Program-made: the position numbers and the translations under genes | Source: an uncultured Ktedonobacteraceae bacterium | GTDB lineage: Bacteria > Chloroflexota > Ktedonobacteria > Ktedonobacterales > Ktedonobacteraceae | Direction of reading: 5' to 3' | NCBI GenBank assembly: GCA_964250365.1 | Contig: CAXUGH010000006.1 | Location: 2,157-49,899 of the forward strand | Length of the DNA stretch: 47,743 nt | Part shown: positions 1 through 47,743 of the stretch, one piece after another | How the letters are laid out: each line of letters opens with the position of its first letter | Numbering within the stretch: position 1 is the stretch's first letter | The notes under the pieces: generated by a model | What the model saw: only the letters and a program-made list of their open reading frames with translations | Databases searched by the model: none | What the model was told of the DNA's origin: nothing

Positions 1-103
1 TACGAAAAAAAAAACCCCCCCGGCTACAATTCCCCAGTTGGGGTTGTTGTCTTTGCCATCTCTACTCTCCTCTAAAACGCCTTGATTATCGGAGTAAGGG
101 ATA

Positions 104-1231
104 TCAGTTGGTAGACAGAATTGCATTGTGTAGAGTCTGCCACGCCGGTTTCGCTGAGCCATCAGCTCTGCGAAGTCCGAAAAAGTTCTCGACAGTCGAT
201 GTACTAGTTCCCTGGTCTTTGTATGAATACCAGTAAATGGCACCAATGAAGTTCGATGCGCGAGCCAAGTGTATTGAGTCGTTCGCCATCTGCGCTTGAA
301 GAGCCTCGTCAACGTGGTCAGGATTCGAGCCGAATTTGTAGTCCACGAGAGTCGCTCCAACTCCAGGACCATTAGTGGGCGCACCATACTCAGTAATCCA
401 AATTTTCTTACTGGCTAAGCCGTGAGCTTTAAGAATGCCCTCGATATCTCCCACCATCTTTTGCCATGCATTCCAGTCCGCAGGATAACCAGGTAGCACT
501 GGAAATGAGTAGGGATGGTCTCCAATTGCGTCTGCGAAGTTTGCACCACCTTGATTAACGAATGCATTAAGGAAGTCGTGCTGAGAAATGTTGCCCTTCG
601 AGGTCGCAGTGGGAGCAAGGCCGCCAGAGACGATAAAGGCGTGCGGATCAACAGCTTTTATTGCTGTGGATGTCGCGTTCAATAATTGTATGTACTGGGC
701 GACATTTGGAGCGGGTTGCCAGAAGGCGACAACATTGGGTTCATTCCATATTTCCCATGTATGTACATTCATTGACATGTAGCGCGTAGCGGCAGCGGCA
801 GCGAACGAGGCGAACGCACTTGAGCTTGCAGGGGCACATTTTTCTGTCTTGCAACCTACTGGTCGTGCCCAAGCAGGAGTATAGTCAAGAATTGGGAGTA
901 CCGTCAGGTTTCTTGATTGTGCCGCCTGCACTACTCTGTCAAAGTTGCTCCAGTTGTAGGAAGTAGCCGAATCATGCTGGATATCGTTCCAGTCGAGGTC
1001 AATACGGATTGAGGTAACGCCTAGCGCAACCGCATCGTCGAGCGTCTGTGCAAGTACAGTTGGGCTATCTCCTACCAGCGTATCACCATAGGAGATACCC
1101 ACTGGGACGGACGTAGCTGTGTGTGCAACTGGTTTACTTGAGTGTGGAAAGCCCCACGGAGTAATGGTAAACATGAGGACCCATGTGCTCAAAAAGAGCG
1201 ATGTAAGCATGAATTTACTTGAATGTGGCAT
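104..1231 (-). CDS. Secreted glycoside hydrolase, GH5-like (clan GH-A TIM barrel)
   Basis: ORF 104..1318. WEIWNEPN (acid/base Glu) and WITEYGAP (nucleophile Glu) motifs. Start moved to ATG 1231 (Met30): a signal-like hydrophobic segment (FMLTSLFLSTWVLMFTI) follows it, and the upstream 87 nt of the ORF are the 72-nt repeat. Confidence 0.75.
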   Translation of the reverse strand: MPHSSKFMLTSLFLSTWVLMFTITPWGFPHSSKPVAHTATSVPVGISYGDTLVGDSPTVLAQTLDDAVALGVTSIRIDLDWNDIQHDSATSYNWSNFDRVVQAAQSRNLTVLPILDYTPAWARPVGCKTEKCAPASSSAFASFAAAAATRYMSMNVHTWEIWNEPNVVAFWQPAPNVAQYIQLLNATSTAIKAVDPHAFIVSGGLAPTATSKGNISQHDFLNAFVNQGGANFADAIGDHPYSFPVLPGYPADWNAWQKMVGDIEGILKAHGLASKKIWITEYGAPTNGPGVGATLVDYKFGSNPDHVDEALQAQMANDSIHLARASNFIGAIYWYSYKDQGTSTSTVENFFGLRRADGSAKPAWQTLHNAILSTN

Positions 1232-1259
1232 GGCATTTTCCTGGCGATTTTGACTAGAA

Positions 1260-1331
1260 GGGAGACTGCAAGGGTCTCCCTTACACGTAGAGGAACATGA
1301 ACATGTAGGGGAGACCACAAGGGTCTCCCTG
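1260..1331. repeat. 72-nt double-hairpin dispersed repeat, copy A
   Basis: GGGAGACTGCAAGGGTCTCCC...GGGGAGACCACAAGGGTCTCCCTG. Each end folds as GGAGACC-loop-GGTCTCC. 55/72 positions match 43832..43903 in an ungapped hand alignment. Confidence 0.7.
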
Positions 1332-1530
1332 TTCCCTCTTTATGCTCTGTTTTTACTTATCGGACAGGAATGCTTTCTTGAATATATTTTCATCAACCTA
1401 TTAAAATTTTGTCTGTGACGAAGCTAGGGCGCCCTGGTTTGGCAAACATTCACATTTTCACGTTAAGTGAACGCCTATAGGGTCGCCCATCGTTTTTTTG
1501 TACTCGCTCGTTCGTTCACATCCCACGTAC

Positions 1531-1561
1531 AAAAAAGGGACGACCTACTAGTGGTCATCCC
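1531..1561 (-). terminator. Rho-independent terminator of the GlsB-family gene
   Basis: The minus strand reads GGGATGACC-ACTAGTA-GGTCGTCCC followed by TTTTTT, about 48 nt after the stop at 1609. Confidence 0.7.
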
Positions 1562-1608
1562 TTTTAGAAACGCGTGCGAAATCTATGTCCGCGTGGGAAT
1601 CGCGTCGG

Positions 1609-1878
1609 TTATACGCGACGGCGTGTACCACCACTGACAAGGCGGAGCAGGAAGATCAGGATACAGGCACCAACGAAAGCAACAAAGATGCTCCATAGGA
1701 GGCCGCTACCGCCTAGGTTAAATGCATTCATAATGAAACCACCGATAAGGGCACCGACGATACCAACAACGATATCACCGACGACGCCGTAGCCACCGCC
1801 ACGCATAACAACACTAGCAAGGAAGCCAGCGATCAAACCCACGACGATCCAGAAAATCAAAGCTGTGATAAGTGACAT
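1609..1878 (-). CDS. GlsB/YeaQ/YmgE family (transglycosylase-associated) small membrane protein
   Basis: 89 aa with three Gly-rich hydrophobic helices (IVVGLIAGFLAS, VVGIVGALIGGFI, FVAFVGACILIFLL), the typical size and pattern of this family. Confidence 0.9.
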   Translation of the reverse strand: MSLITALIFWIVVGLIAGFLASVVMRGGGYGVVGDIVVGIVGALIGGFIMNAFNLGGSGLLWSIFVAFVGACILIFLLRLVSGGTRRRV

Positions 1879-2605
1879 TGTAAAAACTCCTTTTGTATCT
1901 AACGATCTAATCTATAGTCCTGTACAAATGCAGATGTACTACATTCTTCTGCTCACCATTCTGTGAGAAGAACTCTCTGCATTCGATGTTCATACTATAA
2001 CCTACTTTTTTTGATATATCAAGTGTTTTGAAATACTCTAAGATGGCCTTAAACCTGTACTTATGTTTCTAATTCTGTGAACAAATGATAGATAACCTAA
2101 TGCTCTTTTGACGCTCAATTTGGTACTTTACAAGAAGCCATCCTCATTTTTCTTATCTTTTTTAGTACGTATGAGATTGTGTAACCGTATACATTCCACG
2201 AATTGACCCAGCAGTTTTCTATGACTTTGATGTCAAAGGCTCTTTCTTGGATACTTCTGTTTAAACCAAATTGTATAGCTCGACTAATCGCAGCTATAAG
2301 AACGTCAAAGTTGTCACATCTTAGATGAAAGTTCAGGAGTTGAGAAAATTATCACTTTGGATGTCAAGTACATATAGGTCAAAGAACGAGAACGTTTCCT
2401 ACATTGTGTACCTTGACAAACTACCTGAGCAACATTATATTAGTACAGTACTTATTAGAGGATATATTCAGCTACTTTACAATTCATCTTTGATCCGTAA
2501 TTGATGTAATTTGTGCTTTGTGATTTTTGCAGGGTTAAGCTACACAGAACTATCTTTAAAGCGACTGCCGTCTACTGTATTATGTTTATCGTAGGAAGGT
2601 ACTAG

Positions 2606-4165
2606 ATGAAGTTCCGCCTGATTGTAAGCTTTGTAGGGGCTATAGTAGTAGTGATTGGTGCTACTCTAGCAGTATTCTTACTTAGACCAAATATTTTTTC
2701 ATCAAGACAGCCACAAACCTCTAGCATAATTGCACTTGAAAACGCTCATCAGGGAACAACTGATTGGCAAATTGCAGCAAAAAACGGTGCAACAATAGAA
2801 ATACAGGCATATGCTAACCAAACATCTGTGGCAAATGGGCAAAAGCTTACTTTCTATGTCAGCACTATACGAGAGCATACGATTTTTTCAGTTAAGATTT
2901 ATCGCTTAGGATGGTACGGAGGAGCTGGGGGACGACTCTTTGCAACTCAGGAAAACTTGATTGGTCATGCACAAGGATACTACAATTCCAATCTTCACCG
3001 TTTAATAAACTGTAAGTCTTGTCACGTTGACACCACTACAGGGCTTGTTGAAGCGAATTGGCAGCCCTCTTATACGCTTACCATTCCCTCTACCTGGGTC
3101 ACAGGAGTCTACTTAGCAAAATTTACTGATGCTCAGGGCAAACAGACCTACACGCCGTTTGATGTACAAGGCAACGCTCAAGCAACATATTTCGTTGTCA
3201 CTTCAAACACCACGTATCAAGCATACAACCAATGGGGCGGGTACAGTCTCTATAAATCATTTGACAACCATTTAGACAAAGCAGCAAAGGTATCGTTTGA
3301 CCGACCATATGATCGTGCGAATGGTGCAGGTGATTTACTCCTCTTTGAAATCGACGCTATCCGGTGGTTAGAACATCAAGGCTATGATCTTTCTTATGGA
3401 AGTAGTGTTGATGTGCATTCAGACCCAGCGCAACTACTCAATCACCACGCTTATCTCTCGCTCGGTCATGATGAATATTGGACGAAAGAGATGCGCGACG
3501 GTGTAGAGCGAGCGCGTGATAGCGGTGTAGGGCTTGCGTTTGTAGGTGCGAATGCGGCATATTGGCAGATGCGCTTCGAGCCTGATAGTGCAGGGATAGA
3601 AAATCGTACAGAGGTTTGCTACAAAGTGCAAACTTCTCTTAAAGACCTATCACGAGATCCGCTTTTTGGACAAGACAATAGCCGTGTAACGGCGCTATGG
3701 CGTGATCCTGTACTCGCACGTCCAGAGAATGCATTAATTGGTATTATGTGGTCTAATTATACACAGAATCCTCTCGGATTTCCCTGGCGGTTTGCGCCGG
3801 AAGCTGAGTCATCGTTGTTGGATGGTACAGGTCTGCAAGCAGGTCAAAAGTATGGCTGTGAACTCGTCGGCTATGAATGGGACCGTGTGTATGATAATGG
3901 AGCTACACCTGCCGGGTTACATATACTTGCGCGATCCGATACTGTGAATTTTCGCAATGAACGCGACTTCAGTAACACCACCTACTATATAGCTTCTTCG
4001 GGGTCAATGGTCTTTGCAACAGGTTCGATTTACTGGGCGGCAGGTTTGGACAGCTATCGTTACTCGCCTGAAAAAGTCTGCAATGGTCAAGTTGCGGTTA
4101 TTCCTGGTATGCAAAAGCTCATGATAAACGTTATGAAGACATTAGCAGTATCTCACGTCTCTTGA
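2606..4165 (+). CDS. Membrane-anchored N,N-dimethylformamidase beta-subunit-like (DUF6605-type) domain protein
   Basis: N-terminal TM helix. YQAYNQWGGYSLY and LGHDEYWTKEMRD motifs, which I associate from memory with this family. RBS GGAAGG lies 6 nt upstream. Paralog of 6556..8151. Confidence 0.65.
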   Translation: MKFRLIVSFVGAIVVVIGATLAVFLLRPNIFSSRQPQTSSIIALENAHQGTTDWQIAAKNGATIEIQAYANQTSVANGQKLTFYVSTIREHTIFSVKIYRLGWYGGAGGRLFATQENLIGHAQGYYNSNLHRLINCKSCHVDTTTGLVEANWQPSYTLTIPSTWVTGVYLAKFTDAQGKQTYTPFDVQGNAQATYFVVTSNTTYQAYNQWGGYSLYKSFDNHLDKAAKVSFDRPYDRANGAGDLLLFEIDAIRWLEHQGYDLSYGSSVDVHSDPAQLLNHHAYLSLGHDEYWTKEMRDGVERARDSGVGLAFVGANAAYWQMRFEPDSAGIENRTEVCYKVQTSLKDLSRDPLFGQDNSRVTALWRDPVLARPENALIGIMWSNYTQNPLGFPWRFAPEAESSLLDGTGLQAGQKYGCELVGYEWDRVYDNGATPAGLHILARSDTVNFRNERDFSNTTYYIASSGSMVFATGSIYWAAGLDSYRYSPEKVCNGQVAVIPGMQKLMINVMKTLAVSHVS

Positions 4166-4170
4166 TAACT

Positions 4171-5226
4171 ATGAAACAAACATCTACAATCTCATCTTAT
4201 AGGTGCCAATATAGAGCTGTTTCTCTGCTGGTTATTGTCGCTCTTGCTCTTGTAGCATGTATGACACAGCAAATTCCTAGGAAACAGATGATATATCGCG
4301 CCACGATGATTTATCAAGGGGTATATGTGCGTGGTCTTACTTCACCAGATTTGGAGAAGTTACGACAATTTGAAACTGATGTTGAGAAAAAAGCCGCCAT
4401 TGTTATGTGGTACCAGTCATGGGCTGCACCAAATGAAATGAATTTTAATACTGCGTTGATGAACGCAGTAAGACAGCATGGCTCAATTCCTCTTATCACA
4501 TGGGAGCCGAGAAACATCTTGCAAGGACCGAATCAGCCACAGTTTAAGCTGCAAAACATCATTGATGGTTTCTACGACAGATACATCCGCACTTTTGCGT
4601 ATTACGCTAAACTATGGAACCATCCATTCTTTTTGCGTTTTGCTCATGAAATGAATGATCAATGGGCACCTTGGTCAGAGCAAGTAAATAACAATAGAAC
4701 AGGACAATATATACTCGCGTGGAGACATATTCATGATATATTTAAAGCAGAAGGTACAGCAAATGCTACATGGGTATGGTGTCCCGATTCGGGTGCAGAC
4801 ATAGATACTCTTCGAGAACTCTACCCTGGTGATTCGTATGTCGATTGGGTGTGTATGGATGGATATAATGATGGCAATGATCAATGGAGATCATTTGCCA
4901 CAACTATCGGACCCACTTACGAGAACTTGCGTGAGATTACAGACAAACCGCAGATGATAGCAGAAATAGGTTCAGCAGAAAAAGGGGGAAGTAAGGCCAA
5001 TTGGATTACTGATGCATACTCCTACCAACTGCCGAACAACTTTCCGGCTATACGAGCAATTTTATGGTTCAACGTCAATCAAGAGAAGGAAACCGTAGGA
5101 ATTGACTGGCGCATTGAGTCTTCTACTGCCTCACAACATGCCTTTGCCTCCGCAGTACATGCTCCGATTTATGTCACGAATCAATTCTCTTCTTTAACTA
5201 AATCACCGATACCAAGTTTAGGTTAA
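4171..5226 (+). CDS. Glycoside hydrolase family 26-like (beta-mannanase-like), probable lipoprotein
   Basis: FLRFAHEMN (acid/base Glu) and MIAEIGS (nucleophile Glu), plus ITWEP and WVWCP strands. Hydrophobic N-terminus ends in a lipobox-like LVAC. The ORF track starts at TTG 4162, overlapping the upstream stop; the first ATG is 4171. Confidence 0.75.
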   Translation: MKQTSTISSYRCQYRAVSLLVIVALALVACMTQQIPRKQMIYRATMIYQGVYVRGLTSPDLEKLRQFETDVEKKAAIVMWYQSWAAPNEMNFNTALMNAVRQHGSIPLITWEPRNILQGPNQPQFKLQNIIDGFYDRYIRTFAYYAKLWNHPFFLRFAHEMNDQWAPWSEQVNNNRTGQYILAWRHIHDIFKAEGTANATWVWCPDSGADIDTLRELYPGDSYVDWVCMDGYNDGNDQWRSFATTIGPTYENLREITDKPQMIAEIGSAEKGGSKANWITDAYSYQLPNNFPAIRAILWFNVNQEKETVGIDWRIESSTASQHAFASAVHAPIYVTNQFSSLTKSPIPSLG

Positions 5227-5291
5227 TGCATTCATTCGGGGAGCGTAACGTTATGCTATATCAACTAGCTACACTCCCCGAACGAATGCAT
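5226..5291. terminator. Long hairpin between convergent genes (bidirectional terminator candidate)
   Basis: ATGCATTCATTCGGGGAG (5226-5243) pairs with CTCCCCGAACGAATGCAT (5274-5291) with one mismatch and a 30-nt loop. It spans almost stop to stop. Confidence 0.5.
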
Positions 5292-5294
5292 CGG

Positions 5295-6527
5295 CTATTT
5301 CGCCAATCTTACCTTTCTTACTACCGCCTTTGAGACACGGCGTGCTGCTGCCTCAGTACCTATAACAAAGCGATACAAAGGACCAAAGCTAGCAACCGAG
5401 GATATACCAATGAAATATAATCCTGGTATGCTACTCTCGAACTGGTCATTCAAGATTGGTGCGTTCTGGTATGTTTGTATCTTTGATAACAATGAAGAGT
5501 GTAACATCTTTAACTTCTTAGTATCAACACGGTATCCTGTTGCAAGAATTACATGATCGGCTTTTAGTGTTGTATTGTCTGAAAGGGACAGACTTACACC
5601 ATCATCTAGTTCTTTCATTGATTGCACATGCTGCTGATGTATGGATATCTTTCCGTCAATGCGTGGTTTCAACCAGGGTGCTCCAGCAGGACCATAACGA
5701 CCACGCCCCAAAAGCAACTTATTCTTAGCCGTGCGTGAAAGTCGCCAGAAAGCGTAAGGGAAATGCTCTAATCCCCAACTAAACCAACTATAGCCAATAC
5801 CTGCTTTGGGATGGCGAAGCATGTGCAGAGGAGAGAGAGGAATAGAGGTTCCAAGCCCCGCAAGCCAGACAATAGGATGTCGAGTTACTAACTGCACATG
5901 GGCACCGCACTCCTGAACAAGAGCAGATGTCTCCAACGCGCTTTGTCCGCCCCCTATGACGATCACCTGTTTGTCAATAAAACGGTCAAAAGAGATATGA
6001 TCCGCAGCGTGAGACACCAGATCAGGAGAAAATGAATCATACTCAGCTGGTCGATACTTATAATAACTCAATCCAGGAGCGAGTATAACAGCCGAGCTTT
6101 GTACGACCCGATCATCTACAAGAGTGACGATAAAACCTTCATCTTTCTTCTCGATAGTTTTCACAAAGGTCTCATCTACATTTGGCACGGCTTGCTTTTG
6201 AAACCATAAAGCATAGTCGATAAACGTTTCCATTGTAAGAGGAGAACTAGGTTGAATTTCTTTTTTCTGAAAGTACCTTTCTAAGGTGCAACGTGCATGC
6301 GGATCTGATAGATTGGTTGCCCACCACTCTGAGCGCAACATCATGCCTTTAGGCATCGATTCGAGCCACAAGGCTAGAGGTTTTCCAAATATTGCGACAT
6401 TCATTCCACTTTCTTGTAGGTGCGCCGCCGCTGAAAGGCCATAAGGACCAGCTCCTACTATAATTACATCATAATGCGTTGGAGATAGAACATCTTGCGA
6501 TTTTTGGACATTAGACGGTACAGTCAT
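5295..6527 (-). CDS. FAD/NAD(P)-binding oxidoreductase, class-B flavin monooxygenase-like
   Basis: Two dinucleotide-binding motifs (VIIVGAGPYGLS and VIVIGGGQSALE) and an ATGY motif (HVILATGYRVD). RBS AAGGAGG lies 8 nt upstream of ATG 6527. Confidence 0.75.
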   Translation of the reverse strand: MTVPSNVQKSQDVLSPTHYDVIIVGAGPYGLSAAAHLQESGMNVAIFGKPLALWLESMPKGMMLRSEWWATNLSDPHARCTLERYFQKKEIQPSSPLTMETFIDYALWFQKQAVPNVDETFVKTIEKKDEGFIVTLVDDRVVQSSAVILAPGLSYYKYRPAEYDSFSPDLVSHAADHISFDRFIDKQVIVIGGGQSALETSALVQECGAHVQLVTRHPIVWLAGLGTSIPLSPLHMLRHPKAGIGYSWFSWGLEHFPYAFWRLSRTAKNKLLLGRGRYGPAGAPWLKPRIDGKISIHQQHVQSMKELDDGVSLSLSDNTTLKADHVILATGYRVDTKKLKMLHSSLLSKIQTYQNAPILNDQFESSIPGLYFIGISSVASFGPLYRFVIGTEAAARRVSKAVVRKVRLAK

Positions 6528-6555
6528 AACAATTGCCTCCTTAAAAGGTTACGAT

Positions 6556-8151
6556 TCAATGCTGGTTCACTACTAAAGCATCCATAACATGCTCCATCAA
6601 CTTCTGCATGCCCGGAACTACATGTTTTTGACCGGAACACGATGGGTCCGTGTAGAGTCGATATTCATCGAGGGCTGTAGTCCAGAAAATGGAACCGGTA
6701 GCAAAGACCATTGCCCCTGATGAAGCGATGTAGTACGTTGTATTGCTCACGTCTGATTTATTCGTAAGATCAACAGTATGTGATACACTAAGCACCTGTA
6801 ATCCTGGAGGCGTAGCTCCATTGTTATAGATGCGGTCCCATTCGTAGCCTACTACTCCACACCCATACATTTGCCCCTGTTGAAGTCCGGTTCCTTCTAA
6901 AAGAGAGGAGTTTGCTTCAGGATTGACACGCCACGGATATCCTCTCACGCGATGAACGTCAGAAGAGAACATAATACCGGCTAGAGCGTTTTCTGGGCGA
7001 GCGAGCAGAGGATCACGCCATAGAGTGGTTACGCGGCTATTATCCTTACCATAAAGCGGATCATTCGAGAGATCCTTGTGAGAGGTCTCTACTTTATAAC
7101 AAACTATCGTTCGATTTGGAGTACCAGCACTATCCGGTTCAAAGCGCATTTGCCAGTACACTTCGTTTCCTTCAAAAAATGCTAAGCCCACGCCGTGATT
7201 CCGCGCAGACTCTACACCATCACGCATTTCTTTCGTCCAGTATTCATCGTGACCAAGCGAAAGATAGGCGCGGTAATGTAGTATTTGTGCAGGATTTGCA
7301 TGGAGATCGACATCGCTCATGTAGGATACACTGTACCCCTCTCTTTCCATCCAGTGAATAGCTGGAGCTTCCATAACAAGAACTTGGGCTGAACCATATC
7401 CATCAGCTTCAGTGTAGGGTCGATTAAACGATACTTTGACGCCGCGTCCTATGCTCCCGATGCCAGCAGGGTTATATGCCATGTAGAGACTGTACTCACC
7501 CCAATCATTGTAGGCTTGGTAGGTCGTGTCGGCTGTCACAGCAATGTAAGAAGTTGTTGGCCCTTTCACATCAAACGGCACATATGTTTGCAAATTATTT
7601 GCATCAATAAATTTTGCTAGATAGACTCCTGTCATCCAATTGGAAGGAATCGTCAGAGTATAGGATGGATGCCAGTGTGCATCAACAAGCCCTGTTGAGA
7701 CATCTACAGTACATGAAGTACAATCAATGAGTTGATGGCTGTTAGGATTGTAGTATCCTTGCTGATGACCTATCTGGCTTTTGATGGAAGTCATCAAGCG
7801 TCCCCCAGTACCGCCATACCATCCCAGGCGGTAGATTTCAATAGAATACACGGCGTTATTTGTTTGGGTACTTGCATAAAAGGTCAGCCTTTGCCCAGGG
7901 AATATAGAAGTTGCACTGGCATACGCCTGAATTTGCACAGTAGCTTCATCACGTCCCGGAATCCTCCACCTCGTTGTACCATGCTGTGTATTCTCAAGAA
8001 TGATAGCTTTACTTCGAGTAATTTCTGTATTTCCTAGCTTGAGTGAAGACATTTGTTTAACAGACGCATGCGATTTATACATCATAAAAGTAAATAGCGA
8101 GGCACCTATTGCCAAAGCTATCAGTATAAGCACTACAATCTTGCGTCTCAT
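6556..8151 (-). CDS. Membrane-anchored N,N-dimethylformamidase beta-subunit-like domain protein (paralog of 2606..4165)
   Basis: Same architecture and motifs (YQAYNDWGEYSLY, LGHDEYWTKEMRDGVE). Colinear with the 2606 ORF over the full length. ATGA start/stop overlap with the upstream GT gene. Confidence 0.65.
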   Translation of the reverse strand: MRRKIVVLILIALAIGASLFTFMMYKSHASVKQMSSLKLGNTEITRSKAIILENTQHGTTRWRIPGRDEATVQIQAYASATSIFPGQRLTFYASTQTNNAVYSIEIYRLGWYGGTGGRLMTSIKSQIGHQQGYYNPNSHQLIDCTSCTVDVSTGLVDAHWHPSYTLTIPSNWMTGVYLAKFIDANNLQTYVPFDVKGPTTSYIAVTADTTYQAYNDWGEYSLYMAYNPAGIGSIGRGVKVSFNRPYTEADGYGSAQVLVMEAPAIHWMEREGYSVSYMSDVDLHANPAQILHYRAYLSLGHDEYWTKEMRDGVESARNHGVGLAFFEGNEVYWQMRFEPDSAGTPNRTIVCYKVETSHKDLSNDPLYGKDNSRVTTLWRDPLLARPENALAGIMFSSDVHRVRGYPWRVNPEANSSLLEGTGLQQGQMYGCGVVGYEWDRIYNNGATPPGLQVLSVSHTVDLTNKSDVSNTTYYIASSGAMVFATGSIFWTTALDEYRLYTDPSCSGQKHVVPGMQKLMEHVMDALVVNQH

Positions 8152-9155
8152 CTTGAATTCTCCACAATTGACTGATACTCTGTTTCGAGCTTAGTAGAAA
8201 GACTACGAGAGTCATGATGCTTGATAATCCAAGCTCGCGCTTGTTGCCCCAAAGCTTTTGCATCCTCTGGATGTTGAAAAAGATATTCGAGTTGTGTATC
8301 TAAATCTTCAGCGGTGTTAGCATGGCATAAGGGTGGTGACATTGGATAAGCGTCTTCATAATGGAAGGGACAAATCACCGGTTTCGCACAACTCATTGCT
8401 TGCAATTCACAGAAGGAGAGTATGCCCAAGAAAAATTGACCAACTACCACATCAGCTGATCGAAGTAAATGATGCACTTCTTGATAAGGAACAGGAGAAA
8501 TAAACTCAAAACGCCCCTCATACTTCTGCTTGTAATACTCCTTCAACATTCCCCAATCCAATAATTGCACACGAACATTGGGGTGACGACGAGAAAAACG
8601 GTCTAATCCTTCTGTAGCAATATCAGGTCCCTTAATTGGATCAAGGCGTGTAAAAAAGAGAATAGTCCAAGGTTGGGTAGAAGACAACGTATTTTCGGCG
8701 GGTGCGAATTGTTCTGTATCAACTAGCCCTGGAAAATAGGTAGCACGAGGATATACTGCCTGCACAATTGGCACGAGGTCCGGTGTGATGCAATGAACGC
8801 CAGCAGAGCGGTGAAAAACAGCGGAGAGGAGTAAACGAAAAAAAGGATGCTTCAAGCGATATCGCACGTCACTACCATGACACTCTACAATAAAAGGAAT
8901 GCGACTTGTTAATCCGAGAATACCATAGCTAGCCCAATGAATATGAGCGAGATCAAAGTGATTTGTGTCAAGTTCTCCAACCACACGACGCAGGCTCAGG
9001 GTACGTCCTAGCATTTTAGTAAGCTTTATTGGAAGAGAATCCGTGTTGCCATTTAGACTAGGTTGATACACTTTTACGAAATGATTGCGCCGAGCCAACT
9101 CACGAGCCTGGATTGCGGCGACTTGATTCAAATTACGAACGTAGAGAATACGCAT
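8148..9155 (-). CDS. GT-B fold glycosyltransferase (GT4-like)
   Basis: N-terminus MRILYV...; C-terminal CELQAMSCAKPVI (EX7E-type motif). GGAGG lies just upstream of ATG 9155; the ORF-track start 9170 is also possible. Confidence 0.7.
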   Translation of the reverse strand: MRILYVRNLNQVAAIQARELARRNHFVKVYQPSLNGNTDSLPIKLTKMLGRTLSLRRVVGELDTNHFDLAHIHWASYGILGLTSRIPFIVECHGSDVRYRLKHPFFRLLLSAVFHRSAGVHCITPDLVPIVQAVYPRATYFPGLVDTEQFAPAENTLSSTQPWTILFFTRLDPIKGPDIATEGLDRFSRRHPNVRVQLLDWGMLKEYYKQKYEGRFEFISPVPYQEVHHLLRSADVVVGQFFLGILSFCELQAMSCAKPVICPFHYEDAYPMSPPLCHANTAEDLDTQLEYLFQHPEDAKALGQQARAWIIKHHDSRSLSTKLETEYQSIVENSR

Positions 9156-9207
9156 ATGACCTCCGAGCATAGATTAAGCATACGCATCAAATCTATGCTA
9201 GTCGTAC

Positions 9208-10437
9208 TTACTTTGTGAAAACATTTTTGTATAGACGAAGAAGTTGGAAATGTTCCTGTTCCCAGCAAAGGTCTTGCTGAGCTGCTCGTAACGCATTGTG
9301 TCGCATACGTTCAAGTTCCTCTCGGTCCTCTAGCATCAAATTTATTGCATGTGCAATATCTTGAGAAGAGCAAGAAGGTACAATATGCCCGACATCATAT
9401 GTGTGAAGAACATCTGCCACAGCATCAAGCGATGTAGCGAGAACAGGTAAACCTGCCATCAGATATTCAAAGAGTTTGTTCGGTAGGCACATTTGCACAT
9501 TTAGCGAGAGTTCAGGTGAATAGATGATTAGGCCAATATCGGCTGATGCTGTCCACTTGAGTAGTTCATTATAAAGGACTGGCGGAAGAATGCGAATGCG
9601 CTCTGTTACACCTTCTTTACGTGCAAGTTCTTCCAGGTCAGATATTGTGTTATCAGCTATTCTCCCCATTAAAACTATTACAACATTTGGTTGGAGGAAA
9701 GCAGCCGCACGCACAATATTGTCAAGACGCCGATCCGCCTGTATATTTCCCTGGTACAAAGCAATTCGTACTTCGGAACTCAGTCCTAGATGTTGGCGAA
9801 GTAGATCATTTTTTTCAACAAGTTGATACGTGGGCGTATTGCGAATGAGCGTTATGTTCGAGGCAGCATACCGTTTGCGAATTTCCTGGACAATAGGTGG
9901 AGAAACAGTGATCACGCCAGCGCAACGCGCCATAATAGCTGTCAGCAACCATACCAGTAATGCTCGTAATCGAGGTTTGCGAGTACGGTCTAGCTGACTT
10001 AATGGAAGTTCGTGTGCATCATAGATGAGTAATTTGCGACGGAGCATTGCAGCAAGAAAGCATGCAGGTAGTGTATTGAGATCATGAGCATGATAGACAT
10101 CTGTTGGAACTTTCATTAAAGTCAATGCGCTTACAACCATTTTCTCTAGCGATTGTAGAGGCTTCAAAAGCTTACGTGTGGGTGCTAGCCAACGAGGTTT
10201 CACCATGTGTTTAACGTGAATACCTTGTATATTTTCCTCGGCAGGAGCATTTTTATCACTTACAACGTCAACAATGGTGACATCGTACCCTTCGTTTACA
10301 AGTGCTGTAGCCTCGCGCATCACTCGACCATCAGATGTTACTGGAATATGTATACGCAAATACATACATACCCTGACAGGTGTTTGAAAGCCACTATCAT
10401 TGCTGACTATAGTATTATTCTGAGTAAGTGTTTTCAT
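9208..10437 (-). CDS. Glycosyltransferase family 4
   Basis: VRVCMYLR...TSDGRVMREATALVNEGYDVTIV N-domain and a LPNKLFEYLMAGLPVLAT EX7E motif. Start uncertain (ATG 10437 with an AGGAAA RBS, versus 10476). Confidence 0.8.
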   Translation of the reverse strand: MKTLTQNNTIVSNDSGFQTPVRVCMYLRIHIPVTSDGRVMREATALVNEGYDVTIVDVVSDKNAPAEENIQGIHVKHMVKPRWLAPTRKLLKPLQSLEKMVVSALTLMKVPTDVYHAHDLNTLPACFLAAMLRRKLLIYDAHELPLSQLDRTRKPRLRALLVWLLTAIMARCAGVITVSPPIVQEIRKRYAASNITLIRNTPTYQLVEKNDLLRQHLGLSSEVRIALYQGNIQADRRLDNIVRAAAFLQPNVVIVLMGRIADNTISDLEELARKEGVTERIRILPPVLYNELLKWTASADIGLIIYSPELSLNVQMCLPNKLFEYLMAGLPVLATSLDAVADVLHTYDVGHIVPSCSSQDIAHAINLMLEDREELERMRHNALRAAQQDLCWEQEHFQLLRLYKNVFTK

Positions 10438-10487
10438 CGTAATATTTCCTAGCGTACTAGAGTAGTGAAAGAACATTCCTGAAAAGT

Positions 10488-11789
10488 TTAACGTGATTTT
10501 CGAGTTACAAGCCTCTTACTCATTATTTGTGACACACGAACGACGAAACCTCTTGTTGCTACTAGTGCAGGAAGAGGATCACGCCAATCAAGATAGTCAT
10601 ATCGAGTAGGAGTGAAGAAAGAAAGAACAAAATCGAGTAGTGATTGGGCGGGAGGAGGTACTCCTGGTCTTCCCCGTTGCCGTAATGCTGCTACAGTGGT
10701 TGAGATATCGCCCTTCAAGTAACGCATCCAGTTTCCTGTATGGTAATGCTTCACACTATCAATTTCCTCCTGATTTGCCCATTGATAGAGCAGGTGAGGA
10801 AAATCTACTCCCGAACGAATTGCAATCTCAACTGAAGCAGATAATCGTGGGTTGATCTCCATAAGATATGGAATGCCTGCACTATCACGCCGAAATTCCA
10901 CTTCGGAGTAGCCTTCCAGTTCAATGGATTGTATGAGACGTTCTGCTTGCGGACCGATATCATCAGGTACAGAGATACTCTGCCTGAGAACAGATTGCCC
11001 CCCTAAGGGTGGAACTGTGCGCTTCGCCCACTGAGCAAAACGCGCATATGTTCGCCCTTGTGCATACAAGAAACTTACAGCCTCACGTCTTCCTGAGAGA
11101 AACTGCTGAAAAAGGACTGCTCCTCCTCCAAGAGACATCAATTGTTCAACTACAAGCTGAGCCTCATTCAAGGTCGTGACCAATTGCGACACCACCCTAA
11201 TACCTTGATGCTCCATCGACACCCATGACTCAATAGGCTTAATCACCGCTGGCAACCCTATTTCATTAAGAGCTTCCTTCACCTGATCCACGGAGCTTAC
11301 AACAACGCCTCGTGGAACATTCAGTCCAAGCTGCTTAGCCACGTCCAACGTCTGTTGCTTGTTTACAGCTATTGCAAGCGCCGACTCTTTCGCTATTGCA
11401 ATTCGCACACGGCGTTCGATGAGTTCGCGATGACGACGCAATAACTCAATGGTGCCATCCGAAGAGGGAATGACCACACGAACAGCATTTTTATCAAGCA
11501 TCGCTTCTAAATAAGAGAGGTAAGCGTCTGCGCCCTCGTCGGCTGGACATACATACGCTCTTTGACACCAACGGGAGGAGAAAGTAGGCGCACAATCCTT
11601 CTTTCCTAATGCAGCTATACGCAAGCCACGACTTCCTAGAGAGCGTACTGTCATAAGAGATTGCCGTAACCGCGCATCAAGTACTAACGCATCGTATGTA
11701 CTAGTGCTTGCATTAGCATCTGCGTATTCATGTTCCTCTACTATTCTTCGTTTGTCATTTTGAGAGGCTTCTCTTAATACGTTTTTCAC
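10488..11789 (-). CDS. ATP-grasp domain protein (carboxylate-amine ligase type)
   Basis: LPAVIKP, QQFLSGRRE and YLMEINPRLSASVE motifs of the ATP-grasp fold. GTG start at 11789, with a GAAGG RBS overlapping the upstream stop. Confidence 0.85.
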   Translation of the reverse strand: MKNVLREASQNDKRRIVEEHEYADANASTSTYDALVLDARLRQSLMTVRSLGSRGLRIAALGKKDCAPTFSSRWCQRAYVCPADEGADAYLSYLEAMLDKNAVRVVIPSSDGTIELLRRHRELIERRVRIAIAKESALAIAVNKQQTLDVAKQLGLNVPRGVVVSSVDQVKEALNEIGLPAVIKPIESWVSMEHQGIRVVSQLVTTLNEAQLVVEQLMSLGGGAVLFQQFLSGRREAVSFLYAQGRTYARFAQWAKRTVPPLGGQSVLRQSISVPDDIGPQAERLIQSIELEGYSEVEFRRDSAGIPYLMEINPRLSASVEIAIRSGVDFPHLLYQWANQEEIDSVKHYHTGNWMRYLKGDISTTVAALRQRGRPGVPPPAQSLLDFVLSFFTPTRYDYLDWRDPLPALVATRGFVVRVSQIMSKRLVTRKSR

Positions 11790-11792
11790 TTT

Positions 11793-12833
11793 TTACCTTC
11801 TTATTAACTTAACACGATCAAAAATGTGAAGCATACTAACTATCTTGTCTCTAATAAGCTCTATTCCTGAGGTCTTTGCTATGATGACCAACCGGTGTTG
11901 CTGAGAATCTGTAAAGATGCGCTTTAAGAGATAAGGATTCGTTTCTGAAGTGTTGTATCCCGAAATTGTCGTCAATGCGTAATCGTATCCCGCTTTTTGC
12001 ACCGCAACGATTCCACTCCTTCCAATTTGTTCAGGTTTTCCATAAGGGTAGGCAAAGTAATGTACTGGATGTTCCAATTGCTGCTCTATTATGGAGCGAG
12101 ATTCACTTACCTCTCTCTGTACCTCAATAGAGTCGGAGAGATTCGCCAGAAGCGGATGATGCATTGTATGTGCTCCAAATGAAATCCATGTACTTTTTTC
12201 CATTTGCTCTACTTGCGCCCACGTAAGTAGAGAAGTCGGTTCCTCCTTAATAACTAGTGAGGGTGGTACCGCTAGTAGCTTCCGCAAAGAGATCAAGATT
12301 TTCTCTTTTTCAGCAGTTGAGGTAGTACTACTCATAGCAGCATCGATTGCCACTGCTAAGGCTCTTCTTTGCTCCTGAATGCCTAGATGATAGACGTGTC
12401 CCCCAAATGTCACTTCGTCTACCTGAGCATGTAGGAGAAGACGATCTGCCCACCAGAAACTATTTCCCATCTCCATGTATCCTGGAATAAGGAAAATGGT
12501 CATGGGAATTTGTAACTCCTCGGCAAGCACGAAAGCGTGAGTATAGTTGTCAGAGTACCCATCGTCAAACGTAAGTACCAATCGTGGACGCCGATCTTTC
12601 CGTTGCCGCACATCTTCATTAGACAAGTACAGTTCTTTTAACGCTGTTTCCAAACTTATTACATGAAATGCGCGGCATAAGTAGAGTAGATGCTTGTGTA
12701 AGTTTCCTTCTGCACGATGATAATTGAGAATAATTAGGTATTGTCTTGAGCGTAATGTCCACCAACGGACTAGCTTTAGTAGCCCGCTGTAATAGAGACA
12801 AGCCGATAAGAGTACCTGCACTCTACTTCGCAT
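11793..12833 (-). CDS. Polysaccharide deacetylase (NodB homology / CE4)
   Basis: LTFDDGYSDNY (Asp-Asp metal/catalytic motif) and FGAHTMHHPLL. Start moved to ATG 12833 (RBS GAGGGG about 7 nt upstream), because the longer ORF overlaps the flippase gene. Confidence 0.85.
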   Translation of the reverse strand: MRSRVQVLLSACLYYSGLLKLVRWWTLRSRQYLIILNYHRAEGNLHKHLLYLCRAFHVISLETALKELYLSNEDVRQRKDRRPRLVLTFDDGYSDNYTHAFVLAEELQIPMTIFLIPGYMEMGNSFWWADRLLLHAQVDEVTFGGHVYHLGIQEQRRALAVAIDAAMSSTTSTAEKEKILISLRKLLAVPPSLVIKEEPTSLLTWAQVEQMEKSTWISFGAHTMHHPLLANLSDSIEVQREVSESRSIIEQQLEHPVHYFAYPYGKPEQIGRSGIVAVQKAGYDYALTTISGYNTSETNPYLLKRIFTDSQQHRLVIIAKTSGIELIRDKIVSMLHIFDRVKLIRR

Positions 12834-12891
12834 ATTTTTCCCCTCTATTCGCAACCATAACTCGGTTATCTTAGAAACATGTATATTGTTG

Positions 12892-14616
12892 CTATGCCTG
12901 TTTGACATGCACTTTACTTCCTTGATTGACGGTCTTACCTCTCTGTGGAAGCTTTGCAATAAGTACAAGGCATCCTGCATAAATGGCGAGAGCAACGACG
13001 TAGACAACACACACGAGAAGTAATCCCTGCGACTGTGCAAGGTAGCTACTCCCAACATAAAGCGCAACACCAATGAACAGTGCTCCAATAAAGCGTCCAA
13101 TTTCAAAAGGAATAGGATAGAGACGCTGATTTACGATATAAGCGACTGTAGCAAGCACGATGTACGCTATCAACGTTGATTCAGCAGCACCCATTCCTTT
13201 AAAAAGGGGAATCAAGATCAAGTTAACGAAGATATTGACAAGAGCAGCGATAGTCGTAAAAACAGCGGTCAACCATGTTCTACGAGTAATATTTGCCCCT
13301 GCCATAAAAACATAATACACACCATAAAATACAATAGACACTGCAACGAAAGGAATAATTGGTGCCGCTGAGTGATACTCGACCGGAAAAAGCCAGTAAA
13401 GAATTAAAGTGGCGACAAGCGAAGAACCAAACGCTGCAAAGAGCAGGAAGAGACTAAACCAGCGAAAGATAAGTTTGAAGACCTCAGTAGCGTCTTTCCG
13501 TTTGGCGACAGTAAACATCGTTGTAGGCCATGCCAGTGAGAATGGACCCATGATTACAACTGACATCGCTGAACCTAACGTGTATACGACAGCATATCGT
13601 GCTGTCTCTGTGAGCGATACAAATAGACTAAGCAAGTAGCGATCCGATAGTTGTAACACCCAGTAGGAAACAAAATTCAGCACAAGGGGCAAACCAAACG
13701 CCAGAAGTCCCTTCACCATGTTGATACGTATTTTCAAACCGGCTTTGACGATAATAATTGGAAATGTACAGATCACGATACAGGCAAAGCCACTTCCATT
13801 AGCGATAATTGAACCTGCAATTCCCCAATGTAAGACTCCGACAAGTACAATGTTGCCAAGAAGCGTGACAAGTAGATTGCTAATAGACAAGAGTGAAAAG
13901 GGTAACGGACGGTCTTGGGCGCGTAACCATGCCAGTCCTGGAAGTGTGAGATTTTGTAGTAATACAACTCCGCTTGCTAAGGCAATATACACTCCCATTG
14001 TAGCTTGACCTAATAACAAAAAGGCCAACCATGAAGATAGAGCTATCACTCCAATCATCGTAAATGATGAGGCAAGTATGAGAAGTGAGGTTACTGTCGC
14101 AACGACAGCACGACGCTCCTCTGCGGAAGTGTAATCATAGTTATATGCGCGAAAGAAAGCAGAGTATAAACCTAGCTGTGTAATACCTGAACCCAATCCA
14201 ATCATCGTGTTAATAATCGTAAGAGCACCATAGTTCGATGCAGAAAGACGATGCGTTAGAAATGGTGCAAGGACGAGTGAGATTAACGGAACAGCGACGG
14301 AGGAGAGCGCGTAGATACCGGAACTCTTGATGAGCTTGCGTATGGTGGCAATCTGTCCCTCTACAGCAGAAGATTCCCGTAACTTTTTTTCGATCTCCTT
14401 TGCCTGCTTTACTTTCACAACTGGAATAATCCAAGTTTCCATAGAGGCTATGGCGTCGATCTCCTCCGCTCCTTGGTCGTACTGTATTAACTCACCAATA
14501 TCCGAGGTAACACTAGGTTGTGGTGTTAGAGGAAGCTGAGCAAACTGATCATCTCTATCAAAGGCATCCTGCACACGCGGAAGCCTTATTGTAGCGTCGA
14601 TCTGGTCATCAAGCAT
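12892..14616 (-). CDS. Wzx-like oligosaccharide flippase (MOP superfamily) with a ~100-aa N-terminal extension
   Basis: About 12-14 hydrophobic helices starting at KLIKSSGIYALSSVAVPLISLVL. The acidic soluble N-terminus is not typical of Wzx. Confidence 0.85.
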   Translation of the reverse strand: MLDDQIDATIRLPRVQDAFDRDDQFAQLPLTPQPSVTSDIGELIQYDQGAEEIDAIASMETWIIPVVKVKQAKEIEKKLRESSAVEGQIATIRKLIKSSGIYALSSVAVPLISLVLAPFLTHRLSASNYGALTIINTMIGLGSGITQLGLYSAFFRAYNYDYTSAEERRAVVATVTSLLILASSFTMIGVIALSSWLAFLLLGQATMGVYIALASGVVLLQNLTLPGLAWLRAQDRPLPFSLLSISNLLVTLLGNIVLVGVLHWGIAGSIIANGSGFACIVICTFPIIIVKAGLKIRINMVKGLLAFGLPLVLNFVSYWVLQLSDRYLLSLFVSLTETARYAVVYTLGSAMSVVIMGPFSLAWPTTMFTVAKRKDATEVFKLIFRWFSLFLLFAAFGSSLVATLILYWLFPVEYHSAAPIIPFVAVSIVFYGVYYVFMAGANITRRTWLTAVFTTIAALVNIFVNLILIPLFKGMGAAESTLIAYIVLATVAYIVNQRLYPIPFEIGRFIGALFIGVALYVGSSYLAQSQGLLLVCVVYVVALAIYAGCLVLIAKLPQRGKTVNQGSKVHVKQA

Positions 14617-14618
14617 AT

Positions 14619-15722
14619 TTATCCCTCAGCTTTTCTATCTGCTGATTGTAGCAGCGCAATTTGAGAAGCAACAGAAGGAGTATGTAAACTCCTGGACGAC
14701 ATCTGCTTTCGTCTCTTAAGAATGCTCAAGAAAATACCACGAATTCCTGTACGCTGAAACTTGTGGTAAGCACGAGCCAAACGATTTTCGATATGATAGA
14801 GAGGAGAGTACTTATACTTTGCCCAACGTGCAGCTAGATTTGCACAATGATCACAGCCAGAATACTGAGCGAGTGCTGTGAGCAATGTAATATGCAGTGC
14901 ATGGTAGAAACGAGATGCTCTTTGCTTATAAAGCAGATCGTAGCGCGACCAGTTTCCAGTGTCGTACTGCTCGATGAGTTTATGAAAAGTTGCGAGGCTT
15001 CGTCGAATAAGTGAGTCTATTTGCGCGTCTCCAGCGACTGCGACATAATCATAGAGACCAAAGAGCGAGAGAATATATCCATTAAGTACATGTGAAGGTG
15101 GATATACAGCAAACTCTTCAAAAAATACTCCTTCCTCACCAACTGTGGTGCTAACGCCTCCATCCTTGATATCTAACTCAAAAGTAAGCACGCCACGACG
15201 AGCTGCTTGAAGAAAAACTTCATCATCCGTTAACTGATTTGCCCGTACCAATACCGAAATGACATTTCCTTGCGTTAAGGCAGAACACCAGGGGGTAGAG
15301 GCATTATAGTCAATCACAGAAAAAGGAATCGACCAGCGTCCCATCTGTTGCTCTTCATGTTCCAGAAGCCAGTGAGCTTGCGTCATGAATGCATGACTAA
15401 ACTTTTCATCTCCTGTTCTGAGATACGCATTCCAATTAGCGAGAGCGTATTGTGCAATTGTAGTAGGATGATACGCAGCAGGATATAGTCCAGTAGGCGC
15501 GTTATAAGGTACCCCCGATTCATCAAGTGTGCCATGTGGTAACGTTAGTAAAGCTTCAAAGTCCATTGGATAGGGTAAGAAACGGGAGGCATCATGCAAT
15601 ATAGACACCAAACGGTAACAAGGTTTTGCCTGCTCTTTACGCCAAAGTTGCCACTCAGCAATGAAGAAGCTAATAATAGGCAGAGTACTCCACCTGCTGT
15701 ATAAACTCATTTTCTTTCTCAC
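14619..15722 (-). CDS. D-glucuronyl C5-epimerase C-terminal-domain-like protein
   Basis: SALTQGNVISVLVRAN, FFEEFAVYPPSHVLNGYILSLFGLYDY, YDTGNWSRYDL and RWAKYKY match, from memory, the GLCE C-terminal domain (QGxAISxLVRAY, WYEEYP..VLNG..SLxGLYD, LYDTG..xYDL, RWxxY). Confidence 0.8.
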   Translation of the reverse strand: MRKKMSLYSRWSTLPIISFFIAEWQLWRKEQAKPCYRLVSILHDASRFLPYPMDFEALLTLPHGTLDESGVPYNAPTGLYPAAYHPTTIAQYALANWNAYLRTGDEKFSHAFMTQAHWLLEHEEQQMGRWSIPFSVIDYNASTPWCSALTQGNVISVLVRANQLTDDEVFLQAARRGVLTFELDIKDGGVSTTVGEEGVFFEEFAVYPPSHVLNGYILSLFGLYDYVAVAGDAQIDSLIRRSLATFHKLIEQYDTGNWSRYDLLYKQRASRFYHALHITLLTALAQYSGCDHCANLAARWAKYKYSPLYHIENRLARAYHKFQRTGIRGIFLSILKRRKQMSSRSLHTPSVASQIALLQSADRKAEG

Positions 15723-17936
15723 TTACTCCTGACTAGTCTGTTCCGCAGTTCCAATCGCTCTGGTCAAGACTCGCTTGAACACAGTAGCATTATGTTGTTG
15801 CTCAACATAATGCCTCGCTGCACGTCCCATATTGAGGCAAAGCTCCGCATCATTGATAAGGCGAGTCAGAGCATTGCTCGTTTGCTCTACATTCTCGGCA
15901 GGAACAGCAATTCCACGTCCCTCTGCAAGTAGCTTTTCATTTGATAGAGGTCGTGTTGAGGCGATAACAGCACAAGCAGATGCCATTGCCTCTAGTACCG
16001 CCATAGAAAGGCATGCGCCCCGTATGCTTGTGTAGAGGAAAATGTCGGCAATACCGAGAAGTGAGACGACATCACTTGGCGAAGTTTCTCCCCACAACGT
16101 GTAAGTATGGTCCAACTGGCGTGTATGAATATCTTCTTCTATCTGAGGACGCAGAGGTCCATCGCCTGCAATGATAACTTTCACTCTCCTACGTACCTCT
16201 TGCGAAAGTTCGGAAAGTGTTTGGCTTATTCCATTAAGGGCGATATGAATACCTTTCTCGGCAGCAAGCCTACAAGTCATAGCAATGACAATGGAATCTG
16301 CAGGAATATTGAGTTTAGCGCGTAGAAGTCTCTTTTGGTTTCCATCAAGATCAAGATAGCGGTGAGCATCAATCATACTGCCGAAGCGGGTAAAACGGCT
16401 TGAAGAGATGCCAAGACGCTTGCAAATCTCCTCTGTCCCATCGCCAGCAACTCCTGGTATTAAGTAATGATCCACAAAGCGAGCAGAGATACGCGCTAAC
16501 AGGGAGAGTGAAGGCCAATACCCGATGTAGCACAACCGTCCCCAAAGTTGACGGGGAAATGACCAATTTTTTGTCGCGAGTGCCGCTATACGCTCAGCAC
16601 GATACGACGGGTTTTTGAGCAAAGTTAGATTGCCGTGATCAATACAAACGACGCGCACTCCTGCTAGTTTCGCCACCAGTACGGAGAAAGCTGAGGTAAA
16701 GACGCCATCCTGTGGCAGAATAACCTGATATCTTTTTCCTTGATGCAAAAGTGAGGTAAGCTTCCATAAACCCGTTAAAAAGTAAAGCCACACTGCTGGA
16801 AATTGCCAAGGTCCAGTTTTTGCTGTACCGAATTTGTAGATAGTAAGATCATCTGGGTTGGGTCCAACATGTTGCGTTAAATATTCTATTTGCCATTCAG
16901 CTTTTGTTACTTGAGCAACACTCGCTAAGACTGCTCGTGTACCGCCAGTGACTGGGAAGGCATGAATAGGTACGCATACACGAAGGACTGACGCTTCTTG
17001 CGACTCAGGAAATAGTGTCGTTTGTATCCGCTTCCATAGGAGTCGAGCATGTGAGTTGTACCACTGAATACCTTTATACAATATCCTAGAGCGTCGACTA
17101 TGCTGATAGTGTTTCCAGCGAAGTGCTACTCTTGTACAATGTTCACATCCTGTACCGATTGCAAGTGCTTCAAGCAATTCCGTCTGTGCTACAAGTTGAG
17201 AAGGAGTACTCAAGTGCCGATGGAGCAGATCATAACGGGTCCAAAAACCGTTATCGAACTCATCAATAACTGCATGAAGTGTTAAGCAGCCTTTTTCAAT
17301 ACACTCCTGCACATAAACACTATCAATGATCTGTGCATAATCATAAAGCCCCTGAAGCGCGAAGAGGCTTCCTAGTAATGAATGACTTGCTGGATAAGCT
17401 GCCATCTCTTCAAAGAAGGTACCATGCTCTCCTATAGGAGTGCTTATACCTCCATCAAGAATATCTCGTTCAAAAGTGCGTACCGTTCTGTGTGCTAACG
17501 CTAAAAATGTAGCATCACCGGTACATTGATATGCTCTGACAACTACAGAAAGTACACATCCTTGCGTGGTAGCAGATAATCTGGAATTACCTTCTCTTAT
17601 CTTTTGCTGTAGAAGTACGCATAGCCATGAGCTTGCATTCTCGCCCAGAGAAACTTCGTTTTCGATGAACCATTGTGCTTGTGCTAGAAATTCGTGGCGA
17701 TGGTATGGCTCCTCAGTTATGAGGTATTGATTCCAATGAGCTAAAGCATGTAGCGCAATGAATGTTGGATCATGTTGCGATGAGGCATCATTGTAAAAAA
17801 ATCCTTTCGTATCAATGCTATCACTTTCGATAGCAAGACATAATGACAGGTTTACAGGATAACAGGACTCACGAGGAAATTTTTCGGGAGATATAGTTTG
17901 CGTATTTTTGTCGTCTTTGTTCATTTCTTTATACAT
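15723..17936 (-). CDS. Fusion protein: glucuronyl C5-epimerase-like N-domain plus GT4 glycosyltransferase C-domain
   Basis: The N-terminal half is paralogous to 14619..15722 (ATTQGCVLSVVVRAY, FFEEMAAYPASHSLLGSLFALQGLYDY, FDNGFWTRYDL, RWKHYQH). The C-terminal half has GT-B features (SMAVLEAMASACAVIAS). Confidence 0.8.
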   Translation of the reverse strand: MYKEMNKDDKNTQTISPEKFPRESCYPVNLSLCLAIESDSIDTKGFFYNDASSQHDPTFIALHALAHWNQYLITEEPYHRHEFLAQAQWFIENEVSLGENASSWLCVLLQQKIREGNSRLSATTQGCVLSVVVRAYQCTGDATFLALAHRTVRTFERDILDGGISTPIGEHGTFFEEMAAYPASHSLLGSLFALQGLYDYAQIIDSVYVQECIEKGCLTLHAVIDEFDNGFWTRYDLLHRHLSTPSQLVAQTELLEALAIGTGCEHCTRVALRWKHYQHSRRSRILYKGIQWYNSHARLLWKRIQTTLFPESQEASVLRVCVPIHAFPVTGGTRAVLASVAQVTKAEWQIEYLTQHVGPNPDDLTIYKFGTAKTGPWQFPAVWLYFLTGLWKLTSLLHQGKRYQVILPQDGVFTSAFSVLVAKLAGVRVVCIDHGNLTLLKNPSYRAERIAALATKNWSFPRQLWGRLCYIGYWPSLSLLARISARFVDHYLIPGVAGDGTEEICKRLGISSSRFTRFGSMIDAHRYLDLDGNQKRLLRAKLNIPADSIVIAMTCRLAAEKGIHIALNGISQTLSELSQEVRRRVKVIIAGDGPLRPQIEEDIHTRQLDHTYTLWGETSPSDVVSLLGIADIFLYTSIRGACLSMAVLEAMASACAVIASTRPLSNEKLLAEGRGIAVPAENVEQTSNALTRLINDAELCLNMGRAARHYVEQQHNATVFKRVLTRAIGTAEQTSQE

Positions 17937-17951
17937 TAAAGATGCCTCTAG

Positions 17952-19421
17952 TTAGTTCAAAGCAACGCTCGTCACATTTTTATCTTTGTTCAATGTCTTC
18001 AAGGATTTGAAAGTTCTTGTTAGAAGAGGAGATGCCACCGCTCCAAGAATTAACCAACCTGTCATCGCTAATGGAGCAAGAGTCCATCCATTGATGCTTA
18101 TACTATTAACACTTAAAGCTACAATAGCCGCGATTCCTCCTCCAACAAGAGAACGGGTTTGACTATCTGCTAAGAACCAGTTACGCAAAGCCAAACAGAA
18201 AATGAGGAGAAGGAGTGTAAGAAATAGGGCAAGGACTGGCAAGCCAGCCATTGCAGCTATCTCCAGGTAGGCGTTGTGGGGATGTGCTAATGGTACATAT
18301 TGTGCAATGACGCGATAAGGTTCTGCACGAGCGAGATAGCTAAGTAGCCCCAAGCCAATACCTGTAAGGGGAAAAGCGCGAATGACATTTACTCCAGTTT
18401 GCCATGCGGAGAGTCGTGATACTACTTCAGTTGACCCTGTCGCGTGTTGCAGTTCCAAACCGACCTGCGCTGGAAATACATAACCGATAACTACTGCTGC
18501 TACAAGAATGATGCTGAGAATTTGAAAGCGATATCGTATTTGTCCTGCCAGGAGAATAAAGGCGACAAGCCCTGCGAAAACACCAACCCAGGCTCCATTA
18601 CTAAAAATATAAAGCAATGCTGAGATTATCAAGCACATCTCCACAAAGTACAAAACTTTTGTACGGATAGATTGGCTCTCGAAGAAGAGTCCGAGAGGAA
18701 TAAAAAACATCATTGCCATAAAAGCTCCATTCCAGTTAGGGTCAAGAAAGAAAGAGCCGATACGATGAACACCTGTACCTGCTAGTTGATAATTTGATAC
18801 TTGTGCAAGCAAAGCATCATAATGTGTTGTTCCAAATAAGAGAGTTCCTGTTGTGGCCTGAATGATCGTGTGTATCGCAAGCAGCGTACCGAGAGCCGCA
18901 AGCAATTGTAGTACATATCGTAGAGTAAGAATGTTCCGTGCAATGACGGCTCCTAGCCACACTATAATGAGGGGAGCAAAAAAATCATTGAGGTAATACT
19001 CAATTCCGTCATTCCAAGTAACACCACGAGTAGCTGGAAAAATAGCTAAAGCAAGCAGCAATATCCATAGCCAGAAAGCACGAGGACCAACCCAGGGACG
19101 CTGAGGAGATCGAAATAGGAAGAAGACAAAGAGCAATACAAGCACGAGGACCAACGCCATAATTCGCAAGCCTAAGTACCAATCAAGGTAGAGATGAGCG
19201 GCAACTACGAGTACTGCTGCCAACTGATCCTGCCTCAGAGCAATAACAACAACAAATAATAGACTTCCAGCGATTGCTCCCCCGATGGCAGAGTTAAATA
19301 TTCCAAGTACGACACTCAACAATAGCGCAAATACAATTGTGACGAGAAGAAAAGGAGAGAATTGGAACAAGCTCTCACTCATTGTCTTCCAATTCCATGC
19401 CCATGCACTATTTTTTATCAT
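17952..19421 (-). CDS. O-antigen ligase/polymerase family (Wzy-like) membrane protein
   Basis: At least 10 TM helices and a Wzy_C-type loop (PLAHPHNAYLEIAAMAGLP). Confidence 0.85.
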   Translation of the reverse strand: MIKNSAWAWNWKTMSESLFQFSPFLLVTIVFALLLSVVLGIFNSAIGGAIAGSLLFVVVIALRQDQLAAVLVVAAHLYLDWYLGLRIMALVLVLVLLFVFFLFRSPQRPWVGPRAFWLWILLLALAIFPATRGVTWNDGIEYYLNDFFAPLIIVWLGAVIARNILTLRYVLQLLAALGTLLAIHTIIQATTGTLLFGTTHYDALLAQVSNYQLAGTGVHRIGSFFLDPNWNGAFMAMMFFIPLGLFFESQSIRTKVLYFVEMCLIISALLYIFSNGAWVGVFAGLVAFILLAGQIRYRFQILSIILVAAVVIGYVFPAQVGLELQHATGSTEVVSRLSAWQTGVNVIRAFPLTGIGLGLLSYLARAEPYRVIAQYVPLAHPHNAYLEIAAMAGLPVLALFLTLLLLIFCLALRNWFLADSQTRSLVGGGIAAIVALSVNSISINGWTLAPLAMTGWLILGAVASPLLTRTFKSLKTLNKDKNVTSVALN

Positions 19422-19431
19422 CGTTCTGCTC

Positions 19432-20181
19432 CTAAACTCGTTTGTAGCTGTTTAGTTGGACCAAATTTAAGGATTCATTATTGACAATCATTGCAGGCCA
19501 TAACTCAGTCATTTGATGGACTCGCTCTCGACCGACTATCTGAACGGCACGTTGTAAGCCGCGCACAACCGCTGGTGGGCGTTTGTATTGCCCATGTGCA
19601 TCAGAAGCAATACAATGAACTAATCCTTTTTTGAGCAAATTTTCGGCAACTTTTCGAGTTGTATTACCTTGCATTCCCACCAAACTACCAGCAGTCAATT
19701 GTGCCAGAACTCCTCTTTCAACCAAAGCGGCAAGACGGTTTGGCTCCTTCTGAAATGCTCTATAGCGCTCTGGATGAGCAATAATTGGCACTATTCCAGC
19801 CGACTGTAGCTCAAAAATTACCCGATCTGTTTCAGGAAGCCATGTACTGTTCCATAATTCAAGGAGCAAATAACGACTATTGTTGAGTGTTGCCAAGTTT
19901 CCTTTTCTAATTTCTTCTACCAATCCGGGTGTTATAAGAGCCTCATGACCTGGATAGAGACGTAGTGATATCGAGCGACGAATTAACTCCTGCTGCAAAC
20001 TCTGAATCCGTTCTTGAACTTCTGCCACCGTTCGTTGCTGAAACTCATCGTTATAGTGAGGAGTTGCAATTCCAGCATACACGCCCTCTTGTACCAGCGA
20101 TTGTGCGAGCAGAATAGACTCTTCCATCGTCTCTGGACCATCATCTACGCCATACAAGATGTGCAAATGAGTATCAATCAT
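19432..20181 (-). CDS. CpsB/CapC-type PHP-family protein-tyrosine phosphatase
   Basis: MIDTHLHILYGVDDGP, ATPH, HPERY and ASDAH metal-binding motifs. Start at ATG 20181 (AGGAG 7 nt upstream) matches family N-termini; ATG 20199 (ATGA overlap) is the alternative. Confidence 0.9.
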   Translation of the reverse strand: MIDTHLHILYGVDDGPETMEESILLAQSLVQEGVYAGIATPHYNDEFQQRTVAEVQERIQSLQQELIRRSISLRLYPGHEALITPGLVEEIRKGNLATLNNSRYLLLELWNSTWLPETDRVIFELQSAGIVPIIAHPERYRAFQKEPNRLAALVERGVLAQLTAGSLVGMQGNTTRKVAENLLKKGLVHCIASDAHGQYKRPPAVVRGLQRAVQIVGRERVHQMTELWPAMIVNNESLNLVQLNSYKRV

Positions 20182-20195
20182 AGTTCTTCTCCTTC

Positions 20196-22196
20196 TCATT
20201 TGCAGAAATAATCAATAGTAACATTTGTATCTTCGCTCAGGTTGTGAGAGAAGAGTACATTCTCTTTACCACTATTTGTCATCCCGTGCGTCATGTTGTT
20301 AATCTTCGCGCAAGATGGCAACGTTACCTGCAAATTAAAGTTCCATCGTGTTCCTGCCTGTTTTTGTACTGTATCTACATATTGCCAGTTACTCGTGTTC
20401 TTCATCGCGGTTTTGGATGTCTTCCACACAAAGGAAATAGTTCGCGTTTGACCGTAAGAAAGTGTAAAGGAGCCAGCCCATACTTCATGTCCAAAGACAT
20501 TGCTTACACCGCGTTGCTCCCATCCATCTTGCGCTTGTAAAACACTCCCCGATGGTACATACACACGCGTAAAATCCTGATAGAGAGAAGAACCGTAGTA
20601 AAGTCCTTTGGTTGTCCATGCATAGGTGATAGTTGTACGATGCGTGACTGTACCATCTGCTGCAATAAACACATGATCATTCATGCTATCGGTAATAAAA
20701 TTATTTGCTTTATTTCCTGAAATATTTGCATCTACAACAAAAATATTATCGTGGTCTGGTTGCTGGATAGCACCATCAAGATGAAGCTGATGCAAGAGGC
20801 TCTCAGCTTCATCTTGATTGAAATATACCTGAATATCCTTCGTATGCATTGCATCTATAAGAAGTTGCACAAACTTAGATGTATCGGAGGATGGTAACTG
20901 GCGAACACGAGCAAGAAAATATTCTGCTAGTAATGCTGTAAAATGCTTACGGTCTGATGATTGCCCATCTGGTGCTAAAACTAGTCCTTTTTCTTCATCC
21001 ACTCGTCCTAACTGATAATAATGGATACGATCAATCAGATTCTGTGCAGTAACCGTCTCCTGGTACTCTGGAATGCTAATAGGTCCAGTGATTTGAAGGG
21101 CATGCTGAATCAATGCTGGTGTTATAGCAATCACTCCTTGAACAGGAACACGACCTCCTTCTTGTATATAATTTTGCTCACTATATTGTGCAGCAACAGG
21201 AAAATCTGCATCCAGATTAGAGTCACGAAAGCTCCAACTCGCCGGAGAGAGAGTAAACCATGAGTAAGCCTTAGGATAAGAAATTTTATGACCGGAATCT
21301 ACGAAGGGCTTATCGAGTAAATAACTATCTCTGATGTTAGCAGTCGTTAATCGCGCCCCTGAAAGAGTTGCAATGCCATAGTTGCCAATGAAACCTCCTC
21401 CTGGTCTCAGTTCAGTCGAGTCAAGAACTTCTATCAAATAGTTTGCCGATGTTCCAATGCCAAGCAAAGCAGGCATTACAGGAATAACATTTTCAACAAG
21501 AGTAAACCACGCACGTAACGTTGGTAGTTCTTGTTGAAAGGTATGCAACAGCGTTACAAGATGTGGATCAAACGCGAGTTGACTCGGTTGCACTTGTTTC
21601 AACTGGTCTGCTATTTGATTGAACGCGGCTCCAATTTTCTGAGCGTTCTGCTGTATAGCAGCAATATCAGTCTTTGAGAGTTCTTGCCCATTGATAGGAT
21701 TGTGTAAATGAGAAATGAGTAAGTTGAGAGTATCGCAAGCGACCAAGCCGTTTTGTGACACCTCGACAGCCACCGGAAGCAAGTGTTGAGCAGCATAAAG
21801 CCTATTTCCATATATAGGAAACGAGCTTCCACTCGCGGGTACTAACTGCATATCATTTTCGAGATGAATAAAAATAGGTGTGGCAGCGGCGAATTCTCGC
21901 CGCGCTTCATTCACAGGATAACTATCAAGAACATTCTTTGAGTATCCTGCTAGGAAAACTTCAGCCTTCTTCAAATGCTGAATGCCTACCTGTGCTAATA
22001 ATTGATCACTATGAAAGCGTGTATCATACACGATAAAGCCAACAACCGTAAGAATTGTGCCAAGTAATACCGAGGTCAAAAGAATACCTAGCAGCACATA
22101 ATACCTCTTCGGCTTCTTTCTTCTATGATATACGCGCACTCGTACTTGTTCTTTATCTTTTACATGTGTTTGATCCGCCATAGTCGTATATTTCAT
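20196..22196 (-). CDS. DUF4012-like membrane-anchored extracytoplasmic protein
   Basis: Basic N-terminus plus a single TM, then a large domain with ELRPGGGFIGNYG, which I associate from memory with DUF4012 proteins of Gram-positive-type EPS loci. Confidence 0.65.
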   Translation of the reverse strand: MKYTTMADQTHVKDKEQVRVRVYHRRKKPKRYYVLLGILLTSVLLGTILTVVGFIVYDTRFHSDQLLAQVGIQHLKKAEVFLAGYSKNVLDSYPVNEARREFAAATPIFIHLENDMQLVPASGSSFPIYGNRLYAAQHLLPVAVEVSQNGLVACDTLNLLISHLHNPINGQELSKTDIAAIQQNAQKIGAAFNQIADQLKQVQPSQLAFDPHLVTLLHTFQQELPTLRAWFTLVENVIPVMPALLGIGTSANYLIEVLDSTELRPGGGFIGNYGIATLSGARLTTANIRDSYLLDKPFVDSGHKISYPKAYSWFTLSPASWSFRDSNLDADFPVAAQYSEQNYIQEGGRVPVQGVIAITPALIQHALQITGPISIPEYQETVTAQNLIDRIHYYQLGRVDEEKGLVLAPDGQSSDRKHFTALLAEYFLARVRQLPSSDTSKFVQLLIDAMHTKDIQVYFNQDEAESLLHQLHLDGAIQQPDHDNIFVVDANISGNKANNFITDSMNDHVFIAADGTVTHRTTITYAWTTKGLYYGSSLYQDFTRVYVPSGSVLQAQDGWEQRGVSNVFGHEVWAGSFTLSYGQTRTISFVWKTSKTAMKNTSNWQYVDTVQKQAGTRWNFNLQVTLPSCAKINNMTHGMTNSGKENVLFSHNLSEDTNVTIDYFCK

Positions 22197-22204
22197 CTTT
22201 CCTA

Positions 22205-23935
22205 CTATTCGATTGATCTAACTGTCTGCACCTTTTGAGTTTTTTGTTCTTCCTGAATTAGTGGTACAGGCGTGGTAGGAAGAGTTTCAGCAGGCTTGCC
22301 TTTCTTTACCTTCTGACTCTCTGCATTTCTCTGTTCTTGAGAACGGTAGTAGGAGTAGTAGGAATAGTCACTATCACGACGGTTACGACGTTGCTTGTTC
22401 ACCACATAACCAACCACCCGCGTTCCAGTTTGCCGCAAGATAGCTTCTAATCGCTCAAAATTGCTCTTTTTCGCGCGTGTGATATCGACCACCACGAGTG
22501 TACTATCAACCTTTGAGGCAATAATACTGGCATCAGACAAGCCTATGATTGGAGGACCATCAAAGATGACTATCTCCATGTTTGTGTTCGCGATAGTTGT
22601 GAGAAGACGCTGCATAGATTTTGAGTCGAGCAGTTCTGAAGGATTGGGGGGCAAAGGTCCAGAAGGCATAACCCATAGATTAGGAATGCTAACCGAGTGT
22701 AAGAAAGGACTAAGTGTTGTATCTTGTACCTTTGCACCGTTTGAAAGCTGAGTAGTATTCGCCTTGGAGGTACTACCGGCTGCAAGAATAGCATTACTTA
22801 ATCCCATTCTATCGGCAGGAATATCGAAGAGAGCGTGTAAAGATGGCTTATGCAAGTCTGCATCGATGAGAAGAGTGTTCTTTCCTGCCTTTGCCATAAA
22901 AATTGCTAAATTCGCCGCTGTCGTACTCTTACCTTCAGAAGGAAGGCCACTTGTAACCAATAAGAAGCGCAAAGGCTTGTCAATGCCTGAGAATCCAATG
23001 TTTGTGCGGAGAATACGATAGGCTTCATTACTTGCATTTTGCCCTATTGAATTCATACCATCCTCTTTCTTAGAGGATGTGTACCAAACCGTAGTGAGTA
23101 CAGGCCAACTTGTCAGTTTACCAAGAGCTTCTCCTGTTCTGACCCGTGTATCCAACTGAGAGTAAGCTAGAGCCAGTAGAACACCTAATAACAAGCCAGC
23201 TAGCAGGCCAATGCCAGTATTAAGCGTCACATTTGGTTGATGAACTTTAGTGGCAGGTTGCGCTGCTTGAACTACGCGAAGAACGTCTTGATTTTGCGCT
23301 TGACTCAATTCGAGTTGAGCTAACGCGGTCTGACCTTGATTGTAATGCTGTTGCAATCCATTAAGTTCTGTTTGTGCAACCTCGATGAGTGCTTGCTTCC
23401 CTCCCTGAGATTGCATACTTGCAATTCTGTTTGTAAGATCATCTATTTGTTTGCGCGTATTCGCAAGGTCTTGCTGAAGTTGTTGCTGCCCTCTAGCATT
23501 ATCCTGCTGCGTCAACTGTAGTTGTTGTTTAATGAGCGTTGCAGCAACATCATTGGCAAGAACAGCTGCCCTTTGAGGATTTGCATCTAACACGTCGATC
23601 TCAAGTAATTGCGTATTAGGTCTAGCCGAAGAGCTTACGTGTTTTGCAAGGTCCTCTACAGACAAATTGGGGTAGTGAGAGGCAACTTCGCGAAGCACTG
23701 GATCACTCGTTGCTAGCAGAGCTTCAGTCTGAACGAGTTGATCACTAGCCAACAAACTGTTATAGTCGGATTGGCTACTCGATGAATGAACAACCACATC
23801 AATTAATACGGACGATTGGTAGAGAGGAGTAGTCAATTTACTTACAGTAAAGGTTCCTACACCTACCAACACCAAACAAAGGAAAACCAGCTTCCATTGT
23901 TTGACCAATACAGCCCAATACTGTGCAAACGTCAT
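22205..23935 (-). CDS. Polysaccharide co-polymerase / BY-kinase (Wzc-like tyrosine autokinase)
   Basis: Wzz-like N-domain with two TMs and a coiled coil. Walker A SGLPSEGKSTTAANLA, Walker A' LLIDADLHKP, and a Tyr cluster DSDYSYYSYYRS. Confidence 0.9.
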   Translation of the reverse strand: MTFAQYWAVLVKQWKLVFLCLVLVGVGTFTVSKLTTPLYQSSVLIDVVVHSSSSQSDYNSLLASDQLVQTEALLATSDPVLREVASHYPNLSVEDLAKHVSSSARPNTQLLEIDVLDANPQRAAVLANDVAATLIKQQLQLTQQDNARGQQQLQQDLANTRKQIDDLTNRIASMQSQGGKQALIEVAQTELNGLQQHYNQGQTALAQLELSQAQNQDVLRVVQAAQPATKVHQPNVTLNTGIGLLAGLLLGVLLALAYSQLDTRVRTGEALGKLTSWPVLTTVWYTSSKKEDGMNSIGQNASNEAYRILRTNIGFSGIDKPLRFLLVTSGLPSEGKSTTAANLAIFMAKAGKNTLLIDADLHKPSLHALFDIPADRMGLSNAILAAGSTSKANTTQLSNGAKVQDTTLSPFLHSVSIPNLWVMPSGPLPPNPSELLDSKSMQRLLTTIANTNMEIVIFDGPPIIGLSDASIIASKVDSTLVVVDITRAKKSNFERLEAILRQTGTRVVGYVVNKQRRNRRDSDYSYYSYYRSQEQRNAESQKVKKGKPAETLPTTPVPLIQEEQKTQKVQTVRSIE

Positions 23936-24008
23936 TTTCTTGTTCTCCTCAAAATTTAAAGCTAAACGTTTGTCTCATCAATTCTTCACTTCTTCCAGTT
24001 CAGACTAC

Positions 24009-25280
24009 CTAATCGAGTGCAGAAACGAAGGGAGTTTGAACTACTTTTTTATCAAGTAGACGAGTAATACATCCATCAAATGCAGCGACGAGTCTATCAC
24101 GATCAAATTTTTCCTCAGCATATGTTCGGCCTCGCATTCCTAGCATTGTAGCCTGTTGTGGATGCTCAAACAGATGTAGTATTGCAGATACCAGAGCGGT
24201 AGAATTTTCTGGCTCAACATACATAGCAGCACCCGCTTCTATCTCCGCGACTCGACGAGCCTCTCCATCTACTCCCAGCAAAATAGGGCGACCACAGGAC
24301 ATAATTTCAAACAATTTTGCCGGTAGCAACCCTTTAAGTACATTGGCTTTGCGTGCAGGGATAAGGCAAATATCACCTGCAGCATAAATCAAAGGCATTT
24401 TTTGATTGGATTGAGCATCAACAAAGGTAACATTCTTCAAGTTGCACCTCTTCGCCTCTTCTTTTAAGAATGTCTTTTCTCCGCCATCGCCGACAAACAC
24501 AAACTGAATATCCGTTCTATCGTGCAATTGACCAGCAGCATTCAGGATAGTTGTTAATCCATGAACAACTCCATGAGTACCAGCATAAAGCACCGTAAAT
24601 TTTTCGTTCCAACCAAGTTCAATACGAGCCTGAGCTGATGTTTTTGGTAGCGGTCGAAATAAAGTAGTATCTACACCATTTATGCCCAGGAAGATTCGAT
24701 CCGGTGAAAGTCCTCGTCGGATAAGGTTATCGCGAACGCCTTCCGCCACAACCCATATAAGGCTTGCATGTTTGTATGCCGACTTCTCTAACCAGTGAGC
24801 CAAACGAATGAGCAGAGGATTACGCAATTTACCGAGTTGTATTGGTGTTTCGGGCCAGAGATCTGAAACCCAAAGAACAACAGGACTACGCTTCCACAAC
24901 GATAGAAGACGACCAATCATGAAATGGAAGAGCGGAGGTGATTGTACGACAATCACATCAGGACGACCAATACGATACCCACCAAGTAACGGAGCTAGAA
25001 AGGTAAAGGTAAGATGAGGCAAAATACGTCTCAAAAATGTTGTATTCGAGTTGACATAGTTCCAAACGCGCACAACTCGTACACCTTCAAGCATCTCTTC
25101 CTGAATGAGGTGTCCACGATATTTTTGTGGGACAATTCCAGTTGGATAATTAGGAACTGTCGTTAATACAGTTACTTGATGCCCCAGTTTAACAAGCCTT
25201 TTCGCTGTCTCGCTGATACGCACCATAGCCGCCCCTTTCTCCGGCAGATAATAATATGTGATAAAAAGAATGTGAGACAC
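24009..25280 (-). CDS. Glycosyltransferase family 4 (WcaI-like)
   Basis: ILFITYYYLPEKGAAMVR N-terminus and an AKLFEIMSCGRPILLG EX7E motif. GTG start at 25280 with a GAGGTG RBS. Confidence 0.85.
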   Translation of the reverse strand: MSHILFITYYYLPEKGAAMVRISETAKRLVKLGHQVTVLTTVPNYPTGIVPQKYRGHLIQEEMLEGVRVVRVWNYVNSNTTFLRRILPHLTFTFLAPLLGGYRIGRPDVIVVQSPPLFHFMIGRLLSLWKRSPVVLWVSDLWPETPIQLGKLRNPLLIRLAHWLEKSAYKHASLIWVVAEGVRDNLIRRGLSPDRIFLGINGVDTTLFRPLPKTSAQARIELGWNEKFTVLYAGTHGVVHGLTTILNAAGQLHDRTDIQFVFVGDGGEKTFLKEEAKRCNLKNVTFVDAQSNQKMPLIYAAGDICLIPARKANVLKGLLPAKLFEIMSCGRPILLGVDGEARRVAEIEAGAAMYVEPENSTALVSAILHLFEHPQQATMLGMRGRTYAEEKFDRDRLVAAFDGCITRLLDKKVVQTPFVSALD

Positions 25281-25324
25281 AATTTCACCTCTTACTTAAA
25301 CTTTACAAATAACGGTGTATACTT

Positions 25325-26374
25325 TTACCAACTTCGCGCAATACGTTTCGCTGCATCGCCCTCTCCAAATAGGTTTTGTTTTTGTACTTGGGGCTTTGGT
25401 TTATCTACAGCACTAAGAATTGTAGGCCAATGCGTTCCTGCTAATGTATTCCAACCTGCATAGACTGTTTCAATCCATTCAGTCTCTTCGCGTAACGTTA
25501 CACATGGCACCTCAAGAAAAAATGCTTCTTTTTGCACTCCACCAGAGTCGGTGAGAATACGAAAAGCCTCTCGTTCCAGTGCCAGCATGTCGAGATAGCC
25601 AACCGGATCAATCAAATGAACATGCTTCTCCCAGATAAGGCCAGAACGTTCTAAAAAGACTCGTGTACGTGGATGCACTGGAAATATTACTGGAAGTTCC
25701 AGCCGATTTAATGCATGTGCAATCGCTTGAATCGCCTCGGAATTGTCTGTATTGGCAGCACGATGTACAGTTACTAGTATGTAGCCTTGCGATGAAACAC
25801 CCAACTTCGTTAAAATTTTCTCCGCGTGAGTGTCAATTTTAGATTGGACTTGAAGCAACATATCATACATAACGTCACCTACCATCTCGACATTTTGTGT
25901 AATTCCTTCATTGCTTAATTGTCGTCTGGCGGTTTCTACTGGACAGAACAAACGGCTGGAAACATGGTCAGTAACCACCCGATTGATCTCCTCTGGCATA
26001 GCACGGTTAAAGCTTCGGAGTCCTGCTTCAACATGTGCAACTGGAATGTGTAATTTTGTAGCTGCCAAAGCACCTGCTAGTGTAGAGTTTGTATCACCAT
26101 ACACAACTACCCAATCAGGAGACTCTTTTATCAATACTGCCTCGATTGTCTCAAGCATACGACCGGTCTGTACACCATGCGTACCGGAGCCAACGTCGAG
26201 ATGATAGTTAGGTACAGGAATATTCAGTTCATCAAAGAACTGCATAGACATGTTATAGTCGTAATGCTGTCCCGTATGAATGATAATTTCGTTGTGTCTC
26301 TGCCTTATTGCATGACTGACAGGAGCCAGTTTGATAAACTGAGGACGTGCCCCTACAATAGATGCTACCAGCAC
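25325..26374 (-). CDS. wecB: UDP-N-acetylglucosamine 2-epimerase (non-hydrolysing) family; WbpI-like by context
   Basis: IVGARPQFIKLAPV, HTGQHYD, GDTNSTLAGALAA and SGGVQKEA motifs. GTG start shares 1 nt with the upstream stop (TAGTG). Confidence 0.9.
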   Translation of the reverse strand: MLVASIVGARPQFIKLAPVSHAIRQRHNEIIIHTGQHYDYNMSMQFFDELNIPVPNYHLDVGSGTHGVQTGRMLETIEAVLIKESPDWVVVYGDTNSTLAGALAATKLHIPVAHVEAGLRSFNRAMPEEINRVVTDHVSSRLFCPVETARRQLSNEGITQNVEMVGDVMYDMLLQVQSKIDTHAEKILTKLGVSSQGYILVTVHRAANTDNSEAIQAIAHALNRLELPVIFPVHPRTRVFLERSGLIWEKHVHLIDPVGYLDMLALEREAFRILTDSGGVQKEAFFLEVPCVTLREETEWIETVYAGWNTLAGTHWPTILSAVDKPKPQVQKQNLFGEGDAAKRIARSW

Positions 26375-27792
26375 TACTTACCTTCTCCTTCTCCTTGAAA
26401 AGCCAGCGAGAGCTGCTGCATGTCTTTCTGCATTCCTATTTTTTCACTGCTGTTATTGCCAATGCTTATGTAGCGTATGCCTTGCGCTGAAACTTTTTCC
26501 TGGTTCAGTGCGCGGCGCCCGTCCAGCACTACCTTACAATGTGGAAAACGACTGAAATTCAATTCCTGGTATTTAGGATGAGCTGCTTGCAAAATAATCG
26601 CGCATATCTTGTTTTCGTACTCCGGTAGAAGTGGTGTATACCCCAATGCAGTGAGTTCTGAAGCACTAAATAGCGGATCGTCAATATAGACAGTGGCACC
26701 GTGTTCTATCAGAGCGTTTTGCAGCAACCGAGCACTTGTAAAAGCAGTTTCTCGCACGTTCCCACGATAGGCTGCTCCAAGAATGAGTACCGACTGATGC
26801 TCTAACCGATGAACAACACTTTCGATACGCTGTACGGCATATTCTGCCATTTCATCGTTAATGCGACGTGCGAGACGTGGCAGCGTAAGCGTGGGTAGTT
26901 GAGTGTCAGATATTTGCATATTTTTATCTTCGGTTCCCGCCAACAGAAAGTACGGGTAAACCGGAATGCAGTGTCCACCGACACCAACACCAGGACTATG
27001 AATGTGTGAGTAGGGTTGCGTGTTAGCAGCCATTATTGCCCGCCCGACATCGAGGCGGTGTGCATCAGCGAAACGGGCATATTCATTCGCTAGCGCGATG
27101 TTGACATCTCGGTAGGTTGTTTCAATGAGTTTGACGAACTCTGCTTCGTCCGTTGATTGCATCGTAATAATGTCGGCGTCTAACACAGATGCATAAAAAG
27201 CACTTACCGCAGCTATACTTTGCTCATTAATGCCGCCTACGACCTTGGGATAGTTCCTCAAATCGCGGAAGATCGTGCCTGAAGAGACACGCTCAGGGCT
27301 GTACGCGAGCAAGAAATCTTGGCCTGCCTGCAATCCCGATGCCTGTTCAAGAATACTCCGCAAGCGTATAGAGGTTGTACCTACCGGTAACGTCGTCTCA
27401 TAAATGACGAGCGTTTCCGGCTGTAGAGCTGTACCTACCGCTTTCGTTGCCGCATCAAGTGCTGTGAAATCCGGCTGATGAAATTCATCGACAACAACAG
27501 GCACAATCACGACAACAACTCTCGCCTGAGATATGGCCTCGGAAAAGTCTGAAGTTGCGGAAAGCATCCCTTTTTGCACGAATGCAGCAACCTCGGACTC
27601 TAGTTCCGGCTCCTCTCGTACATGCGATTGTCCTGAGTTAATGGTGGCAACTACTTGCGGATTTATATCCACACCAAGCACCTGTCGTCCATGACGGGCA
27701 TATTGCACTGCAAGTGGAAGACCTATCTTTCCCAAACCAATAACAGCAACTGGTGCAGAGGGAGAAGAAATGCTAGGCAAATTGGGTTGCAT
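26374..27792 (-). CDS. UDP-sugar 6-dehydrogenase (WbpA/WecC-like UDP-N-acetylhexosamine dehydrogenase)
   Basis: VAVIGLGKIGLPLAVQYA Rossmann motif and a catalytic Cys region GVGVGGHCIPVYP. Start ATG 27792, or 27807. Confidence 0.9.
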   Translation of the reverse strand: MQPNLPSISSPSAPVAVIGLGKIGLPLAVQYARHGRQVLGVDINPQVVATINSGQSHVREEPELESEVAAFVQKGMLSATSDFSEAISQARVVVVIVPVVVDEFHQPDFTALDAATKAVGTALQPETLVIYETTLPVGTTSIRLRSILEQASGLQAGQDFLLAYSPERVSSGTIFRDLRNYPKVVGGINEQSIAAVSAFYASVLDADIITMQSTDEAEFVKLIETTYRDVNIALANEYARFADAHRLDVGRAIMAANTQPYSHIHSPGVGVGGHCIPVYPYFLLAGTEDKNMQISDTQLPTLTLPRLARRINDEMAEYAVQRIESVVHRLEHQSVLILGAAYRGNVRETAFTSARLLQNALIEHGATVYIDDPLFSASELTALGYTPLLPEYENKICAIILQAAHPKYQELNFSRFPHCKVVLDGRRALNQEKVSAQGIRYISIGNNSSEKIGMQKDMQQLSLAFQGEGEGK

Positions 27793-28804
27793 GAACCACC
27801 TCCACATGCATATCTTGCTTCTTCTCTTGCGTTGACTCTGTAAGCTGATTCACAACTTTAAAGACGGCTAAACCTTCTTCTCCTGAGACAGTGGGAGGCG
27901 TATCCTGCCGTATGGCGGCGAAAACGTCTTCGTACTCTAAATGTAAAGGTTCAGCTTTTTGAATTTTCAGGCGAGTCATGGTGCCTTCACTCACTCCCGT
28001 AAGAGAACGCATAGCATCCCATGTGGTAAGCGTATAATCATTCTCGTAGAAATACACATCCTGTGTTAGATAGTTGACGAGGTACATTCCCTTCTCACCG
28101 GTGATAGTCAGTTCGCGCACTTTTGTTGGGGTCAACCAATTGACATCAAGCACGCCTGTTATTCTATTTGCAAAACGCAGAATGCCTATCAACAAATCTT
28201 CGTGCGTATTATGAATTTGACGTTGTGTTTCTGCATACACCTGCTGGACCTCTGAACGCGCAAGGCCAAGCATGACATCAATATCATGAGTTGCGAGATC
28301 GAGAGTTACTCCTACGTCACGGATACGAGGTGGAAATGGACCAAGACGACGCGCATGCATGTGGAAAACACGCCCTAATTCTTCGGCGGCTATGCGTTGT
28401 TTGACGGCAATAATTGCTGGATTAAAGCGTTCAACATGACCAATAGCCAACTTGACGCTCTGTGTACGTGCGATTTGTATAAGTGTAAGTGCTTCTTCTA
28501 TCGTACTCGCCATTGGCTTTTCGAGTAGCACATTGCACCCCTGGCCCATAGCGTATGCAGCGACTTCAAAATGGAGTTGTGTTGGTACGACGACTGCAAC
28601 CAGGTCGGGATGCGTCTCCTCGATCATTTGGCGATAATCTACATAGCCAGCTACGTGAAAGCGACTCATCGCATTCTTCAAGCATTGCTCATTCGTATCC
28701 GCAACACCCACAAGCTGCACGAGTTCCTCGTGAAAATTTTTCAGAACTCGTACATGGTTCATGCCCATCGAGCCTGCACCTACAATGCCAACCTTTAGCC
28801 GCAT
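27773..28804 (-). CDS. Gfo/Idh/MocA oxidoreductase (WbpB-like UDP-sugar 3-dehydrogenase candidate)
   Basis: LKVGIVGAGSMGMNHVRVL and LLEKPMA motifs. Start ATG 28804 with GGAGGA 8 nt upstream. Confidence 0.85.
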   Translation of the reverse strand: MRLKVGIVGAGSMGMNHVRVLKNFHEELVQLVGVADTNEQCLKNAMSRFHVAGYVDYRQMIEETHPDLVAVVVPTQLHFEVAAYAMGQGCNVLLEKPMASTIEEALTLIQIARTQSVKLAIGHVERFNPAIIAVKQRIAAEELGRVFHMHARRLGPFPPRIRDVGVTLDLATHDIDVMLGLARSEVQQVYAETQRQIHNTHEDLLIGILRFANRITGVLDVNWLTPTKVRELTITGEKGMYLVNYLTQDVYFYENDYTLTTWDAMRSLTGVSEGTMTRLKIQKAEPLHLEYEDVFAAIRQDTPPTVSGEEGLAVFKVVNQLTESTQEKKQDMHVEVVHATQFA

Positions 28805-28880
28805 AGAGCGCGTTCCTCCAGTGTAATAATCAGTTACTTTCATATACAAAAACTTAGAAGAAAGAATACGTTCATTTTGA

Positions 28881-29597
28881 CTAGACTCCCGTTGTGAGAA
28901 TGAAAACCTTCAGCGTCTTCAAGAGAATCAGGCAATCCAGGAAGAATGAATACGTATCAATATAGCGCATATCAAGCGGAATACGTGCTTCGTAGTGGTT
29001 ATGCCGATCCGGGCTGATTTGCCATAGACCGGTAAGCCCTGGACGTACTGTACACCTCTTCTCCACATGAGTAGTGTACAGAATGAGTTCACGTTCATGA
29101 ATGGCGCGTGGACCTACAAATGACATGTGACCGAGCAGGATATTGAAAAGCTGGGGCAATTCATCCAGATAGGTCTTACGCAGGAATTTTCCCAAAGGTG
29201 TGACGCGAGGGTCGAGTTGCAACTTCATACTTTTCCGATATTCCAGATGCAGTTCGGGATGCATCTCTAAATAAGTATCTGCGTTCGGAATCATCGTCCT
29301 GAACTTGAAAATGGTAAAAGACCGACCATGTAACCCTACCATTTCCCTAAAGTAGAGAATGGAACCACCATCATGTAACTTCACGCAAGCAGCAATAATA
29401 AGAAATACAGGAAATAGTAACACTATCCCAACAATAGAAAATACAATATCAAACACTCGTTTTATGACGAGATAGTATCGAAGAGAAGAAGGAAGAGAGA
29501 TAGCAATGCTTGTAACATTTTTATCCATTGCGCTATCTTCTGTTGCAAGAGACACCGCTGTATCTTCTTCCATGTTACTTGTGTCTACGCTGTCCAC
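28881..29597 (-). CDS. Small monotopic phosphoglycosyl transferase (bacterial sugar transferase, PglC/WbaP C-terminal-domain type)
   Basis: KRVFDIVFSIVGIVLLFPVFLII re-entrant helix, FKFRTM and DELPQLFNILLGHMSFVGPRA. GTG start with AAGGAGG 6 nt upstream. Confidence 0.9.
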   Translation of the reverse strand: MDSVDTSNMEEDTAVSLATEDSAMDKNVTSIAISLPSSLRYYLVIKRVFDIVFSIVGIVLLFPVFLIIAACVKLHDGGSILYFREMVGLHGRSFTIFKFRTMIPNADTYLEMHPELHLEYRKSMKLQLDPRVTPLGKFLRKTYLDELPQLFNILLGHMSFVGPRAIHERELILYTTHVEKRCTVRPGLTGLWQISPDRHNHYEARIPLDMRYIDTYSFFLDCLILLKTLKVFILTTGV

Positions 29598-29612
29598 ACG
29601 CTACCTCCTTGT

Positions 29613-30710
29613 CTAGCCGCGCAGGGTAAGTACTTCCTTTACAATCGTTGAGAGGTCTTCCGCACTTAATGCGGGATGCACAGGTAAAGATAGGACTTGT
29701 TGTGCCACGCATTCAGTCACAGAAAGCTGTGTACCATCTGTACTCAGCACGCGAAACAAATCGGGATGCTCCTGATAGAATGGCTGTCGATAAATTGGTA
29801 TTGGATAATGAACGGCGGTGCCAATTCCGCGTTCTTGTAAGGTTGCTATCCATACATTTCGTTGCTCAGGAACTCGGATCGTGTACTGATGAAAAACATG
29901 AAGGTGCCCTGGACGTACAATGGGAGTTTGCAAGAAATCGCGTAAATGACTTGTCAGAAAGTGTGCATTGGAAATACGTTTCTCTGTAAATTGCGGCAAC
30001 TTCTCAAGCTGAACAATACCTATCGCGGCCTGTATCTCCGTCATACGCAGGTTATATCCCTGTATCACCTGATGGTAACGTGACTCTTGCCCGTGATTAC
30101 GGAGGAGGCGTACATGCTCGGCAATAGCGATATCATTTGTTGTCACCATGCCGCCTTCGCCCGTTGTCATGTTTTTTGTGGCGTAGAACGAGAAGCAACC
30201 AGTACCAAAACTGCCTGTTTTCTTCCCGTCAATGGAAGCTGCATGAGCCTGACACGCATCCTCGATGAGAGATAGCGAATACGTTTCAGCCAAGTCCTCC
30301 AATGGCTTCATGTTACACGGATTGCCATAGAGATGTACCGGCATAATCGCCTTTGTACGTGATGTTAGCGCGTTCTTAACCTGAAGAGGATCGATATTGT
30401 AGGTATCTGGCTCGATATCGACAAATACTGGTGTTGCGCCTACATGAAGTATAGCGTTAGCGGTAGCAGAAAAACTGAATGCTGTAGTAATAACTTCGTC
30501 ACCAGGACCGACTCCGTGTGCGAGTAGTGCGAGAAAGAGGGCAGCCGTTCCAGAAGAGACCGCGATAGCCTCTTTCACTTGACATAGTTCTGCAAAACGT
30601 TGCTCGAACAGTGCAACATTTTGTCCTTGAGCTAGCTGACCGGATGCAAGGACGCGACGAGCTGCGTCCTCTTCTTCTATACCCAAAAGAGGTTGAGCAA
30701 TGGAAATCAC
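29613..30710 (-). CDS. DegT/DnrJ/EryC1/StrS family PLP-dependent sugar aminotransferase (WbpE-like)
   Basis: GDEVITTAFSFSATANA and FSFYATKNMTTGEGG (PLP-Lys) motifs. The GTG 30710 start gives the family-typical N-terminus (V/M)ISIAQPLLG; the ORF-track ATG 30788 would add 26 aa. Confidence 0.85.
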   Translation of the reverse strand: MISIAQPLLGIEEEDAARRVLASGQLAQGQNVALFEQRFAELCQVKEAIAVSSGTAALFLALLAHGVGPGDEVITTAFSFSATANAILHVGATPVFVDIEPDTYNIDPLQVKNALTSRTKAIMPVHLYGNPCNMKPLEDLAETYSLSLIEDACQAHAASIDGKKTGSFGTGCFSFYATKNMTTGEGGMVTTNDIAIAEHVRLLRNHGQESRYHQVIQGYNLRMTEIQAAIGIVQLEKLPQFTEKRISNAHFLTSHLRDFLQTPIVRPGHLHVFHQYTIRVPEQRNVWIATLQERGIGTAVHYPIPIYRQPFYQEHPDLFRVLSTDGTQLSVTECVAQQVLSLPVHPALSAEDLSTIVKEVLTLRG

Positions 30711-31047
30711 AGAAGTTTTTCCCCCCAGAAAATACTGTAAGTTCGTTCTTCCCGAAAAACATCTTTTATTAGAGACGTGTTTGTGCAACGAACATAGAGA
30801 ATCGAAAAGTACTACTTAAAGAACAAAAGTTACATCGTCAAATTGGCAGACTTGACGATTTTTCTCTTTCCATAGTGAAACACAACACATTGGGGGGGTA
30901 ATGCATCATGCAGCGTTACGTTCGACAAAAGGTCGTATCAGAAATGTGTAGGGATAAGCAGGAAATTCCACGTTCCCCAACGCGGATGCCTGGCTAAGTA
31001 ATTGTCCACTTCTAATCCTATTCATGACCATATTTCAATACGTAAAT

Positions 31048-31076
31048 ATAATAGTATATTTATTTTCATTTGTCAA
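31048..31076 (-). promoter_or_regulatory. Candidate sigma70-type promoter for the polysaccharide operon
   Basis: Minus strand: TTGACA (31076-31071), 17-nt spacer, TATTAT (31053-31048). It lies in AT-rich DNA, so a chance match is possible. It would give a leader of about 250-330 nt. Confidence 0.3.
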
Positions 31077-31132
31077 CTATAATAAGGATGAAGTTGAGTA
31101 ACCCTTTTCAGGAAGAGATCACAACCTTGTGT

Positions 31133-31161
31133 TTGACAAACATTTTTCTTTTGCTTACAAT
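31133..31161 (+). promoter_or_regulatory. Candidate sigma70-type promoter of the acetyltransferase gene
   Basis: TTGACA (31133-31138), 17-nt spacer, TACAAT (31156-31161), about 48 nt upstream of ATG 31209. Confidence 0.5.
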
Positions 31162-31208
31162 CGGGAGCATCTTCTTTGAAGATGCATTTTATTTGAAAGT
31201 ATAAACAA

Positions 31209-31805
31209 ATGAGCAATAATTTCTACATCCATCCAACGGCGGAGGTATCCACACAAGCACATATAGGGTCAGGCACACGTATCTGGCGACAGGTACATGT
31301 ACGAGATGGAGCGCAGATTGGAGAAGAATGCAATATCGGTGGTGGTGTCTACATTGACGTACATGTGCAGATTGGTTCGCGCGTCAAGATTCAGAATAAC
31401 ACCTCGGTTTTTGAGGGTGTGACAATTGAGGACGGTGTGTTCGTTGGACCTCATGTCTGCTTTACCAATGACCTGCTACCACGAGCAATTACACCTGACG
31501 GTAGGCTCAAGGCTGCAACAGATTGGCAGGTTACGCCAACACTCGTTCAGTATGGTGCCTCCATTGGAGCTGGCTCAGTTATTGTTTGCGGTGTGACAAT
31601 AGGCACATTCGCCCTAGTTGGAGCAGGCTCTGTGGTAACAAAGGATGTACCACCGCACGCACTTATGTTCGGAAATCCTGCGCGATTGCATAGCTATGTC
31701 TGTCGCTGTGCGCGTCGATTGTCCAACATCCATGAAGAAGGAAAGGCACTTGTTGGAGAGTGCGAGACATGCAGTAAGCACTATTCGCTCAAGGAGAATT
31801 ATTGA
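31209..31805 (+). CDS. Hexapeptide-repeat (left-handed beta-helix) N-acetyltransferase, WbpD-like
   Basis: [20 protein letters not shown]...[22 protein letters not shown]...[34 protein letters not shown] aligns, from memory, with P. aeruginosa WbpD. Has a C-terminal Cys pair region (CRC...CETC). Confidence 0.9.
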
Positions 31806-31865
31806 AAAAGCGAAGCATAGGTTTTAATCTCGTTTATTCATTGTATTCTAACTACCGAAGAAGCG

Positions 31866-31930
31866 TTGCACAGATCAGCCCTTCCAACATGCTACTTTTA
31901 TACTAAAGCATAAAAAGCTGATCTGTGCAA
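31866..31930. terminator. Hairpin between convergent genes (bidirectional terminator candidate)
   Basis: TTGCACAGATCAGC (31866-31879) pairs perfectly with GCTGATCTGTGCAA (31917-31930). The 37-nt loop contains a nested ATGCT/AGCAT stem. Confidence 0.5.
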
Positions 31931-32010
31931 TTGTTTCTAGGAGCTTTAGACCGGTACTACAATGGTGTTCAACAAGTTGCCTTGCTTAGAATGCCTTGCA
32001 TTAGTGGTCT

Positions 32011-32877
32011 CTAATGGACTTGCCGCTCTTTGATAGAGCGAATGTAGCGATTTAACTTACGAATAGTTTCCTCTACATTCGGTTGGATAAAATCGAACTC
32101 TGGTAGGTTAGGCAAATGATCCAGAGGAAGGGAACGAATGGTAACGCTCACGTTGCGCCCATTCGCATCGAGGCAAAAACTTCTTGTACGATACATATGT
32201 TCCACATCATCAATCTCTACAATTTCATTCTCATCTACTTTTTGCAAGGCACCAACACTATCATAAAAGTATGTGCTGATACTTTGACCGCTATCTCTAT
32301 GGTTTACCGTATTGATTGTTAACCGTATCATAATGATGCGATGTTCGAGTGGCAAGACATAGGTATAAATGTTGACGCTGTAACGCATCATACCATCCTT
32401 GCCCAGTTTCCAGAGGATATCTTGCTTGAGATGTTGCTTGGCATCTTTCGCTCCTGGAACAGCGTATCCTCGTACAACCAGAAGACGTTCACGCTCCCTA
32501 GGAGTAAGGTCTTCCAAATCTTCTTCCTGCAACGCCTTCTCTAATCCATTCTTCGCCTTTCTATCGATCCAAATATCGTATTGGAGGTCGCTTGGAGTCT
32601 GCATCCCAAAGCGTACCATAAGCCATAGAGTACTGCCAACGATAAAACAGCACAATGCGGCGAGTAAAAACCATTTCATATTTCCTAGCCAGATGAAACC
32701 TAGTACGACGCTAGCGAAGCACAAAACAAAAGCAATACGTAGTGCATAAATTTTGCTCGTATCGTCTTTTGTAAAGTAGGCTCGCATCTGATCGTCAGTA
32801 AATTCGCGATATACTGCACTAGAAACTTTGGAAATCACAAAGGGAATTGATCCCTGAACACTTCGTCGAAATTGCAT
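32011..32877 (-). CDS. Hypothetical 2-TM membrane protein with a ~200-aa cytoplasmic alpha/beta C-domain
   Basis: TM hairpin IYALRIAFVLCFASVVLGFIWLG / WFLLAALCCFIVGSTLWLMVRFG. Start at ATG 32877 (AAGGAG 7 nt upstream). No family recognised. Confidence 0.65.
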   Translation of the reverse strand: MQFRRSVQGSIPFVISKVSSAVYREFTDDQMRAYFTKDDTSKIYALRIAFVLCFASVVLGFIWLGNMKWFLLAALCCFIVGSTLWLMVRFGMQTPSDLQYDIWIDRKAKNGLEKALQEEDLEDLTPRERERLLVVRGYAVPGAKDAKQHLKQDILWKLGKDGMMRYSVNIYTYVLPLEHRIIMIRLTINTVNHRDSGQSISTYFYDSVGALQKVDENEIVEIDDVEHMYRTRSFCLDANGRNVSVTIRSLPLDHLPNLPEFDFIQPNVEETIRKLNRYIRSIKERQVH

Positions 32878-32905
32878 AAGAAAACTCCTTCCATTGGTTG
32901 CGAAA

Positions 32906-33766
32906 CTAATTCCACCAACCTTGTGCATCCTGCATCAAGCGCGGTTGACAAGAATAGAGAATGTCTATGTACTCCTGGTCTTGTGATGTGAAAGAGATAG
33001 AACGCAACTGTTCTATGAGTTCGTCAGCATCGTCATAAAGGTGTGAATGCCCATTCCAACCGTAGTCCTGTTTGATGACAGCGAGTACGTAAAGGTAAGC
33101 CCAGGAAACGTGCAATGTATTAGCAGACTGCAATAGTTGGGTAGTTCGACAAAATGTTTGATAGTTTGCATGACGAGGGCGTTTGCCTCGAAAAAGTGCT
33201 AATGCCAGCAATGCACGTACCTGTGCAGACGCTGCAAGATGTTGTTTCTCTGTCAACAAATGAAGGGACTTTTCAAGGTGAGAAATTGCTAGGTCGTATT
33301 CACCTCTTTGGAGGGCATCCCGTCCATCTTGCAGCCCTTGCATCCCCACTGTTACTTTATCTTCCTGCACATGTGTAGTATTGACGATGGTGCCGAGGTT
33401 GACACCATTGACAGAACCATAAGCATTTCCATGATGTTGAACGCTAACAAGGCTACTTGCACCTGTATTAGTCTGTTGTAGGTCTGTTAGCAATCGTTGT
33501 GCCATTTCGTAGGCAGTTGTGTCTTGAGCAAGTCCAGCCTTACTGAGAGTGTCGCGTAAAGGCTTTTCCCATGTATCCTGGTCTTGTTGATATTCGTCCA
33601 GCACAAGCAACGATTTGCGTGCATCAGCTTTGCTTGTCAAAACCTTACGAATATGTTTCACCAACGCCTCCAACTCGTCTTTTATTGTATCGCTGATAGC
33701 ACCTTGACTACCTGTTGCCAAAGCACCACCGATTGCCGTGAGGATGAGATTGATGACATCTGTCAA
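32906..33766 (-). CDS. Hypothetical protein: Gly-rich N-terminal helix, TPR-like C-terminal half
   Basis: TTG start at 33766 with AGGAG 7 nt upstream. N-terminus LILTAIGGALATGSQGAIS. TPR-like GRDALQRGEYDLAISHLEKSLHLL...ALLALALF. Confidence 0.6.
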   Translation of the reverse strand: MTDVINLILTAIGGALATGSQGAISDTIKDELEALVKHIRKVLTSKADARKSLLVLDEYQQDQDTWEKPLRDTLSKAGLAQDTTAYEMAQRLLTDLQQTNTGASSLVSVQHHGNAYGSVNGVNLGTIVNTTHVQEDKVTVGMQGLQDGRDALQRGEYDLAISHLEKSLHLLTEKQHLAASAQVRALLALALFRGKRPRHANYQTFCRTTQLLQSANTLHVSWAYLYVLAVIKQDYGWNGHSHLYDDADELIEQLRSISFTSQDQEYIDILYSCQPRLMQDAQGWWN

Positions 33767-33827
33767 AATTTTTCTCCTTTAGTGAAGCCAATGAACAAGA
33801 TGGTAAAAAAAAGAGTACTGCCAAACG

Positions 33828-34367
33828 CTAGGCAATACGAATATATTCGTACTCAACGCCCCCACTACTAGCACTCTGCTCCCGACGTAGGATATAACCT
33901 TCACTCCAAAGCTGTTTGAGTTTGTTACTTGCATTAGGAACTCTCAGACCAAGGACACTAGCAGCCTCACTTGTATATGCAACTGGAACCAAGAGGACAT
34001 AATATAACATGTCTCGTAGTCCAGCACTTGGTTCTGGCCCTATAATAGAGTACTTCCCATTTGACTCACAAACAGTGATAGGTTGCTCCTGTCTGCGAGC
34101 TGCTGCATCCCAGTTCTCTAGCAAATCGGGGTCTTCGATATGACTAATACAAAATCCTTTCTTTCCACGGTAGCTTTTGGCTAGCTCAATAACAGATGTT
34201 CGTGGAAATGTGATATCTGTCTGCTCAATGCCATCTAACGAGATGGAAAGAATTTGTTCGTTAGGATGATCCTCTATCAACGCTTGGAGTTTATCACGAA
34301 CTTGACGGCCTAAAGTGTGCCCCCAACCGTCGGAGCGTCCCATTATGTCTCGCAAGCGTATCTGCAT
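33828..34367 (-). CDS. STAS-like (DUF4325-type) domain protein with a C-terminal winged-helix
   Basis: GHTLGRQVRDKLQALIEDHPNEQILSISLDGIEQTDITFPRTSVIELAKSY fits the DUF4325/STAS-like pattern (from memory). C-terminus SEAASVLGLRVPNASNKLKQLWSEGYILRRE is wHTH-like. ATG 34367 has AAGGAG 7 nt upstream. Confidence 0.55.
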   Translation of the reverse strand: MQIRLRDIMGRSDGWGHTLGRQVRDKLQALIEDHPNEQILSISLDGIEQTDITFPRTSVIELAKSYRGKKGFCISHIEDPDLLENWDAAARRQEQPITVCESNGKYSIIGPEPSAGLRDMLYYVLLVPVAYTSEAASVLGLRVPNASNKLKQLWSEGYILRREQSASSGGVEYEYIRIA

Positions 34368-34401
34368 CTCTATCTCCTTCACTAAATCTAGTGTAGCAGA
34401 T

Positions 34402-35319
34402 TTAGCGAGAAGTGTCAAGAGGAAATGAGAAACAGATATGCGTTCCTGCTAAGGGAACCAAATGTTCTTGGTAAGACGCACGAAGGGAACGATTATCTGA
34501 AGAAGTAAGGTGTACGCTACATGTTTCAAGCCGAATGGTAACGCTTCCAGTAAGCTTTAAGGCTTTCCTGCCACACTCTTCTAATCCTTGCCCTGCACCT
34601 CCATGTTGCCATGAAAGCGTTCCCTGAAAAAGTTGACGTAGCGTCTCGGTATCATTTAGCGATGTTGAACTAAGAAGCTTAGGGCGTAGCGTTGTGAGTA
34701 AACCCACCCCGCTATCTGATACGACTACGAGTACTCGCCCTCCTTGCTGATAGACTTGTAGCGCGGCAGAGCCATTCAATACAGTCTGGCTATGTCCATA
34801 GATATTATTGACGAGTTCGGCAAAAGTTGTATAAGCTGTATGACCGAAGTGTTCTGCGTCAGGACGTTTTCCCATAGCTATTTCGAGTGCTTGTGCAAGC
34901 TGTTTAGGGATATCGTCATCTTGCTGATTGTGTAGGGGATGGATGCTTCTAAACTCGACTAGACCTCGGTTTTGTCCTTGATAGCGTTTTACTTCCGACC
35001 CGTCTGGACGATGTGGGTGAACTCGAACTTGCTCGGCAAGTAGAGAGAAAAAATTAGCACGATTCAGGTAATTCATCGCCTTGTGCGATTGTCCTTCAAA
35101 GAGCAAGGTCACTTGCTGCCCTCTCGCCACACTTTGATTTGCAAATGAAAGGAGCCGTACTGCAGCATCAACCATAATTTTGCATGAAGGTGGAAAGCGA
35201 AAAAGAAAACTCTCTGAATTTTCCAGAGATGTTGGGTTTGTCTTATATGTCTGTCTGAATGCTTGTTCAAATTCGTTTCCTGTCGCCCATCCATTGGAAA
35301 GTAACACAACACGTTCCAT
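34402..35319 (-). CDS. GHKL-superfamily ATPase (RsbW/SpoIIAB-like HATPase_c) with an unknown N-terminal domain
   Basis: N-box ELVNNIYGHS, G1 VVVSDSGVGL, G2 GGAGQGLEE. ATG 35319 has GGAGGA 6 nt upstream, overlapping the upstream stop. Confidence 0.65.
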   Translation of the reverse strand: MERVVLLSNGWATGNEFEQAFRQTYKTNPTSLENSESFLFRFPPSCKIMVDAAVRLLSFANQSVARGQQVTLLFEGQSHKAMNYLNRANFFSLLAEQVRVHPHRPDGSEVKRYQGQNRGLVEFRSIHPLHNQQDDDIPKQLAQALEIAMGKRPDAEHFGHTAYTTFAELVNNIYGHSQTVLNGSAALQVYQQGGRVLVVVSDSGVGLLTTLRPKLLSSTSLNDTETLRQLFQGTLSWQHGGAGQGLEECGRKALKLTGSVTIRLETCSVHLTSSDNRSLRASYQEHLVPLAGTHICFSFPLDTSR

Positions 35320-35329
35320 AACGATCCTC

Positions 35330-35884
35330 CTAGATAGCATGTCCTCGATACATCTGCCACCATCGGTACAGATAATGGCTCTTGTCTGGCATATATTTAG
35401 CTCTCCTTTGCATATTGCTCAATCCGTCGCTAATAGCATCAAATGACGAGTTAGAAATATCAGCCCAATATTTGAAGAGATCGAGAGTAGTCATAATGTG
35501 AAGTTGCGACAGGTGTTGCTGAAAGAGCAAAATAGCGTCTTGGTCATCAATTACAAGTGTCCAGTTCCGATTGGATGCTATAGACGCTGCAAATGCTTCA
35601 CTATTCCCCAACTTTCCATTACTCACATAGGCTAAATTGATGACGGTTTCTTGCTCACGTTCACTTTCGACATCTACAAAAGAGAATAGTTTTTTATCAA
35701 GCGGTATTTGCAAATCAGTCAATGTAATATTGCCATTGTTGGTACGCACTTCTTTGTCGCGCACAATTGCTTTTTGTCCTGGCAGAACTTTCAGCACCGG
35801 TTCCATCACATTAGAAGCATGCAAGTTGACGATAGACCAAGCATCTATGATCGTATGGTCTCGCAAACGTGGGATATCACTCAT
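35330..35884 (-). CDS. PIN-like domain protein (tentative)
   Basis: TIIDAWSIVNL (first acidic strand) and LGNSEAFAASIASNRNWTLVIDDQDA...IMTTLDLF resemble the GEAEAIALA...LLIDD..AR...GTLGIL layout of COG2405/DUF3368-type PIN domains. The ATG overlaps the upstream stop (ATGAGTGA), with AGGAGGA 8 nt upstream. Confidence 0.45.
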   Translation of the reverse strand: MSDIPRLRDHTIIDAWSIVNLHASNVMEPVLKVLPGQKAIVRDKEVRTNNGNITLTDLQIPLDKKLFSFVDVESEREQETVINLAYVSNGKLGNSEAFAASIASNRNWTLVIDDQDAILLFQQHLSQLHIMTTLDLFKYWADISNSSFDAISDGLSNMQRRAKYMPDKSHYLYRWWQMYRGHAI

Positions 35885-37115
35885 GCCCTAAATCCTCCTG
35901 ACTATTGGGAGGTTCCTGTGGCTCCTGTGGGATTTGTTTTATCACGACATCAGTTTGAGCCGTGGTAGTACCATCTTGCTGAAATAGCTCAAGCATCTTT
36001 CTGGCCTCCCACCGATCAACCTCAAGAAACTGCGAGAATTGTGCCTCGCTAATCAAACCACTTTCTAATGCTTCAAGAGCAAGATACTGATAGCGAAGGG
36101 GATATTTTTGTTCTTGCACCACGATAGGAGCAAGTCCTAACTGTTCCTGTGCCTCACGTACTTTGAAGCCACTTGCTTTCAACTTCTCTGCGAAGCCTGT
36201 TGGTAGTAATCTCAAATCCTCTAGGCGTAGCAGCATTGCTTCAACTGAGACTCCATAGTAGTGAGCAAGGATTAGTAGGTCTCCCAACTTGACGCTCTCT
36301 TTCATTTTCCGAATGTCATTAAAGCGTTTGACAACACTGTTTGTTGGCATGAGAAAGAATGTCGCAAAGTCATCGGCAAGGCGTTCGCTTTCTGGCTTAC
36401 GCTGATAGGTATCATCACTGAAGACCGTTGGCTTCTGGCGATACGTCAGGAAATGCCCGTAGTCATGGGCTAGGGACCAACGACGCCGCTCTTCTGGATG
36501 ATTGCTATTAACGGCAATGCACCCTCCTACCTGTTCATCATACAAATAGATGGCAGAAAACTTCTTAGGCAATGGGTAATAAAAGACTCGTAAACCTACA
36601 TCCTGTTCCAGAATATCACGTAGTAATGGAATTTGTCCATTGTTCAATCCCAAACGAGTACGCTCCTCTATCGCAATATTTTCGGCTGCCTCACTTGTCG
36701 AGAGATTTCCCATTTCGTATACAGTAGGATAGCGACGGTTGAGCGGCGATTGCGTGATATGTTCGAGTTCATAATAATTGCGTGCTAAAAATTTAAGTTG
36801 CTCAACTGATGGCTCCACTAACTTGTTATCTTCTTCTGTTCGTAGCGAGGGGCCGCGAAACTGCGGTTGAGAGAGTGCGATATCAGGATGTGGACGCACT
36901 AAGTCTGTGATAGGCATATCGTATGCTTGTGCAAGTTTGATAAGTTCGCCCGCTTTGATACGACGCTCTCCCTTCTCTATAGAGGTCATCGTGGTACGAG
37001 CAACATCAATAAGCTTGGCGGCCTGTTCTTGCGTAAAGCCTTTTCTGATACGTGCCTGTTGCAGTTCACGCCCAAGCGTTTTCATGTCTATGGTATTCAG
37101 CACGCTGTAGTCCAT
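35877..37115 (-). CDS. Fused XRE-family HTH / ImmA-IrrE (COG2856) metallopeptidase-like protein
   Basis: N-terminus LGRELQQARIRKGFTQEQAAKLIDVARTTMTSIEKGERR (XRE HTH). Central WSLAHDYGHFL sits at the position of the HExxH motif. C-terminus LAHYYGVSVEAMLLRLEDL is typical of COG2856. Confidence 0.85.
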   Translation of the reverse strand: MDYSVLNTIDMKTLGRELQQARIRKGFTQEQAAKLIDVARTTMTSIEKGERRIKAGELIKLAQAYDMPITDLVRPHPDIALSQPQFRGPSLRTEEDNKLVEPSVEQLKFLARNYYELEHITQSPLNRRYPTVYEMGNLSTSEAAENIAIEERTRLGLNNGQIPLLRDILEQDVGLRVFYYPLPKKFSAIYLYDEQVGGCIAVNSNHPEERRRWSLAHDYGHFLTYRQKPTVFSDDTYQRKPESERLADDFATFFLMPTNSVVKRFNDIRKMKESVKLGDLLILAHYYGVSVEAMLLRLEDLRLLPTGFAEKLKASGFKVREAQEQLGLAPIVVQEQKYPLRYQYLALEALESGLISEAQFSQFLEVDRWEARKMLELFQQDGTTTAQTDVVIKQIPQEPQEPPNSQEDLGHE

Positions 37116-37178
37116 AATGCACCCTTTCTGTCGTTCTTTTCTTCATCTTTTCAAGGGAGCGTTTGTATTGTGTCCCCC

Positions 37179-38585
37179 TTACTCAAGAAACGCTCGTCCT
37201 AGTGGCTCCCTTACTTGTTCCCATTCATTGACATACTCTCGGTAGAGTTGTAGAAGCCGCGTTTGTAGAACCGTCTGTGATACTTCCTGTTCTCTTTGCA
37301 CACCCATATTTTCTACGATATCTGATAACGTGAGATAGTGTTGTGACATACGTTGCCAACTATCGGAAGTAGCCAGCAGCGTTTTCATTGTATTCACCTG
37401 TGCTAGCATTGCACGATAATAGAGTGCATCCTTCGGATTACGTTTCCTCTTGGAATTATCAGTAATTTGATAAGATGTTTTATCAGGTACTCCAGAAACA
37501 ACAATAGCCTGACGCCTTAGAAGGCACGAAGAGCAGTAACCACATTGCTGTAGGTAAGCTCGATGTCTGCTATCACAACTTACTGTAAAGGACGCTAGTT
37601 TTGTAAAACCTTGCGTCAATAGTTCTTTACACATCTGCGCCTTTGTCCAAGAGAGAAAAGGGTTTCGGAAAAGGAATGGTTGTCCGAGAATAGTTGACAA
37701 CAAATCGCTCATGTATACTAAAGATAACGGATGAACCGACCGTGAATGATCGAGTGCCACTTCCGATTTGCGAAACGGAAGATTAATAGCACCGACACCA
37801 TTCTCATGGATATGGAGCGTGTTCTTCTCTATATGATGAGCGCATACAGCTCCCAGTAATAGAAATACGAAGCCTCGTGAACGCATACTAGAACTGGTGC
37901 GAATGTCGTCGTTCACGCCCCTTAGAGCAAAGGGAAGTTGTAAAAGCTGTATACGTCCAGGAAACAATCCAACTAACATTTCTGAGGTCTCTCGTTGCGT
38001 TGCATTCATATAGTTATTGCTACCAGTACCGAAGAGAATGTAGTTACTCGCATTATCCTGACACAGTTGTTGATAGGCACCTGCGAAAGCATCCAGACCT
38101 CCACTCCACAGAGCCACTCGTGTCGCCTCGTTTGTTTGTGATAAAAAAGGCAAAGGATGTTGTCTCTGTGCAGTACGTGGGTGCTTCGTATATGGGAGAA
38201 ATTCAAACGTCCAAAAGTCTCCAGTAAACCAATATAAGACCTCCCTTAACTTCTCAGGAATAGATGTGTCATTTAATTTTCGATATGTCTGCAATGGAAG
38301 ACGAATCCGAATACGGCGAGGCATCTCTTTTTCTGTCCGTACCATTTTTGAGTAGTTTGTAGCGAGACGATCCACGAGATGAACAGCGATAGCGATATCG
38401 ACCAAATCCGAATGCTGAGGTGCGAGAGCTTGATAATTTAATAATGGTATCTGGCTGTCGTCTACCATGATTTGTACATCGATCACTCGATTAGCTCGAT
38501 AGTCAAATATCCTCAAACCACTCTCTTTATATTGTTCGCCAATATGCTCAAAGGTAAAATCGTAATCATATTCTTCTAGCATCAT
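37179..38585 (-). CDS. QueC-like PP-loop ATPase with N- and C-terminal extensions
   Basis: VALWSGGLDAFAG (PP-loop, cf. SGGxDS), RSRGFVFLLLGAVCAH, NPFLSWTKAQMCKEL and SCDS...CGYCSSCLLRR (Zn-Cys cluster) occur in QueC order. It is 468 aa versus about 230 aa for QueC. AGGAGGA RBS overlaps the upstream stop. Confidence 0.8.
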   Translation of the reverse strand: MMLEEYDYDFTFEHIGEQYKESGLRIFDYRANRVIDVQIMVDDSQIPLLNYQALAPQHSDLVDIAIAVHLVDRLATNYSKMVRTEKEMPRRIRIRLPLQTYRKLNDTSIPEKLREVLYWFTGDFWTFEFLPYTKHPRTAQRQHPLPFLSQTNEATRVALWSGGLDAFAGAYQQLCQDNASNYILFGTGSNNYMNATQRETSEMLVGLFPGRIQLLQLPFALRGVNDDIRTSSSMRSRGFVFLLLGAVCAHHIEKNTLHIHENGVGAINLPFRKSEVALDHSRSVHPLSLVYMSDLLSTILGQPFLFRNPFLSWTKAQMCKELLTQGFTKLASFTVSCDSRHRAYLQQCGYCSSCLLRRQAIVVSGVPDKTSYQITDNSKRKRNPKDALYYRAMLAQVNTMKTLLATSDSWQRMSQHYLTLSDIVENMGVQREQEVSQTVLQTRLLQLYREYVNEWEQVREPLGRAFLE

Positions 38586-38593
38586 AGTTCCTC

Positions 38594-39223
38594 CTATGCA
38601 CCCAGCGTTGGAATGTCCGAATCAATGGTGTAGTCCATCTTTACACGCTTTCTTCTTGGCTGTCGCGGAAGATACACTGTCTCTTTTTTGTAAATGGCCT
38701 TGACGTACTCTTGTATGCGTGCTTTGACAAATGGACGCATCATTTCTAGCTGTTCGCCAACAAATGCATCACTCGCACCGTTATAGTGAGTAGGAGTGAG
38801 AGGCACACATTCTACGAATTTAGCTTCACATATATTCGTCATATATCCCGTGAGTAGTTCTATAAAACAGTTCGTAGGCTGAACACCATTACGAATCGCC
38901 CAAAATTCTTCCTTACAAGCTCTCGCGGCTAACTCTCGTAACGGCTTATTAGCATACACTCTTGTCTTTGTATCTATGAGAGCTTCTTCTTGCTGCCAAT
39001 CGATCTTCTCAAAAAATTTTCTATCCAGAATGCTTTGTAGTTGTGTTGCGACCTCTTTCAGCATATGTATCAGCGTATCTTTGCCCCGTTTCATATCTTT
39101 CCACACATCCTCTGTTACCTTGTTAGCAAGCTCCTCGCCAGTCAATTTACCTTCACACAACTGCTTGTATGATGTATGGTATCGTCGTTCAAGATGTTCA
39201 TGTACTATGTCGCCGTCTGGCAT
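38594..39223 (-). CDS. Hypothetical helical protein, translationally coupled to the QueC-like gene
   Basis: 209 aa from ATG 39223 (AGGA 7 nt upstream). Charged, predicted helical, with a basic C-terminal patch RQPRRKRVK. No family recognised. Confidence 0.65.
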   Translation of the reverse strand: MPDGDIVHEHLERRYHTSYKQLCEGKLTGEELANKVTEDVWKDMKRGKDTLIHMLKEVATQLQSILDRKFFEKIDWQQEEALIDTKTRVYANKPLRELAARACKEEFWAIRNGVQPTNCFIELLTGYMTNICEAKFVECVPLTPTHYNGASDAFVGEQLEMMRPFVKARIQEYVKAIYKKETVYLPRQPRRKRVKMDYTIDSDIPTLGA

Positions 39224-39303
39224 ACGCATTTCCTTTTTTTCACTACCTAAAAAGAAAGAACATAAAAACAAGACACACTACAAACACAATGGCTTTAGCA
39301 AAG

Positions 39304-39332
39304 AGTATATGTCAGATAAAGAAAAATGTCAA
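39304..39332 (-). promoter_or_regulatory. Candidate sigma70-type promoter of the 8-gene island
   Basis: Minus strand: TTGACA (39332-39327), 17-nt spacer, TATACT (39309-39304), about 80 nt upstream of ATG 39223. Confidence 0.4.
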
Positions 39333-39364
39333 GTATTTTATGGATAATTTTTTGCTAAAGTGTC

Positions 39365-39387
39365 AAATTTATATGACATATAAATTT
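39365..39387. promoter_or_regulatory. 23-bp perfect palindrome (operator candidate)
   Basis: AAATTTATATG-A-CATATAAATTT has 11-bp arms around one central base. It lies in the divergent region between the island and the MFS gene and overlaps a second TTGACA hexamer. Confidence 0.35.
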
Positions 39388-39487
39388 ATCTTAGGTGTTT
39401 TGCTTGCTCCCTGTCCCTTTGACCATTGCACCGCGCCTCTCACTTGCGGTAAGGTATGAACACGTACCTACCTAGTCAGGAGTAGCA

Positions 39488-40786
39488 TTGCTTATGTCTT
39501 CGATTCCCAATACGCCTGTGCCAACTGCTCAAGGGAAGGACGCGTTGCCCAAACAATCATTTGCCTCTTCCCTTTTTCATCTGCCACGCAATGTGTATAT
39601 CCTCTACCTATTCACATTGGGCAAGGGATTCCAACTCACAATAGCACTCTTGAATATCAGCTATTATGCTCACAGCCTCGGGTATAAGCCTGATTTTATT
39701 GGCGTTCTTAACGCGGCAAGTGCTATTGGTGCCCTTGTGAGTGCTGTCCCAACGGGTCTGCTTGCTGACCGCATTGGTCGCAAACCAGTCTTGTTAGTCT
39801 CAGCCGTCCTTGCGCCGCTCTTTCTTGCCCTCACGGGTTTAGTGACAGCGGCTCCCCTGTTATTGCTTTTCAGCTTTCTACAGGGCACGGTTGCAACGGC
39901 TTACTGGGTGACGAATGTCCCTCTACTCGTTGAAAATACCACAGAGCGACAGCGCGTCGGAGTGCTAGCCTTCAATAGCTTCCTGCTGCTCGGCGTCGGC
40001 TCGCTCGGTAACTTACTAGGTGGTGCGATTCCAGAGTTTGTAGGCACCTTGCTCCATGTATCCGCCGCCAGTACTGTTCCGCTACGCTGGGGTGTTTTAG
40101 CGGCGGCTCTTATCACCACCATCTTCGGCATTCCATTGGTACTCTTGCGTGAAAAACCACGCAGTACAACACAAACAGCACAGGAGAAGCGCAATACATC
40201 GCTCAAACAGGTACCGACAAAAGAGCGTTTTCCCGTCTTACTATTCGCGCAGTTGCTGTTGCCAGACCTTCTATTCACAATGGGTGAAGGAGCGGTCGTA
40301 GGACTCATCCAACTGTTCTTTGTGCTACGCTTCCACCTGCTTCCTGGTCCATTGGGCGTAATATTCACTATATCGGGTCTCGGCGGAGGTCTATTCTCAC
40401 TCACGGCACCGCTCTTCGTGCATCGCTGGAGCAAGCTCCGCATTATCACGCTGGTACAATATCTCAGTGCGCCGCTGATGATACTGATTGGCTTCGCACC
40501 AACGCTACCACTTGCGATTGCGGGCGAATACACGCGTTCATTCATGCGTACACTAATCGACCCGATTTATACAAGCTTCGCAATGGAGAACGTTTCGGAC
40601 CAGTATAGAGGACGGTTGAGCGGCTTTTACTCGACGACATGGAGCATAGGCTTTAGCATTGGTCCTGCTATTGCAGGCTGGTTACAGACGAATGTCAGCC
40701 TCTCGACCTCGTTCCTCTTTGGTGCAGCCTGTCTTGCGATAGCCCCCAGTTTATTGCTACTCTTTTTTGGGAGGCGTAAAAGGTAG
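39488..40786 (+). CDS. MFS transporter
   Basis: About 12 TM helices and a GLLADRIGRKPVL motif (MFS loop 2-3 signature). Start is TTG 39488 (AGGAG 5 nt upstream) or ATG 39494. Confidence 0.9.
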   Translation: MLMSSIPNTPVPTAQGKDALPKQSFASSLFHLPRNVYILYLFTLGKGFQLTIALLNISYYAHSLGYKPDFIGVLNAASAIGALVSAVPTGLLADRIGRKPVLLVSAVLAPLFLALTGLVTAAPLLLLFSFLQGTVATAYWVTNVPLLVENTTERQRVGVLAFNSFLLLGVGSLGNLLGGAIPEFVGTLLHVSAASTVPLRWGVLAAALITTIFGIPLVLLREKPRSTTQTAQEKRNTSLKQVPTKERFPVLLFAQLLLPDLLFTMGEGAVVGLIQLFFVLRFHLLPGPLGVIFTISGLGGGLFSLTAPLFVHRWSKLRIITLVQYLSAPLMILIGFAPTLPLAIAGEYTRSFMRTLIDPIYTSFAMENVSDQYRGRLSGFYSTTWSIGFSIGPAIAGWLQTNVSLSTSFLFGAACLAIAPSLLLLFFGRRKR

Positions 40787-40881
40787 AAGAATGTACCAAT
40801 TGTGAGAAAATACCGTGTTTTTTTGTGAGAAACAAGATATACTACAAGAGCATCGTGATTGTTGTACTAGAGGAGTGCTTG

Positions 40882-43302
40882 ATGCGGTCGAGTGTTGCTA
40901 ATTCCAATCGCGTATCTCAACAAGAAGGTATCTCACCTTCTTTTTATCATACAAATACATTGACAACTCAACATACGGAACTGACACAAAAGGATGCGGC
41001 ACCTGCTGAGGGCTGGTTTGTCCTGGTGTTGCTGGCTATCGCGGTCTATAGTGTAACGTTTTCCGTAGTTGCTGCTAACTGGGTTGACCACAGTATGGTA
41101 CTGCTATGCAGTCCTATCGTTGGCCTATTGACTGGGCTTGTCGTAGCGAAGACGCCGCGCATGCCGCAGTCGCTTCTGCATCTTGGTGCCTGTCTGCTTG
41201 GTCACTGGCTGTCAATCTGGTTGACTAGTGTGCTTGCCTTTCATATATCGTGGCTGTTGCTATTAGGAAGCCTCCGTACTGTAATTTTTGGAGGTTTAGG
41301 CGCCACAAGCGATTTGCCGAATAACGAGATGATCATTTTTTTCTTCTATCTCTCGTTTCTCTGCTTCTTCCTGGGCTACTTTGGAAGTTGGCTGATCTAC
41401 CGCGCACATTTACCCTGGCTGGTCGCTTTTGTATACTGCTCCATCATGCTGGTCAATCTCAACTATGTCAAACAAGACCTGTTGCTCCTCTTCGTTGTGT
41501 TAGTCTGCGCCCTTCTGCTGCTGATTGCACGCACACATTTGACCTCGCAGATTACACAATGGAGGCGTGAGGGACTCTACACGGATCGAGCGTGGATGCG
41601 CGGTATCACTCTACGCTGTATGCAAGCCGCCTCTGTTCTAACGCTAGTCGTGATTCTGCTCAGTCCGCTCTTGCCCATCGTCGATCAGGCGCAGAGCGGG
41701 AAGGTGTTCTGGGATCGTCTCGACAACGTATGGACGAATATTCTTAATGGGCATGTGTCACTGCAAAATCCTGGTGCGCTCACACAAGCGTATCAGGCAC
41801 CGACAAACTTCTTTGGCAATTCGATGACAATTGCAGGTAGCGTTCACCTACCAACAGGTGAAGTTCTCAATTACACACGCTCAACGGGCGGCCCGACCTA
41901 TCTCGAAGGCTTTACGTACAATCAGTTTGACGGGCATACATGGACCTCTTCCGTCAATAATACTGAAAGCCATGCCTATGGTCCGAATACGCCTCTGCCC
42001 GTCGATGTCTCACGCAACGACGCCGTGCAGACAACTACAACGGTCACAATTGTTCAGCCGCCGGAGAGCACCAAGCATTATATCTTCGGACCCGCGCAAC
42101 CGAGCAGTTTCGATGTCGCAACAACTATATACACCGACGGCAACGGCTCAGATGAGACAACAAACATGTGGACACAGGACAGTCCATTGGTAGCAGGAGA
42201 GCGTTATCAGGTGATCTCGCTCGAACCGCCCGCTGTTGTCACCGATTCACCGTACTATAAAGATGTGCCTTTGCCCGCGGACAACACCGACTTCTGGACT
42301 CAATACAGCAACTACGATGTCTTAAAACTGCTTTATACGCAGTATCCTAAAGACCTCTCGGTGAATGAGCAAAAAACGCTAGCGCAGTGGACGCAGGGTG
42401 CGCCCAACACCTATACAACATTGAAAATGTTAGAGAGCCACCTGAGCGATCCGAATCAGTTCACCTACTCGCTCGACAACACGACGGTCCCCGGCAATGT
42501 CGATGCCGTTGACTGGCTGTTACAGACGCGAAAAGGATATTGTACCTACTATGCCAGTGCTATGAGTGTGATGGCGCGACAACTTGGTATTCCAACGCGT
42601 GTGGTAAGCGGCTTCAGTCATGGTCACTTCGACACGAAGCGCAAGGTTTGGGTTGTGCAGGGCGACGACGCGCATAGCTGGGTACAGGCATACCTACCCA
42701 CCTATGGCTGGGTGAGCTTCGACCCCACTCCTGGTTTCGCCCCAACGACTATCGCAAAGGGTTCGCAGCCACCGCCAACGGTCACACCCTCACCGACAAA
42801 GCCGGTACCAACAAAGACGCCTGTAAAGACGGTCTCGCCGCCAACAACGCATCCTAAGAGTCCAACGCACCCGACTCCTAAGAAGGGTGCCACACAAGCG
42901 TTGCCTCAAATCAATCCGTCGCTACTACTATGGCTTTCCGGTATTGTGCTAGCTCTTTCGCTACTCTTTTTCGCTGTCGCCCTCGGTCGTTACTGGTGGC
43001 GCAACTTATACGCCAATAGTACTTTTATTGCGGGCATGTACTGGCGTTTCTGTTACCTTGCGCGTTTTCTCGGCCTCGGCCCTAGAGCATGGCAGACGCC
43101 CTACGAATATAGCAACGTACTCAGCGGACAGGTGCCACAGGGCGAAGGAGCATTCCGCCACCTCACCGATCTCTTCGTGCGTGACCGTTGGGCCGCTCCC
43201 CAGCAAGCACCACTCCCCAACGAGCAAGAGACCGCAGAGCAGCTCTGGCCCAGCCTATGGCGCATAATGGGCGAACTCTTCCTCCGCAAAATCAAACGAT
43301 AG
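40882..43302 (+). CDS. TgpA-like membrane transglutaminase (N-terminal multi-TM, transglutaminase core, C-terminal TM/DUF4129-like)
   Basis: KGYCTYYASAMSVMARQLGIPTRVVSGF...DAHSWVQAY...GWVSFDPTP (Cys-His-Asp core). Pro/Thr-rich linker. ATG 40882 has GAGGAG 6 nt upstream; the ORF track starts at GTG 40825. Confidence 0.9.
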   Translation: MRSSVANSNRVSQQEGISPSFYHTNTLTTQHTELTQKDAAPAEGWFVLVLLAIAVYSVTFSVVAANWVDHSMVLLCSPIVGLLTGLVVAKTPRMPQSLLHLGACLLGHWLSIWLTSVLAFHISWLLLLGSLRTVIFGGLGATSDLPNNEMIIFFFYLSFLCFFLGYFGSWLIYRAHLPWLVAFVYCSIMLVNLNYVKQDLLLLFVVLVCALLLLIARTHLTSQITQWRREGLYTDRAWMRGITLRCMQAASVLTLVVILLSPLLPIVDQAQSGKVFWDRLDNVWTNILNGHVSLQNPGALTQAYQAPTNFFGNSMTIAGSVHLPTGEVLNYTRSTGGPTYLEGFTYNQFDGHTWTSSVNNTESHAYGPNTPLPVDVSRNDAVQTTTTVTIVQPPESTKHYIFGPAQPSSFDVATTIYTDGNGSDETTNMWTQDSPLVAGERYQVISLEPPAVVTDSPYYKDVPLPADNTDFWTQYSNYDVLKLLYTQYPKDLSVNEQKTLAQWTQGAPNTYTTLKMLESHLSDPNQFTYSLDNTTVPGNVDAVDWLLQTRKGYCTYYASAMSVMARQLGIPTRVVSGFSHGHFDTKRKVWVVQGDDAHSWVQAYLPTYGWVSFDPTPGFAPTTIAKGSQPPPTVTPSPTKPVPTKTPVKTVSPPTTHPKSPTHPTPKKGATQALPQINPSLLLWLSGIVLALSLLFFAVALGRYWWRNLYANSTFIAGMYWRFCYLARFLGLGPRAWQTPYEYSNVLSGQVPQGEGAFRHLTDLFVRDRWAAPQQAPLPNEQETAEQLWPSLWRIMGELFLRKIKR

Positions 43303-43364
43303 ATATGAACAAGCAATTGTGCTGGTGGCACGCGTGCTACCAGCACAATTGCTTGTTCATATCT
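43301..43364 (+). terminator. 64-nt near-perfect palindrome starting in the stop codon of the transglutaminase gene
   Basis: AGATATGAACAAGCAATTGTGCTGGT (43301-43326) pairs perfectly with 43339-43364. The centre GGCACGCGTGCT is itself nearly palindromic. There is no strong T-tract. Confidence 0.55.
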
Positions 43365-43501
43365 ATATATGCATTCACGGATGTATCAATACACGTTACC
43401 GTGCAATTACCCTCTCGTTTTTGTACGTAGAACGGGAAAGGGCCGTTGTCGTAAATAGAAATACATGAACTCATGTGTGGAGGATGGGAGGATACAGAGT
43501 A

Positions 43502-44617
43502 ATGCAGCTCAAACCACTGGTTACTTGTAGTTATGGATGGAAGCGCACCTTCGCGCTTTATCAAGACCGTATAGATGTAGACGGCATCATTTATTCCCTC
43601 GACGATCTCGTCCATGTGCGCTCAATATATCGCACAATATTGAACATTCCCTCGATACGTCTCGAATTGCATTTTCGTAAAAGGAACGTTGTACTGCGCG
43701 GCATCGCGGCAATTGAGGATGTCCAGAAAGTTGTCGAGTACCTCGATACATATTGCGCGGACGCTAAACGTGTGACTGCACGTCTGCGTTGGAGTCGCAA
43801 GCGACCCGCTGTAACACGAGAACAGGAATCAGGGAGACCGCAAGGGTCTCCCCTACACGTAGGAGGAGCGCGAGATGTAGAGGAGACCCTTGCGGTCTCC
43901 CTGTCTCCCGAAAAACAGATGCAGGCACTACCGCCGGATACTCCTGTGTGGCTACAAGACTTAGAACAACATGTCATTTATACGCGCAAACAACGCAACA
44001 CTCAGATGAACCGTTCTCTACGTAGGTATGGAGTCAACGTACAAGAACTCTCGCATTCTGCGGAGGAAGAAACGTTGCCCTCTGTATCTGTTCCCTTGCG
44101 TCTCTTGCCACAAGAACGGGCGCACTATTGTACGAATGCAACGTTGTGTAGAGAAGTACTCCTCACGCCTCAACGCATCACCGACACAACAGCCGATCAT
44201 GGCAAGCTCATTTTGACAAACAAACGCATCGTCTATCTTGGACGTACAGGGCAAATTGTGCTGGACTACGCACAGCTTACACACGTCGCACGACTATACA
44301 ACACTATCGTGTTTTCAGCTGATTCGGAGTCGGTACGCCACAAATTCGAGGTACAGCGGCCTCTTGAGTGTGCGATGCATCTGGATCGCATTCTCCGCCA
44401 GTTTCAACGAAGAGGAGAGCGACAAGAATTTCCTGAGTTCGAGCCAACGTTGCGCGAGCTATATGCACATTCCACACGCACAACACAGCCGCGTTACGCA
44501 ACGCACGCGCGTCAGACAGCTACTTTGCGACACATCAAACCAGCTATCGAGCTAGCCGATGTCGAAACACTCCCACTCTCTCTGCTCAACTCTGTGGGCA
44601 TGGAAGTTGTAGAGTAA
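43502..44617 (+). CDS. Hypothetical protein with two PH/GRAM-like beta-rich modules
   Basis: ATG 43502 is preceded by GGGAGGA. The N-module (RIDVDGIIYSLDDLVHVRSIY...) and C-module (GKLILTNKRIVYLGRTGQIVLDYAQLTHV...) resemble bacterial PH-like domains. The linker carries the 72-nt repeat in frame. Confidence 0.6.
   Translation: MQLKPLVTCSYGWKRTFALYQDRIDVDGIIYSLDDLVHVRSIYRTILNIPSIRLELHFRKRNVVLRGIAAIEDVQKVVEYLDTYCADAKRVTARLRWSRKRPAVTREQESGRPQGSPLHVGGARDVEETLAVSLSPEKQMQALPPDTPVWLQDLEQHVIYTRKQRNTQMNRSLRRYGVNVQELSHSAEEETLPSVSVPLRLLPQERAHYCTNATLCREVLLTPQRITDTTADHGKLILTNKRIVYLGRTGQIVLDYAQLTHVARLYNTIVFSADSESVRHKFEVQRPLECAMHLDRILRQFQRRGERQEFPEFEPTLRELYAHSTRTTQPRYATHARQTATLRHIKPAIELADVETLPLSLLNSVGMEVVE
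43832..43903. repeat. 72-nt double-hairpin dispersed repeat, copy B (inside a CDS, in frame)
   Basis: GGGAGACCGCAAGGGTCTCCCCTACACGTAGG...ATGTAGAGGAGACCCTTGCGGTCTCCCTG. The arms are inverted repeats of each other. It starts on a codon boundary and adds exactly 24 codons (GRPQGSPLHVGGARDVEETLAVSL). Confidence 0.7.
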
Positions 44618-44654
44618 AAACGTATCTGTATATTTAGGGACAGGATAGAAGACG

Positions 44655-45368
44655 ATGATGATGATAGATACTTTGATGGCTCTATGGAATCAAGATCGCA
44701 GAAAAAGAGCGACGCAAGTTATGCTTGTTTTTTTTCTTCTGTGCATCAGTATATCCGTACTTTTTGTTCTATTAAAGCCAGCGCAATCGCAACACCAAAA
44801 CCAGAAAGCGGCTGTCAGCACCGCTACCGTACCCTCATTCGGTAACACAGTCGTACCTAATCTCACACCGACGATGAGCGTTGTCGTCGGCACACAACCA
44901 ACACCGATACCAACAACGCAGCCGACGCCTGCACCAACAACGCAAACGCCCTGCTCTACAACGCCTTCGGGCGCAGCCAGCAATGGACTTAGTGCTTACA
45001 CGAGTCTTCAACAAGGGCAATCTCCAACAACACCTACGGCTACGACAACGCCTAACAGTACAGGCACGCCCTATGTACCCAGGAAACATAATGATGGCGG
45101 CGGGGGTGGTGGTCCATTACCAGGAGTAACGCCAACATTCTCTGTTCCTACAACGCCCCCTTCCCAAAGCACCGCTACTCCTGGCACACAACCAGGAGGT
45201 AACGGTGGGGGATCGAATTGTGCCACGAGCAATAGTATTCTCAATGGTGTGAGACAAAATGTTTTCGCAACAATCGCTGAGAACATCTGGTTTATTCTAG
45301 GTGGCTCACTGCTCTGTACCATTCTCTTCTACGCAGCAATCTTCGCAGTGAAACGACGTGTCTTGTAA
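44655..45368 (+). CDS. Hypothetical bitopic Pro/Thr/Gly-rich low-complexity membrane protein
   Basis: N-terminal TM (VMLVFFLLCISISVLFVLL) and C-terminal TM (IWFILGGSLLCTILFYAAIFAV). The middle is a PT-rich region with a GGGGGG run. Confidence 0.55.
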   Translation: MMMIDTLMALWNQDRRKRATQVMLVFFLLCISISVLFVLLKPAQSQHQNQKAAVSTATVPSFGNTVVPNLTPTMSVVVGTQPTPIPTTQPTPAPTTQTPCSTTPSGAASNGLSAYTSLQQGQSPTTPTATTTPNSTGTPYVPRKHNDGGGGGGPLPGVTPTFSVPTTPPSQSTATPGTQPGGNGGGSNCATSNSILNGVRQNVFATIAENIWFILGGSLLCTILFYAAIFAVKRRVL

Positions 45369-45430
45369 AGAATTTCCTCATAAAAATGCTCCCAACTGCA
45401 GTTGGGAGCATTTTTATGAGGAAATTCTTT
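45367..45430. terminator. Perfect 64-bp palindrome spanning stop to stop between convergent genes
   Basis: AAAGAATTTCCTCATAAAAATGCTCCCAAC-TGCA-GTTGGGAGCATTTTTATGAGGAAATTCTTT has 30-bp arms. It overlaps TAA 45366-45368 (+ gene) and TAA 45429-45431 (- gene). Confidence 0.7.
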
Positions 45431-46280
45431 ATACAACTTTTCCAAGTGCCAGTACTGTACCTTTAGGTGCATTTAGCGTTGCCTTTGGACCACTTTCGAG
45501 GCTCACGGCAACGGCATCATTTCCTTTTACATCACCTACAATATTGACAGTAGCGGAACCATCGGATTGCATATTGAGTAGACCAACACTCTTTGTCTGC
45601 TTCCCCAGAATCTCCCAGCCCTGATACACCTGCTGGTTTTGCAGAGTGGGAAGGCCACGCAGAGTCATGATAGTAACATCGATTCCTCTACCAAAGTAGT
45701 GTACTGCCTCACCCGTTACATTAGGCGCGGCAGGCGTACCCTTGATGGCATATGTTGTTACCGCAACAGCGTTAGCTTGAGCTGAGGAGAGTTGAGTATT
45801 CAAGCCGGAGACCTGCGATTGCAACCCTGTCACCTGACGCTGTAAAGAGGCGTTCCACGTAAAGAGGCCACCTGAAAGTAGTAGCAAAAGCACAGCGGCA
45901 GCAGCAAGCAAAGGCATAGCCCAACGCGCTGCCGAACGACGACGCACTGGTGCTATCGGTCGCTCTGGCTCCTGCGGTCTTACTGACAATAAACGCGGTG
46001 CCGCTCGTGGAGAACGTACCGCTGGTATGTTGAGTGTGTCGTCTGAAGACTCAGAGACAACGGCTTGTACTGCGGACAAGACGCGTCTTTTCAGTTGAGG
46101 CGGGGGATTTACCTGCGACACGGAAAGCGGCAACAAATCCATTGTTGCACGTAGTTCTTTTATTAATTGTATACAATGAGGGCACGAATCGAGATGAGCC
46201 TCGATTTCCTCGCGCTCTTCGGGCGTCACGGCATCAAGCACATAGGCACCCGCAAGCTCTTCGATTTCCGCACAGGTCAT
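45429..46280 (-). CDS. Anti-sigma factor (zf-HC2 N-domain, single TM, RskA-like C-domain)
   Basis: LAGAYVLDAVTPEEREEIEAHLDSCPHCIQLIKEL (HxxxCxxC zinc motif), TM WAMPLLAAAAVLLLLLSGGLF, and a C-terminus with VYQGWEI...AVSLE typical of RskA-type domains. Confidence 0.85.
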   Translation of the reverse strand: MTCAEIEELAGAYVLDAVTPEEREEIEAHLDSCPHCIQLIKELRATMDLLPLSVSQVNPPPQLKRRVLSAVQAVVSESSDDTLNIPAVRSPRAAPRLLSVRPQEPERPIAPVRRRSAARWAMPLLAAAAVLLLLLSGGLFTWNASLQRQVTGLQSQVSGLNTQLSSAQANAVAVTTYAIKGTPAAPNVTGEAVHYFGRGIDVTIMTLRGLPTLQNQQVYQGWEILGKQTKSVGLLNMQSDGSATVNIVGDVKGNDAVAVSLESGPKATLNAPKGTVLALGKVV

Positions 46281-46575
46281 AGTGGACGCTCCATTCTGTC
46301 TTCTTGACCTCTACTACGCCGCATTGCTGAGAATGGATTACTTTTTCTCATCAGTATTTTAAGACTCACAAATATACACAAGATATCAATATATCACTTC
46401 TTTACTATCCTACGTATAACTACGCTATTTTGTTCTCTATCCTAACACATGTGGGAAGATAGTTCACATACATGATATTTTTCGTAGGGACCCGATTTTG
46501 CTCTTTAAGAATTAAAAATGGTAACATTGCCCTTGATTGGTGCCATACGAAAATTTATGTTAGGAGTATACATCC

Positions 46576-47676
46576 ATGACTCGTACACGATTGCGCGACC
46601 TCGGATTTACAATTGGACATCTTCCAACAGGACATTACAATGCTATTACCGATGTACCAGGAGTACTCGTAGGGCAGCACACTGTTATTGCTGATAGTCC
46701 GTCAGTGGCGCGTACAGGAGTGACGATGATCGTGCCGCGCGATGGAGCAATCTGGAGCAATAACGCCTTTGCAGGTGCCTTCTCTTTCAACGGCTGTGGC
46801 GAAATGACGGGCATTCACTGGGTAGAGGAGTCTGGCTTACTACATACTCCTATCGGCATCACAAATACAAATGCAGTTGGCGTAGTACGCGATACCATCG
46901 CAGCCTATCCAACCGAACAGGCAAAACAGGGTCTGCTTGTATCCTCAATTGCCAGTAGTTGGGATGGCACTCTTCCCATTGCCGCCGAGACTTGGGATGG
47001 CTGGCTTAATGATATTGCAGCATTTCCCATCACACAAGCACATGCCTATACAGCATTGACCAGTGCAAAAAGCGGTGCAGTCGAGGAGGGAAACGTTGGC
47101 GGGGGCACGGGCATGATTTGCCACGAGTTCAAAGGCGGCATCGGCACATCGTCGCGCATTGTCAACGTATTTGGGAACAATTATACCGTTGGTGTGCTGG
47201 TACAAACAAACTACGGCACACGCTCGTTGTTGCGCGTCGATGGTGTGCCCGTTGGACGCGAGCTAGGGTTTGATGTCGTGCCGAGTCCGTGGCTAGAAAA
47301 AGTGGGCGATGGCTCGATTATCGTCGTCATCGCCACCGACGCGCCACTGCTACCCATACAATGCAAACGCCTTGCGAAACGCGCGACGGTCGGGCTAGCT
47401 CGTGTAGGCGGCATAGGCACCAACGGTAGCGGCGATATCTTTCTTGCCTTTGCCACTGGAAATTCTCTGCCTGTTCCTGCCACCACGCCCTATACGCTCA
47501 CAATGTTGCCGCATGACGCCCTTGATATCTTCTTCGAGGCTACCGCCGAAGCGGTCGAGGAGTCTATTTTGAACGCATTGACGGCTGCCGAGACGATGAT
47601 TGGCTGGAAAGGGAGAACAGCATACGCATTGCCATTGGATGAGTTGCAACGTATCATGAAAAAATACGGACATTAG
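46576..47676 (+). CDS. P1/S58 family peptidase (DmpA-type aminopeptidase)
   Basis: GHLPTGHYNAITDVPGVLVGQHT, GNVGGGTGMICHEFKGGIGTSSR and VVIATDAPL are hallmarks of the DmpA/P1 Ntn-hydrolase family. Confidence 0.9.
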   Translation: MTRTRLRDLGFTIGHLPTGHYNAITDVPGVLVGQHTVIADSPSVARTGVTMIVPRDGAIWSNNAFAGAFSFNGCGEMTGIHWVEESGLLHTPIGITNTNAVGVVRDTIAAYPTEQAKQGLLVSSIASSWDGTLPIAAETWDGWLNDIAAFPITQAHAYTALTSAKSGAVEEGNVGGGTGMICHEFKGGIGTSSRIVNVFGNNYTVGVLVQTNYGTRSLLRVDGVPVGRELGFDVVPSPWLEKVGDGSIIVVIATDAPLLPIQCKRLAKRATVGLARVGGIGTNGSGDIFLAFATGNSLPVPATTPYTLTMLPHDALDIFFEATAEAVEESILNALTAAETMIGWKGRTAYALPLDELQRIMKKYGH

Positions 47677-47692
47677 AGAAGGGAAAAAAGAG

Positions 47693-47743
47693 ATGACTAA
47701 ATCAGCATTGATTGTATGGGGCGGCTGGGAAGGCCACGAACCA
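47693..47743 (+). CDS. 5' end of an unidentified CDS running off the window
   Basis: ATG 47693 follows a purine-rich GAAGGGAAAAAAGAG. Only 17 codons are visible (MTKSALIVWGGWEGHEP), too short to assign. Confidence 0.35.
   Translation, partial: MTKSALIVWGGWEGHEP

Follow-up and report, generated by a model that had tools for sequence, protein, structure and literature searches.

A predicted free-standing GLCE-family C5-epimerase beside its degenerate, glycosyltransferase-fused paralogue in a Wzx/Wzy locus of a Ktedonobacteria bacterium

Two adjacent ORFs on the minus strand of a 47,743 nt stretch of Ktedonobacteraceae DNA (hereafter the window), 14619..15722 (ORF1) and 15723-17936 (ORF2), both resemble the catalytic domain of animal heparan sulfate glucuronyl C5-epimerase (GLCE), and ORF2 continues into a glycosyltransferase. 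Which of the two copies could work as an epimerase, on what sugar and at which stage of polymer assembly, and what would the fused copy be for? The first-pass annotation, made by reading the translations, had delimited the two ORFs correctly without giving their strand; it had proposed two epimerases, one of them coupled to glycosyl transfer.

The family assignment withstood profile and structure comparison. The four motifs described as shared by ORF1 and ORF2 are all readable in the translations, and the GLCE motifs quoted alongside them (QGQAISTLVRAY, WYEEYP, VLNG, SLIGLYD, YDTG..IYDL and RWKSY) can all be located in the human GLCE chain (6HZZ). Both ORFs match Pfam profile PF06662 (C5-epim_C, cut-off 23.3 bits): ORF1 at aa 126-301 (E 2.4e-43, 148 bits) and ORF2 at aa 120-275 (E 2.1e-25, 89.7 bits). 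BLASTP aligns the two with 39% identity over 259 aa (E 7e-59); by this alignment ORF1 and the first ~300 aa of ORF2 are paralogues. Human GLCE (6HZZ) is also a PDB sequence match of ORF1 (E 3.5e-22), and the best Foldseek matches of the ORF1 AF2 model (pLDDT 87) are human (6I01/6HZZ) and zebrafish (4PW2) GLCE with E ~6e-13; the alpha-helical toroid fold is superposable on GLCE with an rmsd of 2.8 Å over 218 columns. The label ‘heparosan-N-sulfate-glucuronate 5-epimerase’ that JGI attaches to homologues is over-specific. That bacterial homologues are uncommon and rarely characterised, as had been remarked, agrees with the count of PF06662-type representative clusters (4,387 at E<=1e-3 among 1.84 billion) and with a June 2026 paper that names only one bacterial GLCE-family enzyme as identified (PMC13308652).

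The two genes had been described as abutting with zero gap. This is true if ORF1 starts with the GTG at 15722 (367 aa); the likelier start is the ATG at 15710 (363 aa), because the homologue consensus opens with MS.. and the gene as called in the database has 363 aa, and with this start a 12-nt spacer separates the TAA stop of ORF2 from the ATG of ORF1.

The copies differ in their catalytic residues. The key residues of GLCE are E499, Y500, N510, Y560 and Y578 (human numbering; PMC13308652). Four of these five are present in ORF1, which keeps E499, N510, Y560 and Y578, along with H579 and H582, and has Phe in place of Tyr500. Among 120 stand-alone homologues, N510, Y560, Y578 and H582 are each found in 120/120 and E499 in 119/120, with position 500 being Val in 112. 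Family-wide, the 89 complete short stand-alone representatives include 42 with the pattern E-x-N-Y-Y and 36 with E-Y-N-Y-Y; since so many lack Tyr500, its loss need not be disqualifying, and the E-x-N-Y-Y pattern is probably tolerated in ORF1 as well, although the Phe at one of the five key positions counts against activity. ORF1 is thus predicted to be a catalytically competent epimerase.

The N-terminal domain of ORF2 (aa ~50-290, 17067..17789, minus strand) keeps E498/E499 and Y560; positions 500, 510, 578, 579 and 582 carry Met, Leu, Gln, Leu and Gln, so that three of the five key residues are gone (E, M, L, Y, Q at 499/500/510/560/578). Its AF2 model is helical, with pLDDT <50 at aa 159-186, the loop bearing the EE motif. 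Its fused relatives have lost catalytic residues too: Tyr578 is kept in none of 120 fused homologues, which have H/Q/E/D there, N510 is kept in 11/120, Y560 is mostly replaced by S/T/A and H579 mostly by Leu. Signatures taken locus by locus repeat the split into intact stand-alone and degenerate fused copies. Loss of the catalytic residues, which the first-pass annotation had named as evidence against its proposal, was found in ORF2 and not in ORF1. Judged by these residues, the epimerase-competent PF06662 copy of the locus is ORF1; the fused domain of ORF2 is a conserved but catalytically degenerate relative of it, a GLCE-family homologue that does not merit the label of epimerase, and the proposal of two epimerases, one of them coupled to the glycosyltransferase, is not upheld. 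The retention of Tyr560 together with Glu499 in ORF2 is unusual among fused homologues, and residual or altered chemistry is conceivable. Of the readings weighed here, the least probable is that both domains are active, the fused one by way of other catalytic residues, and serve two epimerised positions or two substrates. The residues just named and the purifying selection described below would fit it, but Tyr578, His579, His582 and Asn510 have all been substituted, and what stands at 578 and 560 varies among homologues, unlike the residues of a conserved alternative active site.

The degenerate domain is maintained under purifying selection: its dN/dS in four close pairs is 0.11-0.38, vs 0.08-0.21 for the glycosyltransferase domain, and many of its residues are invariant. 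As a full-length fusion to the glycosyltransferase it was found in Ktedonobacteria only, always adjoining Wzy and Wzx. Most of the related loci carry this fusion, and no stand-alone epimerase lies within 10 kb of it; an intact stand-alone copy and a degenerate fusion share a locus in the window and in L003, L027, L082 and L083, and at least 15 putative same-contig pairings link the lists of stand-alone and fused homologues. L082 belongs to the cultured Dictyobacter halimunensis, in which the stand-alone orthologue of ORF1 is P0231. One could suppose that the degenerate domain serves mainly to dock ORF1 as a pseudo-homodimer, tethering the epimerase to the glycosyltransferase and channelling the intermediate. 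Paralogues often retain interfaces, animal GLCE is a dimer (PMC13308652), the five loci with both copies would supply the partners, and the intact fusions of L017 and L020 show that linkage of epimerase and glycosyltransferase is selectively useful. We consider this possible but rather unlikely as the main function: in most loci the domain stays under purifying selection and has no stand-alone partner nearby, so docking of ORF1 cannot generally explain its retention.

The fusion partner is a complete GT4-family GT-B glycosyltransferase, in agreement with the first reading of ORF2. This C-terminal domain (aa ~315-725, 15762..16994, minus strand) matches Glycos_transf_1 (PF00534) at aa 536-709 (E 1.1e-23, 84 bits, cut-off 26.4) and Glyco_trans_1_4 (E 5.9e-19), and its two-Rossmann GT-B fold aligns with BshA, HepE, MshA and PimB' at a Foldseek TM(target) of ~0.8 over ~430 columns. 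A survey for the fusion in other genomes, as had been suggested, gave intact epimerase::GT4 fusions in rarer and more divergent relatives (L017, L020, P0242, P0243 and P0246), as well as epi::GT4::Wzx (P0244), Wzy::epi (P0241), Wzx::epi (P0317) and GT4::epi (P0291). On this pattern of fusions, coupling of the epimerase to glycosyl transfer is ancestral or recurrent; the proposed coupling thus holds in the evolutionary sense and fails for the window itself, where the fused copy is degenerate.

The neighbouring genes, on the minus strand as well, place the pair in a polymer assembly system. A Wzy-type polymerase with about 10 hydrophobic segments lies directly upstream of ORF2 (17952..19421; PF04932 Wzy_C, E 1.5e-18) and is a conserved neighbour in all related loci; a Wzx-type flippase, again a conserved neighbour, lies directly downstream of ORF1 (12892..14616; PF01943 Polysacc_synt, E 1.9e-07). 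An assembly and regulation block (19432..25280, assigned with Pfam and found in the same order in relatives) encodes a CpsB/CapC phosphatase (19432-20199), a DUF4012 protein (20196-22196), a Wzz/P-loop tyrosine-kinase-like protein (22205-23935) and a GT4 (24009-25280), and further on there is an initiating polyprenyl-phosphate sugar-phosphate transferase (28881..29597; PF02397 Bac_transf, E 5.5e-59). A tailoring block lies downstream (8148..13106, Pfam), with a polysaccharide deacetylase (11793-13106, a TTG-extended ORF that overlaps Wzx and is probably shorter), an ATP-grasp ligase (10488-11789) and two GT4s (9208-10476 and 8148-9170) conserved downstream of Wzx in relatives. The window therefore holds a Wzx/Wzy set (Bac_transf, Polysacc_synt, Wzy_C, Wzz+P-loop and CpsB), and the gene order is conserved across 28 related loci. 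By gene content, ORF1 and ORF2 are part of a locus for Wzx/Wzy-dependent synthesis of a heteropolysaccharide in a Ktedonobacteria (Chloroflexota) bacterium.

At which stage would ORF1 act? In a hydropathy scan, which is a crude test of localisation, neither ORF1 nor ORF2 showed a signal peptide or an N-terminal membrane segment. This finding, and the joining of the intact domain to a cytoplasmic-type GT4 in close relatives, make it distinctly improbable that epimerisation is extracellular and takes place on the finished polymer, as with AlgG/AlgE of alginate or GLCE in the Golgi, even though the family has clearly extracytoplasmic members (the CWB2::epimerase P0298 and the epimerase+PKD protein P0372) and signal peptides were predicted for many prokaryotic candidates (Raedts 2011; PMC3068255). 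At the other end of the pathway, ORF1 might epimerise a nucleotide sugar before transfer, for instance UDP-ManNAc3NAcA to a UDP-L-gulo sugar. By hydropathy ORF1 is soluble and cytoplasmic, that is, in the same compartment as UDP-sugars, and the same question has been stated as open for the unrelated archaeal Agl32 (PMC12624080). We nevertheless judge this improbable: the characterised GLCE-family enzymes all act inside a chain with flanking sugars, ORF1 is located between Wzy and Wzx, away from the sugar-nucleotide genes, and the repeated fusions to Wzy, Wzx and glycosyltransferases point to a lipid-linked or polymer stage.

The probable substrate is suggested by the sugar-nucleotide genes. 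The sole uronic-acid-forming enzyme seen in the window is a nucleotide-sugar 6-dehydrogenase (26374..27807, minus strand) with UDPG_MGDP_dh N-terminal, central and C-terminal domains and a TIGR03026 score of 326 bits, above cut-off. Models for UDP-ManNAc dehydrogenases score it at 271 and 212 bits, vs 122 and 108 bits for those of UDP-glucose dehydrogenases; these scores put it nearer to the UDP-ManNAc/UDP-GlcNAc dehydrogenases than to the UDP-glucose type. Its gene adjoins the other sugar-nucleotide genes. Three of these, on the minus strand, encode a non-hydrolysing UDP-GlcNAc(-type) 2-epimerase, WecB/WbpI-like (25325..26374; PF02350, E 6.6e-108; TIGR00236 wecB, 325.7 bits, cut-off 210), a GFO/IDH/MocA oxidoreductase assigned with Pfam and resembling UDP-GlcNAc 3-dehydrogenase (27773..28849; NF040723, E 2.2e-94, under the equivalog cut-off; best PDB match 7BVJ, E 8e-26) and a DegT-family sugar aminotransferase, WbpE-like among others (29613..30788; PF01041, E 7.5e-125; PDB match to WbpE, E ~1e-66). 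On the plus strand there is a hexapeptide-repeat sugar N-acetyltransferase, WlbB/WbpD-like (31209..31805; Pfam Hexapep), whose best PDB match is 3MQG, ‘lipopolysaccharides biosynthesis acetyltransferase’ (E 4.2e-42), which we take to be WlbB of the ManNAc3NAcA pathway. All five enzyme classes of the UDP-2,3-diacetamido-2,3-dideoxy-hexuronic acid pathway are thus in the window as a family-level assignment, the NCBIfam equivalog cut-off being reached by WecB alone. On this assignment the pathway of the cluster is one for an N-acetyl-hexosaminuronic acid, probably of the 2,3-diacetamido type.

Two conversions had been offered for the epimerase, ManNAc3NAcA to L-GulNAc3NAcA and GlcA to IdoA; the former fits the context better, because the locus makes an N-acetylated hexosaminuronic acid, and the latter fits less well. 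L-GulNAcA is present in bacterial and archaeal glycopolymers (PMC3210612). The pathway genes also occur in loci with no intact epimerase (L009, L011, L015, L024 and L028) and are therefore compatible with this substrate assignment, not diagnostic of it. The glycosaminoglycan-like polymer of the first-pass annotation, a GlcA/IdoA product by analogy with heparosan and heparan, is very improbable. The family name, the automatic annotation of homologues as heparosan-N-sulfate-glucuronate 5-epimerases and the polysaccharide deacetylase in the window would speak for it; profile searches of the window detected no UDP-glucose dehydrogenase, glycosaminoglycan synthase or sulfotransferase, and what the locus encodes is a Wzx/Wzy system that assembles repeat units, with four GT4s.

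The explanation that we favour, with a somewhat better than even chance of being right, is that ORF1 epimerises a lipid-linked uronic acid and that the glycosyltransferase of ORF2 uses its dead domain for binding or docking. GT4 enzymes of Wzy pathways are active on the cytoplasmic face. ORF1, in the cytoplasm, would abstract the proton at C5 of a hexuronic acid already present on the undecaprenyl-diphosphate-linked repeat unit and add it back, converting a D-configured residue of the ManNAcA or ManNAc3NAcA type into one of the L-GulNAcA or L-GulNAc3NAcA type. The GT4 of ORF2 would act at the same step in the assembly of the repeat unit. The N-terminal domain of ORF2, a descendant of the same epimerase in which the acid/base tyrosines are gone, would no longer catalyse and would instead bind the acceptor that bears the uronic acid; it may also dock ORF1. 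Since C5 epimerisation is reversible, glycosylation of the epimerised residue or of its neighbour by the attached glycosyltransferase would commit the product.

How does this arrangement compare with known systems? With animal GLCE (human 6HZZ/6I01, zebrafish 4PW2) ORF1 shares a homologous C-terminal helical catalytic domain (28-29% identity) and Glu499, Asn510, Tyr560, Tyr578 and His579/His582, with Tyr500 changed to Phe. The animal enzyme has three domains, whereas ORF1 has the helical one only, without the N-terminal beta-hairpin for dimerisation, the beta-sandwich and the membrane anchor: only ~110 aa precede that domain, and the sequence and structure alignments cover GLCE chain residues ~313-518 only. 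The substrate context of GLCE is a GlcA-GlcNS polymer, that of ORF1 is a Wzx/Wzy locus in a bacterium, with uronic acids of the HexNAc type. Mannuronan C5-epimerases of alginate (AlgG/AlgE) perform the same chemistry, D-manno to L-gulo uronic acid at C5 and at the polymer level; they have an unrelated beta-helix fold, are periplasmic or extracellular and act on unsubstituted mannuronan.

The D-glucuronyl C5-epimerase of Bermanella marisrubri RED65 (Raedts et al. 2013) is the sole bacterial member with shown activity (PMC13308652). Like ORF1, it is a bacterial PF06662 protein; its gene, too, lies among polysaccharide genes, and its presumed substrate is chain-bound uronic acid. Compared by description, it differs in being a stand-alone enzyme from another phylum, assayed on O-desulfated heparin, and no description of a fusion or of a pseudo-enzyme paralogue exists for it. 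The assays of animal GLCE and of the Bermanella enzyme both used long polymers, vs the lipid-linked oligosaccharides proposed for ORF1. A functional analogue is Agl32 of Halobacterium salinarum, a prokaryotic C5-epimerase whose proposed substrate is a short lipid-linked oligosaccharide at the cytoplasmic face, before flipping (PMC12624080, PMC13308652). It is not homologous to GLCE: Agl32 resembles AGE/cellobiose-2-epimerase, lacks every one of the GLCE catalytic residues and is missed by BLAST with GLCE. The described pathways to UDP-ManNAc3NAcA, WbpA/B/E/D/I of Pseudomonas, WlbA-D of Bordetella and the archaeal one, have no C5-epimerase among their steps, and each of their five enzyme classes is represented in the window. 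Set beside these systems, the window presents an unusual form of a known enzyme family and no new kind of system.

The main addition of this analysis is that it tells the two epimerase-like genes apart, the free copy being predicted to be catalytic and the copy fused to a glycosyltransferase (GT) to be a pseudo-enzyme, along with a record of the architectures in which they occur. The first-pass annotation had described two paralogous ORFs resembling animal heparan sulfate D-glucuronyl C5-epimerase (GLCE), one of them fused to a GT4 enzyme, and as an observation this stands; its interpretation stands only in part. Both ORFs are present on the minus strand, ORF1 at 14619–15722 and ORF2 at 15723–17936. 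The PF06662 (C5-epim_C) profile matches ORF1 at aa 126–301 (E 2.4e-43) and ORF2 at aa 120–275 (E 2.1e-25), and GT4 profiles match ORF2 at aa 536–709 (E 1.1e-23). The two proteins share 39% identity over 259 residues (E 7e-59), with every motif quoted for them present. In sequence ORF1 matches GLCE from human (6HZZ, E 3.5e-22) and from zebrafish, and the human and zebrafish GLCE structures are also the best Foldseek matches to its AlphaFold model (pLDDT 87; E ∼6e-13, rmsd 2.8 Å over 218 columns). The C-terminal 420 residues of ORF2 make a complete GT-B fold in the model, to which BshA, HepE, MshA and PimB' were matched with TM(target) ∼0.8. The reported zero-gap abutment of the two genes holds if ORF1 starts at GTG, but not if it starts at the ATG at 15710, 12 nt past the ORF2 stop; the latter start is favoured by the homologue consensus and by the database gene call (363 aa).

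The key catalytic residues of GLCE are E499, Y500, N510, Y560 and Y578 (PMC13308652). The alignment comprised the GLCE fragment, 120 homologues of the stand-alone type and, from 120 fusion homologues, the N-terminal 330 aa, with human GLCE numbering anchored by the wild-type and Y578F entries (chain index + 90). Stand-alone proteins have E499 in 119 of 120 cases, and N510, Y560 and Y578 without exception (120/120 each); H579 is found in 117 and H582 in all 120. Among the fused domains E499 is largely kept (E in 109, D in 8), N510 is retained in 11/120 with S in most of the others, Y560 is mostly replaced by S, T or A, and Y578 is found in none of the 120 (H, Q, E or D instead), with L at position 579 in 104 and Q at position 582 in 107. 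Position 500 is V in 112 stand-alone proteins (F in ORF1) and V, I or M in the fused ones. ORF2 itself has E, M, L, Y, Q, L and Q at positions 499, 500, 510, 560, 578, 579 and 582. The ORF1 equivalents of Tyr560 and Tyr578 are Y261 and Y273. The absence of Tyr500 is widespread in the family: among short stand-alone representatives the signature E-x-N-Y-Y (n = 42) occurs alongside E-Y-N-Y-Y (n = 36), and all five key residues are kept in archaeal (Geoglobus) and Balneolaceae homologues. A Tyr at GLCE position 503, within the YPxxH motif, was considered as a substitute for Tyr500 and was rejected because the intact stand-alone proteins of two related polysaccharide loci, L082 and L083, have Glu there. 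Given the residue distribution and the frequent lack of Tyr500, ORF1 is a credible epimerase on sequence grounds and the N-terminal domain of ORF2 is not. The earlier proposal of two active epimerases, one of them carried on the GT, thus fails at its second part, as the fused copy has lost catalytic residues and the catalytic copy would be the free one.

The best 120 of at least 365 fusion homologues were examined; all are full-length PF06662+GT4 proteins, and the named ones are labelled Ktedonobacteraceae. Full-length matches came only from Ktedonobacteria/Chloroflexota MAGs and Dictyobacter kobayashii (one genome per species), other matches being to the GT4 domain alone. The genome scan used two peptide patterns and returned 80 loci, so the restriction of the N-terminal-epimerase fusion to Ktedonobacteria is provisional. 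Related loci share a gene order of sugar-nucleotide genes, GT4, phosphoglycosyltransferase, Wzz/kinase, DUF4012 + CpsB, Wzy, the ORF2-type GT, stand-alone epimerase, Wzx and GT4s, in which DUF4012 + CpsB and the stand-alone epimerase are present in some loci and absent in others.

Sorted by the catalytic positions of each copy, these loci show four architectures. In the first, an intact epimerase is fused to the GT and there is no free copy (loci L017 and L020; family representatives P0242, P0243 and P0246). The second combines a degenerate fusion with an intact free copy, and comprises the window, L003, L027, L082 (the cultured Dictyobacter halimunensis) and L083; the last two have the paired genes separated by ∼4–5.5 kb. 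The majority of loci belong to the third, with a degenerate fusion alone within ±10 kb; L024 (D. kobayashii) likewise has just the fusion in that span. In the fourth the GT lacks any epimerase-like domain (L014 and L028); in locus L019 an intact free copy comes after such a GT. Another architecture is seen in L026, where the epimerase signature is intact in a 579-aa protein downstream of Wzx (14260–15996) whose C-terminal part is weakly GT-like; P0247, with 578 aa, looks similar, combining an intact epimerase with no more than the C-terminal half of a GT4. Upstream, L026 carries a degenerate fusion as well, a very divergent one. In L024 (10076–12129, D. kobayashii) and L027 (9962–12205) the fusion gene is broken into at least two overlapping ORFs, reflecting either frameshifts or assembly errors, or ongoing pseudogenisation.

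A degenerate domain could be decaying junk. In four close locus pairs its dN/dS is 0.11–0.38, vs 0.08–0.21 for the attached GT domain, and a comparison of 21 fusion proteins shows numerous invariant positions in it; on these values the decay reading was rejected, and the conservation argues that the domain is still in use. Strict pairing, in which a dead fusion always accompanies a free epimerase, was rejected as well, since the fusion stands alone within ±10 kb in most loci. Because the domain persists whether or not a free epimerase lies nearby, we consider binding of the GT's acceptor a likelier role for it than docking of ORF1 alone; in loci with a degenerate fusion plus a free copy, such as the window, it may do both. 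GLCE-type epimerisation is reversible, so a GT recognising the epimerised acceptor would commit the product, and this would explain the frequent linkage of both activities.

A hydropathy scan, a crude guide to localisation, gave no signal peptide-like or N-terminal membrane segment in ORF1 or ORF2. GT4 enzymes of Wzy pathways work on the cytoplasmic face. Together with the intact epimerase–GT fusions, these points favour action of the epimerase on the undecaprenyl-PP-linked repeat unit.

As to the substrate, the only uronic-acid-forming enzyme within the window is a nucleotide-sugar dehydrogenase, which UDP-ManNAc dehydrogenase models match at 271 and 212 bits and UDP-glucose dehydrogenase models at 122 and 108 bits. 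It is followed by WecB, above its equivalog cut-off, and the same gene group contains a UDP-GlcNAc 3-dehydrogenase-like oxidoreductase (E 2e-94; PDB 7BVJ), a DegT aminotransferase for which the PDB matches include WbpE, and an acetyltransferase closest, among solved structures, to 3MQG (E 4e-42), which is WlbB. At the family level these genes correspond to the five predicted enzyme classes of the UDP-ManNAc3NAcA pathway, and for this reason the reaction is likely to be conversion of D-ManNAcA or D-ManNAc3NAcA to its L-gulo epimer, or the gluco-to-ido equivalent. The glycosaminoglycan alternative in the first-pass annotation, GlcA to IdoA, finds no support within the window. L-GulNAcA occurs in bacterial and archaeal glycopolymers (PMC3210612). 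Literature searches on L-GulNAc3NAcA found none, a broader search giving L-GulNAcA occurrence only, and the literature searched yielded no biosynthetic C5-epimerase for L-gulo N-acetylated or diacetamido hexosaminuronic acids. Loci that lack an intact epimerase (L009, L011, L015, L024 and L028) have the uronic-acid pathway genes too, and on that basis the epimerase seems to be an optional tailoring step.

Downstream of Wzx (10488–13106, minus strand) come genes for an ATP-grasp ligase and a polysaccharide deacetylase; both are found again in L025, and the deacetylase in L003. They point to amidation of the carboxylate of the uronic acid, N-deacetylation of the repeat unit, or both. With its listed TTG start the deacetylase ORF shares 215 nt with Wzx, and it is probably too long as called. 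At the cluster edge are two N,N-dimethylformamidase-beta-like (DMFA2_C) proteins, 2606–4165 (+) and 6556–8151 (−), with E ∼1e-103 to 1e-107; homologues adjoin the same cluster in L006, L016, L017 and L023. Elsewhere in the window, a QatC-like protein at 35877–38585 (−) matches PADLOC PDLC02214 (E 1.9e-44) and, weakly, QueC, and is adjoined by an HTH + Peptidase_M78 regulator (RmrA/CapP-like), the neighbouring regions being 32011–35884 and 38594–39271. The ORFs around it had no Pfam or PADLOC matches, and QatA, QatB and QatD were not recognised; the region may be a Qat-like anti-phage defence island. At 40001–46000 GC is 0.50–0.52 vs ∼0.44 in the polysaccharide cluster, and the genes there (MFS transporter, transglutaminase-like, anti-sigma-K RskA-like, Peptidase_S58) are unrelated to the cluster.

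In a neighbour-joining tree, which is crude, prone to long-branch effects and used for these two groupings only, all Ktedonobacterial domains fall in one clade and the intact ones, free or fused, cluster together. The simplest history is that an active epimerase was fused to this GT and then duplicated, after which the fused copy degenerated and the free copy was often lost. Across the wider family the intact PF06662 domain is joined to Wzy (P0241), GT4+Wzx (P0244), Wzx (P0317), a GT4 in reverse order (GT4::epimerase, P0291), three CWB2 cell-wall-binding repeats (P0298), PKD domains (P0372), and a polysaccharide deacetylase with an F5/8 type C domain (P0379). Given these several assembly partners, coupling of the epimerase to assembly machinery is a recurrent theme. 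The deacetylase–epimerase fusion of P0379 recalls the N-deacetylation and epimerisation logic of heparan sulfate.

A joint reading, which we put forward tentatively and hold to be on the doubtful side, starts from an intact epimerase::GT4 fusion that gave rise to a free duplicate, with death of the fused copy and, later, loss of the free one in many lineages. The dead domain would then serve the GT as its module for acceptor recognition and docking and, with a free paralogue, would form an epimerase–transferase complex that traps a thermodynamically unfavoured L-diacetamido-uronic acid on the lipid carrier. If true, it would give the GLCE family its first member shown to act on a lipid-linked repeat unit and on a substrate other than glucuronate; the substrate class, N-acetylated and possibly 2,3-diacetamido hexosaminuronic acids, is probably new for the family. 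The series of intact fusion, dead fusion with free enzyme, dead fusion alone and GT alone allows one to study how a catalytic domain turns into a non-catalytic glycosyltransferase partner, and cultured Dictyobacter strains differ in architecture, making the hypothesis directly testable. The clade also offers the heparan epimerase in a soluble form reduced to a single compact domain, of interest for enzymology and chemo-enzymatic glycan synthesis.

Neither the epimerase–GT4 fusion and its degeneration nor the Ktedonobacterial clade is described in any publication we found, and a literature search on Ktedonobacteria exopolysaccharide gave nothing relevant. Public annotation is automatic only, naming the fusions ‘D-glucuronyl C5-epimerase family protein’ and the stand-alone proteins ‘heparosan-N-sulfate-glucuronate 5-epimerase’; our analysis corrects these over-specific labels. 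Among bacteria, activity has been shown for a single GLCE-family member, the Bermanella enzyme, characterised only on a heparin-derived substrate (PMC13308652). The archaeal Agl32 was considered as the closest prokaryotic relative and rejected as a homologue, having a different fold family and different residues; it is a functional analogue only, like ORF1 in our model in its proposed action on a short lipid-linked glycan, with an unrelated fold. The closest homologues with structures, the animal GLCE enzymes, have only the catalytic helical domain in common with ORF1.

Follow-up and report, generated by a model that had tools for sequence, protein, structure and literature searches.

In the window, by which we mean the whole stretch of 47,743 nucleotides analysed here, a block of eight genes (g1 to g8) is best explained as two independent defence-type units that follow one another in the same orientation within a variable locus, a reading to which we assign a probability of roughly 0.7. 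Unit A (g1-g4) is a four-gene cassette that is complete in itself and moves horizontally, with an ATP-dependent enzyme of the QatC family at its core, and unit B (g5-g8), judged by homology, is an operon under CapK/CapS control. For unit A the demonstrated points are its fixed-order co-travel across phyla, a promoter region of its own, and the QatC fold and signature motifs of g2; the cassette, which about 80 other genomes share, is related to the Qat anti-phage system and has apparently not been described before.

On checking the open reading frames of the window, all eight genes were found co-directional on the minus strand (39223-32011), and their starts were refined with support from homologue lengths and alignments (Table 1). 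The intergenic gaps from g1 to g8 are 8, 63, -8, 10, 34, 61 and 28 nt, the same range (-8 to 63 nt) as in the first-pass annotation, and each of the eight start codons is preceded by a GGAG/AGGA-type ribosome-binding site, as had also been reported. One flank carries a DegT aminotransferase, a hexapeptide transferase, a sugar transferase and UDP-sugar enzymes, and the other an MFS transporter and a transglutaminase-like protein, which agrees with the earlier description of a surface-polysaccharide side and a core-like side. A tRNA search of the window found none, and neither integrase nor transposase is present at the block borders, again as described. The GC content of the block (0.43-0.46) is no different from that of the neighbouring DNA; the lack of a GC anomaly and of mobility genes at the borders was counted against the two-unit explanation. 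The single upstream promoter proposed earlier is present, but a second promoter match, at the g5/g6 junction, had been overlooked. Similarly, the hairpin proposed as a shared downstream terminator is strong (-37.8 / -35.5 kcal/mol, z -5.0 / -7.4), however, it has no clear U-tract, and a terminator-like hairpin after g6 had been missed.

Table 1. Coordinates of the genes, units and signals of the block.
Feature	Position	Strand	Remark
Unit A (g1-g4)	39332-35330		
Unit B (g5-g8)	35319-32011		
Palindrome, 11+11 nt, AAATTTATATG-n-CATATAAATTT	39365..39387	.	Perfect; ~30 nt upstream of g1 promoter
Sigma-70-like promoter of g1-g4, TTGACA-17-TATACT	39304..39332	-	11/12 match
g1, predicted all-helical protein, 209 aa	38594-39223	-	QatB position; presumed partner/substrate of g2
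g2, QatC-family PP-loop enzyme, 468 aa	37179-38585	-	QueC-like, with QatC-type N- and C-terminal extensions
g3, XRE-type HTH + M78 (ImmA/IrrE-like) + C-terminal domain, 412 aa	35877-37115	-	Presumed repressor/antitoxin
g4, PIN-like protein (probable), 184 aa	35330-35884	-	Presumed nuclease effector/toxin
g5, CapK-family kinase, STAS + GHKL, 305 aa	34402-35319	-	Without the N-terminal HTH of published CapK
capK-capS junction promoter, TTGACA-17-TACACT, TG-extended	34379..34418	-	Presumed CapS operator; promoter match 34418-34390
g6, CapS, STAS + winged-HTH repressor, 179 aa	33828-34367	-	Phospho-acceptor position Thr53
Intrinsic-terminator-like hairpin, 8 bp, then U8	33805..33838	-	Overlaps g6 stop codon; terminator match 33838-33815
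g7, 286 aa, TTG start	32906-33766	-	Conserved Gly/Ala-rich N-terminal helix, TPR-like C-terminal half
g8, 288 aa	32011-32877	-	2-TM hairpin (~residues 43-92; hydropathy), conserved C-terminal domain of ~190 aa
Strong hairpin between convergent g8 and hexapeptide-transferase gene	31866..31930	.	Candidate bidirectional terminator

The division of the block was derived from 80 genome loci, each taken around a homologue of g2 (36-64% identity; Cyanobacteria, Chloroflexota and others). In the expected order, 79 loci have g1, 79 have g3 and 75 have g4, and all four genes stand in fixed order in 75/80, or 75/76 of those with room; g4 is missing from five loci, of which four end at a contig edge, and L007 is the single locus with room where g1-g2 stand without g3-g4. 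The cassette is spread over Cyanobacteria, Chloroflexota, Armatimonadota and an alphaproteobacterial plasmid, the same four genes being carried by an Agrobacterium plasmid. Its flanks differ between loci, with restriction or other defence genes nearby in several, and no recurrent fifth gene flanks it across the 80 loci. The co-occurrence envisaged in the first-pass annotation thus holds for this subset, but not for the whole set: g5-g8 are next to the cassette in none of the 80 more distant loci, and all eight genes are found together only in the closest relatives, five contigs (L001/L002 and L090/L091) at 84-85% identity that apparently represent one locus. Dozens of other loci carry g5-g6 with other cargos and without g1-g4. 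No published description of the g1-g4 cassette was found in the literature, and as a unit it matches none of the PADLOC and NCBIfam system models. The earlier statement that no described system is present therefore stands for g1-g4 as a unit and for g7-g8, which these models also leave unmatched, but not for g5-g6, homologous to CapK/CapS (PMC13373217); amongst single genes, g2 is hit by QatC models below threshold and g3 by RosmerTA RmrA models.

The enzyme g2, earlier called a QueC-like PP-loop ATPase, is QatC/QueC-like both by profiles and by its structural model. It matches the QatC models of NCBIfam (3.8e-49, 167.7 bits, under the equivalog cut-off of 280) and PADLOC (1.9e-44), and a g2 profile detects QatC in the PDB at 5e-35. 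The AF2 model (pLDDT 86.9) aligns with QatC chain 9y01_B over 424 columns (TM 0.62/0.68), as against about 220 for QueC and Cap9. Signature residues were judged against PMC13329287; the PP-loop SGGxD, D60, D72, W125, R235/R237, E261, H285-P286, K315 and a Cys4 zinc site are invariant. Thr278 and Thr280 of QatC are, however, Ser in g2, and the zinc-site spacer has 10 residues as compared with 19.

QatABCD is an anti-phage system reportedly described by Gao et al. in 2020, and structures of QatBC are available (PMC13279940, PMC13376578, PMC13639016). The cassette resembles it in the QatC fold of g2 with both extensions and QatC-specific conserved residues, in having immediately upstream (as in qatBC) a gene for a small all-helical protein whose very first residues are conserved, and in a nuclease-type protein within the operon. 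However, it lacks the KAP NTPase (QatA) and the TatD nuclease (QatD) and has HTH-M78 and PIN-like proteins instead, for which the earlier suggestion that a PIN protein replaces TatD is a fair description. The small protein g1, encoded immediately before the g2 homologue in 79/80 genome loci, is the only cassette member with an invariant N-terminus, M-[P/A]-D-G-D in place of the MGTS of QatB; its C-terminal tail is conserved (LRxPRR...IDLDEDLL in most relatives), whereas the disordered tail of 30-90 residues seen in QatB is missing. Sequence searches against QatB gave no match, hhalign against nine QatB sequences returned a probability of 19 %, and the structure model (pLDDT 53) is too poor for fold comparison; homology between g1 and QatB is not demonstrable at this level. 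Cap9-CdnD deazaguanylation in type IV CBASS, where the active site of a QueC-family enzyme takes up the processed N-terminus of its protein substrate, offers a mechanistic template for g2 and g1. However, Cap9, a minimal QueC, has about 185 residues and keeps the ancestral active site, g2 belongs to the extended QatC type, and a CD-NTase is absent here.

The g3 product matches Peptidase_M78 (3.7e-19) and HTH_3 (2.9e-12) in Pfam, in keeping with its earlier description as an HTH/ImmA-like fusion, and additionally RmrA (1.3e-23, nearly full length), capH/capP and PDC-M69A/B in PADLOC and the spr1629 antitoxin in NCBIfam (8.6e-16). It shares the HTH + M78 architecture with RosmerTA (RmrT/RmrA), the spr1629-family HTH-COG2856 antitoxins and the PADLOC candidate PDC-M69, and, as there, a small gene for a putative toxin comes next, in an overlapping frame (8 nt between g4 start and g3 stop). 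Unlike RosmerTA, the g3-g4 pair always stands behind the QatC-like pair, and g4 is unmatched by any RmrT model. The metal motif of g3 is HDYGH, and across its family about 40 members have HGxxH, about 14 HDxxH and about 19 HExxH. As the catalytic Glu is therefore replaced in most relatives, which also departs from RosmerTA/spr1629, a proteolytic switch of the CapP/ImmA type, with de-repression by cleavage, is unlikely. HTH repressor and M78 modules also control an adjacent conflict operon in CapH/CapP, ImmR/ImmA and DdrO/IrrE, whereas in g3 both are fused. The g4 protein is probably PIN-like, as had been called: its family alignment conserves D14, E96 (DDGE) and D113 (ATDD), which correspond to PIN-type acidic residues, and a few of 38 members give weak matches to PIN (2/38) and PIN_12 (1/38) in Pfam and to PDC-S70 (4/38) and PDC-M69C (1/38) in PADLOC.

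TGACA half-sites occur at both hexamers of the g1 promoter (cTTGACAttt ... tCTGACATATACT). A TGACA-N1-2-TGTCA palindrome precedes the g1 start codon by 63-73 nt in 47/77 related loci, while background sequence of 1.28 Mb contains 3 (fixed-distance enrichment >1000-fold); the perfect form is absent in the window's own clade. This putative operator is the single one of its type, upstream of g1, with none noted before g3. The perfect 11+11 nt palindrome further upstream is present as a single copy in the window.

CapK and CapS form an ssDNA-activated kinase and repressor pair that acts as a DNA-damage switch (Chambers et al., EMBO J 2026, PMC13373217), and the alignments identify g5-g6 as such a pair, with which the earlier domain calls (GHKL for g5, STAS-like plus wHTH for g6) agree. 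In BLASTP g5 is 30-31% identical to CapK from the capKS loci of E. roggenkampii and V. gigantis (E 4e-38, 9e-36), its W11 and N172 aligning with the ssDNA-contact Trp (W68) and the kinase Asn (N218). The N-terminal HTH that it lacks is dispensable in published reporter assays (PMC13373217). With phmmer, g6 matches the CapS structures of V. cholerae (PDB 9Z72, 9.5e-34) and E. roggenkampii (9Z71, 3.1e-31; PMC13373217) over the full length. Its acceptor residue, however, is Thr53, where published CapS has Ser, as do 90 % or more of 61 relatives. The g6 gene comes after g5 in 78/80 loci with room, and downstream of their homologues CBASS, Bil-like E1/E2/JAB, pPIWI-RE, HORMA and PNP genes are found, in the published order capK-capS-cargo. 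The subfamily here comes from Chloroflexota and soil metagenomes, whereas the published pairs are from Proteobacteria.

The junction promoter matches 'promoter #1' of PMC13373217. An inverted repeat, TCGCTAAATCT-N8-AGATTTAGTGA, spans its -10, as in the published systems, although the putative operator is unlike the published TTAA half-sites. TTGACA-N17-TACACT is kept at this junction in about 25 related loci; a comparable inverted repeat (>=7 nt) across the -10 was seen only in the close relative L090, and a short CTGC-N10-GCAG symmetry was noted by eye in many other loci. The hairpin at the g6 stop codon (-12.3 kcal/mol, z -3.1) separates capS from g7, before which there is no good promoter match.

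At this locus g7-g8 are the cargo of CapKS, and they fall outside the cargo classes listed in PMC13373217. No family model matches g7 and no defence model either protein; the features recognised earlier, a Gly-helix/TPR-like g7 and a g8 with two TM segments by hydropathy, were recovered. The pair follows capKS in five or more further lineages (L084, L092, L097/L104, L086, L001/L090), and in L086 a PNP_UDP_1 domain takes the place of the N-terminal part of g7. Homologues of g8 are rare (90 representative clusters at E<=1e-3 among 1.84 billion), and relatives of its C-terminal domain carry PNP_UDP_1 (P0217), TIR (P0254) or multi-TM (P0212) N-termini.

The first-pass annotation had favoured one integrated Qat-like system in which a GHKL protein stands for QatA and a PIN protein for QatD, with g6-g8 as added sensor and effector parts. 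Tight co-directional packing (g4 and g5 are 10 nt apart), one strong upstream promoter, and the joint presence of all eight genes in L001/L002 and L090/L091 speak for it. This reading nevertheless fails, because g5-g8 are absent from the distant loci, 75 of which carry g1-g4, and because g5, a CapK homologue rather than a KAP-type NTPase, is the partner of g6 and not of g2; the independent occurrence of g5-g6 and the internal promoter and terminator, which split the block, also count against it, and we regard it as highly improbable. The neighbourhoods support the fallback of the same annotation, two or three small systems stacked together, as they split g1-g4 from g5-g8. A finer division of g1-g4 into two linked autonomous pairs, a minimal QatBC-like g1-g2 and a RosmerTA/PDC-M69-like toxin-antitoxin g3-g4, draws on the sufficiency of QatBC alone against some phages (PMC13279940), on the existence of independent HTH-M78 antitoxin systems with varied toxins, on the RmrA, PDC-M69 and PDC-S70 matches of g3 and g4, and on L007. 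However, linkage in the same order across phyla and such evolutionary depth makes chance co-travel of independent pairs unlikely, and the lone putative operator before g1, the overlapping g3/g4 frames and the short g2-g3 gap also oppose this division, which we consider unlikely.

A metabolic role for g2 as a 7-deazaguanine (preQ0/CDG) enzyme, making the cassette a regulated nucleoside-modification or salvage operon rather than a conflict system, might be read from the '7-cyano-7-deazaguanine synthase' annotation of its homologues and from the Pfam QueC match in the C-terminal part of its core. Yet g2 has the QatC-specific residue set and extensions instead of the canonical QueC catalytic signatures, QatC fails to complement a queC deletion (PMC13329287), queD, queE and queF are not adjacent in the window, and the HTH-M78 and PIN-like partners, the variable flanks with defence genes and the lack of a recurrent extra gene all argue against such a role, leaving it very little probability. 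For unit B, CapKS answer DNA damage generally and also stand before operons for which no antiviral role has been demonstrated, such as Bub and yegP (PMC13373217), and g7-g8 might thus be a general stress module, or merely adjacent to capKS and unrelated; the hairpin between capS and g7 and the lack of defence-model matches fit this possibility. It appears rather doubtful given the recurrence of capKS followed by g7-g8 in separate lineages, the swapping in of PNP_UDP_1 and TIR, hallmark immune effector domains, and the established defence systems that make up most other cargos at this position.

Under the two-unit explanation, g2 would bind g1 and modify the N-terminus left after processing (Pro2 or Ala2), on the model of QatC-QatB and Cap9-CdnD; since the essential Gly2 and long disordered tail of QatB have no counterpart in g1, this modification may be absent or chemically different. 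The HTH of g3 would bind the TGACA-type operator and repress the operon, and g3 may hold the PIN-like g4 inactive until infection is sensed, as RosmerTA/spr1629-type HTH-M78 antitoxins suggest; g4 would then be a growth-arresting effector in the role that TatD (QatD) has in qatABCD. In unit B, departure of CapS from its operator would raise expression of capS and the downstream cargo, and g7-g8 may act as a two-protein effector pair of the abortive-infection type, with g8 acting on the membrane.

The ORF listing of the window bears out the first-pass description of eight co-directional minus-strand genes, denoted g1 to g8, whose starts were refined from homologue lengths and alignments (see the table). 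The gaps between them are as short as had been claimed (8, 63, -8, 10, 34, 61 and 28 nt from g1 to g8), a GGAG- or AGGA-type ribosome-binding site precedes all eight starts, a TTGACA-17-TATACT match supports the promoter proposed upstream, and the hairpin proposed downstream is far more stable than shuffled sequence (z -5.0 and -7.4). The GC content of the block is unremarkable. Its setting is also as described earlier, with no tRNA in the window, polysaccharide-biosynthesis genes on one side and genes for an MFS transporter and a transglutaminase-like protein on the other. The gene content is that of a surface-polysaccharide locus: the genes checked in a run of about 22 co-directional genes include UDP-GlcNAc 2-epimerase, UDP-glucose dehydrogenase, GFO/IDH/MocA oxidoreductase, Bac_transf sugar transferase and DegT aminotransferase, and a hexapeptide acyltransferase gene lies convergent with g8.

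Coordinates of genes, sites and flanking features in the window
Feature	Position	Strand	Remark
g1 start	39223	-	refined; protein begins MPDGD
g5 start	35319	-	refined; 305 aa
g6 start	34367	-	refined; 179 aa
g8 start	32877	-	refined; 288 aa
Palindrome upstream of g1 promoter	39365-39387		perfect, 11+11 nt
Promoter region with putative operator	39300-39390		TGACA half-sites
Promoter match upstream of g1	39332-39304		TTGACA-17-TATACT
g1 C-terminus	38594-38680		diverged tail
Palindrome in last codons of g6	33836-33851		perfect, 16 bp
Terminator-like hairpin between capS and g7	33838-33815		with U8
TGACA-N2-TGTCA on g7 start codon	33754-33765		sole exact occurrence in the 47.7-kb window
Downstream hairpin	31866-31930
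Hexapeptide acyltransferase gene	31209-31805		convergent with g8
Polysaccharide gene run	5295-30788	-	about 22 genes

What did not survive is the proposal that the eight genes travel together as one island. Scanning the g2-family alignment against one genome per species recovered 80 loci (36-64% identity), most of them cyanobacterial and the others from Chloroflexota, Armatimonadota, Planctomycetota and Entotheonellaceae, and the six-frame ORFs of these loci were searched with all eight proteins. Homologues of g1 and g3 each accompany g2 in 79 of the 80 loci and those of g4 in 75, with the gene order constant throughout (contig ends interrupt four of the five loci devoid of g4), whereas g5-g8 occur in none. 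We therefore read the block, with a probability of about 85%, as two adjacent units, g1-g4 (unit A) and g5-g8 (unit B). All eight genes are present in L001, the locus of a close relative (84% identity in g2), where genes for an SNF2 helicase and for an MmeI-like methyltransferase come next. In L001 (16816-21404), and likewise in L090, another of the closest relatives, a 1065-aa SNF2-family helicase and an Eco57I/MmeI-type methyltransferase of more than 1380 aa take the place of the polysaccharide genes, and the MFS gene on the opposite side is shared with the window. Since one flank differs among such close relatives, the locus behaves like a variable defence hotspot.

Unit A is a self-contained mobile cassette, because its order is kept across the 80 loci, no recurrent fifth gene is found in their flanks, and a conjugative plasmid of Agrobacterium tumefaciens carries homologues of g1-g4, annotated in turn as a hypothetical protein, a 7-cyano-7-deazaguanine synthase, an XRE regulator and a second hypothetical protein. 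In this copy (L179; plasmid pQ15_94_2, NZ_CP049219.1, 264828-268567), which offers a culturable and genetically tractable source of the cassette, a restriction endonuclease gene adjoins the four genes. Viral contigs scanned with the g2 alignment gave no match, and hence no evidence of phage carriage. A single locus with room for all four genes, L007 from a Chloroflexia MAG (CAVZQK010000069.1), has g1-g2 and lacks g3-g4; it may represent a minimal QatBC-like form or one with a different output module.

The identity of g2 as a QatC-family enzyme is supported by both profile and structural comparisons. It scores 167.7 bits with the NCBIfam QatC model, below the equivalog cut-off of 280 (NF041925), and 1.9e-44 with the PADLOC QatC model. 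The QatC signature set out in a 2026 survey comprises a PP-loop, D63, D..R, DxWxxxF, RxRxxxF, ExG, HP, PxxxxTK and a Cys4 zinc site (PMC13329287), and the invariant residues of the g2 family, D60, D72, W125, F127/F129, R235, R237, E261-N262-G263, H285-P286, P309, T314-K315 and C337/C348/C351/C354, align with these motifs. The departures are conservative: T278/T280, invariant threonines in QatC, are S281/S283 in g2, and the zinc-site spacer is of 10 residues rather than 19. An AF2 model of g2 (pLDDT 86.9, pTM 0.90) matched the QatC chain of a QatB-QatC crystal structure (9y01_B) at E 1.1e-17 over 424 aligned columns (TM 0.62/0.68), whereas QueC and Cap9 matched over 208-229 columns, covering the core only, from which it follows that g2 possesses the QatC-specific extensions. 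The label '7-cyano-7-deazaguanine synthase', given by databases to g2 homologues and by PGAP to the plasmid copy, was rejected as a functional call.

The presumed partner of g2 is g1, a protein of 209 aa predicted to be helical. The extreme N-terminus is an invariant trait of its family: M1, D3 and D5 do not vary, and 65 of 80 sequences begin M-[P/A]-D-G-D (MPDGD in 49, MADGD in 16). QatB, in comparison, begins MGTS with an essential Gly2 and has a long disordered tail (30-90 residues) entering the QatC active site, whereas members of the g1 family have no long tail. A search of the PDB gave no QatB match for g1, the PADLOC QatB models did not match any of 47 family members, and an hhalign comparison with nine plasmid QatB proteins gave a probability of 19%; taken together, these results are not conclusive either way. 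The AF2 model of g1, built from four close sequences, is poor (pLDDT 53) and its Foldseek matches are meaningless. On balance, we consider the chances that g1 is the substrate of g2 to be even. In most homologues the C-terminus is a conserved tail, first basic and then acidic, LR(L/R)PRR...K.IDLDEDLL (g1-family alignment A2); it resembles a short linear motif for some partner, which might be g2, g3 or g4. In the clade of the window this tail has diverged (PRQPRRKRVKMDYTIDSDIPTLGA).

The remaining genes of unit A suggest a regulator and an output. The g3 protein consists of HTH_3 and Peptidase_M78 domains and matches RosmerTA RmrA, capH/capP, PDC-M69A/B and the spr1629 antitoxin family; the PADLOC RmrA models match residues 12-310 at 1.3e-23 to 1.6e-07. 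Among about 80 relatives both metal-binding histidines are kept, and the position of the catalytic Glu holds G in ~40, E in ~19 and D in ~14, the motif in the window being HDYGH with Asp at this position. As the catalytic Glu is mostly replaced, a CapP/ImmA-like cleavage switch is unlikely for this family. The g4 family shows no or almost no variation at D14, E96 and D113, an acidic pattern of the PIN type, and likewise at E45, E77 and T133; Pfam PIN is matched weakly by 2 of 38 family members (best 9.7e-4) and PIN_12 by one, and a few members weakly match PDC-S70 and PDC-M69C. The sole PDB match of the g4 profile, a phosphoribosyltransferase, was dismissed as spurious.

Upstream of unit A, a TGACA-N1-2-TGTCA palindrome overlaps the TTGACA -35 element in 47 of 77 loci, 63-73 nt before the g1 start codon; in 1.28 Mb of background it occurs three times. 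In the window and its closest relatives, TGACA half-sites are found at -35 and -10 instead, and the plasmid copy carries TTGACATGTCAG with a CTGACAT half-site upstream. We infer that this TGACA-type site (TTGACAATGTCAG) is a putative operator of the g3 HTH. A second palindrome, AAATTTATATG-n-CATATAAATTT, which occurs once in the window and bears no relation to the TGACA site, lies further upstream, and a similar one, AAATTTAATG-a-CATTTAATTT, was seen in locus L003. The only exact TGACA-N2-TGTCA of the window (TTGACAGATGTCA) falls on the g7 start codon. A cross-regulatory role for this TGACAGATGTCA match was rejected; codon choice probably produced it by chance, since the closest relatives (ATGACGGACGCTA) do not keep it.

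Unit A was compared with two described systems. The first-pass annotation had likened the block to a Qat system with exchanged parts. Three defining features of qatABCD are missing from g1-g4, namely QatA, QatD and a QatB-type partner. Neither the KAP-family NTPase QatA nor the TatD nuclease QatD is found among the eight genes or recurs in the flanks of the 80 loci, whereas canonical qatABCD, with QatA and QatD, accounts for 98% of qat clusters (PMC13434339) and the only neighbours listed for the QatC cluster in the QueC-family survey are KAP NTPase and TatD, each at ~34% (PMC13329287). RosmerTA shares with unit A an antitoxin of HTH and zinc-peptidase domains, the RmrA-type feature seen in g3, however, its toxin RmrT was not matched by g4 or by the 38 members of its family in PADLOC. 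The g1-g4 cassette is not reported in the Qat papers, and no paper linking QatC/QueC with M78, COG2856 or RosmerTA was found in the searchable literature. As far as that literature, PADLOC-DB 2.0 and NCBIfam 20 go, g1-g4 is undescribed, and we lean towards regarding unit A as a defence system.

Unit B opens with a gene pair of a recently described type. In the first-pass model searches g5 gave a weak HATPase_c match and g1, g4, g6, g7 and g8 gave none. The kinase CapK, of STAS-GHKL architecture, responds to ssDNA by becoming active, and CapS is a STAS-wHTH repressor released on phosphorylation (PMC13373217). Over its full length g6 matches the crystal sequences 9Z72 (9.5e-34, residues 14-193 to 4-182) and 9Z71 (3.1e-31), both identified as CapS in the same paper (PMC13373217). 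In BLASTP comparisons with CapK from capKS loci on plasmids, g5 is 30-31% identical (E 4e-38 for E. roggenkampii, 9e-36 for V. gigantis), and its W11 and N172, at least 90% conserved or invariant in the family, align with W68 (ssDNA contact) and N218 (catalytic Asn). The phosphoacceptor position, S54 in STAS helix 2 of E. roggenkampii CapS, is occupied by Ser in 90% or more of 61 relatives; in g6 it is Thr53, also a phosphorylatable residue. The related VapS has Ser or Thr there (PMC13373217). Unlike CapK, which has an N-terminal HTH, g5 begins at CapK residue ~58-61; deletion of this HTH had no effect in published assays (PMC13373217). A CapK profile found no match in the PDB, because no CapK structure has been deposited. 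As CapK and CapS are already described, g5 and g6 are regarded as new members, forming an HTH-less subfamily.

The g5 family has 81 matches, mostly in Chloroflexota and soil metagenomes. Neighbourhoods were compared on seven contigs and 80 metagenome loci, and g6 follows g5 in 78 of 80 cases with room; the only ones with room and no g6 homologue detected downstream are L120 and L121 (WNGL01000617.1). The cargos behind the pair include CBASS cyclases with E1/E2, JAB and patatin, HORMA/TRIP13-type CBASS, ThiF/E2/JAB (Bil-like) operons, pPIWI-RE and PNP proteins. The capKS homologues of L087 (9684-16957) immediately precede a complete pPIWI-RE system (REase, DinG-like Z and pPIWI), a class of cargo absent from the published list (PMC13373217). 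Those of L088 and L089 come immediately after type I restriction-modification genes, an arrangement reported for 88 of 443 loci (PMC13373217). A TTGACA-17-TACACT promoter at the capK-capS junction, conserved in ~25 loci, mirrors the published promoter #1 (PMC13373217); an inverted repeat spans its -10 in the window and in L090, and a short symmetry, CTGC-N10-GCAG, was seen by eye in many others. The palindrome TACGAATATATTCGTA in the last codons of g6, just before a terminator-like hairpin, could be a second CapS site equivalent to 'promoter #2', or functionless.

The cargo in the window is the pair g7-g8, which co-occurs behind capKS in L084, L092, L097/L104, L086 and close relatives. No match to either protein was found in Pfam, NCBIfam, PADLOC, PHROGs or the PDB. 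In the L086 homologue of g7 the half with TPR-like character, at the C-terminus, is retained (29% identity, E 1e-26), and there is a PNP_UDP_1 domain where g7 of the window has a Gly/Ala-rich N-terminal helix. The g8 protein has a 2-TM hairpin. Its family is rare, with 90 of 1.84 billion representative clusters matched at E<=1e-3, and where its C-terminal domain recurs in relatives, the N-terminus is of the PNP_UDP_1, TIR or multi-TM type. Such swapping of heads is a typical trait of immune effectors, and since domains are exchanged among the relatives, g7-g8 is a candidate new effector family; that the two form an antiviral effector pair is a tentative proposal, held at somewhat less than even odds. 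A terminator-like hairpin lies between capS and g7, and no convincing promoter for g7 was found.

A working scheme for unit A would have g2 bind g1 and modify its processed N-terminus, while g3 would repress the operon at the TGACA operator and restrain g4, the presumed nuclease output. For unit B, ssDNA would activate g5, which would phosphorylate g6 at Thr53; expression of g7-g8 would then rise and g8 may damage the membrane. A broader joint reading, which we consider rather unlikely, would make g1-g4 a branch of QatC-based immunity that is both undescribed and widespread, occurring in Cyanobacteria, Chloroflexota and some Proteobacteria, its enzyme acting on the N-terminal Pro/Ala of a non-QatB partner and its signal relayed to a PIN nuclease by a catalytically degenerate HTH-M78 'pseudo-protease' and, separately, g7-g8 a new two-gene effector system with swappable 2TM/PNP/TIR heads under CapK/CapS control.

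The reaction of QatC is unsolved: it was not reconstituted in three 2026 structure papers, all of which deal with QatB (Gly2) as the type of substrate (PMC13279940, PMC13376578, PMC13639016). The g1-g2 pair provides an independent test case for what QatC enzymes attach, and to what, and g1-g4 indicates that outputs other than QatA and QatD can be coupled to the QatBC core. Current pipelines name the cassette genes queuosine-pathway enzyme, XRE regulator and hypothetical proteins, therefore at least about 80 genomes contain a candidate defence cassette that goes unrecognised. The range of CapK/CapS is extended to Chloroflexota and soil metagenomes by a subfamily devoid of the HTH, and also to new cargos, pPIWI-RE and the g7-g8 pair. 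The locus is of relevance to protein modification by the QueC family and to the regulation of defence.

Follow-up and report, generated by a model that had tools for sequence, protein, structure and literature searches.

The two neighbouring minus-strand genes analysed here, which encode a small partner protein and a QatC-like enzyme, are the first half of a widely conserved four-gene cassette of bacterial immunity type, in which the order is partner, QatC-like enzyme, a HTH plus M78 peptidase protein (RosmerTA RmrA-like) and a PIN-like protein, the presumed nuclease. They lie in a window of 47,743 nt (contig CAXUGH010000006.1 of assembly GCA_964250365.1, positions 2,157 to 49,899) from an uncultured Ktedonobacteraceae bacterium. 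By analogy with related systems, the enzyme probably tags the extreme N-terminus of its partner, and the two genes are joined to a toxin-antitoxin-like pair in nearly every genome that has this enzyme clade, a combination which we could not find described. We consider the cassette to be most likely a Qat-like defence system that differs from QatABCD both in the partner and in the genes that follow the enzyme, although its chemistry and the coupling between its two halves are inferred.

The partner and the QatC-like enzyme

What the first-pass annotation had observed, a 209-aa gene 8 nt upstream of a 468-aa QueC-like gene with no queuosine or TGT genes nearby, was confirmed. The open reading frame of the partner extends back to a TTG at 39271, but AGGA is located 7-8 nt before the ATG at 39223 and 19 of 19 homologues align from MPDGD. 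The partner's TAG stop codon lies inside TAGGAGG, the ribosome-binding site of the enzyme gene. Pfam scans of every open reading frame of 120 aa or more in the window found no queD, queE, queF, folE, tgt, KAP NTPase (QatA), TatD (QatD) or CD-NTase gene, and no dpdA gene is present nearby. The interpretation that had been attached to this observation is only partly supported. A QueC homologue outside queuosine synthesis, of the QatC type, and a small-unknown-then-QatC gene order that mirrors qatB-qatC are both supported, and the reported link to protein modification is real: Cap9 conjugates 7-amido-7-deazaguanine to the CD-NTase N-terminus (bioRxiv 10.1101/2025.04.06.647259), and QatC is proposed to do the same to Gly2 of QatB (PMC13279940, PMC13376578, PMC13639016). 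In contrast, the suggested nucleic-acid substrate has no support, the unit comprises four genes and not two, and the description of a double-length enzyme with N- and C-terminal extensions (~155 and ~100 aa) of no recognisable family is wrong, as this is simply the architecture of QatC.

The extensions align with QatC in three comparisons, namely with the PADLOC QatC profile (residues 57-387, E=1.9e-44), with the NCBIfam QatC profile NF041925 (residues 57-401, E=3.8e-49), and in a Foldseek search with an AlphaFold2 model of the enzyme (pLDDT 85), whose top hits were the QatC chains 9y01_B and 9y02_B (E=4e-17, TM 0.60-0.65 over 421 columns; 9y01 is a QatB-QatC complex). QueC and Cap9 structures align over only about 205-225 columns (206 for Cap9, 9nto_B). 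Among PDB sequences, the QatC chains 9zee_B (E=1.2e-23) and 9vlk_A (E=5.7e-18) were found. However, the NCBIfam score of 167.7 bits is below the equivalog cut-off of 280, the enzyme is only about 22-30% identical to QatC, and its clade is separate from canonical QatC in a neighbour-joining tree; it is a family relative and not an equivalog.

The motifs WSGGLDA, RSRGFVF, NPFLSWTK and C337...C348-G-x-C351-x-x-C354-LLRR are present, and most are invariant in 22 homologues. In the PP-loop (S161-G-G-L-D165-A166) S, G, G and D are invariant in 20 of 20 clade members, while the last position, Ser in SGGxDS, is Ala in 11 (including the enzyme studied here) and Ser in 9. The zinc ligands C337, C348, C351 and C354 as well as R357 and R358 are invariant or nearly so, with a spacer of 10 residues between C337 and C348 compared to about 19 in E. 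coli QatC (PMC13329287). The motifs that Libby et al. (PMC13329287) defined for the QatC cluster, DxW/YxxxF, RxRxxxF/Y, ExG, HP, P(x)4TK and CGxCxxC..RR, are also present and conserved (GDFWTFEF, RSRGFVF, ENG, HP and PFLSWTK for the first five). At the two positions that read the nucleobase in QueC and Cap9 (Tyr/Asp), canonical Qat enzymes have Thr/Thr, the enzyme of the window has S281 and S283, its clade has [S/T/A] and [S/A], and the divergent plasmid clade described below has Tyr and Asn.

The partner is 31% charged and is predicted by AlphaFold2 to be a seven-helix protein (pLDDT 79, pTM 0.77) with disordered residues 1-12 and 181-209, and its family comprises 399 clusters at 50% identity. 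It is not a QatB homologue by profile or by predicted fold, only an analogue: the PADLOC and NCBIfam QatB models gave no hit, hhalign against eight QatB sequences gave a probability of 2.5%, a partner profile searched against PDB sequences gave only chance hits, and a Foldseek search of the PDB found nothing at E<=0.001, although the library contains 9y01, which was hit by the enzyme model. Homology to CD-NTases was not detectable either. Like QatB the partner has a near-invariant extreme N-terminus, but a different one. MPDGD is invariant in the 19 aligned sequences, M-[PAST]-D-G-D is found in most of 80 loci, and M-[PA]-D-x-D is found across 144 cluster representatives, whereas QatB begins with MGTS. 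We considered the Asp-Gly pair as an aspartimide hot-spot, but this idea is weakened because Gly4 is not invariant in the wider family, where R, A, S and V also occur.

Conservation and genomic context of the cassette

The same four genes in the same order were found in five metagenome or genome contexts with unrelated flanks, and in 72 (about 97%) of the 74 loci whose contig reaches past all four positions, out of 80 loci from species genomes of Chloroflexota and Cyanobacteria. In one more of these 74 loci, L009, the HTH-M78 gene is split into several open reading frames, and one locus, L012, has only the first two genes. Median spacings are 5, 18 and 17 nt, and no locus was seen in which this enzyme clade carries a different downstream pair. 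A far more divergent version, with only 23-25% enzyme identity, lies on five alphaproteobacterial plasmids, often beside known defence genes. Its partner begins with MSDG, MTDG or a GTG-initiated (M)RDG, and hhalign between the two partner families gave a probability of 6.4%, with only the N-terminal M-x-D-G and the basic C-terminal tail being shared. No close relative of the window clade was found in PLSDB, where all hits are below 31% identity, and a scan of viral contigs found no relative. Genes encoding SNF2 with MmeI-type enzymes, CARF, DUF3800, AbiE, an Eco57I methylase and Shedu lie near the cassettes, as is typical of defence islands. The four genes that follow in the window (32011-35340) have no convincing family.

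Features of the cassette and of its upstream region (window coordinates)
Position	Strand	Feature	Elements within the feature	Presumed role
39365-39387		23-bp perfect palindrome AAATTTATATG-t-CATATAAATTT, upstream of the -35 box		Likely operator for the cassette's own HTH protein (inferred)
39304-39332	-	Sigma-70-like promoter, TTGACA-17 nt-TATACT (11 of 12 matches)	TGACATATA half-site overlapping the -10 box	
39273-39281	-	Conserved leader motif GTA[AG]TG[CT]GT, here GTAGTGTGT, 58 nt before the start codon		
38594-39223	-	Partner gene (209 aa)	MPDGD 39209-39223; predicted seven-helix bundle; predicted disordered basic C-terminal tail ending in an I-D-x-D-like motif	Protein substrate of the QatC-like enzyme
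37179-38585	-	QatC-family PP-loop ATP pyrophosphatase (468 aa)	PP-loop SGGLDA 38088-38105; zinc-binding Cys4 cluster 37524-37577	
35877-37115	-	HTH (XRE) plus Peptidase_M78 (ImmA/IrrE, COG2856) protein (412 aa)	HTH 36900-37076; M78 36222-36605; UPF0175-like region 35991-36089	Repressor, sensor and antitoxin
35330-35884	-	PIN-like protein (184 aa), start overlapping the stop of the HTH-M78 gene by 8 nt		Nuclease effector or toxin

The HTH-M78 and PIN-like proteins and the promoter region

The third gene, which is present in all complete loci, matches Pfam Peptidase_M78 (E=3.7e-19), HTH_3 (E=2.9e-12) and, weakly, UPF0175 (E=7e-4), as well as the PADLOC profiles RmrA (E=1.3e-23), capP (E=3e-19) and capH (E=1.8e-6), and all 41 family members match as proteins with fused HTH and M78 domains. 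H216, H220 and E243 are conserved, but the glutamate position of the HExxH motif is Gly in 16, Asp in 14 and Glu in 11 of 41 sequences, and is Asp in the window. A CapP/ImmA-type proteolytic switch can therefore not be general. The protein carries an extra, conserved C-terminal region of about 110 aa in which a UPF0175-like signal recurs weakly (7 of 41 members, best E=4e-6), UPF0175 being a PIN-associated antitoxin family (PMC2701414, PMC5499597).

The assignment of the fourth gene product as PIN-like rests on sequence evidence and is transitive, as the direct Pfam hit of the window's own protein is not significant. The family alignment contains D13, E95 and the signature A-T-D-D (D112), Pfam PIN matches 2 of 46 members, and VapC4 (1v96) aligns in register. 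In addition, the gene-4 HMM hits the fourth gene product of homologue L095 (9e-11), which passes the Pfam PIN gathering score (27.5 against 23.6) and is called a PIN domain protein by PGAP. Fusions of Xre and COG2856 with PIN toxins are a known predicted three-component toxin-antitoxin type (PMC2701414, PMC5499597, PMC10440598).

TGTCA...TGACA palindromes are found at the same relative place as the palindrome of the window in the related loci L001, L003, L005, L008 and L010, and the string CTGACATATACT at the -10 box is conserved in L001, L003 and L005. The leader motif is carried by eight Chloroflexota-lineage loci 45-64 nt upstream of the start codon, against 0.15 expected by chance, while no Rfam family matches the operon or the leader.

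Proposed mode of action and alternative explanations

Our analysis shows that the enzyme is a complete QatC-family PP-loop ATPase with the QatC-specific N- and C-terminal domains and intact ATP and zinc sites, that the four genes are kept tightly spaced and in the same order in nearly every genome with this enzyme clade, and that the partner family has a near-invariant extreme N-terminus. What follows from this is inferred, including defence, complex formation, modification and toxicity, and we hold it with moderate confidence. In this view, by analogy with Cap9-CdnD and QatC-QatB, the initiator methionine is removed, because residue 2 is almost always Pro or Ala (occasionally Ser or Thr), the short flexible N-terminal tail enters the active site of the enzyme, and the enzyme adenylates a carboxylate substrate, probably a 7-carboxy-7-deazaguanine-like molecule, and transfers it to the N-terminal amine of the partner. 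More weakly inferred is that the HTH-M78 protein represses the operon through the palindromes at the promoter and, through its UPF0175-like region, holds the PIN nuclease inactive as in Xre-COG2856-PIN / RosmerTA modules, and that the state of the partner (modified or not, free or bound) switches this brake during infection, which would release the nuclease and abort the infection. However, the acceptor would be Pro or Ala rather than Gly, the tail of the partner has about 12 residues compared to 30-90 in QatB, and the chemistry of QatC itself is unsettled, as it has not been reconstituted in vitro and an NDG-modified peptide was seen only at low level (PMC13279940, PMC13639016). As the nucleobase-reading positions are Ser/Ser, as they are Thr/Thr in QatC, the transferred group may not be a deazaguanine.

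An alternative explanation, which we consider unlikely, is that two independent modules travel together, a minimal QatBC-like defence pair and an ordinary Xre-COG2856-PIN toxin-antitoxin or addiction module that only stabilises or regulates the island, with no functional link between partner modification and the nuclease. Indeed, QatB and QatC alone protect against lambda-vir (PMC13279940), Xre-COG2856-PIN modules are common on their own (PMC2701414, PMC5499597), and L012 keeps only the first pair. The strictly identical order with spacings of about 5-20 nt in about 97% of loci, its recurrence on plasmids with a highly divergent enzyme, and the lack of any locus with a different downstream pair argue against this explanation.

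Equally unlikely in our view is that the HTH-M78 protein is purely a CapH/CapP-like or ImmR/ImmA-like transcriptional switch, in which the peptidase cleaves the HTH upon DNA damage or infection and induces the operon, the PIN protein is the sole effector, and the QatC-like pair only licenses it. The capP and capH matches, the conserved palindromes that overlap a strong promoter, and the precedent of ImmA/ImmR (PMC2701414, PMC10440598) are consistent with such a switch, but proteolysis by the standard mechanism cannot be the conserved function given the variable HExxH glutamate, and the extra C-terminal region also speaks against it.

A more speculative and rather doubtful possibility is that the cassette uses a new form of QueC-type protein chemistry and a new way of reading it. 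The acidic N-terminus might be modified on a Pro or Ala alpha-amine with a group other than 7-amido-7-deazaguanine, or the Asp3 carboxylate of the partner might itself be the substrate that is adenylated, as in asparagine-synthetase or beta-lactam-synthetase chemistry. The M78 domain, whose catalytic glutamate has decayed in many members, might then act as a non-proteolytic reader of the modified peptide tip, and binding would release the PIN nuclease from the UPF0175-like antitoxin region.

A decayed canonical QatABCD system that has lost qatA and qatD would agree with the QatC profile matches and the gene order, but is refuted by the comparative data: neither gene is found in the window or in five fully annotated relatives, the HTH-M78 and PIN-like genes follow the enzyme in 72 of 74 complete loci, the enzyme clade is separate, and the partner is not QatB. 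A housekeeping or paralogous QueC making preQ0 for tRNA queuosine or dpd-type DNA modification is very improbable despite a Pfam QueC score of 25 bits on the C-terminal zinc region and many database records naming homologues 7-cyano-7-deazaguanine synthase, because the TIGR00364 QueC score is 11.2 bits against a cut-off of 150.3, the substrate-reading Tyr and Asp are replaced by Ser/Ser, the QatC cluster is reported to lack the other QueC motifs and E. coli QatC does not complement a queC mutant (PMC13329287), and no que, folE, tgt or dpdA genes are nearby.

Significance and relation to known systems

N-terminal deazaguanylation of proteins was discovered only in 2025-2026 and is known for two substrate types, CD-NTase and QatB, which both use Gly2. 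The cassette would add a third, unrelated substrate family with a different and equally conserved N-terminus (Pro/Ala-Asp-x-Asp), and a repressor/peptidase-like protein plus a PIN nuclease as a different downstream module. Only about one third of the QatC-cluster proteins are reported to be located next to qatA and qatD (PMC13329287), and this cassette accounts for at least part of the rest. Literature searches, including one for QueC together with Rosmer, returned nothing relevant, and the three QatBC structure papers and the QueC-family survey do not mention an M78- or PIN-coupled variant. The cassette is common in Cyanobacteria and Chloroflexota, lineages not represented among the experimentally studied systems cited here. 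With four small genes, a sharply defined candidate acceptor site and a plausible toxic output, it could be an easier system than QatABCD for asking what QatC-type enzymes attach and how the tag is read.

The closest known system is QatABCD with its QatB-QatC core. The enzyme has the whole QatC architecture, that is an N-terminal alpha/beta domain, PP-loop core, Cys4 zinc site and helical C-terminal extension, a small protein predicted to be all-helical with a conserved extreme N-terminus is encoded immediately upstream and is translationally coupled, and a (presumed) nuclease gene belongs to the operon. In contrast to QatABCD, an HTH-M78 protein and a PIN-like protein take the place of the KAP NTPase and the TatD nuclease, the partner is not homologous to QatB and is shorter (209 against about 260-295 aa), and the positions equivalent to T278 and T280 are Ser/Ser. 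In type IV CBASS, a QueC-family enzyme acts on the N-terminus of a neighbouring immune protein, CdnD, as is proposed for the cassette, and a second protein of the operon could read the modified tip here, as Cap10 does. However, Cap9 is a minimal QueC of about 185 aa that keeps the QueC active-site residues, and neither a CD-NTase with an MGGS N-terminus nor a TGT-like Cap10 is found in the window or in relatives; the cassette also has no cyclic-nucleotide effector. With RosmerTA / Xre-COG2856 (ImmA/IrrE)-PIN three-component modules the cassette shares an HTH plus M78 fusion that matches RmrA profiles, a PIN-like gene that starts at the end of the fusion gene, and neighbours typical of defence islands. 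It differs from them in the preceding partner and QatC-like pair, in the non-conserved catalytic Glu of the peptidase motif and in the UPF0175-like C-terminal region, and the Rosmer toxins described so far are mostly other folds.

The predicted enzyme and its partner

Both open reading frames described by the first-pass annotation, a QueC-like gene and a smaller gene of unrecognised family directly upstream of it, exist on the minus strand with the extents given there, and this observation is thus confirmed. The interpretation was only partly supported, because the QueC-like protein belongs to the QatC family along nearly its whole length rather than being a QueC with unknown appendages, and because the unit comprises four genes and not two. 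Although the partner ORF is open upstream to a TTG at 39271, AGGA is located 7-8 nt before the ATG at 39223, and all homologues align from this Met. The gap between the two genes is 8 nt, and the TAG of the partner gene lies inside TAGGAGG, the ribosome-binding site of the enzyme gene. The motifs noted for the enzyme are present and mostly invariant in 22 homologues, and the partner is indeed highly charged (31% of residues) and is predicted to be a seven-helix protein. Pfam scans of all ORFs of 120 aa or more in the window revealed no que, folE, tgt, KAP NTPase, TatD or CD-NTase gene. An exopolysaccharide cluster was found at 0.1-31.8 kb, and an MFS transporter, a transglutaminase-like protein, an anti-sigma factor and an S58 peptidase are encoded to the right of the cassette. 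The exopolysaccharide biosynthesis cluster includes Wzz/ParA-like tyrosine-kinase, CpsB, Wzy, flippase and several GT4 genes as well as UDP-GlcNAc 2-epimerase, UDP-sugar dehydrogenase and DegT, together with two glucuronyl C5-epimerase-like genes and two paralogous DMFA2_C (dimethylformamidase-beta-like) genes, the latter being an unusual companion for such a cluster.

Coordinates of the cassette, its predicted regulatory elements, neighbouring genes and two deviating loci (positions in the window unless a locus is named)
Feature	Position	Strand	Size or sequence
Partner gene (ATG at 39223, TAG at 38594-38596)	38594-39223	minus	209 aa
QatC-like enzyme gene	37179-38585	minus	468 aa
HTH-M78 gene (gene 3)	35877-37115
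Altered HExxH motif of gene 3, residues 216-221	36453-36470		HDYGHF
PIN-like gene (gene 4)	35330-35884
Sigma-70-like promoter	39332-39304		TTGACA-17-TATACT
Leader motif	39273-39281	minus	GTA[AG]TG[CT]GT, 9 nt
Four genes following the PIN-like gene	32011-35340	minus	312, 196, 286 and 305 aa
Exopolysaccharide biosynthesis cluster	104-31805	minus
Two glucuronyl C5-epimerase-like genes	14619-17936
Two DMFA2_C genes	2606-4165, 6556-8151
Two-gene form in a Chloroflexia genome	L012 6185-8221
Split QatC-like gene in an Armatimonadota genome	L071 5623-8113

The PADLOC QatC profile matches residues 57-387 of the enzyme (E=1.9e-44), the NCBIfam QatC profile matches residues 57-401 (E=3.8e-49), and the crystallised QatC chains 9zee_B and 9vlk_A match with E=1.2e-23 and 5.7e-18, respectively. 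An AlphaFold2 model of the enzyme (pLDDT 85, pTM 0.89) retrieved the QatC chain of the QatB-QatC complex (9y01_B, 9y02_B) as top hit in a Foldseek search (E=4e-17, TM 0.60-0.65 over 421 columns), while B. subtilis QueC and Cap9 align only over about 205-225 columns of the core. In addition, the motifs listed for the QatC cluster by Libby et al. (PMC13329287), i.e. DxWxxxF, SGGxD, RxRxxxF, ExG, HP, P(x)4TK and the CGxCxxC..RR zinc site, are all present. The protein is nevertheless not an equivalog of canonical QatC. It scores 167.7 bits against the NCBI cut-off of 280, it is 22-30% identical to QatC proteins from qatABCD operons, and it falls in a separate cluster in a neighbour-joining tree. 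The two invariant threonines of QatC, which replace the nucleobase-reading Tyr/Asp of QueC and Cap9 (PMC13279940), are Ser/Ser in this protein. The canonical QueC model scores only 11 bits against a cut-off of 150.

The partner family is sizeable, with 399 clusters at 50% identity, but it has no Pfam, PADLOC or NCBIfam model. Homology to QatB was considered and rejected: a profile search of PDB sequences was negative, hhalign against eight QatB proteins from plasmid-encoded qatABCD operons gave a probability of 2.5%, and the AlphaFold2 model of the partner (pLDDT 79) has no significant Foldseek hit in a PDB library that demonstrably contains the QatB-QatC complex. What the partner shares with QatB and with type IV CBASS CD-NTases is a near-invariant extreme N-terminus followed by a flexible segment. 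MPDGD is invariant in 19 of 19 close and middle-distance relatives, M-[P/A/T/S]-D-G-D occurs in most of the 80 genome loci analyzed, and among 144 representatives of the wider family we found MPDGD 71 times, MADGD, MPDRD and MPDAD 11 times each, and smaller numbers with S, V, Y, D or K at position 4. The constant features are therefore Met1, a small residue 2 (Pro or Ala), Asp3 and Asp5, in contrast to canonical QatB, which starts with MGTS. A small residue 2 allows removal of the initiator Met, an established rule (cited in PMC13279940), and the mature protein would then begin with Pro or Ala. Residues 1-12 and 181-209 are predicted to be disordered. The C-terminal tail is basic and ends in a conserved I/L-D-x-D/N motif in both the clade of the window and the plasmid clade described below.

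A conserved four-gene cassette

Five relatives of the enzyme (84% down to 42% identity) are located on contigs with unrelated flanks, and all five show the same four genes in the same order, encoding a protein of about 210-220 aa, the QatC-like enzyme, an HTH plus Peptidase_M78 protein of about 405 aa, and a protein of about 185-195 aa. A scan of one genome per species returned 122 relatives, of which 80 were kept, and profile HMMs of the four proteins were run over these loci. The complete cassette is found wherever the contig is long enough, with two exceptions. In locus L009 the M78 gene is split into several ORFs, and locus L012, from a Chloroflexia genome, has only the partner and an apparently intact QatC-like gene followed by an unrelated convergent gene, which is either a remnant or a natural two-gene minimal form. 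In locus L071, from an Armatimonadota (Chthonomonadaceae) genome, the QatC-like gene is split into two pieces about 900 nt apart, suggesting an insertion or an assembly break inside the gene. The hosts are mostly Cyanobacteria and Chloroflexota (the window itself looks Ktedonobacteria-like), and a few are Armatimonadota, Planctomycetota and Entotheonellaceae. Median spacings between the genes are 5, 18 and 17 nt.

The same architecture occurs on alphaproteobacterial plasmids (Methylocystis, Labrenzia, Pannonibacter, Sinorhizobium, Roseomonas), although the enzyme is only 23-25% identical to that of the window. In this very divergent version (loci L091, L092, L093, L095 and L096) the PP-loop is changed to S-[D/N/E]-G-x-D-S in place of SGGxDS, Tyr/Asn are found at the positions that are Thr/Thr in QatC, and the partner starts with MSDGPH, MTDGPF or, from a GTG start codon, (M)RDGIW, but shows no profile similarity to the partner of the window beyond the termini. 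Neighbours of the cassette are often defence genes, including SNF2 with MmeI-type enzymes, a CARF protein and DUF3800, AbiE, an Eco57I-type methylase and Shedu. No relative was found in a scan of viral contigs.

Gene 3 encodes an XRE HTH (Pfam E=2.9e-12) fused to an ImmA/IrrE (M78, COG2856) domain (E=3.7e-19), and its best PADLOC matches are RmrA, the antitoxin of RosmerTA, and CapP. It is the best conserved of the four proteins, with 64% mean column identity. The zinc ligands H216, H220 and E243 are conserved, but the glutamate of HExxH is Gly in 16, Asp in 14 (including the window) and Glu in 11 of 41 cassette homologues. Standard metalloprotease catalysis therefore cannot be the conserved function, and the peptidase domain may have become a non-catalytic binding module in much of the family. 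The C-terminal region of about 110 residues gives a weak but recurring signal for UPF0175 (E=7e-4 in the window, 7.6e-5 in a plasmid homologue, and 7 of 41 members with a best value of 4e-6). UPF0175 (COG2886) is a predicted antitoxin found with PIN toxins (PMC2701414, PMC5499597).

Gene 4 overlaps the end of gene 3 by 8 nt. Its family shows the PIN pattern D13 ... E95 ... A-T-D-D112, two of 46 members hit Pfam PIN, and VapC4 (1v96) aligns in register. The Sinorhizobium homologue, which is linked to the family by the gene-4 HMM (9e-11), passes the Pfam PIN gathering score and is annotated as a PIN protein by PGAP. Xre-COG2856 fusions followed by PIN genes were predicted long ago to be three-component toxin-antitoxin systems (PMC2701414, PMC5499597), and ImmA-type antitoxins paired with PIN-like toxins also appear in the NetFlax network around RosmerTA (PMC10440598).

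Four further co-oriented genes follow the PIN-like gene, the first of which overlaps its end by 11 nt. The first product shows a weak match to HATPase_c (E=7e-4) and the fourth is a membrane protein with a weak match to DUF2207_C, but none has a PADLOC or NCBIfam family. Gene products of similar lengths (305, 179, 285 and 290 aa) occupy the same position in the 84%-identical relative L001, but not in L003 or more distant loci. These genes could represent a separate, unknown defence-type module or a lineage-specific extension of the cassette.

Predicted regulatory elements

A strong sigma-70-like promoter (11 of 12 matches) was identified upstream of the partner gene. A 23-bp perfect palindrome is located just upstream of the -35 box, and a related half-site overlaps the -10 box. 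Relatives with otherwise diverged intergenic DNA keep TGTCA...TGACA palindromes and the CTGACATATACT -10 region at the same places, which fits autorepression by the HTH protein, although this is an inference from sequence alone. In addition, the leader motif is conserved 45-64 nt upstream of the start codon of the partner gene in eight Chloroflexota-lineage loci (the window, L001, L003, L006, L007, L008, L010 and L045) whose leaders are otherwise diverged, while only 0.15 occurrences are expected by chance. It has no Rfam match and could be a second operator or a leader RNA element.

Possible mechanism and relation to known systems

The analysis itself demonstrates a complete QatC-type ATP pyrophosphatase by sequence and predicted structure, a cognate upstream protein with a near-invariant and probably flexible N-terminus, and, apart from the exceptions L009 and L012, a linkage of both to an HTH-M78 and PIN-like pair. 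The next steps, complex formation and catalysis, are inferred from the solved Cap9-CdnD and QatB-QatC complexes, in which the N-terminal tail of the partner lies in the active site; the chemistry was shown for Cap9 and detected at low level for QatB (bioRxiv 10.1101/2025.04.06.647259; PMC13279940; PMC13376578; PMC13639016). By analogy, the enzyme would bind its partner, take the demethionylated N-terminus into the PP-loop pocket, and couple an ATP-activated carboxylate, most simply 7-carboxy-7-deazaguanine, to the N-terminal amine. The conserved loop 270-280 of the enzyme corresponds to the QatC loop that packs on QatB, and it is the lowest-confidence segment of the monomer model, as expected for an interface. 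The link to the output is more speculative. In this reading the HTH-M78 protein would be both repressor and brake on the PIN nuclease, and the state of the partner would relieve the brake on infection. We consider the overall picture somewhat more likely than not and N-terminal modification of the partner about as likely as not, whereas the proposed link to release of the PIN nuclease remains doubtful.

PADLOC v2 contains no model for the partner or for gene 4, and, in a literature search restricted to open-access papers, the three QatBC structure papers and the QueC-family survey do not mention this arrangement. Libby et al. note that only about 34% of QatC-cluster genes are located next to qatA and qatD, and list nothing else for that cluster. 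The enzyme is a member of the QatC protein family in the broad sense, but the cassette does not belong to the QatABCD system, as neither QatA, QatB nor QatD could be identified. In the view proposed here, the cassette would work like QatBC and Cap9-CdnD at the front end, and like Xre-COG2856-PIN / RosmerTA at the back end.
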